A DNA stretch of 64,000 nucleotides from Nitrospirota bacterium (GCA_040754455.1 JBFMCP010000004.1:52413-116412); one strand, 5' to 3'; shown: positions 1 to 64,000, counted from the first letter of the stretch. A program made the numbers and translations. Notes: generated by a model from the letters alone, not told the origin.

Positions 1-2
1 TG

Positions 3-566
3 ACCGATGAGGGGATCATAAAGAACAGGGTGCTGAACGTGCATGCAGACCTCGCCCAGGAGGACCTTACCAGGATTGCCGAATATCTCAACGCGGAGTA
101 CGCGGGCAGCACGCTCGACGAAATAAAGAGCTCGCTGATAAAGCGTATGAAGCACGAAAAGGCTCTCTGGGACAAGCTCATTGCAAAGGCGATGGAGATC
201 TGCGAGCAGGCTCTCTCCTTCGGTGAGGACGATATCTTCGTATCGAATCTCTACGATGTCATGGATCTGCCCGACTTTTCCAACATTGCGCGGATCAAGG
301 AGCTTTCCCGCGCCATCAAGGACAAACATATGATCGTGAGTCTCCTCGATGACTTCATCGAAGCGGACGGTGTGAATGTCGTCATCGGTGATGAAAATCC
401 GATTGAGGATCTGAGGCGGTTGAGCGTCGTCTCCTCCACCTACAAGGAAGGGGACCGTCCGATGGGTGTCATTGCATTGATCGGTCCGACGAGAATGGAC
501 TATGCAAAGGCCATTTTTATGGTCGATGCAGTGGCAAAATGCGTAAGCAGAACATTCGAGAGCTAG
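3..566 (+). CDS. hrcA: Heat-inducible transcription repressor HrcA (5' end outside window)
   Basis: Frame open from position 3; C-terminal GVIALIGPTRMDY motif; directly upstream of grpE-dnaK-dnaJ. Confidence 0.93.
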   Translation, partial: TDEGIIKNRVLNVHADLAQEDLTRIAEYLNAEYAGSTLDEIKSSLIKRMKHEKALWDKLIAKAMEICEQALSFGEDDIFVSNLYDVMDLPDFSNIARIKELSRAIKDKHMIVSLLDDFIEADGVNVVIGDENPIEDLRRLSVVSSTYKEGDRPMGVIALIGPTRMDYAKAIFMVDAVAKCVSRTFES

Positions 567-580
567 GATAGTCAGGGAGG

Positions 581-1153
581 ATGGATATGGCTGAGAAAGA
601 TCAGGCGACAGAGACCGCAGAGAGCACCCCGGGCAAACCCGAAGAGCTCGGGGTCTCGCCGGAGCTCGAGGATAAGGTGACGGAAACGGTTGAGCATATA
701 CAGGCAGAGCTTGAGGAGATGAAAGACAAGTATCTCAGGCTCTATGCGGATTTTGACAATTACCGGAAGAAAGTCCAGAAGGACAAAGAGGAGCTGGTAA
801 GGTATGCGAACGAATCGCTGGTCTACGAGCTCCTTCCCGTTATTGACAATCTCGAAATGGCGCTGAAGCATACTGCCGAGGGTAATTCCGAGGCCTTGCA
901 GGCGCTCGCCAAGGGTGTGGAAAACACCCTCAGGGAATTGAACAGGACTCTTGAGAAGTTCGGTGTAATACCGATCGAGGCGCAGAATAAGGCCTTTGAT
1001 CCCGCCTACCATCATGCAATGCAGCAGGTCGAGCGGTCTGATGTGGAGAGCAACACCGTGGTGGAAGAGTTCAGAAAAGGCTATCTGTTCAAAGACAAAG
1101 TCTTGCGGCCTTCTCTTGTCGTTGTCTCGAAGAAACCGGACGGCAATCAATAA
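581..1153 (+). CDS. grpE: Nucleotide exchange factor GrpE
   Basis: YLRLYADFDNYRK, FDPAYHHAM, GYLFKDKVLRPSLVVV motifs; synteny. Confidence 0.97.
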   Translation: MDMAEKDQATETAESTPGKPEELGVSPELEDKVTETVEHIQAELEEMKDKYLRLYADFDNYRKKVQKDKEELVRYANESLVYELLPVIDNLEMALKHTAEGNSEALQALAKGVENTLRELNRTLEKFGVIPIEAQNKAFDPAYHHAMQQVERSDVESNTVVEEFRKGYLFKDKVLRPSLVVVSKKPDGNQ

Positions 1154-1196
1154 AATACCATCTGAAAAAATTACCTGTTAAGGCAAGGAGGATGAA

Positions 1197-3110
1197 ATGG
1201 GAAAGGCGATAGGCATAGATCTCGGCACGACGAACTCGGTAGTTGCGGTGGTAATGGGTGGAGAGCCGGTAGTTATTCCGAACCAGGAGGGGAACCGGAC
1301 AACCCCGTCCGTTGTCGCTTTTACCGATAAAGGAGAGCGGCTTGTCGGCCAGATCGCCAAGCGGCAGGCGATCACCAATCCTGAGAATACCATTTTTTCG
1401 ATAAAGAGGCTTATGGGAAGGAAGTACAACTCCCCCGAAGTGGAACATGCAAAGAAGCGGCTCCCCTACAAGATCGTCGAGGCGCCGAACGGCGATGCCC
1501 ATGTCGAGATACGGGGGAAACGGTATTCTCCTCCCGAGATTTCCGCGATGATCCTCCAAAAGCTGAAACAGGCGGCAGAAGATTACCTCGGCGAGCCGGT
1601 TACCGACGCGGTGATCACAGTCCCTGCCTATTTCGATGACAGCCAGCGGCAGGCGACCAAGGATGCGGGCCAGATTGCGGGCCTCAATGTACTGAGAATC
1701 ATCAACGAGCCGACTGCTGCAGCCCTTGCCTACGGTCTCGAAAAGAAGAAAGAGGAAGAGGTCGCGGTCTATGACCTCGGCGGCGGTACGTTCGACATCT
1801 CGATCCTCGAAATCGGTGAGGGCGTCATCGAGGTGCGGGCTACCAACGGTGATACGTATCTCGGCGGCGATGACTTCGATCTGCGGGTCATGGATTGGCT
1901 GGTGGACGAATTCAAGAAGGAGCAGGGCATTGATCTCAGGAACGACAAGATGGCGCTCCAGAGGCTCAAGGAGGCTGCGGAAAGGGCTAAGATAGAGCTC
2001 TCTACTGCATCGGAAACGGAGATCAACCTTCCCTTTATTACCGCCGATGCGACGGGACCGAAGCACCTGCTCATGAAACTCTCGAGATCCAAATTCGAGC
2101 AGCTCACCGACGACCTCATGCAGAAGACCATAGAGCCCTGCAAGAGGGCGCTCGCCGATGCAAAGTACTCGCAGTCCGATATCGATGAGGTGATTCTCGT
2201 CGGAGGACAGACGAGGACGCCCAAGGTGCAGCAGATCGTCCAGGGATACTTCGGAAAAGAGCCGAACAAGTCGGTCAACCCTGATGAAGTGGTCGCCGTC
2301 GGCGCAGCAATACAGGGTGCAGTGCTCAAGGGAGAGGTGAAAGAGGTGCTGCTGCTGGATGTCACGCCTCTCTCGCTCGGTATCGAGACGCTCGGCGGCA
2401 TCTTCACCAAGATCATCGAGAGGAACACGACCATTCCTACCAAGAAATCGCAGATATTCTCCACGGCATCGGACAACCAGCCGGCGGTCACCATAAAGAT
2501 TTATCAGGGAGAGCGCGAGATGGCTGCTGACAATAAGCTGCTCGGTGTCTTCGAGCTTGTCGGGATCCCCCCTGCACCCAGAGGCGTGCCGCAGATCGAG
2601 GTTACCTTCGACATCGACGCCAACGGCATCCTCCATGTCTCCGCAAAGGACCTTGGCACTGGCAAGGAGCAGTCCATACGGATTACCGCATCGAGCGGGC
2701 TTTCGGATGAAGAGGTAAAGAGGATGATGCGCGATGCAGAGGCACATGCGGAAGAAGACAGAAAGAGAAAAGAGCTCATCGAGGCGAAGAATCAGGCCGA
2801 TACGCTGATTTACTCTGTCGAGAAATCGCTCAAAGAGTACGGCGACAAGGTTACCGAGACGGAGAAAAAAGAGATCGAAGCAGCCCTCGAGAAGTGCAGG
2901 AAGGCCAAAGACACGGGAACGACTGCCGACGAAGTGCGCTCAGCGATGGATGAGCTTACCAGGGCATCACATAAGATAGCCGAGCATATCTACAAGGCTG
3001 CACAGGAACAGCAGGCCGGTGCAGGGGCTGCGGGGGCCGGCGCAAAGGCCAAGTCTCCTGAAGAAGAAGTAGTAGAAGCAGAATTTGAAGATGTGGATAA
3101 AAACAAATAG
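1197..3110 (+). CDS. dnaK: Chaperone DnaK (Hsp70)
   Basis: [36 protein letters not shown]. Confidence 0.99.
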
Positions 3111-3112
3111 TG

Positions 3113-4231
3113 ATGAAAGATTATTATAAGGTCCTGGGCGTAGACCGTTCGGCAACACAGGAAGAGATAAAAAAGGTTTTTCGGCAGCTCGCTTTAAAAT
3201 ATCACCCTGACCGGAATCAGGGCGACAAGGAGGCGGAAGAGAAATTCAAGGAGATCAACGAGGCCTATTCCTGCATCGGTGATCCTGAAAAGCGCGCCCA
3301 CTATGATCGCTACGGTACTGCGGAGGGCTTCGGTGCAGGCGCCGGCGCCGGGTTCGGCGGCTTTGGTGCAGGCGCTCCCTTCAGCGATATTTTCGAAGAT
3401 ATCTTCGACGATTTCTTCGGCGCTTTCGGAGGGGGCGGGGCTAAGAGGGCGAGGGCGACCAAAGGCGCCGATTTGCGGTACAACATGACCATTACCCTCG
3501 AAGAGTGCGCTTTCGGTACTGAAAAGGAAATAAAGATCCCTCGTTGGCAGTCGTGCGATGTCTGCAGCGGCTCCGGCGCAGAGCCGGGCAAGCCGCCGGT
3601 CACCTGCAGCCAGTGCAAGGGAACAGGACACATCCGGTTTCAGCAGGGTTTCTTCAGTGTCTCAAAGACCTGCGGCAAATGCCAGGGCACGGGCAAGATC
3701 ATCACCGATCCGTGCCATGCCTGTAAAGGCAACGGGAAAATAAAAGTTCAGAGAGAAGTGTTAGTAAAGATCCCTGCCGGTGTCGACAACGGCTCGCGTC
3801 TGAGAATGACCGGCGAGGGAGACTTCGGCAGCTATGGCGGCCCTCCGGGTGATCTCTACATTGTGCTCACGGTTGAAGAGCATCCTTTCTTCAAACGCGA
3901 GGGGATGGATGTCCTTTGCCAGATGCCGCTCTCGTTCCCCAAAGCGGTATTTGGGGGGGAGGTCGAGGTGCCCACACTCAACGGGCCGGCAAAGCTCAGG
4001 ATCCCTCCGGGAACACCCTCGGGGAAGTCTTTTCACCTTAAAGGCAGAGGGATACCGAAGCTCGGCAGCCACTATCGGGGAGATCAGATCGTGAGTGTCT
4101 ACATCGATGTGCCCAAAAAGCTCACCCCGCGTCAGAAGGAGCTGCTCGAGGAGTTTGCCAGTATCGGCGACGAGACGCATGATGAGGCGAAGGGGTTCAA
4201 GAGCAAGCTGAAAGACCTCTTCTCAATGTGA
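3113..4231 (+). CDS. dnaJ: Chaperone DnaJ
   Basis: J domain with HPD, G/F-rich linker, four CxxCxGxG repeats. Confidence 0.98.
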
Positions 4232-4274
4232 GAGCCCTCCCGCATATCTCAATTCTGAATACCTCTGATTATCG

Positions 4275-5045
4275 ATGAGAATATTCATAGCCCCGGAACA
4301 TATCCAGCGGCAGCACGATATCAAAGTCCCTGCAGATAAAGCCCACTATATTATCTCCGTGCTCAGGAGCAGAGTAGGCGACCCCATCGAGATTATCGAT
4401 GGCAGAGGAAAGGCCTTTGAGGCGATTATCACCGGCATAACGAGAAGGGATGTTGTGGTCGACCTGCGGAGAGAGCTTCCTGCAAATGCCGAATCGCCGG
4501 CTTACCTCGTCCTCTGCCAGGGGATGCTGAAGGGCGAGAAGATGGACCTCGTAGTGCAGAAGGCGACCGAGCTGGGTACGAAGGAAATCATTCCTCTTAT
4601 CACCGAACGCTGTATCGTAAGGGCCACGCGAAAAGTACAGCGCTGGAGCACCATTGCCGAAGAGGCCGCGGAGCAGTGCGGCAGGGCGTTTATTCCGATA
4701 GTGCATGAGCCGGAGGAGTTGAACTCTTGGCTCATGGCACACAGCTCATCACAGTTAAAGGGCTTTATCTTTTGGGAGGAGGGAGGCGTGCCATTACGCG
4801 AAGCGTTTCAAAAGGTGTCCGACTACCTGATTCTCCCATCCACCCATTCACCCATTCACCTTATCATCGGTCCTGAAGGAGGGCTCACTGCCGCTGAAAT
4901 CAAGAGTGCGGAAGCGAGAGGGCTCATAAGGACATCGCTTGGCAGCCGCACGCTCCGCGCTGAAACAGCGGCGATTGTTTCGATGGCACTGGTACAGTTT
5001 CTTGTCGAGAATAGAGAGAAGTTACCAGTGACAAATGGCCAGTGA
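4275..5045 (+). CDS. rsmE: 16S rRNA m3U1498 methyltransferase RsmE
   Basis: VQKATELG, EAAEQCGR, IIGPEGG, LGSRTLRAETA SPOUT motifs. Confidence 0.95.
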   Translation: MRIFIAPEHIQRQHDIKVPADKAHYIISVLRSRVGDPIEIIDGRGKAFEAIITGITRRDVVVDLRRELPANAESPAYLVLCQGMLKGEKMDLVVQKATELGTKEIIPLITERCIVRATRKVQRWSTIAEEAAEQCGRAFIPIVHEPEELNSWLMAHSSSQLKGFIFWEEGGVPLREAFQKVSDYLILPSTHSPIHLIIGPEGGLTAAEIKSAEARGLIRTSLGSRTLRAETAAIVSMALVQFLVENREKLPVTNGQ

Positions 5046-5063
5046 TTATCGCTATAATCAGGT

Positions 5064-6377
5064 ATGGCTGAGCGTAACGAGTCCCCCCTCAGGAATCATA
5101 GCTATCTCCTCATTCTTTTGATTGCCGCAACCGTCATTGTCGCCACCAGCACGGTTCTGAACTATCGGAGTGCGGTATCCACCGCAGGAGATTCCCTGAG
5201 GCTTCAGGCCTTCGGCATTGCTGTCAGCCTTGAAGCATCGCTTAAAGACCGCAGCGGACTGCCTGTAGTGGACAGTAAGCTGCCGGCGCCCGGCAATAGA
5301 AACAACCTCTTCAAAGATATTATTGCAGAAGGGAACTGGGAAGGAATTGCCTTTATTGCGCTTTATGACCGTGAAGGGATGACGCTTCTCCACTCGAATG
5401 AGAATCTTATCGGCAGGCGCATCACTGATGCAACCATCAGGAGCGTTGCAGCAAGCGGCAGCCCTGCGCATGGCTATTTCACTCTGGGGACCGGTGAAAG
5501 GGTTTTTATTCTTGATTTTCCTGTCCATCTTCAGAATTCCGTAGGCATTCTCAGGCTGTCCCTCCATACCTATCCTGTAGAGCGTAGTGTGCGACAGGCA
5601 CGATTTCAGCTTGCAAGTATTACATTCATCATCGGTATTCTATGGGGTATGGGATTTTTTTTCATAAGAGCGGTCAAGCGTTCCGAAGAGCTGAAAAAGG
5701 CAATGGCTGAAAGAGAGCGGCTCGCCGTACTGGGGGGAATGGCCTCGGTGCTCGCCCATGAGATACGGAATCCGCTCGGCAGCATAAAGGGGTTCGCTCA
5801 ATATCTCAGAGAAGGCAAACGCCAGGAGCAGGATAATAAGGAATACCTCGATATCATCGTGTCCGAATCGGAGCGGCTCGAGGCGCTGACCGAGGATCTC
5901 CTCCTCTACGCAAAGCCGGTGGAGATAAAGGCGGAAGCGTTCGATCTCAATAATCTTATAGGTGAAGTGGTGCGGATGGTGCAGGGCTGTAGCGAGGGTA
6001 AACCGGGTCTTACCGTGCAGCAGTCTGCTGCGCCTGCATTACTGATGAAGTCGGATAAGGATAGGCTCAGGCAGGTGCTGCTGAACATCATGCAGAATGC
6101 TGCCGATGCAGTGGAAGGTTCAGGGATGGTTGCGATAAGCACCCAGGGTGCGGGAGATAGGATAATAATAACCATAAAGGATAACGGCTGCGGCATGGAT
6201 AAAGAGACAAAGGAGAAAGCCTTCACACCCTTCTACACGACAAAGACTCGCGGTACGGGCCTGGGCCTTGCCATTGTCGATAAATTGGTGAAAGCGCTCG
6301 ACGGCACGATAGAGGTGGAAAGCGAATACGGGAAAGGAACGGAGTTCAGAATTACTTTGCCGAGGAATCTTATATAA
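5064..6377 (+). CDS. Membrane sensor histidine kinase (ZraS/HydH-like)
   Basis: Two TM segments, AHEIRNPL H-box, N/G1/F/G2 boxes; paired with a sigma54 regulator. Confidence 0.88.
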   Translation: MAERNESPLRNHSYLLILLIAATVIVATSTVLNYRSAVSTAGDSLRLQAFGIAVSLEASLKDRSGLPVVDSKLPAPGNRNNLFKDIIAEGNWEGIAFIALYDREGMTLLHSNENLIGRRITDATIRSVAASGSPAHGYFTLGTGERVFILDFPVHLQNSVGILRLSLHTYPVERSVRQARFQLASITFIIGILWGMGFFFIRAVKRSEELKKAMAERERLAVLGGMASVLAHEIRNPLGSIKGFAQYLREGKRQEQDNKEYLDIIVSESERLEALTEDLLLYAKPVEIKAEAFDLNNLIGEVVRMVQGCSEGKPGLTVQQSAAPALLMKSDKDRLRQVLLNIMQNAADAVEGSGMVAISTQGAGDRIIITIKDNGCGMDKETKEKAFTPFYTTKTRGTGLGLAIVDKLVKALDGTIEVESEYGKGTEFRITLPRNLI

Positions 6378-6420
6378 TAAAAACGGTGGATAAGCTTGCA
6401 ATGGCACCATAAGAAAGGTT

Positions 6421-7737
<1,317 letters not shown>

Positions 7738-7743
<6 letters not shown>

Positions 7744-7899
7744 TCTTATGGTTGGGAAGGAGGCACCAAAAGGAAATAAAGTTTCCGTATTGCCCCACGC
7801 TTGTGAGCCGAACAAGACAACCTGCACAAGTCTGTCGCCATAAAGTTCTTTCAGCTTATGCCGCACCTCACCTCTCACCAGCTCGATCGAGGAATCCAT
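7738..7899 (-). pseudogene. Truncated minimal nucleotidyltransferase (MNT antitoxin-like) relic
   Basis: Manual translation MDSSIELVRGEVRHKLKELYGDRLVQVVLFGSQAWGN... after a GGAGGGAGG RBS; matches the MNT N-terminus but lacks the SDxD motif. Confidence 0.7.
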
Positions 7900-8054
7900 A
7901 ACCTCCCTCCTTCAGAGTCTTTCGCAACACTATACACATTATGCCATTTGTATGATCACAGCGGAAAAGGGCTGAAAAAAGGGGGTGTTTGGTATAAAAT
8001 GATGTACTGGATAATTCAATTAAGGCATTTTGCGGCATGGGGGAGCAGCATATC

Positions 8055-8181
8055 ATGGGTTCTAAAAAGCGTTGACGGTTAGAGGAAAAACGGCGAAATT
8101 TACAGTCATATACGCAAAAAATGGCTTGTTGAAACGCCAGAAGAACATGTCCGTCAGGAATATCTTTGTTTTCTACTATAG
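8055..8181 (+). pseudogene. Relic of an HsdR-N-like domain (type I R-M / N-6 methylase-fusion N-terminus)
   Basis: 8089-8181 reads NGEIYSHIRKKWLVETPEEHVRQEYLCFLL*, with the TPEExVRQ motif; out of frame with the upstream ATG and prematurely stopped. Confidence 0.65.
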
Positions 8182-8309
8182 CTTGTTCGAGAGGAGGGAT
8201 GGACTTTTTAATTTAACTCCGGTTGTCTGAAAGAAAATGGGACGGGAATATTATTTTGATTTTGGATAAGACTTTCGGGAAGGAATTGGGAGAAAGGAGA
8301 ACCAAAAAC

Positions 8310-8657
8310 ATGTCGCTGCCGGTTTTAGTGAAAACGCTTGTAGAAAAGAAAATCGGTGCATACTGTAAGAGAAGGGTGCCGACATATGCGGCGGATAAAG
8401 TGAATCTTTCCTATAAAATACGCGGCAATAGTGTCACTCTCTTTGAGAACAGGGCACCGTGGCATCCTGACATGAAAGAGTGGACATCCATGGCGATTGC
8501 ACAGATAAGATATGACAATGCAACCGGCACATGGACGCTTTATTGCGCAGACAGAAACGATAGATGGCATGAATACCGGGATATGGAGCCGACGAAAAAT
8601 TTAGACGAAATATTGAAGGAGATAGATAAAGACCCTACAGGCATATTCTGGGGTTAA
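8310..8657 (+). CDS. DUF3024 family protein
   Basis: IAQIRYD..TGTWTLY.ADRNDRWH.Y and IDKDPTGIFWG C-terminus; AGGAG RBS before ATG 8310. Confidence 0.8.
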   Translation: MSLPVLVKTLVEKKIGAYCKRRVPTYAADKVNLSYKIRGNSVTLFENRAPWHPDMKEWTSMAIAQIRYDNATGTWTLYCADRNDRWHEYRDMEPTKNLDEILKEIDKDPTGIFWG

Positions 8658-8821
8658 TTTTTCATTGAAAACTCATTGATCCAGGTGATACCCTCCTCCT
8701 TTCTGAACGTGGCAAACTGCCGCTTCGCATACAAAGGGTTGAGGTAACTTGGCAGGGAAAAGAATGAGAGCGTTTTGGGAGCCCAACATGTCGATCACGG
8801 ATGTAACGAGTAAAGGCCACG

Positions 8822-8854
8822 TGCAAATATTGCATCGGGAGTGCAAAAATTGCA
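8822..8854. promoter_or_regulatory. Tandem palindromic upstream activator sites TGCA-N5-TGCA
   Basis: TGCAAATATTGCA and TGCAAAAATTGCA 20 bp apart, about 125-155 bp upstream of a sigma54 promoter. Confidence 0.7.
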
Positions 8855-8976
8855 TTTGAAGCAGGCGCGAGGTCATGGGTATAGGTCATGGGCAAGCTGA
8901 TAGAATCCCCGGAGAATATGGATTTTCAGCCTGCTTCCTATAACCCAACCCCATTGCCTATCACCCATTCTCCGCA

Positions 8977-8992
8977 TGGCACGGCACTTGCT
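8977..8992 (+). promoter_or_regulatory. Sigma54 -24/-12 promoter
   Basis: TGGCACGGCACTTGCT, exact GG-N10-GC consensus. Confidence 0.9.
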
Positions 8993-9040
8993 TTTATCCG
9001 GGGAGGAAGTGAAAACCGATGTGGAGAAGGAGGTGAGATA

Positions 9041-9457
9041 ATGAGAAAGGCAGTAATCGCGAGCCTTGCAGTGATTCTGGTCGCGGCAGTCGTTACCGGT
9101 GCTATGGCCATTGGCCCTGGATACGGCAGGGGTATGATGGGCATGGGGCCTGGCTTCGGTGCAGGGGCGAACCTTACTCCTGAGCAGGTCCAGAAGTTTG
9201 AGCAGTTCCAGAAAGAAGTTGCACCTCTTCGCGAACAGATGTTCAAGCTGAGGACAGAAATGATGACCCTCAGGTCACAGGCAAACCCTGACTGGAAAGC
9301 TATTGCCGATAAGCAGAAGGCAATGGTTGATGTCAGGATGGAGATCTGGAAAAAGGCAGCAGATGCCGGTGTCGGACCCGGACAGTGCGGGTGCGGTATG
9401 AACATGGGCGCCAGAGGCCAGGGCCGTATGATGGGCATGGGCAGAATGGCTATGTAA
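9041..9457 (+). CDS. Periplasmic ZraP/Spy/CpxP-like protein
   Basis: Signal peptide, G/M-rich tails, NLTPEQ followed by a helical hairpin; AGGAGGT RBS. Confidence 0.8.
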   Translation: MRKAVIASLAVILVAAVVTGAMAIGPGYGRGMMGMGPGFGAGANLTPEQVQKFEQFQKEVAPLREQMFKLRTEMMTLRSQANPDWKAIADKQKAMVDVRMEIWKKAADAGVGPGQCGCGMNMGARGQGRMMGMGRMAM

Positions 9458-9673
9458 TAAGAATCTATTTCAGTAGGCAGGTGATCGGAAGCAGGGGGCA
9501 CAGTATGTTCGTCTCATTCTCGCAAGGCATCCAGCCTTGCTGCGAGGCTCCGCCAGCCCGCTCCGCCGTCCATGACTACTCCTGGGCTGCCGAAGCCGCT
9601 CACATACTGTGCACCCCTGCCTCCTAATGAGATAGGTTCTAGCGGGAATGCAAAGAAAAGCACAACAAAAGAT

Positions 9674-10099
9674 ATGAGCACAGCTTTCAAGATATGCATC
9701 GCAGGACTTGTTGTCCTCCTTATCATACCGCTGGCGTCGGCATTCGCAGAGTCCGATGTCAAAGAGGGGTATGACGAGAATACCGAGATAACGATGAGGG
9801 GAAAGATTACAGAAATCGTGCAGGAGAGGAGAGGGCCTGTTATCGTTCGGCTTAAATCCGGAAACAAAACCTATGCGGTGGTTACCGCCCCCCCCTGGCA
9901 TCTGGAGAGCGAGCGGGCCGCCTTTACTCCAGGCTCGGAAATAGAAGTGAGAGGTTCCAAATATTTCGGAAGAGACGGTGCTCTCTATATTGTAGCAAGG
10001 CACCTGAAGGATCTCGCGACAGGCAGGGTGATCACCTTGAGAGACTCATCGTGCAAACCGATGTGGATGCATCGCGGACATCCCCGGCTCCGGCCCTGA
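9674..10099 (+). CDS. Exported OB-fold-like protein
   Basis: Signal peptide (ASA/AFA), YD..TE.T..G.I and GSEIEVRGSK beta pattern. Confidence 0.6.
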   Translation: MSTAFKICIAGLVVLLIIPLASAFAESDVKEGYDENTEITMRGKITEIVQERRGPVIVRLKSGNKTYAVVTAPPWHLESERAAFTPGSEIEVRGSKYFGRDGALYIVARHLKDLATGRVITLRDSSCKPMWMHRGHPRLRP

Positions 10100-10355
10100 T
10101 ATATCTTCAACGAAATACCCTTTCTCCTCAAAACCCGCCTACGTTTCCAATGCTTTTCTAGCTCGCTACTGCTTGTCGGGGGAGGTGTGAGTAAAGAACA
10201 CAAAATATGATATAGTATTATCCCGTATTTTGACGCGATGCATTGATTCAAGATTGTTTTCAAAAAAGACGAAAAAGAAGGAGATGGCAATTCTCTTTTT
10301 AAATAAATCAAAGCCTCGGGGGCTGAAGAATACAGCGTGAAAGGGTAAACGAGGT

Positions 10356-12461
10356 ATGTCTATTCAGAAACCAGCCCTCAAAATCGGTGATCTGCTCATC
10401 AAAAACGGCCTCATCAGCGAGAGCCAGCTTCAGGAAGCATTAGCCCGCCAGAAAGAGTTGAAGGAGAAAGGTGAAGTCGCCCTTCTGGGGAATGTCCTCG
10501 TGGAGATGAAGATCCTTACGGCAACACAGCTTTTGAAATTCCTTCACCGGCATGCGATAAAACCTCCCCTCGGTGAGATATTGCTGCTTGATAAAAAGAT
10601 AACGAAAAGAGACCTGGCGAACGCCCTTGCATTGCAGGAACGTTATCCCGACAGAAAGCTGGGAGATATACTCATCAATGATCTCAAAGTAATCAGTGAT
10701 GATGTGCTGACCGCTGCCATAGCAAAACAGAACGATATCTCAAGAATCAAACCGGCGATATCAGATGTCGATCCAGACGTGCTCTTTGCCTTCAGCAAGG
10801 AAACTCTGTTGAGCAATATGTTTGTTCCGTACAAGAAAATCGAGACGGAAAACGGGGAGATTAGCTGCCAGATCCTCATTTCCACGCCGGGGAGGGGTGA
10901 TCTGCGGAAGATCGAAGATATGGTGGGCGCCGCAATTGTACGGGCACAGAGATCGAACGGAGCATCCGCTTCAGGCAACGGCGCTCAACCGAAGAAGGTA
11001 CAGTTCGAGTATGCGCTTGCAAGTGCGGACGAAATACGGACGTTCATTGCCACCGTATTCGAGCAAAAGGAAGCAATAAGCTTCTCCCGCAAGGTCAATG
11101 TCGAGGCCAACGAGGCAAGCAACATATTAATGATTGGCAGCAAGTACTATTCGACGAACTCCAACCTCAATATCTTCATGCAGATACTCATGAAGGCCCT
11201 GGACGCCGGAGCTTCCGATGTTCATATCGAACCGATGCGGGATCGGTTGCAGATCCGTTTCAGGATAGACGGGGTATTGATCAGGCAGCCTGATCTGCCC
11301 AAGACATTGAACAGCGTTTTTGTTAGAGGTCTCAAGAATTTCTTCAGGATGAAGGATTCCCATATGCTCAATGTTATTCTCGACGGTAGGAAGAGCGTGC
11401 TGTACAGCGATAAGAATGTAGAGGCTGACCTCAGGATCTCCGTGTTGCCCACGCTCTTCGGCGACAAGATGGTCGTGAGAATCCTCGTGCAGAATAAAGA
11501 AGTGCCCACGTTTGAGAAGCTCGGCATGTGCAAGAACATTCTCAAGAAATACAAAATGGTCTGCTCCTCTTCATCAGGGATTGTGATCATAACAGGGCCT
11601 ACCGGATCAGGCAAGACAACAACACTCTTCTCCACTATCGACTATCTCAGCAACGAGAATGTGAGTATTCTGACCCTTGAGGACCCCCCTGAGTATGTTA
11701 TTCATGGCGTATCGCAGGCAGTTGTGGGCGGGGAGGGCAAGAGGGAGATCAATTATGCCGAAGCGCTCAAGGGCGCATTGCGACAGGACCCCGATATCAT
11801 CATGTTCGGTGAAATGCGCGATTTCGAGTCAGCGAACGTCGCATTGAACGCGGGGTTGACCGGGCATCTCCTCTTCTCGACGCTCCATACCAACGATTCT
11901 GCCTCAGCCATTACCAGAATCTTCGAGATGGGGATCAGGCCGTTCATGCTCTCCTCTACACTGGTGTCGATTCTCGGACAGCGATTGGTGCGGGTCATCT
12001 GTAAGGAGTGCAAAGAGGAGTATGAGGTATCCTCTGACGAACTGGAGTTCTTCGACATGTTCATACGAAACTTCCAGAGGGATACAGAATCAGGAGCAAT
12101 GAAATTTTACCGTGGGAGGGGATGTAAGGAATGCAACTATACCGGGTTTAAGGGGAGGATCGCAATCCATGAGTTGCTGTGCGTCAACGATGAGATTCGA
12201 CGGGTGGTGCTGAGCGTGGGAACGGCCAAGGATGTTGCGGCAATTGCCCGTGCTTACGGAATGACCTCGATGATAGAAGACGGCGCTTTCAAGGCTCTAC
12301 AGGGAATGACGACCCTTGAGGAGGTAATACGTGTTGCCAAGACCCTCGAGAATCCGGAGGACCGGAGGACAATGGAAGAAATCAGCCATTTGCTCGAGGG
12401 AGAGCTTACCCGTGAGGAATTGCTGTTGGCGGTGTATTCATCACGGCTTAAGGAGAAGTAG
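10356..12461 (+). CDS. GspE/PilB-family secretion ATPase with N-terminal MshEN-like motifs
   Basis: ASDVHIEP, GPTGSGKTTT, EDPPEY, LRQDPD, STLHTND, CxxC...CxxC zinc motif. Confidence 0.92.
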   Translation: MSIQKPALKIGDLLIKNGLISESQLQEALARQKELKEKGEVALLGNVLVEMKILTATQLLKFLHRHAIKPPLGEILLLDKKITKRDLANALALQERYPDRKLGDILINDLKVISDDVLTAAIAKQNDISRIKPAISDVDPDVLFAFSKETLLSNMFVPYKKIETENGEISCQILISTPGRGDLRKIEDMVGAAIVRAQRSNGASASGNGAQPKKVQFEYALASADEIRTFIATVFEQKEAISFSRKVNVEANEASNILMIGSKYYSTNSNLNIFMQILMKALDAGASDVHIEPMRDRLQIRFRIDGVLIRQPDLPKTLNSVFVRGLKNFFRMKDSHMLNVILDGRKSVLYSDKNVEADLRISVLPTLFGDKMVVRILVQNKEVPTFEKLGMCKNILKKYKMVCSSSSGIVIITGPTGSGKTTTLFSTIDYLSNENVSILTLEDPPEYVIHGVSQAVVGGEGKREINYAEALKGALRQDPDIIMFGEMRDFESANVALNAGLTGHLLFSTLHTNDSASAITRIFEMGIRPFMLSSTLVSILGQRLVRVICKECKEEYEVSSDELEFFDMFIRNFQRDTESGAMKFYRGRGCKECNYTGFKGRIAIHELLCVNDEIRRVVLSVGTAKDVAAIARAYGMTSMIEDGAFKALQGMTTLEEVIRVAKTLENPEDRRTMEEISHLLEGELTREELLLAVYSSRLKEK

Positions 12462-12746
12462 CCCCTTCCTATAACGTGTCTCTTTTTTCTGATATGCCCT
12501 CCGCCTTCCCATCAGGAGCCCCTTGCTTTTTTAGAGCAGGGCGTCGTAATGTAAGAGGCAGGATATCGATGACGGCAAGCAAAAGTCCCGATATGAAAGC
12601 AATCTCACTTACAAATTCTGTTGATTTTCAAATAACGACGGTACTCTACGCCCCTGACACATCCATAGGACGGCCCTTATCACCCTTTTTCTGTGTGCCT
12701 TCAGCAGTGCTCGGGGGGGCTTTGTTTGCAAGGAGTATTTCAGAGT

Positions 12747-13607
12747 ATGCTGAAGCTGCGTGACGGTATTGTCGAGCTGTATAAAAAGGTTGCCACCTCT
12801 ATTCCCACTGATGTAGAGGAGGCCCTGAAGAATGCTTGTGCAAAGGAAACATCCCCTCTCGCCAGGGAATCACTCGCAATAGTCCTCAAGAATATTTCGA
12901 CGGCACGGACCGAAGCGCGCCCTCTCTGTCAGGATACGGGATTCCCTGTCTTCTTCATCAGTGCTCCTCAGGGCTTGAGCCATCAGCTCATTCGAGATGT
13001 CATTATCGATGCCACACGTATCGCTACCAAGCGTATACCGCTCAGAGCCAATGCGGTGAGCATCACCACAGAAAAAAATTCCGGAGATAACGTCGGTGAT
13101 TATTTCCCGCTTGTCTATATCGAAGAGACTGCTGAGCAGGCCTTGACGGTTGATCTCATGCTCAAGGGAGGCGGCAGCGAGAATCTCGGCCAGGTATATA
13201 AACTCCCTGCAACACTCAACATAGGCGGTCATGAGACTATTGCGGAGAGAGATTTCGAGGGCATCAGGAAGTGTGTCCTCGATGCTGTGGTTAAAGCCCA
13301 GGGTAAAGGATGCCCTCCCTACACTGTCGCTGTCGGCGTGGGCGGAGCCAAGGACCAGGTGTCGTTCCTCTCGAAACGACAGCTGATGAGACGCCTGACT
13401 CATGCGAGCCCTGATCCGGTGCTTGCCGATCTTGAAACAAAAATCCTTAATGAGCTCAACACTCTTGAAATAGGTCCCCTCGGTTTTGGCGGAAAGACTA
13501 CTGCCATCGGCGTCAAAATAGCCGCTGCCCATCGCCACCCGGCGTCCTATTTTGTCGATGTATCATTTGCCTGCTGGGCGAACCGCCGGGGGAGACTGAT
13601 ATGGTAA
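12747..13607 (+). CDS. Class I fumarate hydratase / tartrate dehydratase alpha subunit
   Basis: PLCQDTG, KGGGSEN, GCPP, HPAS...CWANR. Confidence 0.92.
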   Translation: MLKLRDGIVELYKKVATSIPTDVEEALKNACAKETSPLARESLAIVLKNISTARTEARPLCQDTGFPVFFISAPQGLSHQLIRDVIIDATRIATKRIPLRANAVSITTEKNSGDNVGDYFPLVYIEETAEQALTVDLMLKGGGSENLGQVYKLPATLNIGGHETIAERDFEGIRKCVLDAVVKAQGKGCPPYTVAVGVGGAKDQVSFLSKRQLMRRLTHASPDPVLADLETKILNELNTLEIGPLGFGGKTTAIGVKIAAAHRHPASYFVDVSFACWANRRGRLIW

Positions 13608-13628
13608 GAAAGTCAGAAGGGAGTTGCG

Positions 13629-14219
13629 ATGGGCGCTAAGAAAATAAATCTCCCCCTTACAAAGGAGGACGTTTTAGGGTTCAGGGTCGGCGATATGTTC
13701 CTCCTAAGCGGATTGATCGTCACCGGCCGCGATAAGGCCCATAAGTTCCTCGTCAATGAAGCCCCTTCTGCCGGAGAAATGCCTTTTGATCTTAACGGGG
13801 GGGTTATTTACCACTGCGGCCCTATCATCAGCAAAACTGATGACAGCTACCGGCTCATCGCCGCAGGACCCACAACGAGCATGAGGGTAGAGATGTATGA
13901 GGCTGACGTTATAAAAAAATACGGGGTCAGGGGTATCATCGGCAAAGGCGGGATGGGAGAACAGACACTCAATACGCTTAAAGAATATGGAGGGGTCTAT
14001 TTTCATACTATAAGCGGTGCCGCCGTATACCTCGCCGACCGTATCAAGCGAGTCGTCAGCGGTTGGAAGATCGAGGAATTCGGTGCACCAGAAGCGATGT
14101 GGCTGCTCGAGGTGGAAGACTTCCCGGTGGTGGTGACTATGGACGCCCACGGAAACAGCCTGCACCGGGGAATAGAAAAGGCATCCTTCGAAAACGTAAA
14201 AAAGTTATTAGGGGGATGA
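13629..14219 (+). CDS. Class I fumarate hydratase beta subunit
   Basis: GRDKAH, YHCGP, GPTTSMR, GKGGM, MDAHGNSLH. Confidence 0.92.
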   Translation: MGAKKINLPLTKEDVLGFRVGDMFLLSGLIVTGRDKAHKFLVNEAPSAGEMPFDLNGGVIYHCGPIISKTDDSYRLIAAGPTTSMRVEMYEADVIKKYGVRGIIGKGGMGEQTLNTLKEYGGVYFHTISGAAVYLADRIKRVVSGWKIEEFGAPEAMWLLEVEDFPVVVTMDAHGNSLHRGIEKASFENVKKLLGG

Positions 14220-14221
14220 TA

Positions 14222-14310
14222 TCAAACTTTAAAAATAAAAGAGAAAAATTAAAAGATAAGGAAGTGTTTTAAAATTTTGAATTGTAATTTTACATTTTTC
14301 TTTTTGCATT
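14222..14310. repeat. AT-rich imperfect dyad element (copy 1)
   Basis: A-rich arm followed by a T-rich arm, with about 7-nt periodicity. Confidence 0.6.
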
Positions 14311-14387
14311 GTGATCTTTTGTGAGAGCATCTTGTATTAACGGTGCTCCGTCTTTCATTAATATCCGGGGGGAATCAGAAGAGCTCT

Positions 14388-15314
14388 ATGTTTTTCATAG
14401 CCGGCAGTACCGGGTTTGTCGGCAGGCATCTGGTGCAGGCACTTGACGAAAAGGGGCAGTGGGGCAGATGCCTGGTAAGGACGCCGGGGAAGTCAGAGCA
14501 GTGCAAGAAATACGGATTTGAAGCCGTCGCCGGTGACATTACCGGCCGCGAAAGCCTCAGAGGGAAACTCGCCGGCAGTACTGTCGTGGTCCATCTTGTC
14601 GGCATTATTGAAGAAAAAGACAATGTCACCTTTGAGCATGTCCATGTTACAGGAACGAAAAATCTCATCGACGAAGCAAAACAGGCAGGGATAAAGCATT
14701 TCTTCTACCAGAGCGCTCTCGGCGCCTCATTATCCTCGAAGTCGCGCTATCTCAAAACAAAAGCAGAAGCAGAAGAGATCGTGAAGGCAAGCGGCATTCC
14801 CTATACCATTTTTAGGCCATCGCTCATCGTCGGAAAGGGAGACGGGTTTACCGAACGGATGAAAGAGCTTATACGGCTTGGCCCCGTTGTACCTGTTCCC
14901 GGCAGCGGCACGGCGCGGTTCCAGCCGATCTATATAGGGGACTGGATCAAATGCTTTATGAGCATTTTTTCCAATCCCCTCCCCATTGTGCATAAGGACA
15001 CTCCTGTCTATGAATTCGGCGGACCTGAGCACCTGACCTATGACGAGCTGCTGATGCAGCTTATGGAGGCGCTCGATGTGCGCAAGCCGCTCATGCATGT
15101 GCCACTCGCCATGCTGAAAATGAGCCTGCCCTTTTCAAAGCTCACCCGGAGCATAGGAGGGCTTGTCGGCAAGAACATACCGTCTGTTACCGGTGAGCAG
15201 CTGGAGCTGCTCCGGATCGATAACATCTGCGACAGGGCTGCAGTAAAAAAATATTTCGGCTTCTCCCCGCTCAGCTACCGGGAGGCACTGAAATTATTCG
15301 TCAAGGAGCGCTGA
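14388..15314 (+). CDS. NAD(P)-binding atypical SDR (NDUFA9-like)
   Basis: GSTGFVG Rossmann motif, VHLVGII, YLKTKAEAE, FRPSLIVG, FQPIYIGD. Confidence 0.88.
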   Translation: MFFIAGSTGFVGRHLVQALDEKGQWGRCLVRTPGKSEQCKKYGFEAVAGDITGRESLRGKLAGSTVVVHLVGIIEEKDNVTFEHVHVTGTKNLIDEAKQAGIKHFFYQSALGASLSSKSRYLKTKAEAEEIVKASGIPYTIFRPSLIVGKGDGFTERMKELIRLGPVVPVPGSGTARFQPIYIGDWIKCFMSIFSNPLPIVHKDTPVYEFGGPEHLTYDELLMQLMEALDVRKPLMHVPLAMLKMSLPFSKLTRSIGGLVGKNIPSVTGEQLELLRIDNICDRAAVKKYFGFSPLSYREALKLFVKER

Positions 15315-18300
15315 ATGGCACCCCGAAGGGTGTATGATTTGATGACCACAGATGTCATTACGCTGCCGAAACAGGCAACACTGCATGAGGCGGTCGAAAA
15401 GCTGGCAGCCCACAATATAAGCAGTCTCGTGGTGACGGAGAAGGCCATGCCTGTGGGGATTATCACCGAGCGCGATATCGCACGGATTGCGGCGACCCGC
15501 TCCGAAGCCTTCAGCAACGGCACATCTCTGCCGGTCGCTGATTTTATGTCAGAGAACCCGGTGACGATTTGCAAAAATGCCGATATCATTGCAACGCTCG
15601 AGATGATGGAGCGGAATACGATCAGGCGACTCGTAGTTACCGATAAACAGGGGCGGTTGAAGGGCATTATTACGTATTCTGATGTAGTGAAGAAGCTTGA
15701 AGAGGAGCTGTTCAAAGTCCATACCTCGATCGACTCAGTAACGACCAAAGAGATACTGAAGGTGGCACCCGAGGTGCCGCTCAAGACGGCAATTTACAAG
15801 ATGTCGGCCGAGAAGAAGAGCTGCATCCTCGTCGTTGCCGGTGCCTCTCCTGTGGGGATCCTCACCGAAAGGGACATTGTCAAGCTGCTGCTCAAAAAAA
15901 TCTCGATGGAGGTGCCGGTCAGCGAGGTTTGTACAAAGAATATCGTGTATGTCGACCAGCGCACCCTCCTCTATGATGCGCTGCGCATCATGAACGAGCG
16001 GGGCATACGGCATCTGGCGGTCGTGGACGATACGCTCACGTTGAAAGGAGTGGTGACCCAGACCGATATCATCAATCTCCTCCATTCCAATATCACGACG
16101 GGCATGAAAGATCAGCTGCAGCGGTTCAAGGAGTCCCTCGATATGCTCCAGACAGGGTTCATCGAGATTGAGCTGAATCATGAGGGAACGATCCTGTGGC
16201 TGAACAAACAAGGCGCCAAGGAGCTGGGCTTCGATACCGTGGAACATGTCATGGGCAAGTCCTTTGTGCGCATGCTCAAAGGCAGGGAGCAGTGGGTTGA
16301 TTTTTTAAGCAGGATCGACGGACAGACATCGGCAGTCACCTTTTCCTTTTACCTGAACAATAAGGTGATTGACGGCTCCTTCAGGCCGGGTGGGATTACG
16401 GTGAGCGGCATTTTCAGGGATGTCACCGACCGGTTCATCGAAAGCGAATCAATACGAAACGAACGGAACCGGTTCGAGAACATTGTAAAAACGCTTTCCG
16501 AAGGCCTCATGCTCTTTGACAGGAAAGGTGTCCTGAAAGAGGTCAACCAGGCGGCACTCGAGATGCTCGGTATGGTCGAGGAGGAACTCCTGGGGAAACC
16601 CTATCATGCCCAGAAATTCGCCATTATTGATGAATCAGGCAAGCTCCTTGGCGGGAACGATCTGCTTGTCCATCAGGTGCTCAAGACAGGGAAGGCGGTA
16701 AAGAACGTTATCCAGGGATTTAAAAAGGCCGAGGGGAGCGTGGTGTGGGTGAAGGCGAGTGTTACCCCTGCCTTTACGCCTGAAGGCGAGATAGAGGAAG
16801 TGGTCATGGTGATCACCGATATAACGGAGCTCTACAGTCTCGAAAAGAGAAACCAGAAGATCCTCGAGACCGCAAAGGAGGGGTATTGGGAGGTGACGCT
16901 CGAGGGACGCATCACGAGGGTCAATAAATCGCTTTCCGAGTTTCTCGGTTATAGAGAGAGCGAACTGCTCGGCGCATCAGTCTATGATATCGTTGATGAA
17001 GAAAACAGGAAGATTTTCGAGCAGGCCCTTGAGAAGAGAAAACAGGGGACCTCTGAAAGCTATACCATCACCTTAAAAAGCAAGAAGGGCCGTGACGTGT
17101 ACACGATGGTGTCGGCATCGCCGCTTTCCGATGCTTCGGGAAGAGTGACCGGAGCCTTTGCCTTCATTACCGACCTGTCGGACCTCAAGACCACCCACAG
17201 GGAGCTTGAACGGCAACACAGCACGCTTGCCGCTATTAACGAGGCGATCGTTTCGTATATCCGTTCCGATGACATAAAAGCTCCTATCGAGCTTATCCTC
17301 AATGCCGCCCTCAAGCTTACCGAGAGCGAATACGGTGCGGTCGCGTCTTTTCATGATTCCGGCGATGAAAAGGGACTCCGCATCATCAGTATCAGTGGTG
17401 CAGAGTGGAAGGGGGATAAGAACAAGGACCTGTACGACCGGGCGATGCAGCAACTTACCGCCAACGGCTCTATCAATTGCCCTTTCATGGGTAATCTCTT
17501 CAGTAGGGTGATCACAACCAAAAGGCCGGTTATCAGCAACAGTCCCGATGATGCTCACCGGAAAGGTGTGCCTGAGGGACATATGCCCCTGCGGACGTTC
17601 ATGGGAGTGCCCTTTCTGTGGCATGACCGGGTCATAGGGCTTATTGCTCTGGGCAATAAAAAAGGAGGATATGCGGAGTACGAACTCGATCTCATCGAGA
17701 CGATGGCCAGGAGCGTCTCCCTGATGCTCTATCGCGATGACGAACGGAAGGCGTCCATGCAGAAGGACTATATTCTGACCCTCATCGCCTCCATTTCGAG
17801 AGATCTTACCCGGGCATTGACTGAAGAGGAGGCCTACGGGATATTTCAGCATTATCTCCTTTCACTCAGGAGAGGGAACGCCCGTATTAATGCGCTGTCC
17901 TTTGTCATTATCGACTCGAGCAAGCACTATACGCAGGAGGTGGTTCGCTACAGCGACGAGGGACTGGAGGATGTGCACACCTTTCCGGGGCTTGATAAAT
18001 GTAAGGCGTATATCCATTCAGGGACGTTTTTGATCAGGGATCTCTCGAAAGATTATGCCTGCCCGTACCACAACCGAACGACGCATGCCGGCAGTTACTG
18101 CTGCACCGCCATCACTATAGGCGGCTCGATCGCCGGGGTGCTCTATATGTACAGCAAACAGGCCCACTTTTTTACCGAGGCCATCAAGGAGACGATCGAC
18201 AACTTTATTGCCCTGCTCGCACCGATCGTGAACAACATGAGGCTCCTGGAATCGAACAAGAAGCTGGCGCTCATCGATCCGCTCACCGGCCTTTATAACA

Positions 18301-18758
18301 GGCGCTATCTCGAGGCGTTCATGGACAAGCAGCTCGCCATCGCCGAGCGCAACAACCAGCTCCTGAGCATCGTCATGTTCGATATCGATAACTTCAAGAC
18401 GTTCAATGATACGTACGGCCACGATGCCGGAGATATGGCGCTTAGAGGTATTTCGCAGACCATCGCAAGGAATATACGCACTTCGGACATCGGCGTGCGC
18501 TACGGCGGAGAAGAGTTCATTATTGTCCTGCCCAATACTGATAAAATGACGGCACTCGAGGTTGCCGAGCGGATACGTCTTACGGTTGAGACGACGCCCA
18601 TTACTATCAGCCGGGACAGGCGTACGGGGATGACGGCAAGCTTCGGCGTGGCGACGTACGGTGTTGATGCAGAGAGCCTCGACGGGATTATCGCAAAGGC
18701 CGATGCAGCCCTTTACAATGCAAAAAAGGCAGGAAAGAACAGGACCTGTCTGGCGTAA
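15315..18758 (+). CDS. Diguanylate cyclase with 4 CBS, PAS and GAF domains
   Basis: Two CBS pairs (GIITERDI, GILTERDI), PAS repeats, GAF (GVPEGHMPLRTFMGVP), DPLTGLYNRR, RxxD and GGEEF. Confidence 0.93.
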   Translation: MAPRRVYDLMTTDVITLPKQATLHEAVEKLAAHNISSLVVTEKAMPVGIITERDIARIAATRSEAFSNGTSLPVADFMSENPVTICKNADIIATLEMMERNTIRRLVVTDKQGRLKGIITYSDVVKKLEEELFKVHTSIDSVTTKEILKVAPEVPLKTAIYKMSAEKKSCILVVAGASPVGILTERDIVKLLLKKISMEVPVSEVCTKNIVYVDQRTLLYDALRIMNERGIRHLAVVDDTLTLKGVVTQTDIINLLHSNITTGMKDQLQRFKESLDMLQTGFIEIELNHEGTILWLNKQGAKELGFDTVEHVMGKSFVRMLKGREQWVDFLSRIDGQTSAVTFSFYLNNKVIDGSFRPGGITVSGIFRDVTDRFIESESIRNERNRFENIVKTLSEGLMLFDRKGVLKEVNQAALEMLGMVEEELLGKPYHAQKFAIIDESGKLLGGNDLLVHQVLKTGKAVKNVIQGFKKAEGSVVWVKASVTPAFTPEGEIEEVVMVITDITELYSLEKRNQKILETAKEGYWEVTLEGRITRVNKSLSEFLGYRESELLGASVYDIVDEENRKIFEQALEKRKQGTSESYTITLKSKKGRDVYTMVSASPLSDASGRVTGAFAFITDLSDLKTTHRELERQHSTLAAINEAIVSYIRSDDIKAPIELILNAALKLTESEYGAVASFHDSGDEKGLRIISISGAEWKGDKNKDLYDRAMQQLTANGSINCPFMGNLFSRVITTKRPVISNSPDDAHRKGVPEGHMPLRTFMGVPFLWHDRVIGLIALGNKKGGYAEYELDLIETMARSVSLMLYRDDERKASMQKDYILTLIASISRDLTRALTEEEAYGIFQHYLLSLRRGNARINALSFVIIDSSKHYTQEVVRYSDEGLEDVHTFPGLDKCKAYIHSGTFLIRDLSKDYACPYHNRTTHAGSYCCTAITIGGSIAGVLYMYSKQAHFFTEAIKETIDNFIALLAPIVNNMRLLESNKKLALIDPLTGLYNRRYLEAFMDKQLAIAERNNQLLSIVMFDIDNFKTFNDTYGHDAGDMALRGISQTIARNIRTSDIGVRYGGEEFIIVLPNTDKMTALEVAERIRLTVETTPITISRDRRTGMTASFGVATYGVDAESLDGIIAKADAALYNAKKAGKNRTCLA

Positions 18759-18840
18759 ACAAAATTTAAAATGCAAAAATAAAAATTAAAAATTGTGGAA
18801 TTCCATATTTTTTATTTTTACTTTTTAAATTTTGCATTTA
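18759..18840. repeat. AT-rich imperfect dyad element (copy 2), between convergent genes
   Basis: aatgcaaaaataaaaattaaaaatt...tttttatttttactttttaaattttgcatt. Confidence 0.65.
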
Positions 18841-19257
18841 CTTGACGACCAGCACCGAACACTTTGCATGGTCAACGACTTTTGTCGAAACGCTTCCGAG
18901 GAGGAATTTTTTCGCGCCGTGCCTTCCGTGCGAACCGGTTACGATGAGATCGACCTTCATCTTCTGGGCGGTCTCGAGGATTTTTTCAGCCGGGTCGCCC
19001 TGCCGTATCAGGGTCTTGACCTCGATTGACTTTCCGGAAAGTGATTTGCGTATTTTTTCCATTGCCTCCCTCGTCTCCTCCGAGAGAGACTCAAAGATGC
19101 GGCCTCTGTCCGCTTCGGGAAGCTCGGTAAGATACAGCTCAGGGACAACGGCGAGAACGGTAAGAGAGCCGTTGAGGCCTACGGCGATCTCAATGGCCTT
19201 TTTCAACGCCTTATCCGAAGACTTGGAACCATCATGGGCTACGAGTATTTTTTGCAT
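18838..19257 (-). CDS. Universal stress protein
   Basis: ILVAHDGS, GDPAEKI, DLIVTGSHG..LLGSVS. Confidence 0.93.
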   Translation of the reverse strand: MQKILVAHDGSKSSDKALKKAIEIAVGLNGSLTVLAVVPELYLTELPEADRGRIFESLSEETREAMEKIRKSLSGKSIEVKTLIRQGDPAEKILETAQKMKVDLIVTGSHGRHGAKKFLLGSVSTKVVDHAKCSVLVVK

Positions 19258-19378
19258 CCTTCCTCCTTCTTATTCCGCGTGCGCCGCAGGTAATGAATAT
19301 GCCGTTTCCCTCTGTGCTTCAAAGAGCCGATCTGCCGAATGTACCCTTACCTACTGCTAAACGTTATTTTATCATATT

Positions 19379-20725
19379 TTATCGAGACTTAACATAGATT
19401 CTTATAGGGGTGCCCTTGAAGGAATACTGTTCCCGCAGGGCCTTTTCGAGAAATCTGAGGTGCTGGCCCTTGATGGCAGCATGATAGTTGACGAAGACCG
19501 TAAAGGTCGGAGGCGCTGTTCCCACCTGGGTCATGTAGTAGAACTTCAGCTCTTTTCCCCGGTAGGCGGGGAAGGGTTTGGAAGAGAGGACCTGCGCGAG
19601 GAACTTGTTGAGTTCGCCGGTGGATATCCGTTTTGCTCTTTCAGCAAGGATTTCGTCGATGAGAGGAAATATCTTGCCGGTCCTCTTTTTTTCGAGTCCC
19701 GATGTCGTAAGCACAGGAACGTACTCCATAAACCATATTTTGTTGCGGAGCTCCTGCGTAAGCCTTTTATAATCCCGGTCAGGGTCCTGCATGAGGTCCC
19801 ATTTGTTCAACAGAAAGAGAGCGCTCTTGCCGTATTCATGGACAATACCGGCCACCCGCTGATCCTGCTCGACGATCCCCTGTGCGGCATCGATAACGAT
19901 GATCGCTATATCGGAACGCTCTATGCTCTTGAGCGCCCTGAGCACCGAAAATCCCTCAACGGAATAACTCTGCGCCTTTTTGCGTATTCCGGCGGTGTCG
20001 ATGAAGAGATATCTTTTACCGTAATAGGTGCAGATGGAGTCGATGGCATCCCGCGTTGTACCCGGAATCGAACTGACCACGAGACGTTTCTTGCCCAGAA
20101 GGGTGTTGATGAGCGTCGACTTGCCCACATTGGGTCTCCCGACGACGGCGACCTTCGGGAGCTCCATAATCTCCTGTCCGACAGGCGGTGCAGCGCCTTC
20201 CGGCGGCAGGGCGGCAATCAGCTTTTCCATGAATTCGTCAAAGTTATAGCCGGTAATCGCAGAGACGGGAATGACCTCATCCGCTCCGATGCGGTAGAAT
20301 TCCGCTATCCGGTCTTCTTTCGAGGGAGTATCTATTTTATTGATAACCCAGAGGATGCGCTTCCCTGATTTTCTGAGCACGGCCGAGAGCTCCTCATCCG
20401 AAGGGGTAAGTCCCTCCTTGCCATCGAGGAGATGGACGATCACATCGGCCTCATCAATGGCGAGCATTGCCTGCTCCCGCACCTGCTCGGCGATCTCGGC
20501 GCTTTCGTGCGGCAGTCCCTCGGCGTAAAATCCGCCGGTATCGACAACGGAGAACACCTTGTCCTCCCATTCCGCCTGTCCGTAGTTTCTGTCCCGCGTG
20601 ATGCCGGGAGTGCTCTCGGTAATGGCGGCGGTCTTTTGTGCTCTGGCCCCCCTTTTAATCATACGGTTAAAAAGGGCGGACTTGCCGACGTTTGGTCTTC
20701 CGACAATGGCAACGAGGGTGTGCAT
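19379..20725 (-). CDS. der: Ribosome biogenesis GTPase Der (EngA)
   Basis: Two GRPNVGKS G-domains, PGITRD/PGTTRD, C-terminal KH-like domain (FKGTPIR). Confidence 0.97.
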   Translation of the reverse strand: MHTLVAIVGRPNVGKSALFNRMIKRGARAQKTAAITESTPGITRDRNYGQAEWEDKVFSVVDTGGFYAEGLPHESAEIAEQVREQAMLAIDEADVIVHLLDGKEGLTPSDEELSAVLRKSGKRILWVINKIDTPSKEDRIAEFYRIGADEVIPVSAITGYNFDEFMEKLIAALPPEGAAPPVGQEIMELPKVAVVGRPNVGKSTLINTLLGKKRLVVSSIPGTTRDAIDSICTYYGKRYLFIDTAGIRKKAQSYSVEGFSVLRALKSIERSDIAIIVIDAAQGIVEQDQRVAGIVHEYGKSALFLLNKWDLMQDPDRDYKRLTQELRNKIWFMEYVPVLTTSGLEKKRTGKIFPLIDEILAERAKRISTGELNKFLAQVLSSKPFPAYRGKELKFYYMTQVGTAPPTFTVFVNYHAAIKGQHLRFLEKALREQYSFKGTPIRIYVKSR

Positions 20726-20727
20726 AC

Positions 20728-22098
20728 TCAGCTGTGGGGCTCAGTGATATCGTAGGTCTTTATCTTTTTGTGAAGGTTGCTTCGCTCAACAGCGATAGCC
20801 TCTGAGGTCTTTGAGATATTCCAGTTGTTTTCTTCGAGCTTCCGTATAATGAAGTCTCGCTCAAAGGCATCGCGGGCATCCTTCAGGGTCGTATAAGAAA
20901 AATAATCATACTCTCTGAGGGACTGGCGGGACTGCAAGATGCCCAGCAGTTCGACGTCCGCTTTGGAGATGATCTTTGAAGGGACCATGATCATAAGCCG
21001 CTCGACGATATTTTTCAATTCCCGTATATTGCCCGGCCAGTCATGATTCTGGAGCAGTGCAATGACATCAGGAGCGAGTTCCTTCGGCCTCATGCCGTTC
21101 TCAAAGGCAAAAAGCTCAATGAGATGCGCTATCAGTTGAGGGATGTCTTCACGCCGTTCCCGCAGAGGGGGGATAATAAGAGGGATGACATTCAGTCTGA
21201 AGTAGAGATCTTCCCTGAAGTTTCCCTTTCTTACTTCCTCCGCAAGGTCTTTGTTGGTCGCAGCAATAATCCTGACATCGACCTTTATGTTCTTGCTGCC
21301 GCCGACCTTCTGGAATACCTGGGTCTCGATGACTCTGAGCACCTTTGCCTGGGTCGTCAGTGTCATATCCCCGATTTCATCAAGAAAGAGCGTCCCTTTG
21401 TCAGCCAGCTCGAATTTACCGCTCTTCTTTTCCGTAGCACCGGTGAAGGCGCCCTTTTCATGGCCAAAGAGCTCGCTCTCGATAAGCTCCTGCGGTATGG
21501 CGGCGCAGTTGACCTCGACAAAGGGCTCGCGGGAGCGGGAGCTTTTCTCATGCAGAAGCCGCGCGACGAGCTCTTTGCCGGTGCCGCTCTCGCCCAGGAT
21601 AAGCACCCTGCTGCTGCTCTGGGCCGCCATTTCGATCTGCTGCTTCAATATTCTCATTTTAGGGGAATCTCCCACCAATGTCCATTTTCTGCTTAATCCT
21701 GCCTTGAGAGAACGGTTCTCTTCCTCAAGCCTCCTTCGCTCCAGTGCCCTTCGGGCAACAATCAACACTTTCTCAAGCGAGAGGGGCTTTTCGAGGAAAT
21801 CGTATGCCCCTGAGCGCGTGGCCTTTACTGCCACCTCGATATTCCCGTGTCCTGAAATCATAATGACGGGAAGATTACTGTCGATCTCTTTCATTTTTAT
21901 GAGGGTCTCGATGCCGTCCATCCGGGGAAGCCATACATCGAGCAGGACGACGTCGGGCGCATGGTCTCTCACGCTCTCGACCGCCTCCTCTCCTGATGAG
22001 GCGGTGACCACCTGGTAGCCCTCGTCTTCGAATATTCCGGAGAGACTCTCTCTTATGCCCTCTTCGTCATCGACGATTAATACGGTTGCTTTTCCCAC
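20728..22098 (-). CDS. Sigma54-type response regulator, NtrX-like
   Basis: REC (MISGHG), GAFTGA, HTH ERSNLHKKIK; follows an NtrY-like kinase. Confidence 0.88.
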   Translation of the reverse strand: MGKATVLIVDDEEGIRESLSGIFEDEGYQVVTASSGEEAVESVRDHAPDVVLLDVWLPRMDGIETLIKMKEIDSNLPVIMISGHGNIEVAVKATRSGAYDFLEKPLSLEKVLIVARRALERRRLEEENRSLKAGLSRKWTLVGDSPKMRILKQQIEMAAQSSSRVLILGESGTGKELVARLLHEKSSRSREPFVEVNCAAIPQELIESELFGHEKGAFTGATEKKSGKFELADKGTLFLDEIGDMTLTTQAKVLRVIETQVFQKVGGSKNIKVDVRIIAATNKDLAEEVRKGNFREDLYFRLNVIPLIIPPLRERREDIPQLIAHLIELFAFENGMRPKELAPDVIALLQNHDWPGNIRELKNIVERLMIMVPSKIISKADVELLGILQSRQSLREYDYFSYTTLKDARDAFERDFIIRKLEENNWNISKTSEAIAVERSNLHKKIKTYDITEPHS

Positions 22099-22172
22099 AC
22101 TGCATCCTTTTGTATAAAGCTGGTGCTATGGTGAATATTATAGCTTAGATAGCCGCCCGAGAGCATCGGACC

Positions 22173-22253
22173 TTCAAAAAGCAAAGATCAAAGAGCAAAA
22201 ATAAAAATTAAGAATTCTTTATTTTTTCATTTTGCTTTTTACTTTTTGTTTTA
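22173..22253. repeat. AT-rich imperfect dyad element (copy 3)
   Basis: Shares aaagagcaaaa and ttttcattttgcttttt with the copy at 34179-34258. Confidence 0.65.
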
Positions 22254-24296
22254 CGTGGCTGGTATCTCGATCGTAAAGATGCTGCCCTGCGGGTTATTGT
22301 CCCGCACCAGAATCCTGCCTTCATGGTCGGCCACGATCTTGTTGGCAATCGCAAGACCGAGGCCGGTGCCGCCCTTCCTGCCGGAAAAATAGGGTAAAAA
22401 GAGCTTTTCTTTTTCTTCATCTCTGATTCCCGGCCCTGTGTCAGCGATGTCGATGATAACCTTGCTCTCTCCGCTCGCCCGGACGGAAATAGTAACCACA
22501 CCCCTGTTGTCCATTGCCTTTATGGCATTATCGATGATATTGACAAAGACCCTCTTGAATTGCTCTCCGTCCAGGGATACCGGAGGCATCGTATCCGGGG
22601 TGACGAGCTTTATCGTGACATCTTTGAACCCTTTGTAGAGATCAACGGCAGCAGAGATCAGCTCGGTGAGATTGACCGGTGTTTTGTGCACTTCAGGCAT
22701 TTTGCCGTATCGCGAGAAGACATCCACCAACGTCCTCAGGCTTTCGACCTCTGAAATAATCGTTTTCGTCGATTTCTCAAAGACCGCATCGAAATCCTCG
22801 TCCCGCTGCTGCCATTTTTTGATGAGCCGCTCGGTAGAGAGCTTAATGGGGGTAAGCGGGTTCTTGATCTCGTGGGCGAGCCGCCGTGCCACCTCCTGCC
22901 AGGTAATCACCTTTTGGGCCTTTATGATTTCGGTAAGGTCATGAAAGACGACCAGCATGCCGAGGGCCTTGGCTGTATAGGACTCCCGTATTCCCGAGAT
23001 ATAAATCCTGAGAAGGGCGATCCTGCCGTTGACATTGACCTTAACCTCTCTTTTGATCTCCCTGATCTCCTTGCCTTCCATCTCCCGGGCTAGAGCAGAG
23101 AGATCCTCCGAGGCGAGCGCAGCAATGAGATCGTTGTAGTCTTTGCCGGTCCAGTCCTCCTGCCGCACGTTAAGAATAGTGCAGGCAGCCCTGTTGATCG
23201 TAAGGATTTCTCCGTCATTGGCGAGGAAGATGACCCCGGAATTAATATTCTCAAGGATATTTTCGAGAAAGAGCCTCCTCTTGTCGGACTCCAGATAGGC
23301 TTTTTCGAGAGAATCATTACTGTCCTTCAGCTGTTTAACCATCTGGTTGAAGGAGGTGATCAGGAGACCGATTTCGTCCTCGCTGTGGGTAGTGACCTGT
23401 ACATTGAGGTCCCCGGAAGCGACCCGCTCGGTCGCCATGGCGAGACTCTGGATGGGTGTGGTAATGCCCCGGGATATCTTCAGAGAGACCCACAAGCCGG
23501 TAAAGACCAGCATCAGCGTCAGAAACCCGAGGATGAGGATGTAGTTGAAGCGGAGCGGCTCTTTAAACGATTCGATTCTCACATAATCTTCATAGAGCTC
23601 TTTGATCCGCTCTGCACGCTCGGAAATGGTCCGGGGGAGCACCAGTTCGACGATAACCACTGCTTTGCCGCTTCTTAACCGCTCCGGAACCGCAGCCCGT
23701 ATGATGTCTCCTTCGTCTTTTGAAATGACCTCGGTGCCTTCCCTCCCTCTAAAGGCATCCTTGACGACCTCTGTCGCATTCTCAGGCAATGCGGTGTACG
23801 TGTGCACCGACATGCCGGCGAGCGGGGGTGAAGCTCCTTTTGCAATATGTCGTGCAACGCTCAATGCCCGTTCTCGCTCAAAGTCATAGAACGCCCGGGC
23901 AAGTTCGACCGACCTCTTGAAAGGCTCTTTCATCTGAGGAGAAAAGAGGCGGTCAATATAATTGGTTGCGAGCCCGCTTGCGGCAATAAAGAGGAATGCC
24001 GAGGGGATGAGGGTCAGGATCACGAAGATGGCCATGAGCTTTGTCCTGAATTTATAGCCGAGGACGCGACGGCGCCGTTCCATGTAGAGCGTGAAGATGT
24101 TCTTCGCCACAAAGAACATCAGGGTGAGGAGGGCAAGGACATTAAGGGTGAGAAGACTGATGAGCACAAAGCGCGTGGTGACATCCACAGAGGGAAGCTT
24201 TATGAAGTAAAGCTCAACCGCCGTAAGGGCGACGACAAAGAGCAGTAGGCCAAGGACGACAGCCAAATGCTTCAATATCTTTATGGTCGTCACCAA
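22251..24296 (-). CDS. NtrY-like HAMP-PAS sensor histidine kinase
   Basis: N-terminal TMs, HAMP, PAS, WQEVARRLAHEIKNPLTPIKLS. Confidence 0.9.
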   Translation of the reverse strand: MVTTIKILKHLAVVLGLLLFVVALTAVELYFIKLPSVDVTTRFVLISLLTLNVLALLTLMFFVAKNIFTLYMERRRRVLGYKFRTKLMAIFVILTLIPSAFLFIAASGLATNYIDRLFSPQMKEPFKRSVELARAFYDFERERALSVARHIAKGASPPLAGMSVHTYTALPENATEVVKDAFRGREGTEVISKDEGDIIRAAVPERLRSGKAVVIVELVLPRTISERAERIKELYEDYVRIESFKEPLRFNYILILGFLTLMLVFTGLWVSLKISRGITTPIQSLAMATERVASGDLNVQVTTHSEDEIGLLITSFNQMVKQLKDSNDSLEKAYLESDKRRLFLENILENINSGVIFLANDGEILTINRAACTILNVRQEDWTGKDYNDLIAALASEDLSALAREMEGKEIREIKREVKVNVNGRIALLRIYISGIRESYTAKALGMLVVFHDLTEIIKAQKVITWQEVARRLAHEIKNPLTPIKLSTERLIKKWQQRDEDFDAVFEKSTKTIISEVESLRTLVDVFSRYGKMPEVHKTPVNLTELISAAVDLYKGFKDVTIKLVTPDTMPPVSLDGEQFKRVFVNIIDNAIKAMDNRGVVTISVRASGESKVIIDIADTGPGIRDEEKEKLFLPYFSGRKGGTGLGLAIANKIVADHEGRILVRDNNPQGSIFTIEIPAT

Positions 24297-24371
24297 GGCT
24301 GTTCCCTGCCTTTCTCAAACATAGTCTTCGCTTCTCTCCGGAAGAAGTGCCTCATTGGTTATCCTTAGCGG

Positions 24372-24998
24372 CTATGGCGTCCCTTTGGCGGTTATCATAA
24401 ACGCCGGAGAATCCCTGAAAATTTTGAATTCGTGCTCCGGCACGAAGATGAGAATAGACCTGATGATCGCCGGTAGTTTCCTGATCCGTGATTCGATCGT
24501 AACCTTCACAAAGTACAGTCCGGGTTCCAGCTCCTTGGTGCTGGTCAATTTCAATTCGGGAATGGTTCTTGCCCATTCCATCATCGAATTCAGGTCTTTA
24601 AACCGTTTTTCGAGATGGGTCTGGCCGCTGATGCTCGTGGCCACGTATTCACGTTTTATCTGATCGCTCTTCAGGATGCGTACGATCTTTTTGCCCAATA
24701 CAAATTCATCCGGCCAGACATTCCATACCCTGAAGAGGTCGATGTAGAACGTGAACTCTTTCGAGATGCCCTGGCTCAGATCGTCGGTCGTCTTAGGGTC
24801 AGGTTTTAAAACGGTAGAGACAAAGAGTTCGCTGTTGGCGAGCCTGACATTGATGTCGGTGATCTCGGCGGCAAAAAGGACAGAAGGCAGAAGCCAGAAG
24901 ACAGGTAACAGAAGGCAGACGATGAAGCCAGGAATGAAAAACTTTACCTGTGCTCTGGCTTCTGACTTCTGACTTCTGACTTCACCTTGACATATCAT
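24372..24998 (-). CDS. DUF4390-like exported protein (start uncertain)
   Basis: Signal-like segment; typical position upstream of ntrY; the first codons are a TTCTGAC repeat. Confidence 0.65.
   Translation of the reverse strand: MICQGEVRSQKSEARAQVKFFIPGFIVCLLLPVFWLLPSVLFAAEITDINVRLANSELFVSTVLKPDPKTTDDLSQGISKEFTFYIDLFRVWNVWPDEFVLGKKIVRILKSDQIKREYVATSISGQTHLEKRFKDLNSMMEWARTIPELKLTSTKELEPGLYFVKVTIESRIRKLPAIIRSILIFVPEHEFKIFRDSPAFMITAKGTP
24955..24983. repeat. Tandem heptamer repeat (TTCTGAC)n
   Basis: ctggcttctgacttctgacttctgacttc. Confidence 0.8.
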
Positions 24999-25068
24999 GG
25001 AAAATTTATTTTCATTATAACATAGACGCTTTCAATGGAAGATATATCTCACGAAGGGGGATTGCCTT

Positions 25069-25551
25069 ATGGAGTTGAAGACAGTAGCGATTACTATTCC
25101 CGAGGGCTGCAATATCATTCTCGGCCAGACGCACTTTATCAAGACCGCCGAAGATCTCTATGAAATCATCGCAACCACGGTTCCCCAGGCAGAGTTCGGC
25201 ATTGCCTTTACCGAGGCATCGGGCCCTTGTCTGATAAGGACCGAAGGGAACAGCGAAGAGCTTATCAACGTATGCGTCAGGAACCTTCAGGCGATAGGAG
25301 CGGGCCATGTCTTTTGTGTCCTCATGAAGAATGCCTTTCCTATCAATGTCCTCAATCAAATAAAGTGGTGTCCCGAGGTCTGCAGGGTGTACTGTGCAAC
25401 AGCGAACCCCCTGCAGGTCGTTGTTGTGTCCGTAGAGCAGGGAAATGGTATCATAGGGGTCATTGACGGTTTTCCTCCGAAGGGTGTCGAAGGCAGTGAG
25501 GACAAAGCCCGGAGAAAGGAGTTTTTGAGGAAGATCGGTTATAAGCTTTAA
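25069..25551 (+). CDS. Adenosine-specific kinase family protein (DUF355)
   Basis: [37 protein letters not shown]. Confidence 0.88.
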
Positions 25552-25576
25552 AGAAGGCGAGGAGGAAGGAAGAGAA

Positions 25577-25894
25577 GTGATACCGGAATTGAAGTATGAC
25601 GCAAACGGACTTATTCCCGCCATTGTCCAGGATGCCGATAACGGCGATGTGCTGATGATGGCGTATATGAATGAAACCTCGTTGAACATGACCATTGAAA
25701 CGGGCTATACCCATTTCTGGTCGCGGTCACGGCAGAAGTATTGGAAAAAAGGTGAGACCTCAGGGAATGTGCAGGAGGTTAAAGAGATACTGTACGACTG
25801 CGACGCCGACACCCTGCTCATCAGGGTGAAGCAGCACGGCCCCGGTGCATGCCATACCGGCGAGCGGACCTGCTTTTACAGGAAAATAAAGTAG
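25577..25894 (+). CDS. hisI: Phosphoribosyl-AMP cyclohydrolase
   Basis: [29 protein letters not shown]. Confidence 0.95.
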
Positions 25895-25977
25895 AAGTAA
25901 AGAAGCTAAAGGAGAAAATAAAATTTAATTTTTCCCCCATTTACTCCTTACTTCTTGCTTTTGTTTTTGGAGGGTAT

Positions 25978-26322
25978 GTGAGCGAGTGCATTTTCTGTAA
26001 GATTATTAACAAGAAAATACCGGCAAAGATCATTTATGAGGACGACCTTGCTCTTGCTTTCGAAGATATTAATCCGCAGGCCCCGGTCCATACCCTCGTT
26101 ATTCCCAAAAAACATATTTCTACTGTCCTCGATGTCGTTGACGAAGACCATCGACTCATCGGTCATTTGTTTAAGGTCGCCAATAAGGTGGCACGGGACA
26201 AGGGCATTGCTGAAAGGGGATTCAGGGTGGTAACCAATTGCAATCACGAGAGCGGACAGACCGTGTACCATATTCACTTTCATCTGCTCGGCGGACGCAG
26301 GATGCACTGGCCGCCGGGATAA
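25978..26322 (+). CDS. HIT family nucleotide-binding protein
   Basis: [16 protein letters not shown]...WPPG; GTG start after GGAGG. Confidence 0.92.
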
Positions 26323-26332
26323 AAACAGACAA

Positions 26333-26914
26333 GTGGAAATTCTTGATAAAAAGACCGTCTGGCAAGGGACATTCCTCAGGACGCTTATCATTACCTACAA
26401 GGACCATTCAGGAGCAGTGCGCACCTGGGAGGCGGTGGAACGGATCAACTGCAACGGCATCGCGGTTATTGCTCCTCTGACACCGGCGGGTGAACTTCTG
26501 CTCACGCGGCAGTTCAGGGTGGTGGTCAACAAATATGTTATCGAATTCCCTGCCGGGCTCAACGATAAGGGCGAAAACATTGCTGAAGCGGCGCAGCGTG
26601 AACTGGTTGAAGAAACCGGATACACAGCTGAATCGTTGATAGCTCTCGGTGAAGGCCCTATTTCGTCGGGAATGTCTACTGAAGTCCTGACAGCGTTCTG
26701 GGCGAGGAATGCGGTTCCTGCCTCGCCTGCAATGAGAGCGCTTTATCCCCCCGATCCGTCTGAGGATATCGAAATCATCAAGGCGCCTCTGGAGAGGGTG
26801 TACGAAATACTCGAAGGCTTTCAGAAAAAGGGGGATATTGTAGACCTTAAAGTGTACGGCATTATCGAACTCCTCAGAAGAGAAGTAGCCAGAAGACGGA
26901 AGTCAAAAGTGTAG
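26333..26914 (+). CDS. NUDIX hydrolase (ADP-ribose pyrophosphatase-like)
   Basis: EFPAG...GE...AAQRELVEETGY Nudix box. Confidence 0.9.
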   Translation: MEILDKKTVWQGTFLRTLIITYKDHSGAVRTWEAVERINCNGIAVIAPLTPAGELLLTRQFRVVVNKYVIEFPAGLNDKGENIAEAAQRELVEETGYTAESLIALGEGPISSGMSTEVLTAFWARNAVPASPAMRALYPPDPSEDIEIIKAPLERVYEILEGFQKKGDIVDLKVYGIIELLRREVARRRKSKV

Positions 26915-27060
26915 AGTTCAGGAGCCGGGTGCAGGAGCCGGAAGAAAGGCATTGTTGTCAGGGATAAAAGCTCCTTATTCTTTATTCTGAATTCCCGAAG
27001 CGGGTCTGCGCGAAGGAGCGCTTCGGCTGACTCCCGGCTCCTGATTTCTGGATTCTGCTG

Positions 27061-27243
27061 TCACTCCATTTTTATTGCCTCTACGGGGCAGATGTTTGCC
27101 GCTTCTTCACAATCACAGGTGCTGCATTTATCAGGTCCGATTACCCAGGCCTTGTCATCCCTGAGCTCAAAGACTTCGGGACAGACTTCGATGCATGAGC
27201 CGCACCCAATGCACAGATCGTGATCAACCGTTGGCGTTGCCAT
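27061..27243 (-). CDS. Small 4Fe-4S ferredoxin
   Basis: CIGCGSC..CP and CPVEAI; GAGG RBS. Confidence 0.9.
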   Translation of the reverse strand: MATPTVDHDLCIGCGSCIEVCPEVFELRDDKAWVIGPDKCSTCDCEEAANICPVEAIKME

Positions 27244-27459
27244 ATAAGCCTCCTCTATTGGAATTTTGCAAGTTCATTATTTTTAAATTATATCAGATAA
27301 TTTAGGACCTTCCAGTAAAAAATAGGGGATCGAAAATATTATTGATTTTACTCCCCCTCTTCGGGGTAAGCTATATTGTATAGTATATAGTATTGTAATA
27401 TATGCTGTTCCGGTACTGTTCTCTAAGGGCGGATATCGAATGCGGAGGATAAAGGGCGT

Positions 27460-28716
27460 ATGGATGTAAGACAATTAGTGCTCCAAAAAGCAAGGGAAGC
27501 GAAAGAGGGTGCCAGAAGTCTGGCCAGGGCATCTTCCAGCCAGAAGGACCGTGTGCTCATCAGGATGGCTGAAGCGCTCCAGGAGAGAGTAGCGGAGCTT
27601 GTTGGGGAAAATAAAAAAGACATTGAGTATGCGCAAAAAAAGGGTCTTTCAGCGGCAATGATCGACCGCTTGACCCTGAACGAAAAGCGTGTCCATGAAA
27701 TGGCGGCAGGGCTCCGCGAAGTGGCTCAACTTTCTGATCCTGCTGGAGAAATTATAAAAATGTGGCAGCGTCCGAACGGTATGGTCGTCGGCAAGATGAG
27801 GGTACCCATCGGCGTCATCGGAATTATCTACGAAGCCCGCCCCAATGTGACTGCTGATGCGACCAGTCTTTGCCTCAAGGCAGGCAATGCAGTGATCCTG
27901 CGGGGGGGTTCGGAGGCCATCCACTCTAACAAGGCCATTGTGACCATTTTAAGAGAGGTGGCCAGGAGCGAGGGAATCCACGAGGGGGCGATTACCTTTA
28001 TTGATACCCCCGACAGAGAGGCGGTTATGGAGATGCTCAAGCTTGAGGGCATCATCGATCTCATTATCCCGCGCGGAGGAGAGGGCCTGATACGGACCGT
28101 AACCGAAAATTCGCGTATCCCTGTGCTTAAGCACTATAAGGGGGTATGCCATATCTTTGTCGACAGGGACGCCGATATGTCCATGGCAGAGGATATCTGC
28201 TTCAATGCGAAGGTGCAGCGGCCCGGCACCTGCAATGCAATGGAAACCATGCTGGTCGATGAGGCGATTGCAGGAAGATTTCTTCCCCCGATGATCAGGC
28301 GGCTCGAATCAGCAGGTGTTGAGCTGAGGGGATGCTCCAAGACCGTAGCACTCCATCCTGGCATGAAAGCGGTGAAGGAAGAGGATTACTACAGCGAGTA
28401 CCTCGACTTGGTCCTGAATATAAAAATTGTTGCCGATATGGATGAGGCAATGGAGCACATTGCCCGGTACGGCTCGGCGCATTCCGATGCAATCGTGACA
28501 AAGGACTACGGCAGGGCAATGAGGTTTTTGCGGGAGGTTGATTCTTCTGCTGTTCTGGTCAATGCGTCAACCCGCCTGAACGACGGGTACCAGTTCGGGC
28601 TGGGGGCGGAGATAGGAATATCCACCGATAAGATACATGCACGGGGGCCGATGGGACTGGAAGAGCTGACCTGCACCAAATTCATAGTCCTCGGAAGCGG
28701 ACAAGTACGAAAATAA
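27460..28716 (+). CDS. proA: Gamma-glutamyl phosphate reductase
   Basis: IYEARPNVT, PGTCNAMET, FGLGAEIGIST..HARGPMG. Confidence 0.97.
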   Translation: MDVRQLVLQKAREAKEGARSLARASSSQKDRVLIRMAEALQERVAELVGENKKDIEYAQKKGLSAAMIDRLTLNEKRVHEMAAGLREVAQLSDPAGEIIKMWQRPNGMVVGKMRVPIGVIGIIYEARPNVTADATSLCLKAGNAVILRGGSEAIHSNKAIVTILREVARSEGIHEGAITFIDTPDREAVMEMLKLEGIIDLIIPRGGEGLIRTVTENSRIPVLKHYKGVCHIFVDRDADMSMAEDICFNAKVQRPGTCNAMETMLVDEAIAGRFLPPMIRRLESAGVELRGCSKTVALHPGMKAVKEEDYYSEYLDLVLNIKIVADMDEAMEHIARYGSAHSDAIVTKDYGRAMRFLREVDSSAVLVNASTRLNDGYQFGLGAEIGISTDKIHARGPMGLEELTCTKFIVLGSGQVRK

Positions 28717-28728
28717 GGAGGGGAAAAG

Positions 28729-29010
28729 ATGTCTGAAAAGTTGAGTCATGAAGAGTTTGTCAAAAAGGCCATTGTGAGTCTCAGGAAAGAGGGGTACAAG
28801 GGGATTCATACGGTGTATTCGGGATTTAACGAGGCTTTCAAGAAGTACTTCGAGGGAGAAGACCCCATTAAAGTCACCAATCAGCTCGCGTCACAGGGCA
28901 AGATCGTCATACGGCCGGTCAAAGGCGGCGTTATGCTGTATCTCCCCGAAGATGCACCGGCAGGAAAAGGGCAGGCCGACGAAGCGCTCAAGAAAATGGG
29001 GCTCGACTAG
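28729..29010 (+). CDS. Hypothetical protein
   Basis: Clean ORF with AGGAGG RBS between proA and nadD. Confidence 0.7.
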   Translation: MSEKLSHEEFVKKAIVSLRKEGYKGIHTVYSGFNEAFKKYFEGEDPIKVTNQLASQGKIVIRPVKGGVMLYLPEDAPAGKGQADEALKKMGLD

Positions 29011-29047
29011 ACGCCCCCGCTGAGGGTAGTGTTGTGCGGGGTGCTCG

Positions 29048-29737
29048 GTGAAACTGGGGATTTTCGGCGGTACCTTTAATCCGGTCCATTTCGGACATCT
29101 GCGTACTGCCGAAGAGGTGAGAGAGGCTGCGCGTCTCGATAGTGTAATCTTTATTCCTTCCGGCAACCCGCCGCTTAAAGCGGTGGACCTTATCGAGGCA
29201 TCGCACCGATACGAGATGGTGAAACGTGCGACAGAGCACAACCGGCACTTCAAGGTCTCCGATATGGAGTTGCAGCGGACGGAAAAGTCGTATACCGTTA
29301 CGACGCTGCAGGAACTTGCGACGAGGTTCCCGGGGGACGGGCTTTTTTTTATCCTCGGCATCGATGCATTTCTCGATATTCCCCACTGGCGACAGCCTGA
29401 TCAGCTCATGCATATGGCTGATTTCATTATCGTTACAAGACCTGGCTTCGATGTGGCAGACCTGAAAACGTCACCTTATATAAAAGACTACGGCGAGCTG
29501 TCTGTGCTACGCAGTACACCGGCGAGACAGGGAGAGGAGCCCGAAAGCATGCTGCCCTGTGCCCGGTGCCTGCCACTTGCATTGAAGAGCGGCAGGAAGG
29601 CGTTGCTTGCTACGGTAACTCCCCTGGCGATATCATCGACAGAAATACGGCGATTGGTGAAAGCCGGTAGGAGCATCAGCTATCTCCTGCCGGAGGCAGT
29701 CGAGGAGTATATACACAAACACCACCTGTACCGCTAG
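29048..29737 (+). CDS. nadD: Nicotinate-nucleotide adenylyltransferase
   Basis: GGTFNPVHFGH, SYTVTT, ISSTEIR. Confidence 0.95.
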   Translation: MKLGIFGGTFNPVHFGHLRTAEEVREAARLDSVIFIPSGNPPLKAVDLIEASHRYEMVKRATEHNRHFKVSDMELQRTEKSYTVTTLQELATRFPGDGLFFILGIDAFLDIPHWRQPDQLMHMADFIIVTRPGFDVADLKTSPYIKDYGELSVLRSTPARQGEEPESMLPCARCLPLALKSGRKALLATVTPLAISSTEIRRLVKAGRSISYLLPEAVEEYIHKHHLYR

Positions 29738-29848
29738 GCGTATCACGGCAGTCCTGTCCCTGAAGAGAGCTCAGCAGTCTTTCCTTGCCGTAGTGCAAAG
29801 GGGTGTACATTGCATTTTTCAACTGATTTTTTGTATGGTGTGTAGCTT

Positions 29849-31003
29849 ATGACGGTTTTCGAGGCAGTGGTCAATAATCTTGATGAGGCGGTCTTCCTCT
29901 TCGACAGAAAGGGCACGCTTACGTTCGTCAATAAGGCGGGTGAGGAGTTTGTCGGCAGGAGCCTCAGGGAGATCGCCCATAGGCAGGCGAAGGAACTCTT
30001 TGCCGGAGCAAAGGATATTGTCCTCTCTCTGCAGAAGACCATCAAAGAGGGACGCGTGTTTAACTCCAGAGATATGGAGATCGATATGGGCAGGCCTGCC
30101 ACGATAAATCTGAATATCTCCCCCTTCTATCTCGACGGCAACCTCGAGGGGGCACTGCTCTGTATCCGGGAGAATCTCTCACTGACCAACAGGGAGGACT
30201 ACCACTTCGATACCCTGCTTTATCTCATCGGCTCCATTGCTCATGAGATAAAGAATCCTCTCAGTGGCATCAAGGGGGCTGCGCAGATCCTGCGCGGGAA
30301 TGCCCACAGCCCCGAGTCGATGGAGTGCGTGAACCTTATTCTGAAAGAGGCGGACCGTCTGAACCAGGTGCTCCAGAGCTATCTCACGATGACGCGGATG
30401 CCTGTGTTCAACCGTCTGAACATTCATGAGGTCATCGAGCATGCGCTCAAGGTGATGGGGACAACGATTCAGGAGAAGGGCATTTCCGTTGAAAAGTCCT
30501 ATGATCCGAGTCTCCCCTATCTCCGCGGCGATGAAAGCAAGCTGCTGCAGGTATTTATCAACATCCTGAAGAACGCCGTGGAGGCAATCGCGGCAAAGGG
30601 AGGCCGTGCTCTCAAAGGGCAGAAAGGAAAGGCAATCTCGTCGAGCAGGGCGCGCGGAGAGCAGCATCCTCCGGCAGTATTGAGCGTTTCGACGAGGCCG
30701 TCTAACGAGTATATGGTGATTTATGAGGGGGTGGGCAGTAGAGAGGCGCAGTCAAAGTCGATCAAGCAGCGGTGGGTGGTCATCGCTATCGAGGATTCCG
30801 GCATCGGGGTGCCGAGGGAGGATATTGACAAGATCTTCCTGCCGTTTTATACAAAGAAAGAGGGGGGAAGCGGACTCGGATTAGCGCTTTCCAAAAAGAT
30901 CATAAAGGACCACGGCGGCATTATCAAGGTCAACAGCAAGATAGGACAGGGGACAACGGTGAGCGTCTATCTCCCCATTCAGGTCGCGCCTGAGGGAGAA
31001 TAA
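29849..31003 (+). CDS. NtrB-like PAS sensor histidine kinase
   Basis: PAS, AHEIKNPLSGIKGAAQIL, YDPSLP. Confidence 0.88.
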   Translation: MTVFEAVVNNLDEAVFLFDRKGTLTFVNKAGEEFVGRSLREIAHRQAKELFAGAKDIVLSLQKTIKEGRVFNSRDMEIDMGRPATINLNISPFYLDGNLEGALLCIRENLSLTNREDYHFDTLLYLIGSIAHEIKNPLSGIKGAAQILRGNAHSPESMECVNLILKEADRLNQVLQSYLTMTRMPVFNRLNIHEVIEHALKVMGTTIQEKGISVEKSYDPSLPYLRGDESKLLQVFINILKNAVEAIAAKGGRALKGQKGKAISSSRARGEQHPPAVLSVSTRPSNEYMVIYEGVGSREAQSKSIKQRWVVIAIEDSGIGVPREDIDKIFLPFYTKKEGGSGLGLALSKKIIKDHGGIIKVNSKIGQGTTVSVYLPIQVAPEGE

Positions 31004-31009
31004 AAGATC

Positions 31010-32398
31010 ATGGCTAAAAAATTATTGGTGATCGACGATGATGAGAGCGTCATATGGGTCATTAAAAAGGCCTTGGAGCCTCTCGGGTACGAGGTAGAGG
31101 CGCGGACCGCCATCAAGGCGGGCATCAGGATTGCCGATACGTACAAACTGATCCTCCTCGATCTCGTGCTCCCTGACGGCAACGGCATCGACGCACTTAA
31201 AGAGATCAAAGTCTTCAATCCCGACGCGCTCGTCATTATCATCACCGCTCACGGCAGGATGGAGAGCGCGATCGACGCGATGCGGGAAGGTGCCTATGAT
31301 TATCTCGAAAAGCCCTTTGATATCGAAGAATTAAAAATTGTTGTGGACAAGGCCTTTCGAGACATTGCCATGCGTGAGGAGCTCATCAAACTGCGGCAGG
31401 CCACCGAGGAGTCGATGCCGTTCCAGATCATCGGCAAGTCTCGCAGCATCCTGAAAATCTTCAAGGAGATCGGGAGGGTCGCTCCCAAAGATGTGACGGT
31501 GCTCGTTTCAGGAGAGAGCGGCACCGGCAAGGAGCTCGTGGCCCGGGCAATTCACGCACACAGCAGGAGAAAATTCGGTCCTTTTGTCGCCATCAATGCG
31601 GCATCCATACCGCGGGAGCTCCTCGAGGCGGAGCTCTTCGGCTGGGAAAAGGGGGCCTTCACCGGTGCAGCAGAGAAGACGGCCGGAAAGATCCAGGCAG
31701 CTGACGGCGGGACCCTCTTCCTCGATGAAATTGCGGAGCTCGACATCGACCTCCAGGCGAAGCTGCTGCGCTTTCTGCAGGAGCGTGAATACAGTCCGCT
31801 GGGGAGCAGCAAGATCGTCAAGGCAGATGTGCGCATCATCGGGGCTACCAACAAAGATCTCAAGGAGGCGGTGAAGAGCGGCCTCTTCCGCGAGGATCTC
31901 TACTACCGCTTTAATGTGATAGAGATAAAGCTGCCCCCGCTCCGGGAGCGCAAGGAGGATATCCTCCCGCTCGGCCGGCATTTTCTCAAGGAATCCGTCA
32001 GGACCTTTGAGCTGCCGCCGAAGAGCTTCTCAAAGGACGCCGAGAAGGCGCTGACGGGATACGACTGGCCCGGCAATGTCAGGGAGCTCGAGAATACCGT
32101 CAAGCGGGCATCGATCCTCTCGAAGGGAAGTCTCATCGAGAGAAAGGATCTCTTTTCCGGTGATTACCACTCCCTCTCTATCAAGGAGTTTCTGGAGAGC
32201 AAGCTCAACGGGTTCATCGACAAGATGACGACGGTCAGAAACTCGAACCTCCACGAGACGGTCATTTCCGAGGTCGAAAAGGCACTCTTCAGCATTGTTA
32301 TGAAGGAGACCGGCGGGAACCAGGTCAAGGCGGCCAAGGTGCTCGGCATCAACAGAAACACGCTCAATAAGAAGCTGAAAGAGTACCGGCTGATTTGA
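31010..32398 (+). CDS. NtrC-like sigma54 response regulator
   Basis: DDDESVIWV, GAFTGA, GNQVKAAKVLGINRNTL. Confidence 0.9.
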   Translation: MAKKLLVIDDDESVIWVIKKALEPLGYEVEARTAIKAGIRIADTYKLILLDLVLPDGNGIDALKEIKVFNPDALVIIITAHGRMESAIDAMREGAYDYLEKPFDIEELKIVVDKAFRDIAMREELIKLRQATEESMPFQIIGKSRSILKIFKEIGRVAPKDVTVLVSGESGTGKELVARAIHAHSRRKFGPFVAINAASIPRELLEAELFGWEKGAFTGAAEKTAGKIQAADGGTLFLDEIAELDIDLQAKLLRFLQEREYSPLGSSKIVKADVRIIGATNKDLKEAVKSGLFREDLYYRFNVIEIKLPPLRERKEDILPLGRHFLKESVRTFELPPKSFSKDAEKALTGYDWPGNVRELENTVKRASILSKGSLIERKDLFSGDYHSLSIKEFLESKLNGFIDKMTTVRNSNLHETVISEVEKALFSIVMKETGGNQVKAAKVLGINRNTLNKKLKEYRLI

Positions 32399-32470
32399 TT
32401 CTGCTGCTGCTAATGTGTTATATTGATTAACTTTTCAGGATTTCCACCTTTGCGCATGAAGAGAGGTGTA

Positions 32471-32516
32471 ACTCCATGCTCTTTCTTGAGAAAGGGCTTT
32501 ATATCCACATGGAGGT
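32471..32516 (+). promoter_or_regulatory. Putative S6:S18 ribosomal protein leader RNA
   Basis: CTCCATG pairs with CATGGAG (the SD) and encloses the GCTCTTTC/GAAAGGGC hairpin, just upstream of rpsF. Confidence 0.6.
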
Positions 32517-32522
32517 TAGGTT

Positions 32523-32885
32523 ATGAATTATTACGAGAACATGGTCATCTTGAGCCCCGCCCTCAACGACGAGGAAATCAAAGCCGCAGCCGACAAGATA
32601 TCAGACCTCATTGTCAGTGCAGGGGGAGAAGTGCTCAGGGCCGAAAACTGGGGAAAGAGAAAGCTTGCCTACGAGCTCAACAAGCAGAAGATGGGAGTGT
32701 ATTACCAGTTCATTTTCAGGGCCCCCTCTGCCACTATCGGCAAGATCGAGAGTTACTTCAAGGTCTTTGATCCGGTGATCAAGTTCATGGTCATTAAGCT
32801 GGACAAAAAACAGATCGCGGCGCTTCCGAAAGATATCGCTCCCCAGGAAGCAGCAGCTTCCGGCGAGGCGAAAGCAGGGGCCTGA
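32523..32885 (+). CDS. rpsF: 30S ribosomal protein S6
   Basis: YE.M.IL, WGKRKLAYE. Confidence 0.96.
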   Translation: MNYYENMVILSPALNDEEIKAAADKISDLIVSAGGEVLRAENWGKRKLAYELNKQKMGVYYQFIFRAPSATIGKIESYFKVFDPVIKFMVIKLDKKQIAALPKDIAPQEAAASGEAKAGA

Positions 32886-33292
32886 TGTTCAACAGGATCA
32901 TTCTTATAGGAAACCTCACCAAGGATCCCGAGGTCCGGTATACGCCAGGCGGAACACCCGTCGCGACGATGCGGCTGGCGGTCACCTCCAAGTACAAGCA
33001 GGGTGACGAGGTAAAGGATGATACGCTGTTCATTGATGCCGTCGTTTTCGGCAAGCAGGCGGAGAGCTGTGGCCACTATCTCGCAAAAGGCAATCCGGTG
33101 CTGGTCGAGGGGCGTCTTCGCGAGAGGAAATGGGAGACCGAAGGCGTTCAGAAGAGCAAGGTTGAGGTCGTCGCAAGCAATATAAGGTTCCTGCCCAAGC
33201 GGGGAGACCAGCCGCGTCAGGCCCGCACCGGGAGCACGGATATGTCCGATACGGCGCCGCCTGACGAGATGACCGATTTGGAACCGTTTTAG
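32885..33292 (+). CDS. ssb: Single-stranded DNA-binding protein
   Basis: LIGNLTKDPEVRYT, VEGRL, acidic tail ending PF. Confidence 0.96.
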   Translation: MFNRIILIGNLTKDPEVRYTPGGTPVATMRLAVTSKYKQGDEVKDDTLFIDAVVFGKQAESCGHYLAKGNPVLVEGRLRERKWETEGVQKSKVEVVASNIRFLPKRGDQPRQARTGSTDMSDTAPPDEMTDLEPF

Positions 33293-33374
33293 AGAAAAAT
33301 GCAAAATTAAAAGATAAGAATTCAAAATAAATGAGTTCACTATTTTTTAATTTTGCTCTTTAAATTTTAAATTT
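33293..33374. repeat. AT-rich dyad element (copy 4)
   Basis: 33319-33374 is a close reverse complement of 34179-34232. Confidence 0.75.
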
Positions 33375-33392
33375 ATTAAAAAGGGAGCTATT

Positions 33393-33617
33393 ATGCAACA
33401 GAAGAGATTTCAGAGGAGAAAATTCTGTAAGTTTTGCGCCGATAAAGTGCCGTTTATAGATTACAAGGATCTCAAGATGCTGAGAGGATACATGACCGAG
33501 CGCGGAAAGATCCTGACGAGAAAGATGACCGGCACCTGTGCCACCCACCAAAGGGAGTTGACGGGTGCGATCAAGCGGGCACGGTTTATAGCGCTCCTTC
33601 CTTTCATGGAAAAGTAG
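33393..33617 (+). CDS. rpsR: 30S ribosomal protein S18 (Zn-binding C+ form)
   Basis: [29 protein letters not shown]. Confidence 0.97.
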
Positions 33618-33618
33618 C

Positions 33619-33900
33619 ATGCGGATACCGAAGAGCTGGGTTCCCGTTATCGCGAAGCGGATTGTTGACAATCTTATCAGCAAAGGGCTTATCGAGCCCG
33701 CGATTCCCGTTAACGACCTCACTGCAGAAGCAGAACGGCTGCTCCTCGATGAGCTGATGGTTGAGGACCGGCTCAATGACGAGGTGCGGCAACTCTTGAA
33801 AAAATACGAATCCGAAATCGAGAAGGGGAGGCTCGATTTCAGGAAGCTCTTCGATATGACCAAGCAGAAGCTGGTGCGGGAGAGGAACATCGTCCTATGA
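33619..33900 (+). CDS. DUF507 family protein
   Basis: EDRLNDEVR.LL, DFRKLF...K.KL. Confidence 0.75.
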   Translation: MRIPKSWVPVIAKRIVDNLISKGLIEPAIPVNDLTAEAERLLLDELMVEDRLNDEVRQLLKKYESEIEKGRLDFRKLFDMTKQKLVRERNIVL

Positions 33901-34175
33901 TGCTTTCTGACGATAAGATAACCCATATGACTTATGTTCTGTTGAAGGGGCTGATGGATAAAAATCTGATCATCCTGAAAGAGGATGACAGCCTGCTCAG
34001 GAGAGAGATTAAGAGGACCATCATCAACGAGCTGAAATTCGGGGAAGAGCTCGATGGGGTGGTGCGGCAGAAGCTCCAGTCCCTCTCGAAGAAGCCGGTG
34101 GAAGGGAGCCCCGAGTGGGATGTGATGTACAAGAAGTATTTTGAAGAGGAAGAGATAAAGAAGGGGAGACGGTAG
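33897..34175 (+). CDS. DUF507 family protein (second type)
   Basis: MLSDDKITH, EGSPEWDVMYKKYFEEE. Confidence 0.75.
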   Translation: MMLSDDKITHMTYVLLKGLMDKNLIILKEDDSLLRREIKRTIINELKFGEELDGVVRQKLQSLSKKPVEGSPEWDVMYKKYFEEEEIKKGRR

Positions 34176-34258
34176 CTCAAATTCAAAGTTTAAAGAGCAA
34201 AATTAAAAAAATGGGCTCATTTGTTTTGAATTTTTCATTTTGCTTTTTTAATTTTATT
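34176..34258. repeat. AT-rich dyad element (copy 5, inverted relative to copy 4)
   Basis: aaattcaaagtttaaagagcaaaattaaaaaaatgggctcatttgttttgaatt. Confidence 0.75.
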
Positions 34259-34263
34259 GTTGG

Positions 34264-34566
34264 ATGTTTATATCGGATGTTTCATCAGAGTATGTGAAGA
34301 GAGAGCGGAGCATCGCCCGCGAGCTCCGGAAGAGCGCTTGGTGGAAAAGAAAGTGCGCCGAAGGGCGCTGCTACTATTGCGGCACGAGGGTATCTGCTAA
34401 AGAACTTACGATGGACCACCTGGTGCCGCTTATTCGCGGGGGCAGATCGGTGAAGAGCAATATTGTTACTGCCTGCAAGGAGTGCAACAATAAAAAGAAG
34501 CATATGCTCCCCAGCGAATGGGAAGAGTATCTCGTGCGTCTGGATTGCGATGAGAGGTCCCTTTAA
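34264..34566 (+). CDS. Small HNH endonuclease family protein
   Basis: CYYC, TMDHLVP..RGG, CKECNNKK. Confidence 0.88.
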   Translation: MFISDVSSEYVKRERSIARELRKSAWWKRKCAEGRCYYCGTRVSAKELTMDHLVPLIRGGRSVKSNIVTACKECNNKKKHMLPSEWEEYLVRLDCDERSL

Positions 34567-34895
34567 CCTGCTCTTTTGGCGCTCGGGTGAGCGGTTGGCG
34601 TACTGATCCCGGCATGACGAGCGTTCTGCCGTATCCCTGTCTGCAAAGTCTCCTTTCCCCCTTCCATTTCTCCCTTGGATACGCCCCGGCACCTCTGAGG
34701 TAGCTGTATATTTACTTTCACCAGAGAAGTGGTTTAATCTTAAGAGTATGGCTGTGTTGTACATCGGGGGCATACACCAATCCTCTAAAATAATAAAAGA
34801 GGCCTTCCGATGGTAAAAGGGGAGAAGAGCGAGTGCGTGGAAGTAGTTCCCGTCATTACTGCCTGTCAGACGACGTTCCGGGGAGTACAGTGCGT

Positions 34896-35837
34896 ATGAA
34901 AAGAAAAGGTAAGCCGCTTTTATCGATTCTGCTCATTGCGCTTCTGGTAGTCTGCAGCAAGGACGATACGGCACTGGCGTGGACTGAAGGCGCCGGTACA
35001 AACGCAGGTGCGGGCAAAGAATACACGCTCTCCATCGGGCTTATCCCGGAACAGAATATTTTCAAGCAGATGGAGCGCTATGAGCCGCTTGCCACCTATA
35101 TCGGGAAAAAAGCGGGGATAAAAGTCAGGCTCGTTACGCTGCCCCACTATGGAAACAGTATCGACCACCTTGCCTCCGGCCGCATCGACGCGGCCTTTTT
35201 GGGAAGTTTCGTCTACGCCCTTGCCCGTGCAAAGCTCGGCGTTGAAGTGCTTGCCCGACCCGAATATGTCAACGGCGTTTCCTCCTATCACGGTCTTCTC
35301 CTGGTACGGAAGGACAGCCACATCAAGTCGGCGAAGGACATGGCAGGGAAGCGGTTTGCCTTTGTCGACAGGGCGACAACGGCCAGCTACCTTCTGGCCC
35401 TGACCTATTTCAAGAAACACGGGATTGCAGACTACCGGACCTATCTGAGAGAGTTTTATTACGCCGGCACCCACGAAGATGTCATCTATGATGTGCTCAA
35501 CAAAAAGGCGGATATCGGAGCGGCTAAGAACACGGTCTATGAACGTCTTGCCCGCGCCGACAGCAGAATTGCCAATGAGCTCATGGTTGTTGGAAAGTCT
35601 GCTTCAGTGCCGGAAAACGGTTTGACCGTGCGGAAGGGGCTCGATAAATCGGTCAAGGATAAACTGAAAGAGGTGCTCCTCACCATGCACTATGATCCCC
35701 AGGGGCGGGAGGTGCTGAAGAAATTCGGGGCGCAGCGGTTTATCGAGACGACCGATGCCGACTACAGGCCGGTCTACAAGTATGCCAGGGAGTTGGGATT
35801 GAACCTGCAGAAATGTCCTTACCATAATCAGTTATGA
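34896..35837 (+). CDS. PhnD-fold periplasmic oxyanion-binding protein (orphan, no transporter nearby)
   Basis: IGLIPEQN, GKRFAFVDRATTASY, THEDVI; N-terminal export signal. Confidence 0.85.
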   Translation: MKRKGKPLLSILLIALLVVCSKDDTALAWTEGAGTNAGAGKEYTLSIGLIPEQNIFKQMERYEPLATYIGKKAGIKVRLVTLPHYGNSIDHLASGRIDAAFLGSFVYALARAKLGVEVLARPEYVNGVSSYHGLLLVRKDSHIKSAKDMAGKRFAFVDRATTASYLLALTYFKKHGIADYRTYLREFYYAGTHEDVIYDVLNKKADIGAAKNTVYERLARADSRIANELMVVGKSASVPENGLTVRKGLDKSVKDKLKEVLLTMHYDPQGREVLKKFGAQRFIETTDADYRPVYKYARELGLNLQKCPYHNQL

Positions 35838-37672
35838 AACAGAAGATTGTTATAGGGCTCAGCATTTTCACAATCGTTTTCCTGCTCGGCGGCATCTACA
35901 TCATCACCACTATCGAAAGGGCTACCTCGACGCTGGACAACCTTATAAAGCTCCACCAGGTCGAGATACTGAGAGAGCACCTGCTGATCCAGGTCAAAAT
36001 GGTGCAGTCCGACCTGAATCTCAAGAACACGCGCTATGCACGGAGTATTGACACGGTCACCATGCATGTAAGGAATATGGAGAAGGTGGCAAACGCCTGT
36101 TTCAAATGCCATCATTCCGGGGAGGTGGAGGCCCGGCTCAGAGACCTGAGCAGCCTGGTTGAGCAGTACAAGGCTGCGTTGAGCAGGGCGCTGACTATGC
36201 GGGCAAGCACCGAGCGGCTGGCGGCAGAAGAACACAACGCGTTTACCATAGGAGAGGATCTGATTGCCAAGGTCAATACAATGATCACCATGGCGAGCAG
36301 CAAGCTCGAAGAGAAGACGCAGTCGACGCTCGACGAGATCGCGGGCACCAAGTCGATGCTCTTCATTCTTCTCGCGGTAGGTCCCCTGCTGGCTGCGGGA
36401 TTGACGTTTGTCTTTATCAGGGCCTTTACCAAACCGGTCAATGTGCTCTATGAGGCGACCCAGAGGATAAAGACCGGCGATCTTGACCACCGGGTCGAAG
36501 GGCTCAAGGACGAGTTCGGAGCGGTTGCAGCCTCCTTCAATGATATGGCGGTCTCCCTGAAGGAGCATATGCACCGGATCGAAGAGAGCGAGAAACGCTA
36601 CCGTACCCTGTTCGAGAGCGCCCGGGACGCCATTTTTATCCTTGAGGCCGAAGGGGAGCAGGCAGGGCGCATTATCGCTGCCAATAAAGCAGCGGCGGCA
36701 ATGCACGGATACTCTGTCGAGGAGCTCCTGGCGCTCCATATTACCGACCTCGATACTCCTGATGCCGCCATGGCAGTCCCCGGGCGGATCAAAAGGATTC
36801 TGGATGGGGAGTGGATCAAAGCGGAGATCACCCACCGAAAAAAAGATGGAACAGTCTTCCCCGTCGAGGTGAGTGCCGGCCTGCTCGAGCTCAAGGATCA
36901 TAAGTATATTCTCGCATTTGACAGGGATGTCACGGAGCGGAAGCAGGCGGAGGAACGCCTCCAGCAGACCGAGCAGTTGAAAATGTGTGGGGAGTTCGCT
37001 GCGGGGCTTGCCCATGAGATCAAGAACCCCCTTGCAGGGATCAAGGTGACGATGGAGGTCCTTTCCGAGGAGCTTCCGATACCTGAGCAGGACAAGGATG
37101 TCCTGCTGAAGGTCATTGCCGAGATACGGAGAATAGAGCTGCTGATACGGGACCTGCTCAATTTCGCGAAGCCGCCGAAGCCCCAGCTCATGCAGGTGGA
37201 TATTCATAAGGCCCTCGATGCCGCAATCACCTTTTCAGTAAAAAGTCCTTCCTTCTCAACAGAGGGACCCAAGGCAATATCCATTGTCAGGAACTTCGCG
37301 CCCCGGCTCCCCGAAACCATGGCCGATCCCATGCAGTTGCAGCAGGTGTTCCTGAATCTCCTGTTGAATGCGGCGGATGCAATGCCGGAAGGAGGCACGC
37401 TCTCGGTCCAGACCTCGTACGATCAGGAGAAGTCCGCCATATCCATCGAAATTGCCGATACCGGTAAGGGCATCGACGAGAAGGCCATGGAGAGCATCTT
37501 CAAACCCTTCTTTACCACAAAGCCGAAGGGTACCGGCCTTGGTCTGGCGATTACCAAGCGGCTCATCGAGCAGCAGGGCGGCGTCATCTCTGCTGAGAAC
37601 AGACCCGGCGGAGGGGCGGTATTCACCATCGTGCTTCCCGTTAAAAAAGAGGAAGAGGTAGTGCCGGCATGA
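35834..37672 (+). CDS. Sensor histidine kinase with periplasmic CxxCH, HAMP and PAS
   Basis: CFKCH between two TMs; AHEIKNPL; ATGA overlap with the upstream gene. Confidence 0.9.
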   Translation: MKQKIVIGLSIFTIVFLLGGIYIITTIERATSTLDNLIKLHQVEILREHLLIQVKMVQSDLNLKNTRYARSIDTVTMHVRNMEKVANACFKCHHSGEVEARLRDLSSLVEQYKAALSRALTMRASTERLAAEEHNAFTIGEDLIAKVNTMITMASSKLEEKTQSTLDEIAGTKSMLFILLAVGPLLAAGLTFVFIRAFTKPVNVLYEATQRIKTGDLDHRVEGLKDEFGAVAASFNDMAVSLKEHMHRIEESEKRYRTLFESARDAIFILEAEGEQAGRIIAANKAAAAMHGYSVEELLALHITDLDTPDAAMAVPGRIKRILDGEWIKAEITHRKKDGTVFPVEVSAGLLELKDHKYILAFDRDVTERKQAEERLQQTEQLKMCGEFAAGLAHEIKNPLAGIKVTMEVLSEELPIPEQDKDVLLKVIAEIRRIELLIRDLLNFAKPPKPQLMQVDIHKALDAAITFSVKSPSFSTEGPKAISIVRNFAPRLPETMADPMQLQQVFLNLLLNAADAMPEGGTLSVQTSYDQEKSAISIEIADTGKGIDEKAMESIFKPFFTTKPKGTGLGLAITKRLIEQQGGVISAENRPGGGAVFTIVLPVKKEEEVVPA

Positions 37673-39057
37673 GGAGCAAGGGGAGAATCTTCCTTGTCGA
37701 TGACGATGAGCTCATCATTGCGATGCTCTCGAGGGCGCTGAAGAACGAGGGATACGAGGTCATTGCAGAAACCACCACTCATGGCGTTGTCAAGAATATA
37801 AGGACAAAAGCCCCCGATCTCGTCATGCTCGATATCAATCTGCCCGGGCAGAGCGGTATGGATATCCTTCAAGAGATAAAAGGGGACGGGATCACTGCAC
37901 AGGTGGTGATGCTGACCGCCGATGACACGGCTGAAACTGCGGTGAAGGCAATGAAGCTCGGCGCAGCGGACTACCTTACCAAACCCTTCAATGTGGAAGA
38001 GGTAAAGATCGTCATCAATAACATCCTCGAGCGGGAGCGGCTCAAGGAGGAAGTGGATTACTTCAGAAGGATATGTTCCGAGCTTTTTGAAAAGGAGATC
38101 ATCGGGCAGTCGGAATGCGTTAAAGAGCTGAAGGCGCGGATTGAGAAGATCGCCCAGGCCCGCGTCTCGACAGTGCTGATCACCGGTGAGAGCGGGACGG
38201 GAAAAGAGCTTATGGCCCGACAGGTCCACCGTCTGATCCATGGTGATTGCTCTGCCACCTATGCGCCCTTCATCAAAGTCAACTGTGCAGCTCTGCCTGA
38301 GCCGCTCCTCGAGAGCGAACTTTTCGGCTATGAGAAGGGGTCGTTCACCGATGCGAAGACCGACAAGAAGGGTCTTTTCGAGCAGGCGTCCGGCGGATCG
38401 ATACTGCTCGACGAGATCGGCGAAATGCGGCTCAGCCTTCAAAGCAAGCTGCTCCGTGTCCTTGAGGAGCGGACCCTGCGGCGCATCGGCGGGAGCGAGG
38501 AAATCCCCCTGGAGCTGACCGTGATCGCCACGACCAACAGGAATCTCGGCGAGGCAATGGAGCAGGGTGATTTTCGAATGGACCTCTTCTACCGGTTAAA
38601 TGCTTTCTCTCTCTATATAGCGCCGCTCAGGGAGCGGAGGGAGGATATTCCGCTCCTGTCTGCGCATTTCCTCTCTTCCTTTGCTGCAAAGTACAACAAG
38701 AAGGCGATCAAGGGTTTTTCTCCTGAAGCCGAACGCCTCATGGTGAACTATGGGTGGCCGGGCAATGTGCGGGAGCTGAAGAACGTCATAGAGCGTCTGG
38801 TCGTGCTCGAAAATACCGAGGTGATCCTGCCCGAGCACCTGCCAAAAGAGATACTGTATCAGGCAGCACCTGCCCTGCAGTATCAGGCCCGTAGCTTCGT
38901 CATGCCTGAAACAGGGATATCACTGGATGAGCTCGAAAAAGATTTGATTCAGCAGGCCCTGCGGATGGCAAAGAACAACAAGACCACTGCAGCAAAACTG
39001 CTCAATATAAGCTACGATTCCCTCAGATACCAGATCAAGAAATTCAGGTTAGACTAG
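37669..39057 (+). CDS. Sigma54-dependent response regulator
   Basis: REC, GESGTGKE, GSFTDA variant of GAFTGA, HTH. Confidence 0.92.
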   Translation: MRSKGRIFLVDDDELIIAMLSRALKNEGYEVIAETTTHGVVKNIRTKAPDLVMLDINLPGQSGMDILQEIKGDGITAQVVMLTADDTAETAVKAMKLGAADYLTKPFNVEEVKIVINNILERERLKEEVDYFRRICSELFEKEIIGQSECVKELKARIEKIAQARVSTVLITGESGTGKELMARQVHRLIHGDCSATYAPFIKVNCAALPEPLLESELFGYEKGSFTDAKTDKKGLFEQASGGSILLDEIGEMRLSLQSKLLRVLEERTLRRIGGSEEIPLELTVIATTNRNLGEAMEQGDFRMDLFYRLNAFSLYIAPLRERREDIPLLSAHFLSSFAAKYNKKAIKGFSPEAERLMVNYGWPGNVRELKNVIERLVVLENTEVILPEHLPKEILYQAAPALQYQARSFVMPETGISLDELEKDLIQQALRMAKNNKTTAAKLLNISYDSLRYQIKKFRLD

Positions 39058-39435
39058 AAAGCCCTTATTCTCACCGCCGAGGGCTTTTTCAGCGATGCCC
39101 TTTATCTGGAAGAGATCAAAAGGTTTGGGGACAAACATGTAGGCACCGCTGTCAATCTCGTGCTTCATGTGTTCGTTGAGTACGCACCCTGATATGACGG
39201 TGACTTTGGTGTCAGGGGAAAGCTCCTTGATTTTTTTCATGATATCCAGTCCATTGGCGTCGGGGAGATTGATATCGAGAAAACAGAGCTCGTAAAAGCT
39301 TGAGCCGATCTCGGCGAGGGCCTCCTCTCCTGTCTTGACCGCTTTCACCTCGACATCTTTCCCTCTGAGAGCCCGCAACAGGCCATAGCGGATCAGGGTC
39401 TCGTCATCGACAATTAAAATTCTCTTCATCTGCAA
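39049..39435 (-). CDS. Single-domain response regulator (CheY-like)
   Basis: ILIVDDE, FLDINLPD, KPF. Confidence 0.88.
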   Translation of the reverse strand: MQMKRILIVDDETLIRYGLLRALRGKDVEVKAVKTGEEALAEIGSSFYELCFLDINLPDANGLDIMKKIKELSPDTKVTVISGCVLNEHMKHEIDSGAYMFVPKPFDLFQIKGIAEKALGGENKGFLV

Positions 39436-39501
39436 CCTTTCATGGTACTTACCAGCATTCCCCAGCTCGTTTGGACATACGTGTGGTGGTTAGAATTAAT
39501 A

Positions 39502-39517
39502 AGCAAGTGTTATGCCA
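39502..39517 (-). promoter_or_regulatory. Sigma54 promoter for the CheY-like gene
   Basis: Reverse strand reads TGGCATAACACTTGCT. Confidence 0.8.
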
Positions 39518-39711
39518 TTCTGGAATCTCTTTCATGATAACCGTATAACTATAATGTTTAGGTTCATCTAAGGGAAAAAGACAGATCGGTGAAAAAACCG
39601 CCTGCCTACAGAGGCACGTTGGCTTTACATGAGACCTCCCGAAGGAGACTATTTTAATATCCAAATTAAAATAATAACTTATATAATATCTCCTCTTGTT
39701 TTTTGCCGGTC

Positions 39712-39747
39712 CGGTGAAAAGACCAGACTTGCCTGGTCTTTTCACCG
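39712..39747. promoter_or_regulatory. Perfect 15-bp inverted repeat, putative activator binding site
   Basis: CGGTGAAAAGACCAG-acttgc-CTGGTCTTTTCACCG; related site CGGTGAAAAAACCG at 39587-39600. Confidence 0.7.
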
Positions 39748-39810
39748 AAATATTGAGGGGAAAGTAGCATCTGAACATTAAAACTATTGAAATTTAATAT
39801 TAATAAATCC

Positions 39811-39826
39811 AGGCACACCACTTGCT
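39811..39826 (+). promoter_or_regulatory. Sigma54 promoter for the multiheme cytochrome
   Basis: AGGCACACCACTTGCT, GG-N10-GC. Confidence 0.75.
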
Positions 39827-39987
39827 TGTGGCAAAGTTGCCGAAATGCGCAGTTTCGAAATGCAAAGCCCCGGAGAGGGCTCAAGGGAGGTGGTTGCAGC
39901 GAGGCGTTTACAAAAGGGAGGGTGAAAACTCGACAAGTTTTGGTTCTTTTGACACAGTCTTAGTGAAACGAGTTTGAAGGAGGCTCA

Positions 39988-41037
39988 ATGAAGACAACAA
40001 AAATGTTAGTAGTATTGGCAGTAGTGGTAGCGATCGTAGCATCGTTCTCAATCGTCTATGCAGGAAAAACACCGCCGCCGACCACCAATCTTATCGTTGG
40101 CCGCCCGGCAAAGGGAATGTACTGTGCTGATCCTGCCGGCTGGATTAACGCAGGTTACAATATTTATGTCTGGGGTAATGCAACACCGGTAAAAGCCCAG
40201 GTCTATGATGCAGAGGGCTATCTGCTGCTTCCCGCCACCGGCGTGACCTGGACCGTGCAGGGTACCGGCGAAACCGGCACCATGACAGTCGGCGATTCGA
40301 CCAATAAAGTATACACTGCCACGCCGAAGAGCCTGGCGGCAACCAATATTTTCACCGGCGACTCGAATATTACCTACACCGCCGACGGCAAGAGCTTCAG
40401 CGGCGTTATCAGGAGATGGAATGCAAAGTGCGACGGCTGCCATTCCGTACCGCCGCCCCACGCCATCCAGAATGCAGGCAGCGCCGGCACCAGCACCTGC
40501 CGTAACACTGCCTGTCATGCGGAGTTCGGATCCAAGATGATGTCGTCACATGCCTACAGGGTTCCTGTTGCCGAGCAGACCACGTCTGACGGCTGCTACC
40601 GCTGCCACCCGAGCCCCTGCTACGGCGGAATCCACAAGGACAAATTCCCGAATGACTCCATCGGTTGCGTAACCTGCCACGGCAGTCTTGCCGACGGTGC
40701 TGTCGGCCAGGGCAAATGGCCCGGCCAGCTCGGCTTCCCGAAGTGCCAGGACTGCCATGTGAGCGCACCTGATCAGCCTGTTCCTTACGCCACGAACACC
40801 GGCGTAGAGTACAAGAGCTCGGTGGGCCACGGCAGGAAGAGGAGCAGCCTTCCGAAGAACCTCTGCATTACTTGCCACAACTCCATGCACATGGAGACGA
40901 AGCCGATGAGCTGGGGTGACGGCGTGAACAACAACTGCCAGGTATGCCATAAGAACAAGCCCACGAACAACAACATGGGTCCTGTCTGCGGCAACTGCCA
41001 TGTTGATTCGTTCAACCCGCATCTTGTTGTGAAGTAA
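39988..41037 (+). CDS. Exported multiheme c-type cytochrome (7 CxxCH plus 1 CX4CH)
   Basis: Signal peptide; CDGCH, CRNTACH, CYRCH, CVTCH, CQDCH, CITCH, CQVCH, CGNCH. Confidence 0.9.
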   Translation: MKTTKMLVVLAVVVAIVASFSIVYAGKTPPPTTNLIVGRPAKGMYCADPAGWINAGYNIYVWGNATPVKAQVYDAEGYLLLPATGVTWTVQGTGETGTMTVGDSTNKVYTATPKSLAATNIFTGDSNITYTADGKSFSGVIRRWNAKCDGCHSVPPPHAIQNAGSAGTSTCRNTACHAEFGSKMMSSHAYRVPVAEQTTSDGCYRCHPSPCYGGIHKDKFPNDSIGCVTCHGSLADGAVGQGKWPGQLGFPKCQDCHVSAPDQPVPYATNTGVEYKSSVGHGRKRSSLPKNLCITCHNSMHMETKPMSWGDGVNNNCQVCHKNKPTNNNMGPVCGNCHVDSFNPHLVVK

Positions 41038-41066
41038 AAGCTTTATTGACAGTAGAGGAATATCAT

Positions 41067-41100
41067 AAAAAAGGCCGCACTCGAAAGGGTGCGGCCTTTT
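41067..41100. terminator. Bidirectional intrinsic terminator
   Basis: AAAAAAGGCCGCAC-tcgaaagg-GTGCGGCCTTTT between convergent genes. Confidence 0.88.
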
Positions 41101-41126
41101 ATTGGTGCGGGTAAGGCTGGAGATCG

Positions 41127-41504
41127 TTATTTCTTTTCTTTGGTGATCTCCACTGCAATCATCTTGCCGAGCTTCCCTTCATAAGGTACGGACACCCTGT
41201 CTCCGACCTTAACATCTTTCAGACTCTTGTAACCGTTAAGCTTCGCTTTGCTCACGTCGAAGAGCATGGCCAGGTCGGTCTGCTCTCCTTTCGGCCCTTC
41301 TTTATTGACAATTATTGTTTTGGCCTTTTTGTTTACTTTGGAGACTACTCCTCTGTAGATATACTCTTGTTTCTTTCCCTCTTTTTTTTGCTCTGCTTGT
41401 TGGACCGGGGCTTTTTGTTCTGTCTGCTTTTCCTCGGCAAAGCCCGCTGCGACGAGTCCCGTCGTGGTGAATAGTGCTAAGGCGATTATTCCGATCCTTC
41501 TCAT
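41127..41504 (-). CDS. Exported Lys-rich small beta-barrel (OB-like) protein
   Basis: Signal peptide; LKDVKVGDRVSV pattern; AAGGAGG RBS. Confidence 0.65.
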   Translation of the reverse strand: MRRIGIIALALFTTTGLVAAGFAEEKQTEQKAPVQQAEQKKEGKKQEYIYRGVVSKVNKKAKTIIVNKEGPKGEQTDLAMLFDVSKAKLNGYKSLKDVKVGDRVSVPYEGKLGKMIAVEITKEKK

Positions 41505-41583
41505 CCTGCAAGCCTCCTTCTCCTCTCAATTCGCTATAAAGCGTTGTTCATGATTTTAGCATAACTGATTTATACCTTCAGCT

Positions 41584-42273
41584 TTAAAACGTGGTGAAAG
41601 CAAAATAAATTCCGACTATCATCAGCACGGCGCCGCTGATCTTTTTTGAGTAGAGGGAGAAGTTCCCGACGCCCCTGGCGCGTATGATATTTTCAGTAAA
41701 GCCCATAGAGAGCCCGGCGATAAAGATGAGCGCACAGTGTCCGATTGCATAGACGAACAAAAGGGCGCCTCCGTAGAGGATATCACCTTGAGTCGATACA
41801 TAGGCGAGGATGACCGCAAGCACCGGCGTTGCGCAGGGAGAAGAGACCGTGCCGGTGATGAGACCCAGCAGGAACGCCCCCCATAATCCTCTGGTCCTGA
41901 TCTCCCGTGTTTTCTGAAAGGGGAGGGGGATCGCTATAATACCCATGAGCTGCAACCCCATCAGTACGGCAATGACGGCCAGTCCGATGTAAAGCCATTT
42001 TCCCATAAAGCCGAGGAATTGTCCCATCACCGATGCCGCAGCGCCGAGCATGGTGAAGGTGATGGAGAGGCCGAGAATGAACACGAGGGAGTAGAGCGCG
42101 GCCTTTTTCTTGTTCCCTTCGGAATAGCCGCCCACATACCCGATTATCAACGGTATCGCAGCGAGAACGCAGGGGCTCGCTGCAGATACGAGACCGCCAA
42201 TGAATACGGCAAGGAAAGCAAGGCCGTGCTGGTCCTGGATGATTGATTGAATGTTGCTTAGAATTGTTTCCAC
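41584..42273 (-). CDS. CcdA/DsbD-type transmembrane thiol-disulfide electron transporter
   Basis: SPCVL and SPCATP motifs in a hydrophobic protein. Confidence 0.9.
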   Translation of the reverse strand: METILSNIQSIIQDQHGLAFLAVFIGGLVSAASPCVLAAIPLIIGYVGGYSEGNKKKAALYSLVFILGLSITFTMLGAAASVMGQFLGFMGKWLYIGLAVIAVLMGLQLMGIIAIPLPFQKTREIRTRGLWGAFLLGLITGTVSSPCATPVLAVILAYVSTQGDILYGGALLFVYAIGHCALIFIAGLSMGFTENIIRARGVGNFSLYSKKISGAVLMIVGIYFAFTTF

Positions 42274-42280
42274 TTTATCT

Positions 42281-42997
42281 CTACTTCCCCTGCCTCAGCT
42301 TTTCCGCAAAATAAGAAGGCAGTCCGCTTTCGATAATCGCTGAAGCGGTCTTTTCGACATCATAGGGAATTCGAACAAATTCGTTTTTTACCCCATCCTG
42401 TGTTATCTCGACGAGGGTGATACAGGTCCTTGGGTCACCGTCTTTCGGCTTCCCGACGCTTCCGGCATTTATGAAGACCTTGCCCCCGATATCCTTCCGG
42501 TATGGCTTATGGGTATGCCCGTAAATAAGGATGTCGGCATCTACCTTCTCAGCCATCTCTTCAAAGAACTTTTCCGGCCGCTCCTCATACCAGTAGAGAT
42601 TATTTTTCTTTGGGGTTGCATGAAAAATTATCACCTTTTTACCGTCGACCGTTAAGGATATTTCAAAAGGCAGCGTTCTCATATACTCTTTACTCTTTGG
42701 GGATGCGTGCTTTTTCGTCCATTCGAAGCCCAATGATGACATCTCAGCCTGAATCGGATCTTCGTATTTGCATCCGCAATGCTCCGTGTCATTACCCACT
42801 GTTTCGTCGTAGTTGCCCTGCACTCCGCTGATTTTATGCTCGATGAGGAAATCTATTACCTCGTTTACAAAAGGCGCATATCCCCCCAGATCTCCGAGAT
42901 GATATATCTGCTCCGCGCCTCTGGAAACAGCCTCCTGATACGCAGCTTTGAGGGCTTCCAGATTCCCATGAATATCTCCCAATATCCCTATTTTCAT
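42281..42997 (-). CDS. Metallophosphoesterase with a CGC insertion
   Basis: DIHGN, HLGD, GNYD, GHTH, NAGSVG; HCGCKY segment. Confidence 0.88.
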   Translation of the reverse strand: MKIGILGDIHGNLEALKAAYQEAVSRGAEQIYHLGDLGGYAPFVNEVIDFLIEHKISGVQGNYDETVGNDTEHCGCKYEDPIQAEMSSLGFEWTKKHASPKSKEYMRTLPFEISLTVDGKKVIIFHATPKKNNLYWYEERPEKFFEEMAEKVDADILIYGHTHKPYRKDIGGKVFINAGSVGKPKDGDPRTCITLVEITQDGVKNEFVRIPYDVEKTASAIIESGLPSYFAEKLRQGK

Positions 42998-43027
42998 TAT
43001 TCCTCTCGACAGCGCCTGTGCGTTGCC

Positions 43028-43408
43028 TCACAAGCCCATCTTTTTTAATACAGGGACGATCTCCTCATAGGAGAAATAGCCCATATGTCTGTAGACTTCT
43101 TTGCCGTTTTTATCGAGAAAGACCTGTACAGGGATCATATACACGCCGTATCTCATCGCCGTCTCCCTGTCTTTCTTGACATCGATGAAGATCACCTCGA
43201 GCTTCCCCTTGTAATTTGTTGAGAGCTTTTGCATCACCGGCTTCATCTGTTCGCAGGGAATGCAGCCTACCGAGCCCAACTCCAACATAACCACTTTGCC
43301 CTCTTTTTTCGCCTTTTTTAATGTCGCATCAAGCTGATCTGCACTGCTCAAGCCAGCTGTCAGCAGAATACTCAGTGCAACAATCGGGACCAGCAATCTT
43401 TTTTTCAT
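43028..43408 (-). CDS. Exported thioredoxin-family protein
   Basis: Signal peptide, CIPC, IPVQVFLD..GKE. Confidence 0.85.
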   Translation of the reverse strand: MKKRLLVPIVALSILLTAGLSSADQLDATLKKAKKEGKVVMLELGSVGCIPCEQMKPVMQKLSTNYKGKLEVIFIDVKKDRETAMRYGVYMIPVQVFLDKNGKEVYRHMGYFSYEEIVPVLKKMGL

Positions 43409-43432
43409 TCTTCCCTCTCGTAAATTTTGATC

Positions 43433-44515
43433 TTAGAGCGGACTTGTCTCTTTTACTCTGCAATATTCCACTGTGAAGTATTTCCTCTGGAAATACCGTG
43501 CTACAGTAACGAGCCCGATAAGAACAGGCACCTCAACCAGGGGCCCTATGACTGCTGCAAAGGCCGCCCCTGAGTTGATCCCGAAGACCGCAACAGCCAC
43601 CGCAATGGCCAGCTCGAAGTTGTTGCTTGCAGCGGTAAAGGACAGGGTAGCCGTCTTCTCGTAATCTGTCCTGAGCTTATGCCCCATGTAAAAGGAGACG
43701 AGGAACATAACGATGAAGTAAATGAGGAGCGGTATTGCAATGCGCACGACATCGAGCGGCAGCTTGACAATGTAATTGCCCTTCAACGAGAACATGACGA
43801 CAATGGTGAAGAGCAACGAGATGAGGGTAATCGGGCTTATCTTCGGTATAAAGACACGATCATACCAGTGCCTGCCTTTTATTTTGATAAGGCTGAACCG
43901 GGTGAACATGCCGGCGATAAAGGGAATTCCCAGATAAATGAAGACACTTTCGGCAATCTGGCCGATGGTAACTTCAACGACAGCTCCTTTAAGCCCGAAC
44001 CAGGTAGGGAGAATCGTAATAAAAATGTATGCGTAGACCGAATAGAAGAGCACCTGGAATATGGAATTAAAGGCGACCAGTCCAGCAGCGTATTCCGGGT
44101 CGCCGCAGGCGAGGTCGTTCCATACGATTACCATAGCGATGCAACGGGCCAGGCCGATCATGATGAGGCCGACCATATACTCCGGATAGGAGTTGAGGAA
44201 AACAATCGCAAGGACAAACATCAAGAGGGGACCTATGATCCAGTTCTGGATAAGTGAGAGGCCGAGAACCCTTTTATTTCTGAATACCTCGCCGAGCTCC
44301 TCATACTTCACCTTCGCCAACGGCGGATACATCATCAGGATAAGCCCGATAGCAATAGGTATGTTGGTGGTGCCTACCTGAAAGCGGTTGATAAAACCCT
44401 CGGTGCCGGGAATAAAGTACCCCAACCCGACACCCAAAGCCATCGCCGCAAATATCCACACGGTCAGATAACGATCGATGAAAGAAAGCCTTTTCCCCTC
44501 GTTGTTAGCCATCAC
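43433..44515 (-). CDS. acr3: ACR3-family arsenite efflux transporter
   Basis: [45 protein letters not shown]. Confidence 0.97.
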
Positions 44516-44603
44516 AATTCCCCCTTATATTTAAGCGTAGTATCCGAATCTATGATTCTTATTTATCTCATTTATTGTTTTTTTCTTCGGCGACGGTGAA
44601 GCC

Positions 44604-44984
44604 TCAGCCTTTTCCACAACACACTGTCTTGCCCTTGATAGAGACTATTTTATCCTTTGAGTTCTTCCCCTTGAGGAATGCCTCAAGTCTTTTTTTGTCC
44701 TCTCGAACATCACTATCCGAAATCCTCTCGAGCACCGAAAGAATCAAAAACCGCTTGAACATATCTGAATCGTTTATGCTGTAGTGAATCCATTTGCCCT
44801 GTTTACGGTCCCTGATCAATCCCGCCTCTTTCAGGATTTTGAGATGGAACGATATCTTTGGTTGAATCGTATCGAGGGAGGCGACAATATCGCATACACA
44901 GAGCTCTCCACGTTCCAGAATCTTTAGTATCCTGAGCCGCGTATCATCGGAAAGCGCCTTGAGGGTATTCAATACATCTTGCAT
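44604..44984 (-). CDS. arsR: ArsR repressor
   Basis: KALSDDTRLRI, ELCVCDI box, C-terminal CC. Confidence 0.92.
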   Translation of the reverse strand: MQDVLNTLKALSDDTRLRILKILERGELCVCDIVASLDTIQPKISFHLKILKEAGLIRDRKQGKWIHYSINDSDMFKRFLILSVLERISDSDVREDKKRLEAFLKGKNSKDKIVSIKGKTVCCGKG

Positions 44985-44988
44985 AGCG

Positions 44989-45228
44989 CTAAACCTCTCC
45001 CTTGATCAATTCCTTCACTTTCTCGGGGCTCGGCAAGGGCTTTCCCGAATGCTTCAGCTTGCCGTTGACCACGAGGCCCGGCGTCGACATTGTATATTTC
45101 AAAATCTCCTGCATATCCGATATCTTTTCGACCTTTGCGTCGATACCGAGTTCCTTAACAGCCGATTTTGCCATCTCTTCCATCTTGTGGCAGTTAGCGC
45201 AGCCTGGTCCCAAAACCTTAATTTCCAT
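44989..45228 (-). CDS. Small redox-active disulfide protein (thioredoxin_3 type)
   Basis: IKVLGPGCANC, STPGLVVNG. Confidence 0.9.
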   Translation of the reverse strand: MEIKVLGPGCANCHKMEEMAKSAVKELGIDAKVEKISDMQEILKYTMSTPGLVVNGKLKHSGKPLPSPEKVKELIKGEV

Positions 45229-45259
45229 TGTCAGTCCTCCCTTTCATAAAAAGTGTAAT

Positions 45260-45721
45260 TTATGAGCAGCACTCATTTTTACATTTGCAGACATTAAGTT
45301 TCATCTCCTGAGCATTCGTACCGGCAGTAGAGCCTAAGGCTGCCTTGGAAATCGCCTCGACCAGCATCTGCTCGGGTACTGACTCGTAGACTTTTCCATC
45401 ATAGATAAAGGTATTACAATTCGATGCCTTCCCTGTCAGAGCGGAACAGGAGGGGCAGGAGGTCATCTGCGGCCTCTCTTCGCCGAGGATTTCCATAAGA
45501 TCTTTCCCGTCTATGCGAATGGTATTGGACAGGTGCAACTGCTCAGCTCCCAGTGCAATTTCTCTCAGTTCCAGGTCGATCCCTGCTGGTTTTAAAGCAA
45601 AGCGCATATCCTCAACGACTTTCTTCACCACTCCTGCGCTCTCTCCGCACCTGCAACAGGTCGTGCCTTCCTTTACATACCGATACCATTCGATGATTAT
45701 TTTTCTCTTCTCGTCGTTCAT
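45260..45721 (-). CDS. DUF2703-like Cys-rich thioredoxin-fold protein
   Basis: TCCRC, SNTIRIDG, CPSC..C, C-terminal CKC..CC. Confidence 0.75.
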   Translation of the reverse strand: MNDEKRKIIIEWYRYVKEGTTCCRCGESAGVVKKVVEDMRFALKPAGIDLELREIALGAEQLHLSNTIRIDGKDLMEILGEERPQMTSCPSCSALTGKASNCNTFIYDGKVYESVPEQMLVEAISKAALGSTAGTNAQEMKLNVCKCKNECCS

Positions 45722-45740
45722 TTGTTAATATCCGTTCTCC

Positions 45741-46691
45741 TTATAGAATTGCATTAAACAGATAGCCGACTGCTATGATGGTTACCGTCATTATCCCGAC
45801 AAAAACACCGAGAAGCTGAACCTTCAAGACCTTCCGCAGGATAATCATTTCAGGCAGCGATAATGCCGTCACTGCCATCATGAATGCAAGTACCGTTCCC
45901 ACGCTGAGCCCCTTTTCCATGAGCGCATAGACAATCGGTATCACCCCGGCTGCATTGGAGTAAAGGGGCACGCCCAATGCGACCGCCACGGGGACGGCGA
46001 AGGGATTCTGCGGACCGGCGTAGTGGACTAAAAAGTCCTGCGGCACATAGCCGTGGATGAATCCGCCTATGCCGATAGCTATAATGATGTAAAGCCATAC
46101 CTTCTTCAAGATATCAACGGTGTTCCACTTCGCATATGCCAGTCGCTCCTTGAAGGCCTGTTTTATCACTTCTTGTCCCTGTCCGGTGTGAATCTTGTAG
46201 ACATACTCCTCAACCCACTTTTCTAGTCTAAGCTTTCCAATGATGAGTCCTCCGAAAATAGCGACAAGAAGCCCTGTCCCCATATATATTGCCGCTACTT
46301 TCCATCCGAAAAGCCCGAACAGCAGGACGACGGCCACCTCGTTCACCATAGGTGATGAAATTAAGAATGAGAAGGTCACCCCGAGCGGAACCCCTGCCTC
46401 GACGAATCCGATGAATAAAGGAACCGCAGAGCAGGAGCAGAAGGGAGTGACGACGCCGAGCAATGCGGCGAGGATATTACCTATAAACTCTTTTTTATGA
46501 GAAAGGATCTTCTTCGTCCGTTCCGGGGGGAAATAGCTCCTGATGACCGAGACGATGAATATAATGACCGAAAGGAGAAGAAAAATCTTGAGCGTATCGT
46601 ATATGAAAAACTCCAGAGCGTCGGCCAGGCGCGAACCGTGCTCCAACTTCAAAGTCGTGTAAGTGACATATGCGGCAAAGCTCTTCAGCAT
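45741..46691 (-). CDS. arsP: ArsP-family (DUF318) permease
   Basis: TPFCSCS, PLGVTFSFLISSPMVNE, VTALSLPE; ATG at 46691 after AAGGAGG. Confidence 0.88.
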   Translation of the reverse strand: MLKSFAAYVTYTTLKLEHGSRLADALEFFIYDTLKIFLLLSVIIFIVSVIRSYFPPERTKKILSHKKEFIGNILAALLGVVTPFCSCSAVPLFIGFVEAGVPLGVTFSFLISSPMVNEVAVVLLFGLFGWKVAAIYMGTGLLVAIFGGLIIGKLRLEKWVEEYVYKIHTGQGQEVIKQAFKERLAYAKWNTVDILKKVWLYIIIAIGIGGFIHGYVPQDFLVHYAGPQNPFAVPVAVALGVPLYSNAAGVIPIVYALMEKGLSVGTVLAFMMAVTALSLPEMIILRKVLKVQLLGVFVGIMTVTIIAVGYLFNAIL

Positions 46692-46720
46692 GTAATTTCC
46701 TCCTTCGTCTGCATGAACAT

Positions 46721-46749
46721 ATATAAACAAAAATTGATATGAATGTCAA
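46721..46749 (-). promoter_or_regulatory. Sigma70-type -35 overlapped by a putative ArsR operator
   Basis: Minus strand TTGACA followed by the imperfect palindrome ATATCAA-N6-TTTATAT. Confidence 0.7.
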
Positions 46750-46819
46750 GGGGGGAAAGCCCCGTGCTGATTGTGCATACCTTGCTATTTTTTTATCTAA
46801 ATGATAATAATGAGTCTAT

Positions 46820-47938
46820 ATGCTGCTGACCGAGCCCTACTATCTTTTTGCGTTGAACCTTCTTTTAGGCGCCGTCCTCGGTGCCGTTTTTTACAAGTCC
46901 GATTATTGTATGGCCGGCGTGTTCAGGGATGTGTTCCTGTTCAAACAGTACTCCCTGCTCAGGTCGCTTCTTCTCCTCCTGGTGATTTCAATGGCGTTAT
47001 TCTACGTGGCCCGAACGGCGGGCCTTGTCACGTTTTACCCCCCTCCGACCTATACGTATCCATCACTGGCTACCCTTTTCGGCGGAGTGGTGTTTGGTAT
47101 GGGAATGGTTTTGTCGGGCGGCTGCGTCGTTAGTACACTCTATAAAATGGCGGCCGGCAATCTGACCAGCCTCGTAGCGTTTGCAGGCATTATTGCAGGA
47201 TCCCTTATGTATGCCGAGTCCCATCCGTTCTGGGAGTCTTTTCGTCAGCGTACTGTAATTGCGACCCGGATGTCCTTATTCGAGAAAACGCCCGATGTCG
47301 AAATGGTCGTTGTAACAGCCATGACCATCGGCTTTCTGGTGCTCTTTGTGAAATGGATGCGGCAGGATAAATGGAGGATCGATGCGTTTGCTGAGGGATA
47401 CCTGCAACCATGGAAGGCGGCGATCATCATTGCCATCGTAAATGTTCTGGCGTATATCTTTTCAGGGTGGCCCATCGGTATCACCACGGCGTATGCGAAA
47501 TTGGGGGCCTATATTGAAAATATTTTTATTCCCTCTCGTCTTGCAACGCTGGCATATTTTAACCAGGATTCTGTAGTAGTCCCTCTGTCTGGAAGCATCA
47601 TCAGCGGCGGCGCAGGTCCCAGGGTCGATGTCATATCTTTTACCGAACTGCCTCTTGGTATCGGGATTGTCGCAGGAGCATTTTTTACATCGGTACTCCT
47701 GAGAGAATTCAAAATATACGGACTGCCCCCGAGAAGGCAGCTTATGGCCGCTCTTGTGGGTGGAATGCTTATAGGATTGGGCACAAGAATCGCAAAAGGC
47801 TGTAATATAAAATTTATCTTGGGAGCGCTGCCGCTTTTTGCCCTGCAGGGGATTGTATTCTTGTTCGGCATGGTCGCCGGAACATATGTTGGCGTTCTAC
47901 TGTTGAAGAGGATAGTGTTCGAGATAAAGGGGGAGTGA
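46820..47938 (+). CDS. YeeE/YedE (TsuA-like) sulfur-compound transporter
   Basis: Duplicated hydrophobic repeat with three Cys: DYCMAG, GMVLSGGC, RIAKGCNI. Confidence 0.9.
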   Translation: MLLTEPYYLFALNLLLGAVLGAVFYKSDYCMAGVFRDVFLFKQYSLLRSLLLLLVISMALFYVARTAGLVTFYPPPTYTYPSLATLFGGVVFGMGMVLSGGCVVSTLYKMAAGNLTSLVAFAGIIAGSLMYAESHPFWESFRQRTVIATRMSLFEKTPDVEMVVVTAMTIGFLVLFVKWMRQDKWRIDAFAEGYLQPWKAAIIIAIVNVLAYIFSGWPIGITTAYAKLGAYIENIFIPSRLATLAYFNQDSVVVPLSGSIISGGAGPRVDVISFTELPLGIGIVAGAFFTSVLLREFKIYGLPPRRQLMAALVGGMLIGLGTRIAKGCNIKFILGALPLFALQGIVFLFGMVAGTYVGVLLLKRIVFEIKGE

Positions 47939-47940
47939 AA

Positions 47941-48189
47941 ATGTCAGAGAGAAAGACCATAGACCTCAACATACTGGGACAGGTGTGCCCTGCCTGTCTG
48001 CTTGTCGCCATCAAGGAGATGAACAATAATCGTAACGAGTTGAAGAGCGGCGAGGCCGAGCTTGTCATAAAGACGGACCACCGGTATGCAACGAGAACAA
48101 TCCCAGATTCTGCAAAAGCCATGGGATTTAACGTCGATATCAAAAAAGAAGAAACCTACTACGAAATAAAGATAAGTAAAAGACAATGA
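47941..48189 (+). CDS. TusA/YeeD-family sulfur carrier (CPAC variant)
   Basis: IDLNILGQVCPAC, L.IKTDH..A..TIP; about 80 aa; follows yeeE. Confidence 0.82.
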   Translation: MSERKTIDLNILGQVCPACLLVAIKEMNNNRNELKSGEAELVIKTDHRYATRTIPDSAKAMGFNVDIKKEETYYEIKISKRQ

Positions 48190-49883
48190 CCCCTGAGCCG
48201 GAAGACAACAGCCCTTCGCCGAATACTCCGCAAAATGACGATCATGAATTGCAGGAGACCAACCGGCGCTATGCAACATACATCAGGGAAAAGGTCAACC
48301 AGCTTCTTCAGGTGATCGGAACGCTCCCCCTGAGCCCAGAAGAACTGGATGACGATACCCTGCTCGACCTCGACCCCATCGGTATTGTAGCGGGTTCATT
48401 CGAACAGATACTCGAATACCATAAGGAGATTATTACCGAGCTTCGTATGGCCCGCGACGAGCTCCAGGCCATATTCGATGCTACCGGTGTAGGAATCTCC
48501 ATTATCGATAATGACTTCAGAATTATTAAGTGCAACGAAAAGCAGAGGGAGCTTCTGGTCGATAAGGACATGCACGATATTACCGGCAAATACTGTTACG
48601 AGGTCTATTGCAATAAAGAGTCGCCGGGGCTTGACTGTCCTGCGGTTGACACCTTGGCGACAGGCAGATCAGTCATTATTCGTGAGGTTGAGAAGAAGGG
48701 GAAGCATTTTCAGATAGTAACCACCCCGTTCAAGGACGGCGAGGGCGGCGATGTTGGAGTCATAGAGGTTCTGCTCGATATAACGGAAAAGAAGCGGGCC
48801 GAGGATGCGGAGAAGGAACAGAGGGGCTTCTACCTGACTGAGAAATCGAAACTTGCCACTATCATCCAGAGCCTGTCAGACGGGCTTTTTGTTACCGACA
48901 AAGAGGGGACTGTTGTGTCGTTCAATAACGCCGCGCAGAAGATAACAGGCTATTCCGAAACGGAAGCGGTCGGCATGCCATATGAGAATTTTTTGGCTAT
49001 GCTTGCTCAAGGGACTGCGGGAAACCATATCAGCGGCAAGGATTTCAGGAATACCGAGTTGACCGTTCTCACAAAGGATAAACAGCAGCTTGTCCTTTCC
49101 CTTACGTCAGCCCTGGTGAAGGACAGCGAGGACAGGGCGATAGGGAAGGTTTTTACCTTCAGGGACGTCACCGAAGAAAAGCAGCGGCAGGAGGTCTATC
49201 ACCGGACCGAAAAATTGGTTGCCCTGGGCCAGCTGTCTGCCGGAATAGCCCATGAGCTGAATACTCCTCTGGGGAATATCCTGGGATACGCGCGCCTCAT
49301 GATGAAAGACAAAAATCTGTCATCTCTTCAGAAGGAACGGCTGGAGATCGTTGCTGAACAGGCAAAAAAGAGCAACGCCATCATAAAGGACCTTTTGAGT
49401 TTTGCGCGGCAATCGAATCCTGCCTTGAGAAATATAAGAGATGTCGATATCAACGCCATCGTGACCGATGTGTTGAGAATACTCAGAACCGAGACGGAAA
49501 AACACGGCATCAGCGTGCATGCCGGCCTGGGAAGTCTGTTGACGATAAAGGCAGACGCCAGACAAATAGAGCAGGTGATACTCAATATCGTGCTCAATGC
49601 CATCCAGGCCATTGGGGATAACGGGGAGATATGGGTGAAGACAGCCTGTAAAGACAGGTCGGTGATCATCGAGATCAAGGACAATGGCCCTGGCATTCCT
49701 GATGAGGTCAAACCAAGAATTTTCGATCCTTTCTTTACTACAAAGCCGGTGGGCAAGGGAACAGGACTCGGGCTCTCAATATGTGCAGGGATAGTCAATG
49801 AGCACGGCGGATCGATCGATGTAGAAAGCAGAGAGGGCAAGGGGACTACTTTTACTATCGCCTTGCCGGTCCATAATTCGTAA
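48186..49883 (+). CDS. Cytoplasmic two-PAS sensor histidine kinase
   Basis: No TM segment; Cys-rich first PAS; AHELNTPL; ATGA overlap with the tusA-like gene. Confidence 0.9.
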   Translation: MTPEPEDNSPSPNTPQNDDHELQETNRRYATYIREKVNQLLQVIGTLPLSPEELDDDTLLDLDPIGIVAGSFEQILEYHKEIITELRMARDELQAIFDATGVGISIIDNDFRIIKCNEKQRELLVDKDMHDITGKYCYEVYCNKESPGLDCPAVDTLATGRSVIIREVEKKGKHFQIVTTPFKDGEGGDVGVIEVLLDITEKKRAEDAEKEQRGFYLTEKSKLATIIQSLSDGLFVTDKEGTVVSFNNAAQKITGYSETEAVGMPYENFLAMLAQGTAGNHISGKDFRNTELTVLTKDKQQLVLSLTSALVKDSEDRAIGKVFTFRDVTEEKQRQEVYHRTEKLVALGQLSAGIAHELNTPLGNILGYARLMMKDKNLSSLQKERLEIVAEQAKKSNAIIKDLLSFARQSNPALRNIRDVDINAIVTDVLRILRTETEKHGISVHAGLGSLLTIKADARQIEQVILNIVLNAIQAIGDNGEIWVKTACKDRSVIIEIKDNGPGIPDEVKPRIFDPFFTTKPVGKGTGLGLSICAGIVNEHGGSIDVESREGKGTTFTIALPVHNS

Positions 49884-49893
49884 TGGGGGGCAG

Positions 49894-51237
49894 ATGAAAA
49901 AGCCCGAGATACTCGTTGTCGATGATGACATGAGGATGCGGCAGCTTATCAGCGATGTGCTCAAAGAGGACGGTATCGTTCCTCTTCTGACCGATGACAG
50001 CAGGGAAGCGCTCAGGATCATTGACAACCGGACTATCGATATCGTCATCACTGACCTGAAGATGCCCCATGTCGATGGCATTGGAGTGTTGGCGCATGCA
50101 AAGGAAGTCAATCCTGATACGCTTGTCATCGTCGTTACCGGCTATGGCACCGTTGAATCGGCCATTGAGGCAATGAAGAAAGGCGCATACGACTATATTC
50201 AGAAGCCCTTCGAGCCTGATGAGTTCCTGATGCTTTTCAGAAGGGCGCGGGAGCATGTTCATCTGGTGCGTGAGAACAGGCAGCTCCTGAGAGAGATAGA
50301 GGGATGTAAATATGACGAAATTATCGGGACGAGCAAGGCCACCTCTGATGTAAAGGAGCTGATCGCCCGCATCGCGCCCTTTGATACGACGGTCCTCGTA
50401 CAAGGCGAGACCGGCACCGGCAAGGAACTGGTGGCGCGGCTCATTCACGAAGGCAGCAAGAGAAGGAATAAGCGGTTCCTTCCGGTCAACTGCGCCGCCC
50501 TCTCAGAGTCGCTGCTCGAAGCCGAGCTCTTCGGCCATGAGAAAGGCGCCTTCACCGGTGCCGAAATGCAGAAGAAGGGGCTGTTTGAGTCTGCGCAGGG
50601 AGGGACGATAGTGCTCGATGAGATGAACGCCACTTCCACCAATTTCCAGGTGAAACTTCTGAGGGTGCTTCAGGAGGGCACGCTTTTGAGGGTAGGCGGA
50701 ACAGAGCCGATAAAGGTCGATGTGCGTATTATTGCGACTTCAAATGTGCCGCTCGAAAAAGAGGTTGCCGCCGGTAGATTCAGGCAGGACCTGTTCTACA
50801 GACTGAATGTCGTTACCGTCGAGATTCCCCCGTTAAGGAAACGGAAGGAGGACATTCCCTCGCTTGCCTATTATTTCCTTGGTAAGTACGCGAATAAGCA
50901 TAACAAGAAGGTGCATGGCATTGCTACCGAGGTGCTCAAGCGGCTTATCGAGTATTCCTGGCCGGGCAATGTGAGAGAGCTCGAGAATGTGATTGAAAGA
51001 GCGGTGATCATGGAGGGCAGCGATGAGTTGCAGTTTGTTCATTTGCCGAAAGATTCCCGGAGAGATTTGGATTATCAGGATATGTGCTCGGCGTTGATGA
51101 GCATCGACGATATGGAAAAAATCCTTATACAAAGAACGCTCGAAAGTCTCCAGGGGCAGAAGGTTAAAGCCGCTGAGGTTTTGGGAATAAGCACCACATC
51201 GCTTTGGAGAAAGATCAAAAAGTATCATTTAGAATAG
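49894..51237 (+). CDS. Sigma54-dependent response regulator
   Basis: REC, GETGTGKE, GAFTGA, HTH. Confidence 0.93.
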   Translation: MKKPEILVVDDDMRMRQLISDVLKEDGIVPLLTDDSREALRIIDNRTIDIVITDLKMPHVDGIGVLAHAKEVNPDTLVIVVTGYGTVESAIEAMKKGAYDYIQKPFEPDEFLMLFRRAREHVHLVRENRQLLREIEGCKYDEIIGTSKATSDVKELIARIAPFDTTVLVQGETGTGKELVARLIHEGSKRRNKRFLPVNCAALSESLLEAELFGHEKGAFTGAEMQKKGLFESAQGGTIVLDEMNATSTNFQVKLLRVLQEGTLLRVGGTEPIKVDVRIIATSNVPLEKEVAAGRFRQDLFYRLNVVTVEIPPLRKRKEDIPSLAYYFLGKYANKHNKKVHGIATEVLKRLIEYSWPGNVRELENVIERAVIMEGSDELQFVHLPKDSRRDLDYQDMCSALMSIDDMEKILIQRTLESLQGQKVKAAEVLGISTTSLWRKIKKYHLE

Positions 51238-51243
51238 CGTTTC

Positions 51244-51275
51244 ATTTCATTTTGAAATATATTTCATTTTGAAAT
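51244..51275. promoter_or_regulatory. Tandem palindromic upstream activator sites
   Basis: Two identical ATTTCATTTTGAAAT copies at 51244 and 51261. Confidence 0.75.
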
Positions 51276-51318
51276 GCCCTTGCTTTTCTAACTCTCTGAA
51301 ACTTAAGTAAATGCTAGC

Positions 51319-51334
51319 TGGCACGCCTATTGCA
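51319..51334 (+). promoter_or_regulatory. Sigma54 promoter for the rhodanese gene
   Basis: TGGCACGCCTATTGCA. Confidence 0.92.
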
Positions 51335-51377
51335 CTTCCCATAGCAAAAATAACGAAAAAGTCCGAAGGAGGATACC

Positions 51378-52313
51378 ATGAAGAGCAAGGGATATGTAAT
51401 AGTGGCGCTGATAGGTTTATTTCTTTTGAGCGCAACATCTGCAATGGCCGGAATCCTGGTAAACGCCGACTGGGTGAAGGCGCACATGAATGATCCGAAC
51501 GTCATTATCGTGGATGTCCAGAACAAGCATGACTCTTACGAGAAAGGGCATATTCCCGGTGCGGTAAAAGTAGATCGACATGTGGATCTCGAAGATTACA
51601 CGCGCTATCCTGCAAACAAATACCCGCAGAAAGAGCAGTTTTTACCCCTTATGTCCCGTCTGGGCATAAATAACAAAGCCACTGTCGTTGCGTATGATGA
51701 TTCGCAGGGCATCTTTGCGAGCAGGATGCTCTTCGTGATGGAGCTTTTCGGCCATGACGCCGGCAAACTCAAACTTCTCGACGGCGGCATCAAGGCGTGG
51801 CAGGCAAAAGGCTATTCGCTTACTACGGAAGCCCCCAAAGTCGCTAAAAAGACTGCCTACAAAACGTCTGGCCCTAATAAGAATCTTCTGGTCTCCTGGA
51901 GTGAAGTATACAGGGATGTCGTTCAGCATCAGAACCCCGATGTGGTGCTGCATGATGCGCGACCTGTAGCCGAGTATTCAGGCGAGAAGGTAAGGGCGAT
52001 CCGTGGCGGCCATATCCCAAACGCCATAAATGTCACGGGTGTCGATGCAGCCAACAATAAAGAGAATCATACCTTCAAAGACCCGGAAGAGATAGGCAAA
52101 GCTTTTGAGAATGCCGGGATTACCAAGGACAAGACGATTTATACCTACTGCCATAGCTCTGACAGGGGAGCGCATGCGTATGTCGTACTGAAACACATCC
52201 TCGGCTATAAGAACGTAAAGATCTATGACGGCGCATGGAGCGAATGGGCGGTAATGACCGCTTTGCCTGCCGAGAACGAGAAGTTGGCTGTAGCACAGAC
52301 GCAGGCAAAGTAG
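51378..52313 (+). CDS. Periplasmic tandem-domain rhodanese/sulfurtransferase
   Basis: Sec signal (AMA), GHIPGAV, LDGGIKAW, GGHIPNA, active site YCHSSDR, YDGAWSEW. Confidence 0.92.
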   Translation: MKSKGYVIVALIGLFLLSATSAMAGILVNADWVKAHMNDPNVIIVDVQNKHDSYEKGHIPGAVKVDRHVDLEDYTRYPANKYPQKEQFLPLMSRLGINNKATVVAYDDSQGIFASRMLFVMELFGHDAGKLKLLDGGIKAWQAKGYSLTTEAPKVAKKTAYKTSGPNKNLLVSWSEVYRDVVQHQNPDVVLHDARPVAEYSGEKVRAIRGGHIPNAINVTGVDAANNKENHTFKDPEEIGKAFENAGITKDKTIYTYCHSSDRGAHAYVVLKHILGYKNVKIYDGAWSEWAVMTALPAENEKLAVAQTQAK

Positions 52314-52340
52314 CATACCGCCAACAGGTAACAGCCGGGC

Positions 52341-52379
52341 AAAAAGGAAGGCGGGGCATCAGCACCCGCCTTCCTTTTT
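52341..52379 (+). terminator. Intrinsic terminator
   Basis: AAAAAGGAAGGCGGG-N9-CCCGCCTTCCTTTTT. Confidence 0.88.
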
Positions 52380-52533
52380 GTTTTCCGGCGGATTCCCTCA
52401 CGCCGCGTACGCTGTATCAGAAATCGGCATTCGGTATGCTAGAGCTTGATAAGACAGGGTGGATGAAGATAAGATATAACAAATGGCTGCTGATTGCCTG
52501 GAGGGGCATGATCCGTCGGGCCTAAATGATGTA

Positions 52534-54240
52534 ATGATGCGAAAGCGATTGAACCTACTTTTTATTTTTCTTTCGGTAGCACTGATAGTCCTTTGCCTTC
52601 CACAGCATGCGTTTCCCCAGCAGCAAGATCCCATCAAGATCGGTGTCGCCTCAATGATCACACCTGTTGATACAGTAAAGTACTATCAGGAGATCATCGA
52701 CTACATTGGCGAACAGATTAAACAGCCGGTACAGATGGTGCACCGCCGGACATACGGGGAAATGGACACGCTCCTCGAGGGGGGTGAGGTTGAAGTTGCC
52801 TTTATCTGTTCCGCACCTTACGTGAAGAACAGGGAAAAGTTCGGGGTGGAGCTCCTGGTAGCACCGAGTGTCAACGGCAAGGCAGCCTATCATTCCTATA
52901 TAATCGTCCATAAAGGCAGCTCTCTGCGCTCATTCGCTGAGCTCAAAGGGAAGACCTTTGCCTTTACCGATCCGAAATCCAACTCCGGATACCTTTACCC
53001 CTCCTACCTGTTGAAAACAATGGGGGTGGCCCCTGAAAAGTTTTTCAAGAAGTACAGCTACAGCTACAGCCATAACAAATCCGTCGAGCTTGTTGCAAAG
53101 AGGCTGGTCGATGCAGCTGCGGTCGACAGTCTCGTTTATGACTATATGCTGAAAAAGAAATCTCCTTATGCACAGCAAGTAAGGATCATCAAGCGCTCTC
53201 CTCCCTACGGCATCCCGCCTGTTGTCGTTTCAAGAGGCTTCGATCCTGCATTGAAAGAGAAGATACGAACTGTCCTGCTGAACATGCACAAAACGCAAAA
53301 AGGCAAGGCCATTCTCGATGCAATGATGATCGATAGCTTCGTGCAGATAGCGGATACCGCCTACGATTCGATCAGGAAGATGGAGGGGGCGCTCACCGCT
53401 GGGATGAATGATGCACACACGGTAAGGGGCGGCCGGATGGTCCGTTTCGGGGTGATCCCGAGGGACAACCCGCGCATCCTCTATGAAAAGTACCAGCCTC
53501 TCCTCGATTATCTCTCGGCAACTACGCCCTATACCTATGAACTCGTTCTCAAGAAAAACTATGAGGAGACAGTGCGGGGGCTCGGTAACGGGGAGATCGA
53601 TGTGGCCCTGCTCGGCCCGCTCACGTATCTCGAAGCCCGTGCAAGGTACGGCGTTATCTGTATCCTGAAGCCAAGGGGAAGAGACGGCAGCGCAACGTAT
53701 AAGAGCATCATCGTCACGAAAAAGGACGCCGACATAGCTGCCATCTCCGAACTGAAGGGCAAACGGGTTGCCTTTGCCGCTATGAAGTCAACATCGGGCA
53801 ATCTCATCCCCCGCTATCTTCTTGCGAATTCGGGAATACACCTGAAGGATCTCGATCGGTATGCCAATTTCGACTACCACGACTCCGTGGTCAAGGCGAT
53901 CCTGAAAGGGCAATATGATGCGGGATCGGTGAGGGATTCGGTTGCGCAGAAGTACGCGAAGCTCGGCATTAGAGCGATAGCCGAATCAGAGACTGTTCCG
54001 ACGGGACCTCTTGTCGCCAGCCCGAAGACATCGTCCTCCGTACAGGAGGACATCAAAAAAGCGCTGCTCGGACTCAATGCCGACGACAACAGATATAGAA
54101 CCATTACAAGTAAACTCGATGAAGACCTCAGGAACGGATTTATAGGGGCCTCGGACAGCGATTATGTGCGCATCCGTGAGCAGATCAACGCAGTCCCCCA
54201 GACCTGCGGCAGGGGTTGTCATCCGAAACTGCGCTTATGA
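52534..54240 (+). CDS. Tandem two-domain PhnD-fold periplasmic sensor protein (AioX/ArrX-like)
   Basis: Two repeats (KGKTFAFTDPKSNSG and KGKRVAFAAMKSTSG); FICSAPY in domain 1; C-terminal CGRGCH. Confidence 0.85.
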   Translation: MMRKRLNLLFIFLSVALIVLCLPQHAFPQQQDPIKIGVASMITPVDTVKYYQEIIDYIGEQIKQPVQMVHRRTYGEMDTLLEGGEVEVAFICSAPYVKNREKFGVELLVAPSVNGKAAYHSYIIVHKGSSLRSFAELKGKTFAFTDPKSNSGYLYPSYLLKTMGVAPEKFFKKYSYSYSHNKSVELVAKRLVDAAAVDSLVYDYMLKKKSPYAQQVRIIKRSPPYGIPPVVVSRGFDPALKEKIRTVLLNMHKTQKGKAILDAMMIDSFVQIADTAYDSIRKMEGALTAGMNDAHTVRGGRMVRFGVIPRDNPRILYEKYQPLLDYLSATTPYTYELVLKKNYEETVRGLGNGEIDVALLGPLTYLEARARYGVICILKPRGRDGSATYKSIIVTKKDADIAAISELKGKRVAFAAMKSTSGNLIPRYLLANSGIHLKDLDRYANFDYHDSVVKAILKGQYDAGSVRDSVAQKYAKLGIRAIAESETVPTGPLVASPKTSSSVQEDIKKALLGLNADDNRYRTITSKLDEDLRNGFIGASDSDYVRIREQINAVPQTCGRGCHPKLRL

Positions 54241-55739
54241 GCACGATCGTTACTGCTGCCAAAAACATCGGGAGCACCTTCGGGCGCCGCCTTGCCCGGC
54301 TGAGCCTCCAGTCGAAGTTCATTCTGATTACCGCATTGGCGATCATCCTGTTCATGGCCGTTATAGGGTACGTGGCGGTTGAGAGAGAAAAATACCTCAT
54401 GTATGCCGAGATCGAAAAGAAGGGACGGGTGCTCGGCGAGACCCTCGCTATTCCCATAATCAACGATCTCATCTATGAAAAGTTGGGGCTTGTCGAAGAG
54501 GGCGGACTGATCGACAACTACATTATGGAGATATTCAGCCGGAAGGATGTGGACCTGCTGTATATCACGATCCTCGATGAAGAGGGGAAAGTTATCTCCC
54601 ATAACAACATTACCGAATACGGCAAACTTTATACCGATGAGCTCACCAGGAAGGCATTACAGGCAAGCAGGACCGTTGTCCAGCAGTTTTCCGTAAAGGG
54701 CCATGATGCTCTGGATTTCGGCGTTCCCCTTTCGATCGGTAATAAGCGATGGGGCACGCTCAAGTTCGGACTTTCCCTTGAGGCGGTCGAGCAGGAAATC
54801 GCCGGTATGGTGAAGAATATCATCATATTCACACTCGTTCTCATCGGGATCGGCTTCATCATTATTCTTCTTTTGAGCAGGCGCTTTATAAAGCCCATCA
54901 CCTCTCTTGCGAGCACGATGGAGAAGACGGACGCTGATTTGCTTGATGCAAAAGTGAAAATAAAGGGACATGACGAGCTCGCCATGCTCGGCGAGCGGTT
55001 CAACAGCATGATCGATCGTATAAAGCAGGCGAACGAGGAACTCAAAAAAGCCCATGAGAAGATGATTCAGTCCGAAAAGCTCGCCTCCATCGGTATTCTC
55101 GCCTCGGGAGTCGCCCATGAGATCAACAACCCTCTCGGCGGGCTGTTCAATTGCCTCCGTATGCTCAGGCAGAATGATGACCCGGCATTCAGGGAAAAGT
55201 ACCTGGGCCTTATCAATGAAGGGCTCGAGAGAATAGAAAACACGGTGAATAAACTGCTCTGGATGTCGCGGAAGGCGGAGCATATCCCCGTTGATGTTAA
55301 CGTAAAAAACGCAGTGGAGAGCGTTTATTCCTTTATTGAATACAGACTTAAAAAAGGCCGGATTGCGTTTGCCAATGAGGTGCCCGCCGACCTGCGTTTC
55401 CAGTTCGATATGCACGATTTGCAGCAGCTGCTGCTCAATCTCTTCATCAACGCCGTCCACGCCATGGATCAGGGAGGCACTCTCAGGGTCAGGGGCTCCA
55501 GAGATAATGGAACAGTGAGGATAAAGGTTATCGATAACGGGTGCGGTATTGCCCAGGAGCATATCGGCAGGATATTCGATCCATTCTTCACGACCAAAGC
55601 TCCCGGCGAGGGGACAGGACTCGGTCTCTGGTTGACCTATGAGATTGTAAGAAACTACAATGGAGAAATTTCCGTTGAAAGCGAAAGGGGGAAAGGCAGT
55701 ACATTTACGATAAGTATTCCGGTGCAACAGTCACTATGA
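54237..55739 (+). CDS. HAMP sensor histidine kinase (ArrS-like by position)
   Basis: Two TMs, [16 protein letters not shown] overlap with the upstream gene. Confidence 0.9.
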
Positions 55740-57073
55740 AAGAGACCATACTTATCATTGAAGATGACAAGCTGATGAGGGTGACCCTTGAGGATGCCCT
55801 GATGGCAGAGGGCTATGAGGTCCTGTCCTTTGATTCGGGGACAGCGGCACTGGATGCCCTTAAAGGCTCTCCTTGCAATATTATTGTTACCGATGTCAGG
55901 CTTCCCGATATCGATGGTCTCGATGTCCTCAGGGAGGTTGCTGCAACGAGTAATGCTCAGGTTATTGTTATGACTGCCTTCGGCTCCATCAAAGATGCCG
56001 TAGAAGCAATGAAGCTCGGCGCCTTTGATTACATAACAAAACCATTTTCCCTCGATGAATTTCTCCTCCTTATCGAACGGGCGCTGGAAGTGCAGCGACT
56101 CAGAGAAGAGAACATCAGGCTGAAAAAAGACCTCAGCCGTTGCTACTGCTCTCCCAACATCATCGGTGAAAGCGAAACAATGAAGAAGGTCTTTTCCTTG
56201 GTCGACAGGGTTTCGGCTTCGGAGTCGACCGTGCTCATCCTCGGCGAGAGCGGGACGGGCAAGGAGCTCGTTGCCACGACGATCCATTACCAGAGCAAGC
56301 GGAAAGACAAGCCTCTGATCAAAGTGAACTGTGCGGCGCTCCCGGAGAGTCTCATTGAAAGCGAATTGTTCGGCCATGAGAAGGGGGCATTTACCGGAGC
56401 GATCAAAAGAAAACCCGGCAGGTTCGAGCTCGCCGGCGGCGGCACCATTTTCCTTGATGAGATCGGAGACCTTCCGTCTGCTGCGCAATCCAAGCTCTTG
56501 AGGGTATTACAGGAAAAGTCGGTCGAAAGGATCGGCGGTACCGAAACAATCACCGTGGACGTGAGAGTCATTGCGGCGACGAATAAAAATCTTGAGGAAG
56601 AGGTGAAGAGCGGGCGCTTCAGGGAGGACCTCTATTACCGACTCAATGTGATACCCATAACTATTCCTCCGTTGCGGGAGCGGAGGGAAGATATTCCCCA
56701 CCTTATTGATCATTTTATGAACAAATGCAAAAGCAAGCGGCAGGGTGCCGTCCGTTTTTCAAAAGAGGCGCTCGATACGCTCATGAACTATGATTATCCG
56801 GGCAATGTGCGAGAACTGGAGAATATTCTGGAGCGATGCGTTACCCTGTCTGCTTCCGATACCATCAGGAGGGAAGACCTGCCCGCCTCTCTTTTGAAGG
56901 ATGCTCACCTCCGGAAGCATCTTACTCTTTCAGATGTAACTGCCGAAGCTGAAAAGGAGCACATCAGCAGGGTATTGAAGGAAGCGGGAGGAAATAAAAC
57001 CAAAGCATCCGAAATGCTCGGCATCAGCAGAAAGACCCTCTGGGAAAAAATGAACGCATACGGGATGAGTTAA
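55736..57073 (+). CDS. Sigma54-dependent response regulator (ArrR-like by position)
   Basis: REC, GAFTGA, HTH; upstream of arrA. Confidence 0.92.
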   Translation: MKETILIIEDDKLMRVTLEDALMAEGYEVLSFDSGTAALDALKGSPCNIIVTDVRLPDIDGLDVLREVAATSNAQVIVMTAFGSIKDAVEAMKLGAFDYITKPFSLDEFLLLIERALEVQRLREENIRLKKDLSRCYCSPNIIGESETMKKVFSLVDRVSASESTVLILGESGTGKELVATTIHYQSKRKDKPLIKVNCAALPESLIESELFGHEKGAFTGAIKRKPGRFELAGGGTIFLDEIGDLPSAAQSKLLRVLQEKSVERIGGTETITVDVRVIAATNKNLEEEVKSGRFREDLYYRLNVIPITIPPLRERREDIPHLIDHFMNKCKSKRQGAVRFSKEALDTLMNYDYPGNVRELENILERCVTLSASDTIRREDLPASLLKDAHLRKHLTLSDVTAEAEKEHISRVLKEAGGNKTKASEMLGISRKTLWEKMNAYGMS

Positions 57074-57191
57074 TAAAGAATTATCCCCTCTGTTGGTGAT
57101 GCACTTCGATTTAAAATATGCTTGATTACGCCTTTTTATGTGCCTGCCGGCGCACTTTTTTCTACACTTGCCTTATTACGATTAGCCAAAC

Positions 57192-57300
57192 TGTTACCTT
57201 TTTGTAACAATCCGGTTTTGCCTCGACCCAACTTGCTTGTCTTTGAAAGATAAAGACAAAATGTATTCGCTGCGATGGTGGGTGTTACGTTTTGGTAACA
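57192..57300. promoter_or_regulatory. Two TGTTAC-N6-GTAACA palindromes, putative activator sites
   Basis: 57192-57209 and 57283-57300. Confidence 0.75.
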
Positions 57301-57341
57301 GTCTGGCTTCTTAAAGTCCAATGATATCAAAAGGTTAATTA

Positions 57342-57357
57342 GGGCATGAATATTGTT
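57342..57357 (+). promoter_or_regulatory. Candidate non-canonical sigma54 promoter
   Basis: GGGCATGAATATTGTT, GG-N10-GT instead of GC. Confidence 0.45.
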
Positions 57358-57401
57358 TAAGTTTTCTGAGGTTATTTCGATCTTATCTGAAGGGGGATTA
57401 T

Positions 57402-57572
57402 GTGTTCGGATTAGGCGTCACCGAGATCATACTTATCAGTGCTATTGCTCTTATTTTCTTTGGGCCGTCAGGACTTCCTCAATTGGGCAAAAACATAGGT
57501 AGTGCATTAAGGAATTTCAGGGGTGCCCTTTCCAGGGAAGAGGGAAGCGAGAAAAAAAGAGTGGAGTTGTAG
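57402..57572 (+). CDS. tatA: Twin-arginine translocase subunit TatA (56 aa, missing from the ORF track)
   Basis: Manual translation MFGLGVTEIILISAIALIFFGPSGLPQLGKNIGSALRNFRGALS...; GTG start after AGGGGG. Confidence 0.88.
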   Translation: MFGLGVTEIILISAIALIFFGPSGLPQLGKNIGSALRNFRGALSREEGSEKKRVEL

Positions 57573-57628
57573 GTCGGGCATGTTATGAAGCGATGTTTGT
57601 ATCTCATTATTAATCAAGATCGGAGGGA

Positions 57629-60172
57629 ATGATGAAGATTAAGAGAAGGGATTTTCTCAAGGCGAGCGCTGCCATTGGAGCAGCTGCTGCTGTAAGCACG
57701 CCGACGTTGAACGCCTTTGCAAAGTCTCACGAGGGTAAAGGGCCGGTGGGTGAAGAGCCGGGCAAGTGGATACCATCAACCTGCCAGGGATGTACGACGT
57801 GGTGCCCGGTTGAGATTTTTGTACAGAACGGCAGGGCGGTGAAGGTGAGAGGCAACCGCTATTCCAAGCAGAATGACGGCTATGTATGTCCGAGAGGGCA
57901 TCTTTCATTGCAACAGGTATATGATCCCGATAGGGTAAAGGTCCCGATGAAGAGGACGAACCCCAAAAAGGGCAGAGGTGTTGATCCCAAATTCGTTCCT
58001 ATCACTTGGGATGAGGCGCTGAACACCATCGCCGACAAGATGATGGAGTTGAGGAAAAACGGCGAACCTGAAAAATTCATGCTCATGCGCGGAAGATACT
58101 CTTATATGAGGGATGTCATCTATGATGTAATGCCCAAGATATACGGTACGCCGAACAATATTTCGCACAGCTCCATCTGTGCTGAAGCGGAGAACTTCGG
58201 CGCATATTATACCGAGGGAATGTGGGGATACCGGGACTACGATGTGTCCAACACCAAATATCTCGTGATCTGGGGATGCGACCCTACCAATTCCAACAGA
58301 ATGGTTCCTGCCTTTATAAAAAGATACGGCGATGCTCTTGATAATGCTACTGTTGTTGTCGTCGACCCCCGTCAGCAGACCACGGCATCCAAGGCGCATG
58401 AGTGGCTGCCGATATTGCCGGGTCAGGACGGCGCCCTCGCTACGGCCCTTGCCCATGTAATCCTTACGGAAGGTCTCTGGAACAAGGAGTTTGTCGGCGA
58501 CTTCAAGGACGGCAAGAATCTTTTCAAAGCAGGACAGACTGTTGACGAGGCTGCTTTTGCCGAGAAAGAGACCTATGGTCTTGTGAAGTGGTGGAATATC
58601 GAACTCAAGGACAGGACTCCCGAGTGGGCTGCCCCGCTTACAGGTATCCCGAAAAAGCAGATCATCAAGGTTGCAAAAGGCATGGGTAAGGCAGCACCCC
58701 ATGTTATCGTATGGCTCGGCCCCGGAGCATGTATGCAGGTAAGAGGCGCTTACAGCGCAACGGCAATCCATGCGCTTAACGGGCTCCTCGGCGCCGTGGA
58801 TAATGTGGGCGGCACTCTCGGCGGCGCAAAGCAGGCTGCCAACAAGATGCCTCATATCGACAAGTACTTAGATGAGGTTGCGAAAAAACACGGCAAGATG
58901 AAAAAGATAGACCAGAGGGGATCGAAGGGATATCCAGCCATTAAAGAGGGCAAATCCGGAGGAAATGTGGTAACCAATAACACTGCCACCGGCATGCTGA
59001 ACAAAGACCCCTATGAGATCAAGATGGCAATCGGATATATGAACAATTTCACCTTCTCCTGCACCGGCGCCCAGAGATGGGAAAAGGCGATGGAACAGTT
59101 ACCTTTCTATGTTCATATCACCACAAATGTTTCCGAGATGACGCAGTATGCCGATATCGTCCTTCCCGCAAGGATTACCATGTATGAGAAATGGGCATTT
59201 GTAAAGCAGAAACAGAACAGGTATGCCCATGTATCACTCATACAGCCTGTTGTCGAGCCGATGTGGGACGTAAAGCATGACGAGACGGAAATACCTTTCC
59301 TGATCGCCGAAAAGCTGAAAGAGAGAGGCTTCTCCAATCTGTATGACTGTCTTGTCAATGAATTCAAAGACCCTGAGACCGGACTTCCCCCGAGGACAGG
59401 GAAAGAGTTTGCCCTCTATGCGGTTAAATATTACACATATCCTGTGTGGGGCAAGGAAGATGGAGCCAAGCTTGGAGATAAGATCAATGGTTGGGAGGAT
59501 TACCGCAATCGAGGCGTCTGGAATTCAAAGCCGTATGAGTACAAACACCGATGGGGAGGTAAGTTCCATACCGAGACCAAAAAGTTTGAGTTCTACGGCG
59601 AAACCCTCAAGAAAGCGCTCAAAGGCCATGCGGAAAAACACAAGACCGATGTGGACGATATTCTTAAGACCTGTAACTATACAGCAAAGGGAGAGCTCGC
59701 CTTTGTGCCGCATTATGAGCCTCCTTACAGGTTCGGCGATGTGAAGGAGTATCCGTTCACCTTCATTGATTACAAATCAAGGCTCAACAGGGAGGGCAGA
59801 AGTCAGAACTCACCGTGGTACTATGAATTCCATAAGGTCAACTTCGGCGATGAGAGCCATGAAGACCTTCTCCAGATCAATCCTGCAGACGCCTCAAAGC
59901 TTGGCATCAAGAATGGTGATATGGTCAAGATAACCACGGTAACCGGCAGCTATAAGCTGAAAGCGAAGCTATGGGAAGGCATCCGTCCGGGCACGGTAGC
60001 CAAGTGCTACGGCCAGGGTCACTGGGCATATGGAAAGGTCGCTGCAAAGGAATTCGGCAAGACACCGAGGGGTGTCAACAATAATGAAATCATGCCCTTC
60101 GAGGTTGAGCGTCTGAGCGGCGGCAATGTGAGAAACGGCGGATTCACCGGCGTTAAGATTGAGAAGGCGTAA
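57629..60172 (+). CDS. arrA: Respiratory arsenate reductase catalytic Mo-bisPGD subunit
   Basis: Tat signal KRRDFLK, CQGCTTWC Fe-S motif, RGRY motif, ISHSSICAEAE, KSRLNREGRS, GQGHWAYG. Confidence 0.93.
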   Translation: MMKIKRRDFLKASAAIGAAAAVSTPTLNAFAKSHEGKGPVGEEPGKWIPSTCQGCTTWCPVEIFVQNGRAVKVRGNRYSKQNDGYVCPRGHLSLQQVYDPDRVKVPMKRTNPKKGRGVDPKFVPITWDEALNTIADKMMELRKNGEPEKFMLMRGRYSYMRDVIYDVMPKIYGTPNNISHSSICAEAENFGAYYTEGMWGYRDYDVSNTKYLVIWGCDPTNSNRMVPAFIKRYGDALDNATVVVVDPRQQTTASKAHEWLPILPGQDGALATALAHVILTEGLWNKEFVGDFKDGKNLFKAGQTVDEAAFAEKETYGLVKWWNIELKDRTPEWAAPLTGIPKKQIIKVAKGMGKAAPHVIVWLGPGACMQVRGAYSATAIHALNGLLGAVDNVGGTLGGAKQAANKMPHIDKYLDEVAKKHGKMKKIDQRGSKGYPAIKEGKSGGNVVTNNTATGMLNKDPYEIKMAIGYMNNFTFSCTGAQRWEKAMEQLPFYVHITTNVSEMTQYADIVLPARITMYEKWAFVKQKQNRYAHVSLIQPVVEPMWDVKHDETEIPFLIAEKLKERGFSNLYDCLVNEFKDPETGLPPRTGKEFALYAVKYYTYPVWGKEDGAKLGDKINGWEDYRNRGVWNSKPYEYKHRWGGKFHTETKKFEFYGETLKKALKGHAEKHKTDVDDILKTCNYTAKGELAFVPHYEPPYRFGDVKEYPFTFIDYKSRLNREGRSQNSPWYYEFHKVNFGDESHEDLLQINPADASKLGIKNGDMVKITTVTGSYKLKAKLWEGIRPGTVAKCYGQGHWAYGKVAAKEFGKTPRGVNNNEIMPFEVERLSGGNVRNGGFTGVKIEKA

Positions 60173-60191
60173 GGAAAGGAGGAGACGATAG

Positions 60192-60986
60192 ATGCCTAAA
60201 TACGGAATGGTCATAGATTTGCAGAAATGTGTCGGCTGCGGCGCCTGTGCGCTCGCGTGCAAGACAGAGAACAACACGCAGGACAGGGCTGACGGTCAGA
60301 CCTTCAACTGGGCTGATTTTATAATGAAAGCAGAGGGAAAGTTCCCGAATATGAAGTTCACGCCGATACCTACACTCTGCAATCACTGTACGGATGCGCC
60401 GTGCGTAAAAGCATGTCCGGTAACCCCCAAGGCGATGTTCAAGACTGCTGACGGTATTACTATGCATAACGATGAGCGCTGCATCGGCTGTCAGAACTGT
60501 CAGAGGGCGTGTCCCTACAGTACCACGGATGTGGAGAAGGACAAAGCCGCATATAGTGTAATCAGCTTCAACGCTCACGGCGGTACGGTCCACCCGTTTT
60601 ATAAGGACGACAAATCAATCATCCCCGGCTGCACCTCTTCGGGCGCTGAAGTATCCAAAAAGGCCGGCGATATCCCTCCGCACCGTACTCTCTATAAGCA
60701 CCCCGAGTACGAGAGCGTGAGGAGGAGCGGCATATCGGAAAAGTGCATATTCTGCGAGCACAGGTTAAAGAAAGGCGAACTGCCGTACTGTGTGGTCTCA
60801 TGCCCGGCAGGGGCAAGGATTTTCGGAGATCTTTCAGACCCGGACAGCGAACCGAGCAAGGCCCTTAAAGCACACAAGGCTGTTCAGCTTAAAAACAACA
60901 AAGGTGATTTTTTGAAGCCCGGCGAGAAAGGCACGCAGCCTAATGTGTACTACATCCGGAGCTTCAGAGCAGCAGCGAAGAAATAA
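60192..60986 (+). CDS. arrB: Arsenate reductase Fe-S subunit
   Basis: MVIDLQKCVGCGAC..ACKTEN, CNHCTDAPCV.ACP, CIGCQNC..CPY, KCIFC..PYCVVSCP. Confidence 0.92.
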   Translation: MPKYGMVIDLQKCVGCGACALACKTENNTQDRADGQTFNWADFIMKAEGKFPNMKFTPIPTLCNHCTDAPCVKACPVTPKAMFKTADGITMHNDERCIGCQNCQRACPYSTTDVEKDKAAYSVISFNAHGGTVHPFYKDDKSIIPGCTSSGAEVSKKAGDIPPHRTLYKHPEYESVRRSGISEKCIFCEHRLKKGELPYCVVSCPAGARIFGDLSDPDSEPSKALKAHKAVQLKNNKGDFLKPGEKGTQPNVYYIRSFRAAAKK

Positions 60987-60996
60987 CATGCTTTGC

Positions 60997-61023
60997 CCGG
61001 GGAGGGGGTGCCCCCCTCCCCGG
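60997..61023 (+). other. GC-rich hairpin without a U-tract (possible mRNA stabiliser or attenuator)
   Basis: CCGGGGAGGGGG-tgc-CCCCCTCCCCGG after arrB. Confidence 0.6.
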
Positions 61024-61047
61024 CCTCAACACTAAGGGTGAAAGGAT

Positions 61048-61728
61048 ATGACGGTATTGGGTGAGGAATTAACGGATCTGGATGCTTTTATTCGGAGCGA
61101 GCGTTCCCGGAGCGACTGCTACCGGTTGCTTTCGGCGTGCTTTTATCAACCTGTGAGAGAACTTTTCATCGAGGAGGGACTTCTTAGGAACCTTGTGAGC
61201 GCACTGCGCACTGTCTGTCCTGAGGCGGCGGGATATGCCGATACCATAGAGGAGGCATATGCCCGGTACAACGATGAGGAGTTGCTGGTTGAGTATGCAC
61301 GACTTTTTGTGGGGCCCAACGAGTTGCTGGCAGCGCCGTACGGATCCGTGTACCTGGAGAAAGAGAGACGTGTGATGGGAGAGTCTACCCTGGAGACTAT
61401 CAAAATGTACCAGGAGGAAGGGCTCACTATCGATAGTGATTTCAGGGAACTGCCTGACCACATCACCGTTGAGCTCGAATTCATGTATTACCTGATAGCA
61501 AAAGAGATTGAGGCCCTTGCAAGAAATGAAGTGAGCGCCGCACATCAGCATATAAAAAAGCAGGAACATTTTATGAACAGTTTTCTCGGCAGGTGGACGG
61601 GACAATTCTGCGAAAAGATCAACGAGAATACCAAAAATGATTTTTATCGTACCCTTGCCGATTGTACCGCCGTTTTTATAAGAAATGAACTCCGCAGGGT
61701 CAATGCAGCGAAACTGCCCCACATATAG
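61048..61728 (+). CDS. TorD/DmsD-family molybdoenzyme chaperone (ArrD-like)
   Basis: EYARLFVGP, PYGSVYL, ELPDHITVELEFM. Confidence 0.92.
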   Translation: MTVLGEELTDLDAFIRSERSRSDCYRLLSACFYQPVRELFIEEGLLRNLVSALRTVCPEAAGYADTIEEAYARYNDEELLVEYARLFVGPNELLAAPYGSVYLEKERRVMGESTLETIKMYQEEGLTIDSDFRELPDHITVELEFMYYLIAKEIEALARNEVSAAHQHIKKQEHFMNSFLGRWTGQFCEKINENTKNDFYRTLADCTAVFIRNELRRVNAAKLPHI

Positions 61729-61739
61729 ACAGGAGCGTA

Positions 61740-62804
61740 GTGTTAAAAGAAAAAGTACTCGATAAAGCCCTGCAGTTTGAGAGCAGCATCAGGACCAACC
61801 GGTCACGATGTTTGAGAATGCGTTTCAACGGGTGCTCATGCAACCGTTGCATCGATCAGTGCCGTTCCGGCGCAATTTCCATAGACGAGGGAATCCGCGT
61901 GAGGGGAAATGCGTGCACGGAATGCATGCTCTGTGTGGCGGCATGTCCTTCGGACAGCTTTGAAATAAACGGTCTGGATTTTTACTCGTTACTGGGCAAA
62001 CTGAGAAGGATACCGTTTCCCATTCTGGGCTGTAAAGCACGACACGATCTTCTTGCCCATGAAAAGACCTTCTGCATGGGGTTTTTATCCGAAGAGCATT
62101 TGATTGCCCTTGCTGCGTTCATGAAAGCGCCGCTGCAGATGAATCTCACCAAATGTTCGGAATGCGGGAACGGCTTTGTAGCAGAGGTGTTGCAGAAAAG
62201 GCTGCAGGCCGTCAATGAAAAGACATCGCTGGGTATTTTCGACAAAATCAGACTGATTGATGATGCATCGAATCTAGACTACCGTGAGGTTTCGTTCGAT
62301 CGACGGGGATTCTTCAGGGCGTTGAAGGACTTAACCTTTTTGCATGCTGCTGGCCTTTTCGAAAATGAAACGACAGAAGGCAGTGGACAGGCATATTCCG
62401 CCAAAAAAATACCCTTTAAAAGGGATGTGCTGAACAGGGTGGTGAACGTGCTTCCTGGAAAGGACTCCCGGGAGTTGCTGAAAGCGTGCTATTATTCTGC
62501 CTCAATCAACGATAGCTGCAATAATTGCTTCGCCTGCGTGGGCATGTGCCCGAGCGGGGCACTGAAGATCACCACAAGCGAATCAGGCCCAGCACTGGCA
62601 TTCAGTAGCTCGCATTGTAGCGGATGCGGCCTGTGTGAGCTGTTTTGCATGAATGCCGCGCTTCACCTTATGAGGGGATTCACAGGAGATAATCCCTCTG
62701 CATTCAAAATGGTAAAGAGAATATCTACAGAAACGAAGATTGATGCGGAAACACATGCTGATCGGAACCGTAAAGGTATCGGAGGCGGCGAGGCATATGC
62801 ATAA
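61740..62804 (+). CDS. Polyferredoxin-like 4Fe-4S protein (arr accessory)
   Basis: N- and C-terminal CxxCxxCxxxC motifs; internal DRRGFF. Confidence 0.85.
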   Translation: MLKEKVLDKALQFESSIRTNRSRCLRMRFNGCSCNRCIDQCRSGAISIDEGIRVRGNACTECMLCVAACPSDSFEINGLDFYSLLGKLRRIPFPILGCKARHDLLAHEKTFCMGFLSEEHLIALAAFMKAPLQMNLTKCSECGNGFVAEVLQKRLQAVNEKTSLGIFDKIRLIDDASNLDYREVSFDRRGFFRALKDLTFLHAAGLFENETTEGSGQAYSAKKIPFKRDVLNRVVNVLPGKDSRELLKACYYSASINDSCNNCFACVGMCPSGALKITTSESGPALAFSSSHCSGCGLCELFCMNAALHLMRGFTGDNPSAFKMVKRISTETKIDAETHADRNRKGIGGGEAYA

Positions 62805-63129
62805 AGAGAACCTCGGAAAACTGGCGACATATCTCACGGTAAACAGCGTTGCCGTTCCTCTGAACGATTTTACGCAAAACTATATTGCAAATGTGCTCGG
62901 TGCCATCGTGCGGTCGTTCGGAGTGGAGTCGAGAAGGGTGACGGTTTCCATTGATAATGAAAAACTGCATATTCAGACGGAAAACGGCGATATCGACATC
63001 ACTGAGAGAGACTTTGCACGACAACTGGTGATGAATACCCTGAAAGGGGTATTGTCCCCCCTTAAAGGAGTGTTCTGGCTTCAGAAAATAGATATATCGT
63101 CAGCGGTGACTCGGCATAACACTCCATAA
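62797..63129 (+). CDS. Hypothetical protein with an internal duplication resembling the MobB C-terminal extension
   Basis: LTVNSVAVPLNDFTQNYIANVLGAIVRSF and IDITERDFARQLVMNTLKGVLSPLKG. Confidence 0.55.
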   Translation: MHKENLGKLATYLTVNSVAVPLNDFTQNYIANVLGAIVRSFGVESRRVTVSIDNEKLHIQTENGDIDITERDFARQLVMNTLKGVLSPLKGVFWLQKIDISSAVTRHNTP

Positions 63130-63216
63130 CACTCTTAAAGGCACGAGCCCTGAATCTTTAAATTCGTCCTTCGTGTCCCCACATTCTATTCACTGGGAAT
63201 TGCTGAATAAAGCCCA

Positions 63217-63244
63217 TTGACATTCCTTCGGTTAGTGATATTCT
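63217..63244 (+). promoter_or_regulatory. Candidate sigma70 promoter
   Basis: TTGACA-N16-TATTCT with an extended TG. Confidence 0.5.
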
Positions 63245-63322
63245 TTTTACAATAGGTGAGTTTTAGTTAAAAACTCTATCAGAACAGCGTCTGAAATCCC
63301 ACAAGAAGGAGGTTAGTGCCCC

Positions 63323-63718
63323 ATGGTTAGCTGTCTAAGGAATAAGGCGGTAATTTTTATGGCCCTGGTTTTTGCATTTGTTCCAATTGTTGTAATGGCG
63401 GTACACGAACCGACTCCCGACATGGAGCACGGTGAATCGGTGACTGCGGAACCCGCGCCGGTTCCGGGCAAAGTAGGTGGCGGAGATGTCGTTTTTCAGG
63501 TTAAGGGAGCTGCAAAGGTTACCTTCAGCCATGATAATCATGTAACAAATATAGGGCTTAAATGCACCGACTGCCATGACAAGCTCTATGTAACAAAGGA
63601 AAAGGACAAACCGGTCACGATGGTCCAGATGCAGAAACAGAAGAAATCCTGCGGCGCATGCCACGACGGGAAAAAGGCCTTTTCGGTCGCGGGCAACTGC
63701 GACAAGTGCCACAAATAA
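63323..63718 (+). CDS. c7-type triheme cytochrome c
   Basis: Signal peptide, VTFSHDNH, CTDCH, CGACHDGKKAF, CDKCH. Confidence 0.9.
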   Translation: MVSCLRNKAVIFMALVFAFVPIVVMAVHEPTPDMEHGESVTAEPAPVPGKVGGGDVVFQVKGAAKVTFSHDNHVTNIGLKCTDCHDKLYVTKEKDKPVTMVQMQKQKKSCGACHDGKKAFSVAGNCDKCHK

Positions 63719-63734
63719 CAGGGGGTGAACACTC

Positions 63735-63878
63735 ATGTATAACGGAAGAGATGAGTTGCACATTATCCAGGAAGATATAAAAAGGGCGTATGGGAAACCC
63801 GGCACAAAGTGGGCCATGCTGATTGACCTCAGAAGGTGCACTTCCTGCAAAGCCTGCACAGCCTCTTGCGTTGCCTAA
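63735..63878 (+). pseudogene. 5' fragment of an NrfC/DmsB-like 4Fe-4S protein, interrupted by an IS
   Basis: MYNGRDELHIIQEDIKRAYGKPGTKWAMLIDLRRCTSCKACTASCVA*; the stop codon is the first three bases of the IS end. Confidence 0.85.
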
Positions 63879-64000
63879 ACCCCTCCCCATTGTCAAGACA
63901 GAAAAATGGGTTGTATTTGGTGGATTAGCCTGCAGGCATCTCCATCATCATGGTTATTATTGCCGCCGAAGTAAACTTCATGCGGCGTCCGATATCCAAG
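63876..64000 (-). mobile_element. Right end of an IS3-family insertion sequence (continues past the window)
   Basis: Minus strand 64000-63893 reads LGYRTPHEVYF...FLS* (transposase C-terminus), ending in the IR-like CTGTCTTGACAATGGGGAGGGGTTTA. Confidence 0.8.

Follow-up and report, generated by a model that had tools for sequence, protein, structure and literature searches.

How anaerobic sulfur-cycling bacteria sense sulfur compounds outside the cell is poorly known, and the sole worked-out case of signalling by a YeeE-family protein ends on a repressor. In that case, the SoxT1B-(TusA)-SoxR system of Hyphomicrobium denitrificans, signalling of outside sulfur depends on the three cysteine residues of SoxT1B, tusA lies adjacent, an additional YeeE module that serves bulk import is often present and the receiver is an ArsR-type repressor; neither 'histidine kinase' nor 'two-component' occurs in that paper (PMC11582611). 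Thiosulfate uptake by YeeE–YeeD (TsuA–TsuB) is an assimilatory process with a channel-to-carrier cysteine relay and a CPxP carrier, and YeeD modified by thiosulfate binds YeeE more weakly (PMC11073785). In the YTD cluster (yeeE-tusA-dsrEFH, type II) of Desulfobacterota and Nitrospirota, the third gene product is a DsrEFH sulfur transferase (PMC13293266 and PMC8780430). On the enzyme side, sulfur-respiring bacteria have exported tandem-domain sulfurtransferases, namely ExtH and further rhodaneses of the periplasm (NF040901; PMC12142623).

The locus analysed here lies in a window of 64,000 nucleotides from a Nitrospirota bacterium (GCA_040754455.1) and contains the following features.

46820..47938, + strand: yeeE, YeeE/YedE-family sulfur channel of the triad subfamily (PF04143), three cysteine residues
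47941..48189, + strand: tusA, TusA/YeeD-like sulfur carrier (PF01206) with Cys16 and Cys19
48186..49883, + strand: sensor kinase, N0–PAS–PAS–HisKA–HATPase, overlapping tusA at ATGA
48240..48461, + strand: N0 domain, a helix–loop–helix of about 70 residues with no family name; putative TusA-reading input with a HAMP-like second helix
49894..51237, + strand: NtrC-type response regulator, the sigma54 activator (PF00072, REC; PF00158, sigma54 AAA+; PF02954, HTH_8)
51245..51274, + strand: tandem operators, TTTCATTTTGAAA twice (TTTCA-N3-TGAAA), 17 bp apart
51319..51333, + strand: sigma54 -24/-12 promoter, TGGCAC-N5-TTGC
51378..52313, + strand: exported tandem-domain rhodanese (PF00581 twice), single catalytic Cys258, loop CHSSDR
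52334..52389, + strand: intrinsic terminator hairpin, -47 kcal/mol, z -7.6 (computed on 52314-52395)
41584..46730, - strand (context): divergent ars cluster with arsP, DUF2703, ArsE-type thioredoxin, arsR, acr3, trx, metallophosphoesterase and dsbD
52483..61728, + strand (context): arr region with binding protein–kinase–sigma54 regulator, its own operators, a tatA-like ORF, arrA, arrB and a chaperone
57192 and 57283: arr operators, TGTTAC-N6-GTAACA

The anatomy proposed in the initial annotation was recovered part by part at these positions: the stretch that separates ars from arr holds yeeE-tusA-kinase-activator, then the tandem operators and a sigma54 promoter, and finally the exported rhodanese followed by its terminator. 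The terminator hairpin escaped a simple terminator scan. Like the SoxT1B system, the module combines a YeeE-family protein with three cysteine residues and an adjacent tusA, and in related genomes it is often accompanied by another YeeE module for bulk uptake. The receiver differs, being N0 on a kinase, a GGDEF-EAL protein or a PAS protein instead of a repressor, and the window adds sigma54 activation. Relative to YeeE–YeeD, the carrier motif is CP[AS][CTS] and a signalling protein is encoded next; relative to the YTD cluster, the yeeE-tusA pair is shared but is followed by a sensor kinase, with no dsrEFH. The module would extend SoxT1B-type signalling with a different receiver; the open-access literature searched contained neither an account of the triad nor one of a pathway joining thioarsenate and a rhodanese.

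The window YeeE scored 176 bits against PF04143 (Pfam cut-off 27) and matched the solved YeeE 6LEO (E 1e-15), and Cys30, Cys102 and Cys328 were kept in 63/63 aligned rows. It fell below the cut-offs of the TsuA equivalog models (NF052577, 97/400 bits; NF041049, 73/645). TusA scored 43.5 bits against PF01206 (cut-off 28.6); Cys16 was present in 61/61 rows and Cys19 in 30/61. The fourth position of its motif was cysteine in 30 rows, threonine in 18, serine in 13 and proline in none, and the triad TusA proteins form a family with its own consensus.

The maximal 19-residue hydropathy of the kinase was just 1.07, indicating that it is soluble. Its earlier description as a soluble Cys-rich PAS kinase thus holds for solubility and for the PAS domains but was overstated for cysteine, of which there are six in 565 residues, four of them in PAS1 (Cys151 in 78, Cys142 in 65, Cys137 in 63 and Cys116 in 41 of 82 relatives). 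Unrelated PAS domains of the same genome show similar cysteine patterns. The most conserved feature of the module is N0 at the kinase start, which the initial annotation had overlooked. Aligned N0 sequences show the motif YIRxKVNQLLxVMGTxPLRPEELDDxTLxxLDPIGIIAxSF, 139 representatives were collected, and the structure was predicted with a pLDDT of 92. Sixty-two N0 rows held seven cysteine residues in total, none conserved, so N0 should be unable to accept sulfur itself. HAMP domains are marked by a helix–connector–helix build and the signature DEIGxLAxxFN. The Pfam HAMP model (PF00672) matched none of 62 members, Pfam and PDB sequence searches with N0 gave no consistent match, and N0 was absent from a plasmid collection. 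Comparison with 44 HAMPs by hhalign gave a probability of 70 and a score of 25, against 9.9 ± 2.1 for 60 shuffles, over 25 columns of the second helix only. In a wide structural search with the N0 model, which gave Z no higher than background, HAMP structures 4I5S, 3LNR and 4GN0 ranked 2, 3 and 6 (Z 4.9-5.4, rmsd 4.2-4.8, 60-65 aligned); Foldseek returned nothing at E 0.001. An ESM Atlas search retrieved clusters without names plus one putative-HAMP cluster at 0.86. Complex prediction gave 0.52 for TusA–N0 against 0.01 for the best control, with runs sharing at least 88% of contacts and a partner pLDDT of at least 72. The score mark used was reached by 116/157 solved and 2/215 mismatched pairs, and the band up to 0.60 holds 18 solved pairs and both mismatches, so that the model hints weakly that TusA may bind N0.

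In 75 of the 80 loci taken as the best of 578 yeeE matches, the protein order was yeeE-tusA-N0, and the other five were cut by contig edges; since these are the best matches, the rate is valid for the close subfamily only. Conversely, 33/34 N0 matches in 251 genomes of the class lay directly behind yeeE-tusA. The triad is therefore near-obligate in both directions. Among 45 scanned of 82 N0 proteins, the outputs were 13 HisKA kinases, 13 hybrid kinases, 12 GGDEF-EAL proteins, six PAS-only proteins and one short piece. In at least three phyla, N0 connects kinases or c-di-GMP enzymes with the channel and the carrier for sulfur, which offers a concrete and testable general mechanism. The proposal that the transporter–carrier pair is the sensory input gains support from this linkage, from the SoxT1B precedent (PMC11582611) and, weakly, from the structural prediction.

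Downstream of sigma54 triads, under the same operator as in the window, we found rhodaneses, ExtH/ExtI and Psr-like or second yeeE-tusA operons, the last in many genomes. ExtH was above cut-off in L039 and L006 and ExtI in L039 and L125; the targets in L126 are ExtJ, PhsA/Psr-like subunits, a rhodanese of the window's subfamily, ExtM and ExtO. Neighbours of triads lacking sigma54 control (56 of 142 candidates scanned) had no common theme. By eye, some triads appear to control a downstream YTD-like operon. Small proteins behind a CQTG-type rhodanese looked DsrE/DsrF-like by eye and had no Pfam match at 1e-12 or NCBIfam match at 1e-8, so the label 'YTD-like' is unproven. In the proteome of Desulfurivibrio dismutans (L039), YeeE, TusA and the kinase were not detected, which fits low-copy signalling parts. 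The targets ExtH and ExtI gave hardly any signal with formate/nitrate, and for S8 at pH 10, a condition under which polysulfide builds up, they have no value; thus polysulfide/S0 is not a sufficient inducer there. Thiosulfate is not a substrate for this strain. The PMC13490349 supplement contained none of six locus tags.

The link from activator through operators to rhodanese, as initially drawn, is supported, the operator pair being kept in 18/28 extracted promoter regions of related modules. The tandem pattern matched once, against 0 in 100 shuffles, and 51245-51274 is the top tandem operator site of the genome (score 44; next 25). A wider regulon was rejected, as the genome has one strong tandem operator only. 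Two sigma54 sites lie in the window against 0.09 expected, and of 21 exact sites genome-wide only that at 51319-51333 is accompanied by operators. The window offers a minimal test case, with four regulatory genes, one promoter and one target enzyme.

Wolinella Sud is another periplasmic rhodanese of sulfur respirers. The window enzyme has an N-terminal hydrophobic stretch with, on visual inspection, an AxA cleavage site; its two domains, one active cysteine and six-residue loop are those of a tandem-domain TST/MPST; the subfamily loop is CHS[GSA]DR. Its nearest solved structure was 1UAR (E 5e-48), and Cys258 aligned with the cysteine of 1UAR and 3HWI. Unlike ExtH, it shows no lipobox by eye and scored 117/200 bits, below cut-off, with NF040901. 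Rhodanese-fold arsenate reductases of the Cdc25/Acr2 type have an HCx5R loop (PMC10135228), and this identity was rejected on loop length, as YC-x4-R was found in 62/62 rows. Scanning a metagenome with the rhodanese alignment retrieved mostly distant TSTs, the one close match being that in L126 (48%).

Taken together, the locus is probably a transporter-fed sulfur sensor, with thiosulfate the likeliest signal, that switches on one periplasmic sulfurtransferase; we hold this reading with moderate confidence. YeeE would admit a small sample of the external compound and load Cys16 of TusA, and loaded TusA would depart from YeeE, as modified YeeD does. It may then bind N0, a membrane-free HAMP-like input, and alter kinase activity; the phosphorylated activator would act from the tandem operators to open the sigma54 promoter, and the exported rhodanese would transfer sulfane sulfur in the periplasm of a dsrAB-bearing organism. 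dsrA is present in the genome. Placement between ars and arr may reflect an arsenic/metal island that acquired such modules more than once, with arr under separate control. The sulfur-sensor reading is supported by the genes behind sigma54 triads, which are sulfur genes; extKL encodes a polysulfide reductase required for S0 respiration (PMC13510729). Counted against it are the greater frequency of ars genes near sigma54 triads (6/21, against 1/32 others, in the set of best 80 of 578 matches) and near the close rhodanese, the PAS1 cysteine residues as potentially the actual sensor, the lack of ExtH/ExtI induction on S8 in D. dismutans, and the weak complex support with a HAMP likeness over 25 columns only.

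The initial annotation had proposed that thioarsenate is sensed through YeeE–TusA and stripped of its sulfur by the rhodanese in the periplasm, yielding arsenate for ArrAB. The gene arrangement in the window speaks for this, and in the only other genome of the genus (G094) the rhodanese is likewise flanked by ars and arr, although the module is absent there. Elsewhere in the class, arrA-like genes occurred in 6/11 genomes that have the close rhodanese against 35/239 that lack it, a difference inflated by kinship; ars adjacency is seen at four places on the YeeE tree, and As(III) induces a rhodanese beside ars/arx in Thioalkalivibrio jannaschii (PMC6620896). However, among 20 close rhodanese loci arrA adjoins only those of the window and G094, and in G007 it is 850 kb distant. 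Near the 53 other well-flanked triads drawn from the best 80 of 578 matches, arrA was found at none and ars genes at seven; arrA was present in 10 of 50 genomes searched from the same set. Outside the window's family, 0/23 genomes with N0 carried arrA, against 31/184 without N0. Co-occurrence with arsenic genes had been set beforehand as the test, and homologous modules lie mostly away from them, largely the outcome that had been named as contrary. The arrA and arrB products match Arr models best yet below curated cut-offs (1153/1600 and 252/450 bits), and arr has its own regulators. An operator shared with arr was rejected, as TTTCA-N3-TGAAA differs from TGTTAC-N6-GTAACA, so neither arrA linkage nor a common operator marks the module as part of an arsenate-respiration regulon. 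In L126 the same rhodanese belongs to a Psr/ext operon and in L270 it neighbours nuo genes, monothioarsenate entered yeast and plants by phosphate transporters (PMC13051750, abstract), and the open-access search found no paper combining 'thioarsenate' and 'YeeE'. The conserved core of the module is thus not arsenic-specific; because this sensor triad occurs widely and for the most part at a distance from arsenic genes, a thioarsenate role is possible but not the likeliest, and in the form coupled to ArrAB we judge it quite improbable. We regard as unlikely, though less so, that within the widespread YeeE–TusA–N0 sensor a lineage-restricted branch was recruited repeatedly to arsenic islands, its CHSxDR rhodanese interconverting thioarsenate and arsenate/arsenite in the periplasm under a sulfur (or thioarsenate) signal. 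An arsenic-linked branch stays in consideration because ars genes lie within 7 kb of the close rhodanese in 7/20 loci, the corresponding share of the organism's own genome being about 1%. Such a branch, if true, would provide an enzyme that is so far missing from the thioarsenate chemistry of groundwater, paddies and hot springs, and its interconverting form would give arsenic–sulfur species their first dedicated enzyme and their first dedicated regulator.

The arsenic tie could also run in reverse, the sensor reporting thiosulfate while the rhodanese sulfurates exported arsenite to thioarsenate or otherwise aids ars-type detoxification. The recurring neighbours are indeed ars efflux genes and not arr (acr3, arsA, arsD and arsC near L003, L004 and L114), and L122 and L123 carry rhodanese-arsD-arsA on one strand. 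Rhodaneses hand sulfur to thiophilic acceptors (PMC10135228), and arsenite might be one. Yet L122 and L123 are 99.9% identical and were counted once, 12/20 close rhodanese loci (several on short contigs) show no ars gene and one more has it 21 kb off, and the yeeE promoter region looks by eye separate from the ars promoter; we hold this reading to be very improbable. We see only a slim chance that selenium or tellurium oxyanions are sensed and handled: the top NCBIfam match of YeeE is the selenium-linked YedE/FdhT model, ExtH and ExtI take their names from selenite/tellurite reduction and D. dismutans shows no induction on S8, but that YeeE match (113 bits) is far below its cut-off of 350, the ext operon enzyme favours polysulfide over selenite (PMC13510729), and the remaining targets are Psr-like and yeeE-tusA genes. 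It is also highly doubtful that the three genes are merely co-transcribed, YeeE–TusA importing sulfur for use and the kinase sensing cytoplasmic sulfane sulfur or redox state through PAS1. Conservation of Cys151, and of Cys137 and Cys142 in about 64 of the 82 relatives, would suit this, as would an N0 devoid of conserved cysteine and a weak complex score. Similar cysteine patterns in unrelated PAS domains of the genome speak against it, bulk import is served by the second yeeE-tusA in many genomes, and N0 stays beside yeeE-tusA even where, as in L051, L075 and the GGDEF-EAL forms of betaproteobacteria, the PAS1 cysteine residues have been lost.

The arrangement described in the initial annotation was present in the window: a four-gene yeeE-tusA-kinase-activator unit, tandem operators, a sigma54 promoter, a gene for an exported rhodanese with a strong hairpin 3′ of it, and flanking ars (arsenic detoxification) and arr (arrAB) genes.

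46820–47938, yeeE, first gene of the regulatory unit
47941–48189, tusA, second gene of the unit
48186–49883, kinase gene, with an ATGA overlap with tusA
49894–51237, sigma54 activator gene, last of the unit
51245–51274, operators, two TTTCATTTTGAAA sites 3′ of the activator gene
51319, consensus sigma54 promoter, between the operators and the rhodanese gene
51378–52313, exported rhodanese with a single cysteine

The ars cluster on the left is transcribed away from the module, and on the right lie genes for a binding protein, a kinase and an activator, then arrAB; the arr genes have separate operators (TGTTAC-N6-GTAACA), and a 56-aa ORF, TatA-like by eye, is found between these and arrA (57402–57572). 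The stretch 34833–41037 contains a further binding protein–kinase–sigma54 regulator set and, after it, a secreted protein (39988–41037) that carries several CxxCH motifs and weakly matches cytochrome c7. The module is present in one copy in its own genome (3.27 Mb), and the closest YeeE match (91%) came from a Nitrospirota genome. The genome of the window also carries dsrA and a second ars cluster (arsP-arsR-acr3, split over contigs C75 and C49 of G000 and 85–95% identical to that in the window); C49 also encodes an ExtI-like porin.

The kinase starts with an unnamed domain of ~70 residues, here called N0. Among the best 80 of 578 yeeE matches, yeeE was followed by tusA and then by a gene for an N0-headed protein in 75 loci, and in the remaining five the sequence ended 3–568 bases past yeeE; named hosts of this triad include Nitrospirota, Desulfobacterota, Beta- and Gammaproteobacteria. 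Within the window's class, a search of 251 genomes with an N0 profile found 34 places in 33 genomes, all at E 1e-29 or better with nothing from there to 1e-8, and tusA and yeeE lay directly upstream at 33 of the 34 places; the genome with the single exception carries another, complete copy. Co-occurrence of the three genes is a direct observation. Against 1.84 billion representatives the profile matched 139 proteins, and in nearly all of them N0 is N-terminal. In the 45 proteins scanned out of 82, N0 was followed by HisKA kinases (13), hybrid kinases (13), GGDEF-EAL enzymes (12), PAS-only regions (six) or a short piece (one). Since the input is fixed and the outputs are swappable, we take N0 to be a sensor domain. 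Variants included a YeeE-TusA fusion in one frame (L048:10001–11365), an N0 separated from its PAS part (L016:11507–12440) and a protein of 152 aa in which N0 occurs twice (P0241). Another binding protein–kinase–sigma54 system, distinct from the triad and including cytochrome-like and double rhodanese genes, recurred beside it (L024:12–6349, L117:8720–14000 and L273).

No consistent Pfam match, PDB sequence match or conserved cysteine was found for N0, which was modelled as a helix-loop-helix (pLDDT 92). Its second helix resembled the HAMP signature (hhalign score 25 compared with 9.9±2.1 for shuffles, over 25 columns), and three HAMP structures ranked among its six best structural matches, with Z no higher than background; a HAMP-like nature is unproven. 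The triad TusA forms its own subfamily, with CP[AS][CTS] where CPxP is expected. A TusA–N0 complex was predicted with a score of 0.52 compared with 0.01 for the best control (contact agreement at least 88%, partner pLDDT at least 72). In calibration, solved pairs reached the mark in 116 of 157 cases and mismatched pairs in 2 of 215; 18 of these solved pairs and both mismatches scored 0.60 or under, and the prediction lends weak support to such a complex.

Of 40 regions examined, 28 had a sigma54 motif behind the activator, and 18 of these also had the operator pair, both sets including two duplicate pairs; four of the 12 regions lacking the motif were rhodanese loci without an activator. The genes behind sigma54 triads were sulfur-trafficking genes, including rhodaneses of the window's subfamily, other rhodaneses plus a second yeeE-tusA, ExtH, and the porin ExtI; at one locus (L126) they encoded ExtJ, PhsA/Psr-like subunits, a rhodanese of the window's subfamily, ExtM and ExtO. 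A single strong operator pair occurs in the window's own genome, so the regulon of the module probably consists of the rhodanese gene alone. In another subtype (L023:14253–19494 and relatives), the target operon encoded a CQTG[ST]R rhodanese, an M54 peptidase, two small proteins that resemble DsrE/DsrF by eye, a secreted protein with GGC at its C terminus, a second YeeE (468 aa), TusA and Usp. Two chemotaxis-like operons contained a rhodanese of the window's subfamily, which may act there as a periplasmic partner of a chemoreceptor. In G094 (L119:12052–16433) the operon lies between ars and arr and reads PstS-like binding protein–MCP–rhodanese; in G074 (L121:6119–9570) it reads rhodanese–cheW–MCP.

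We lean towards a relay from YeeE through TusA and N0 to the activator and the exported rhodanese, with a non-arsenic ligand. By way of its three cysteines, YeeE would let in a small amount of an external sulfur compound, and TusA, loaded at C16, would then detach, by analogy with modified YeeD, which leaves YeeE (PMC11073785). TusA would bind N0 and shift the kinase, the activator would open the sigma54 promoter, and the rhodanese, once exported, would move sulfane sulfur. The cis-elements for the last steps are present in the DNA; the ligand, the binding and the sign of the relay are what we infer. An unwired arrangement of YeeE-TusA and the kinase seems quite unlikely.

The locus L039 corresponds, with matching coordinates, to Desulfurivibrio dismutans RS05145–RS05170 in the supplement of PMC12142623. 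In the proteome data of that paper, its YeeE, TusA and kinase were undetected, which fits low-copy signalling parts, and both conditions gave low values for the activator. On formate/nitrate there was hardly any ExtH or ExtI, and neither had a value on S8, a condition in which polysulfide accumulates (PMC12142623); this counts against polysulfide as an inducer that suffices by itself. The candidate signals that remain are thiosulfate, selenium species, thioarsenate and sensing of scarcity; a module for selenium is the least probable of the readings considered.

The initial annotation had proposed a thioarsenate-sensing system whose rhodanese removes sulfur from thioarsenate in the compartment where ArrAB works, and had named co-occurrence of the gene set with arrA as a check. 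That co-occurrence was not borne out: among 53 triad loci besides the window (at least 5 kb on each side, six duplicates removed), arrA was near none and ars genes were near seven. An arrA-like gene was present in nine of the 33 class genomes with N0, all nine in the window's family; except in the window itself, it was located on a different contig or at a distance of 850 kb. In the other families it occurred in 0 of 23 N0 genomes compared with 31 of 184 genomes lacking N0. Ten of 50 genomes searched among the 80 locus genomes had one, in G264 at ~28 kb from the module. Furthermore, PMC13051750 reports monothioarsenate uptake in plants and yeast via phosphate transporters. We regard the ArrAB-coupled model as unlikely, and a reverse or ars-linked role as very unlikely. 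In favour of an arsenic link, ars genes flank 6 of 21 sigma54 triads compared with 1 of 32 other triads (p 0.012 before allowing for kinship), and the ars label fell in four places on the YeeE tree (46 rows): the window, a window-family clade in which another module subtype takes this position, a clade of a second family, and L045.

Relative to known systems, SoxT1B signalling (PMC11582611) has a similar mode of action but an ArsR-type repressor as receiver; the receiver here differs, so the module is not a member of that system. Assignment to the YTD cluster (PMC13293266 and PMC8780430) was rejected. Related work includes 10.1101/2022.10.17.512643, PMC6620896, PMC13490349, PMC6397845, PMC10135228 and PMC13510729. 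We found no description of the triad, N0 or a thioarsenate-rhodanese pathway in the open-access library searched. The triad is a real and apparently undescribed variant of YeeE-based sulfur signalling, of which an arsenic branch is a minority reading.

Close relatives of the window's rhodanese were found in few genomes, 15 of the 317 in the order and, for the phylum of G287, 2 of 401. Seven of 20 such loci had ars genes within 7 kb (the window, G132, G202, G729, G094, G222 and G237), one had them at 21 kb and 12 had none, several of these contigs being short; ~1% of the window's own genome lies within 7 kb of acr3 or arsP. Since arrA adjoined the rhodanese only in the window and G094, the association of this subfamily is stronger with ars islands than with arr, and it may reflect a shared insertion site. 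Two 5-kb contigs carrying rhodanese-arsD-arsA (L122 in G222, L123 in G237) were 99.9% identical in DNA with their genomes placed in different families, pointing to recent transfer or binning carry-over.
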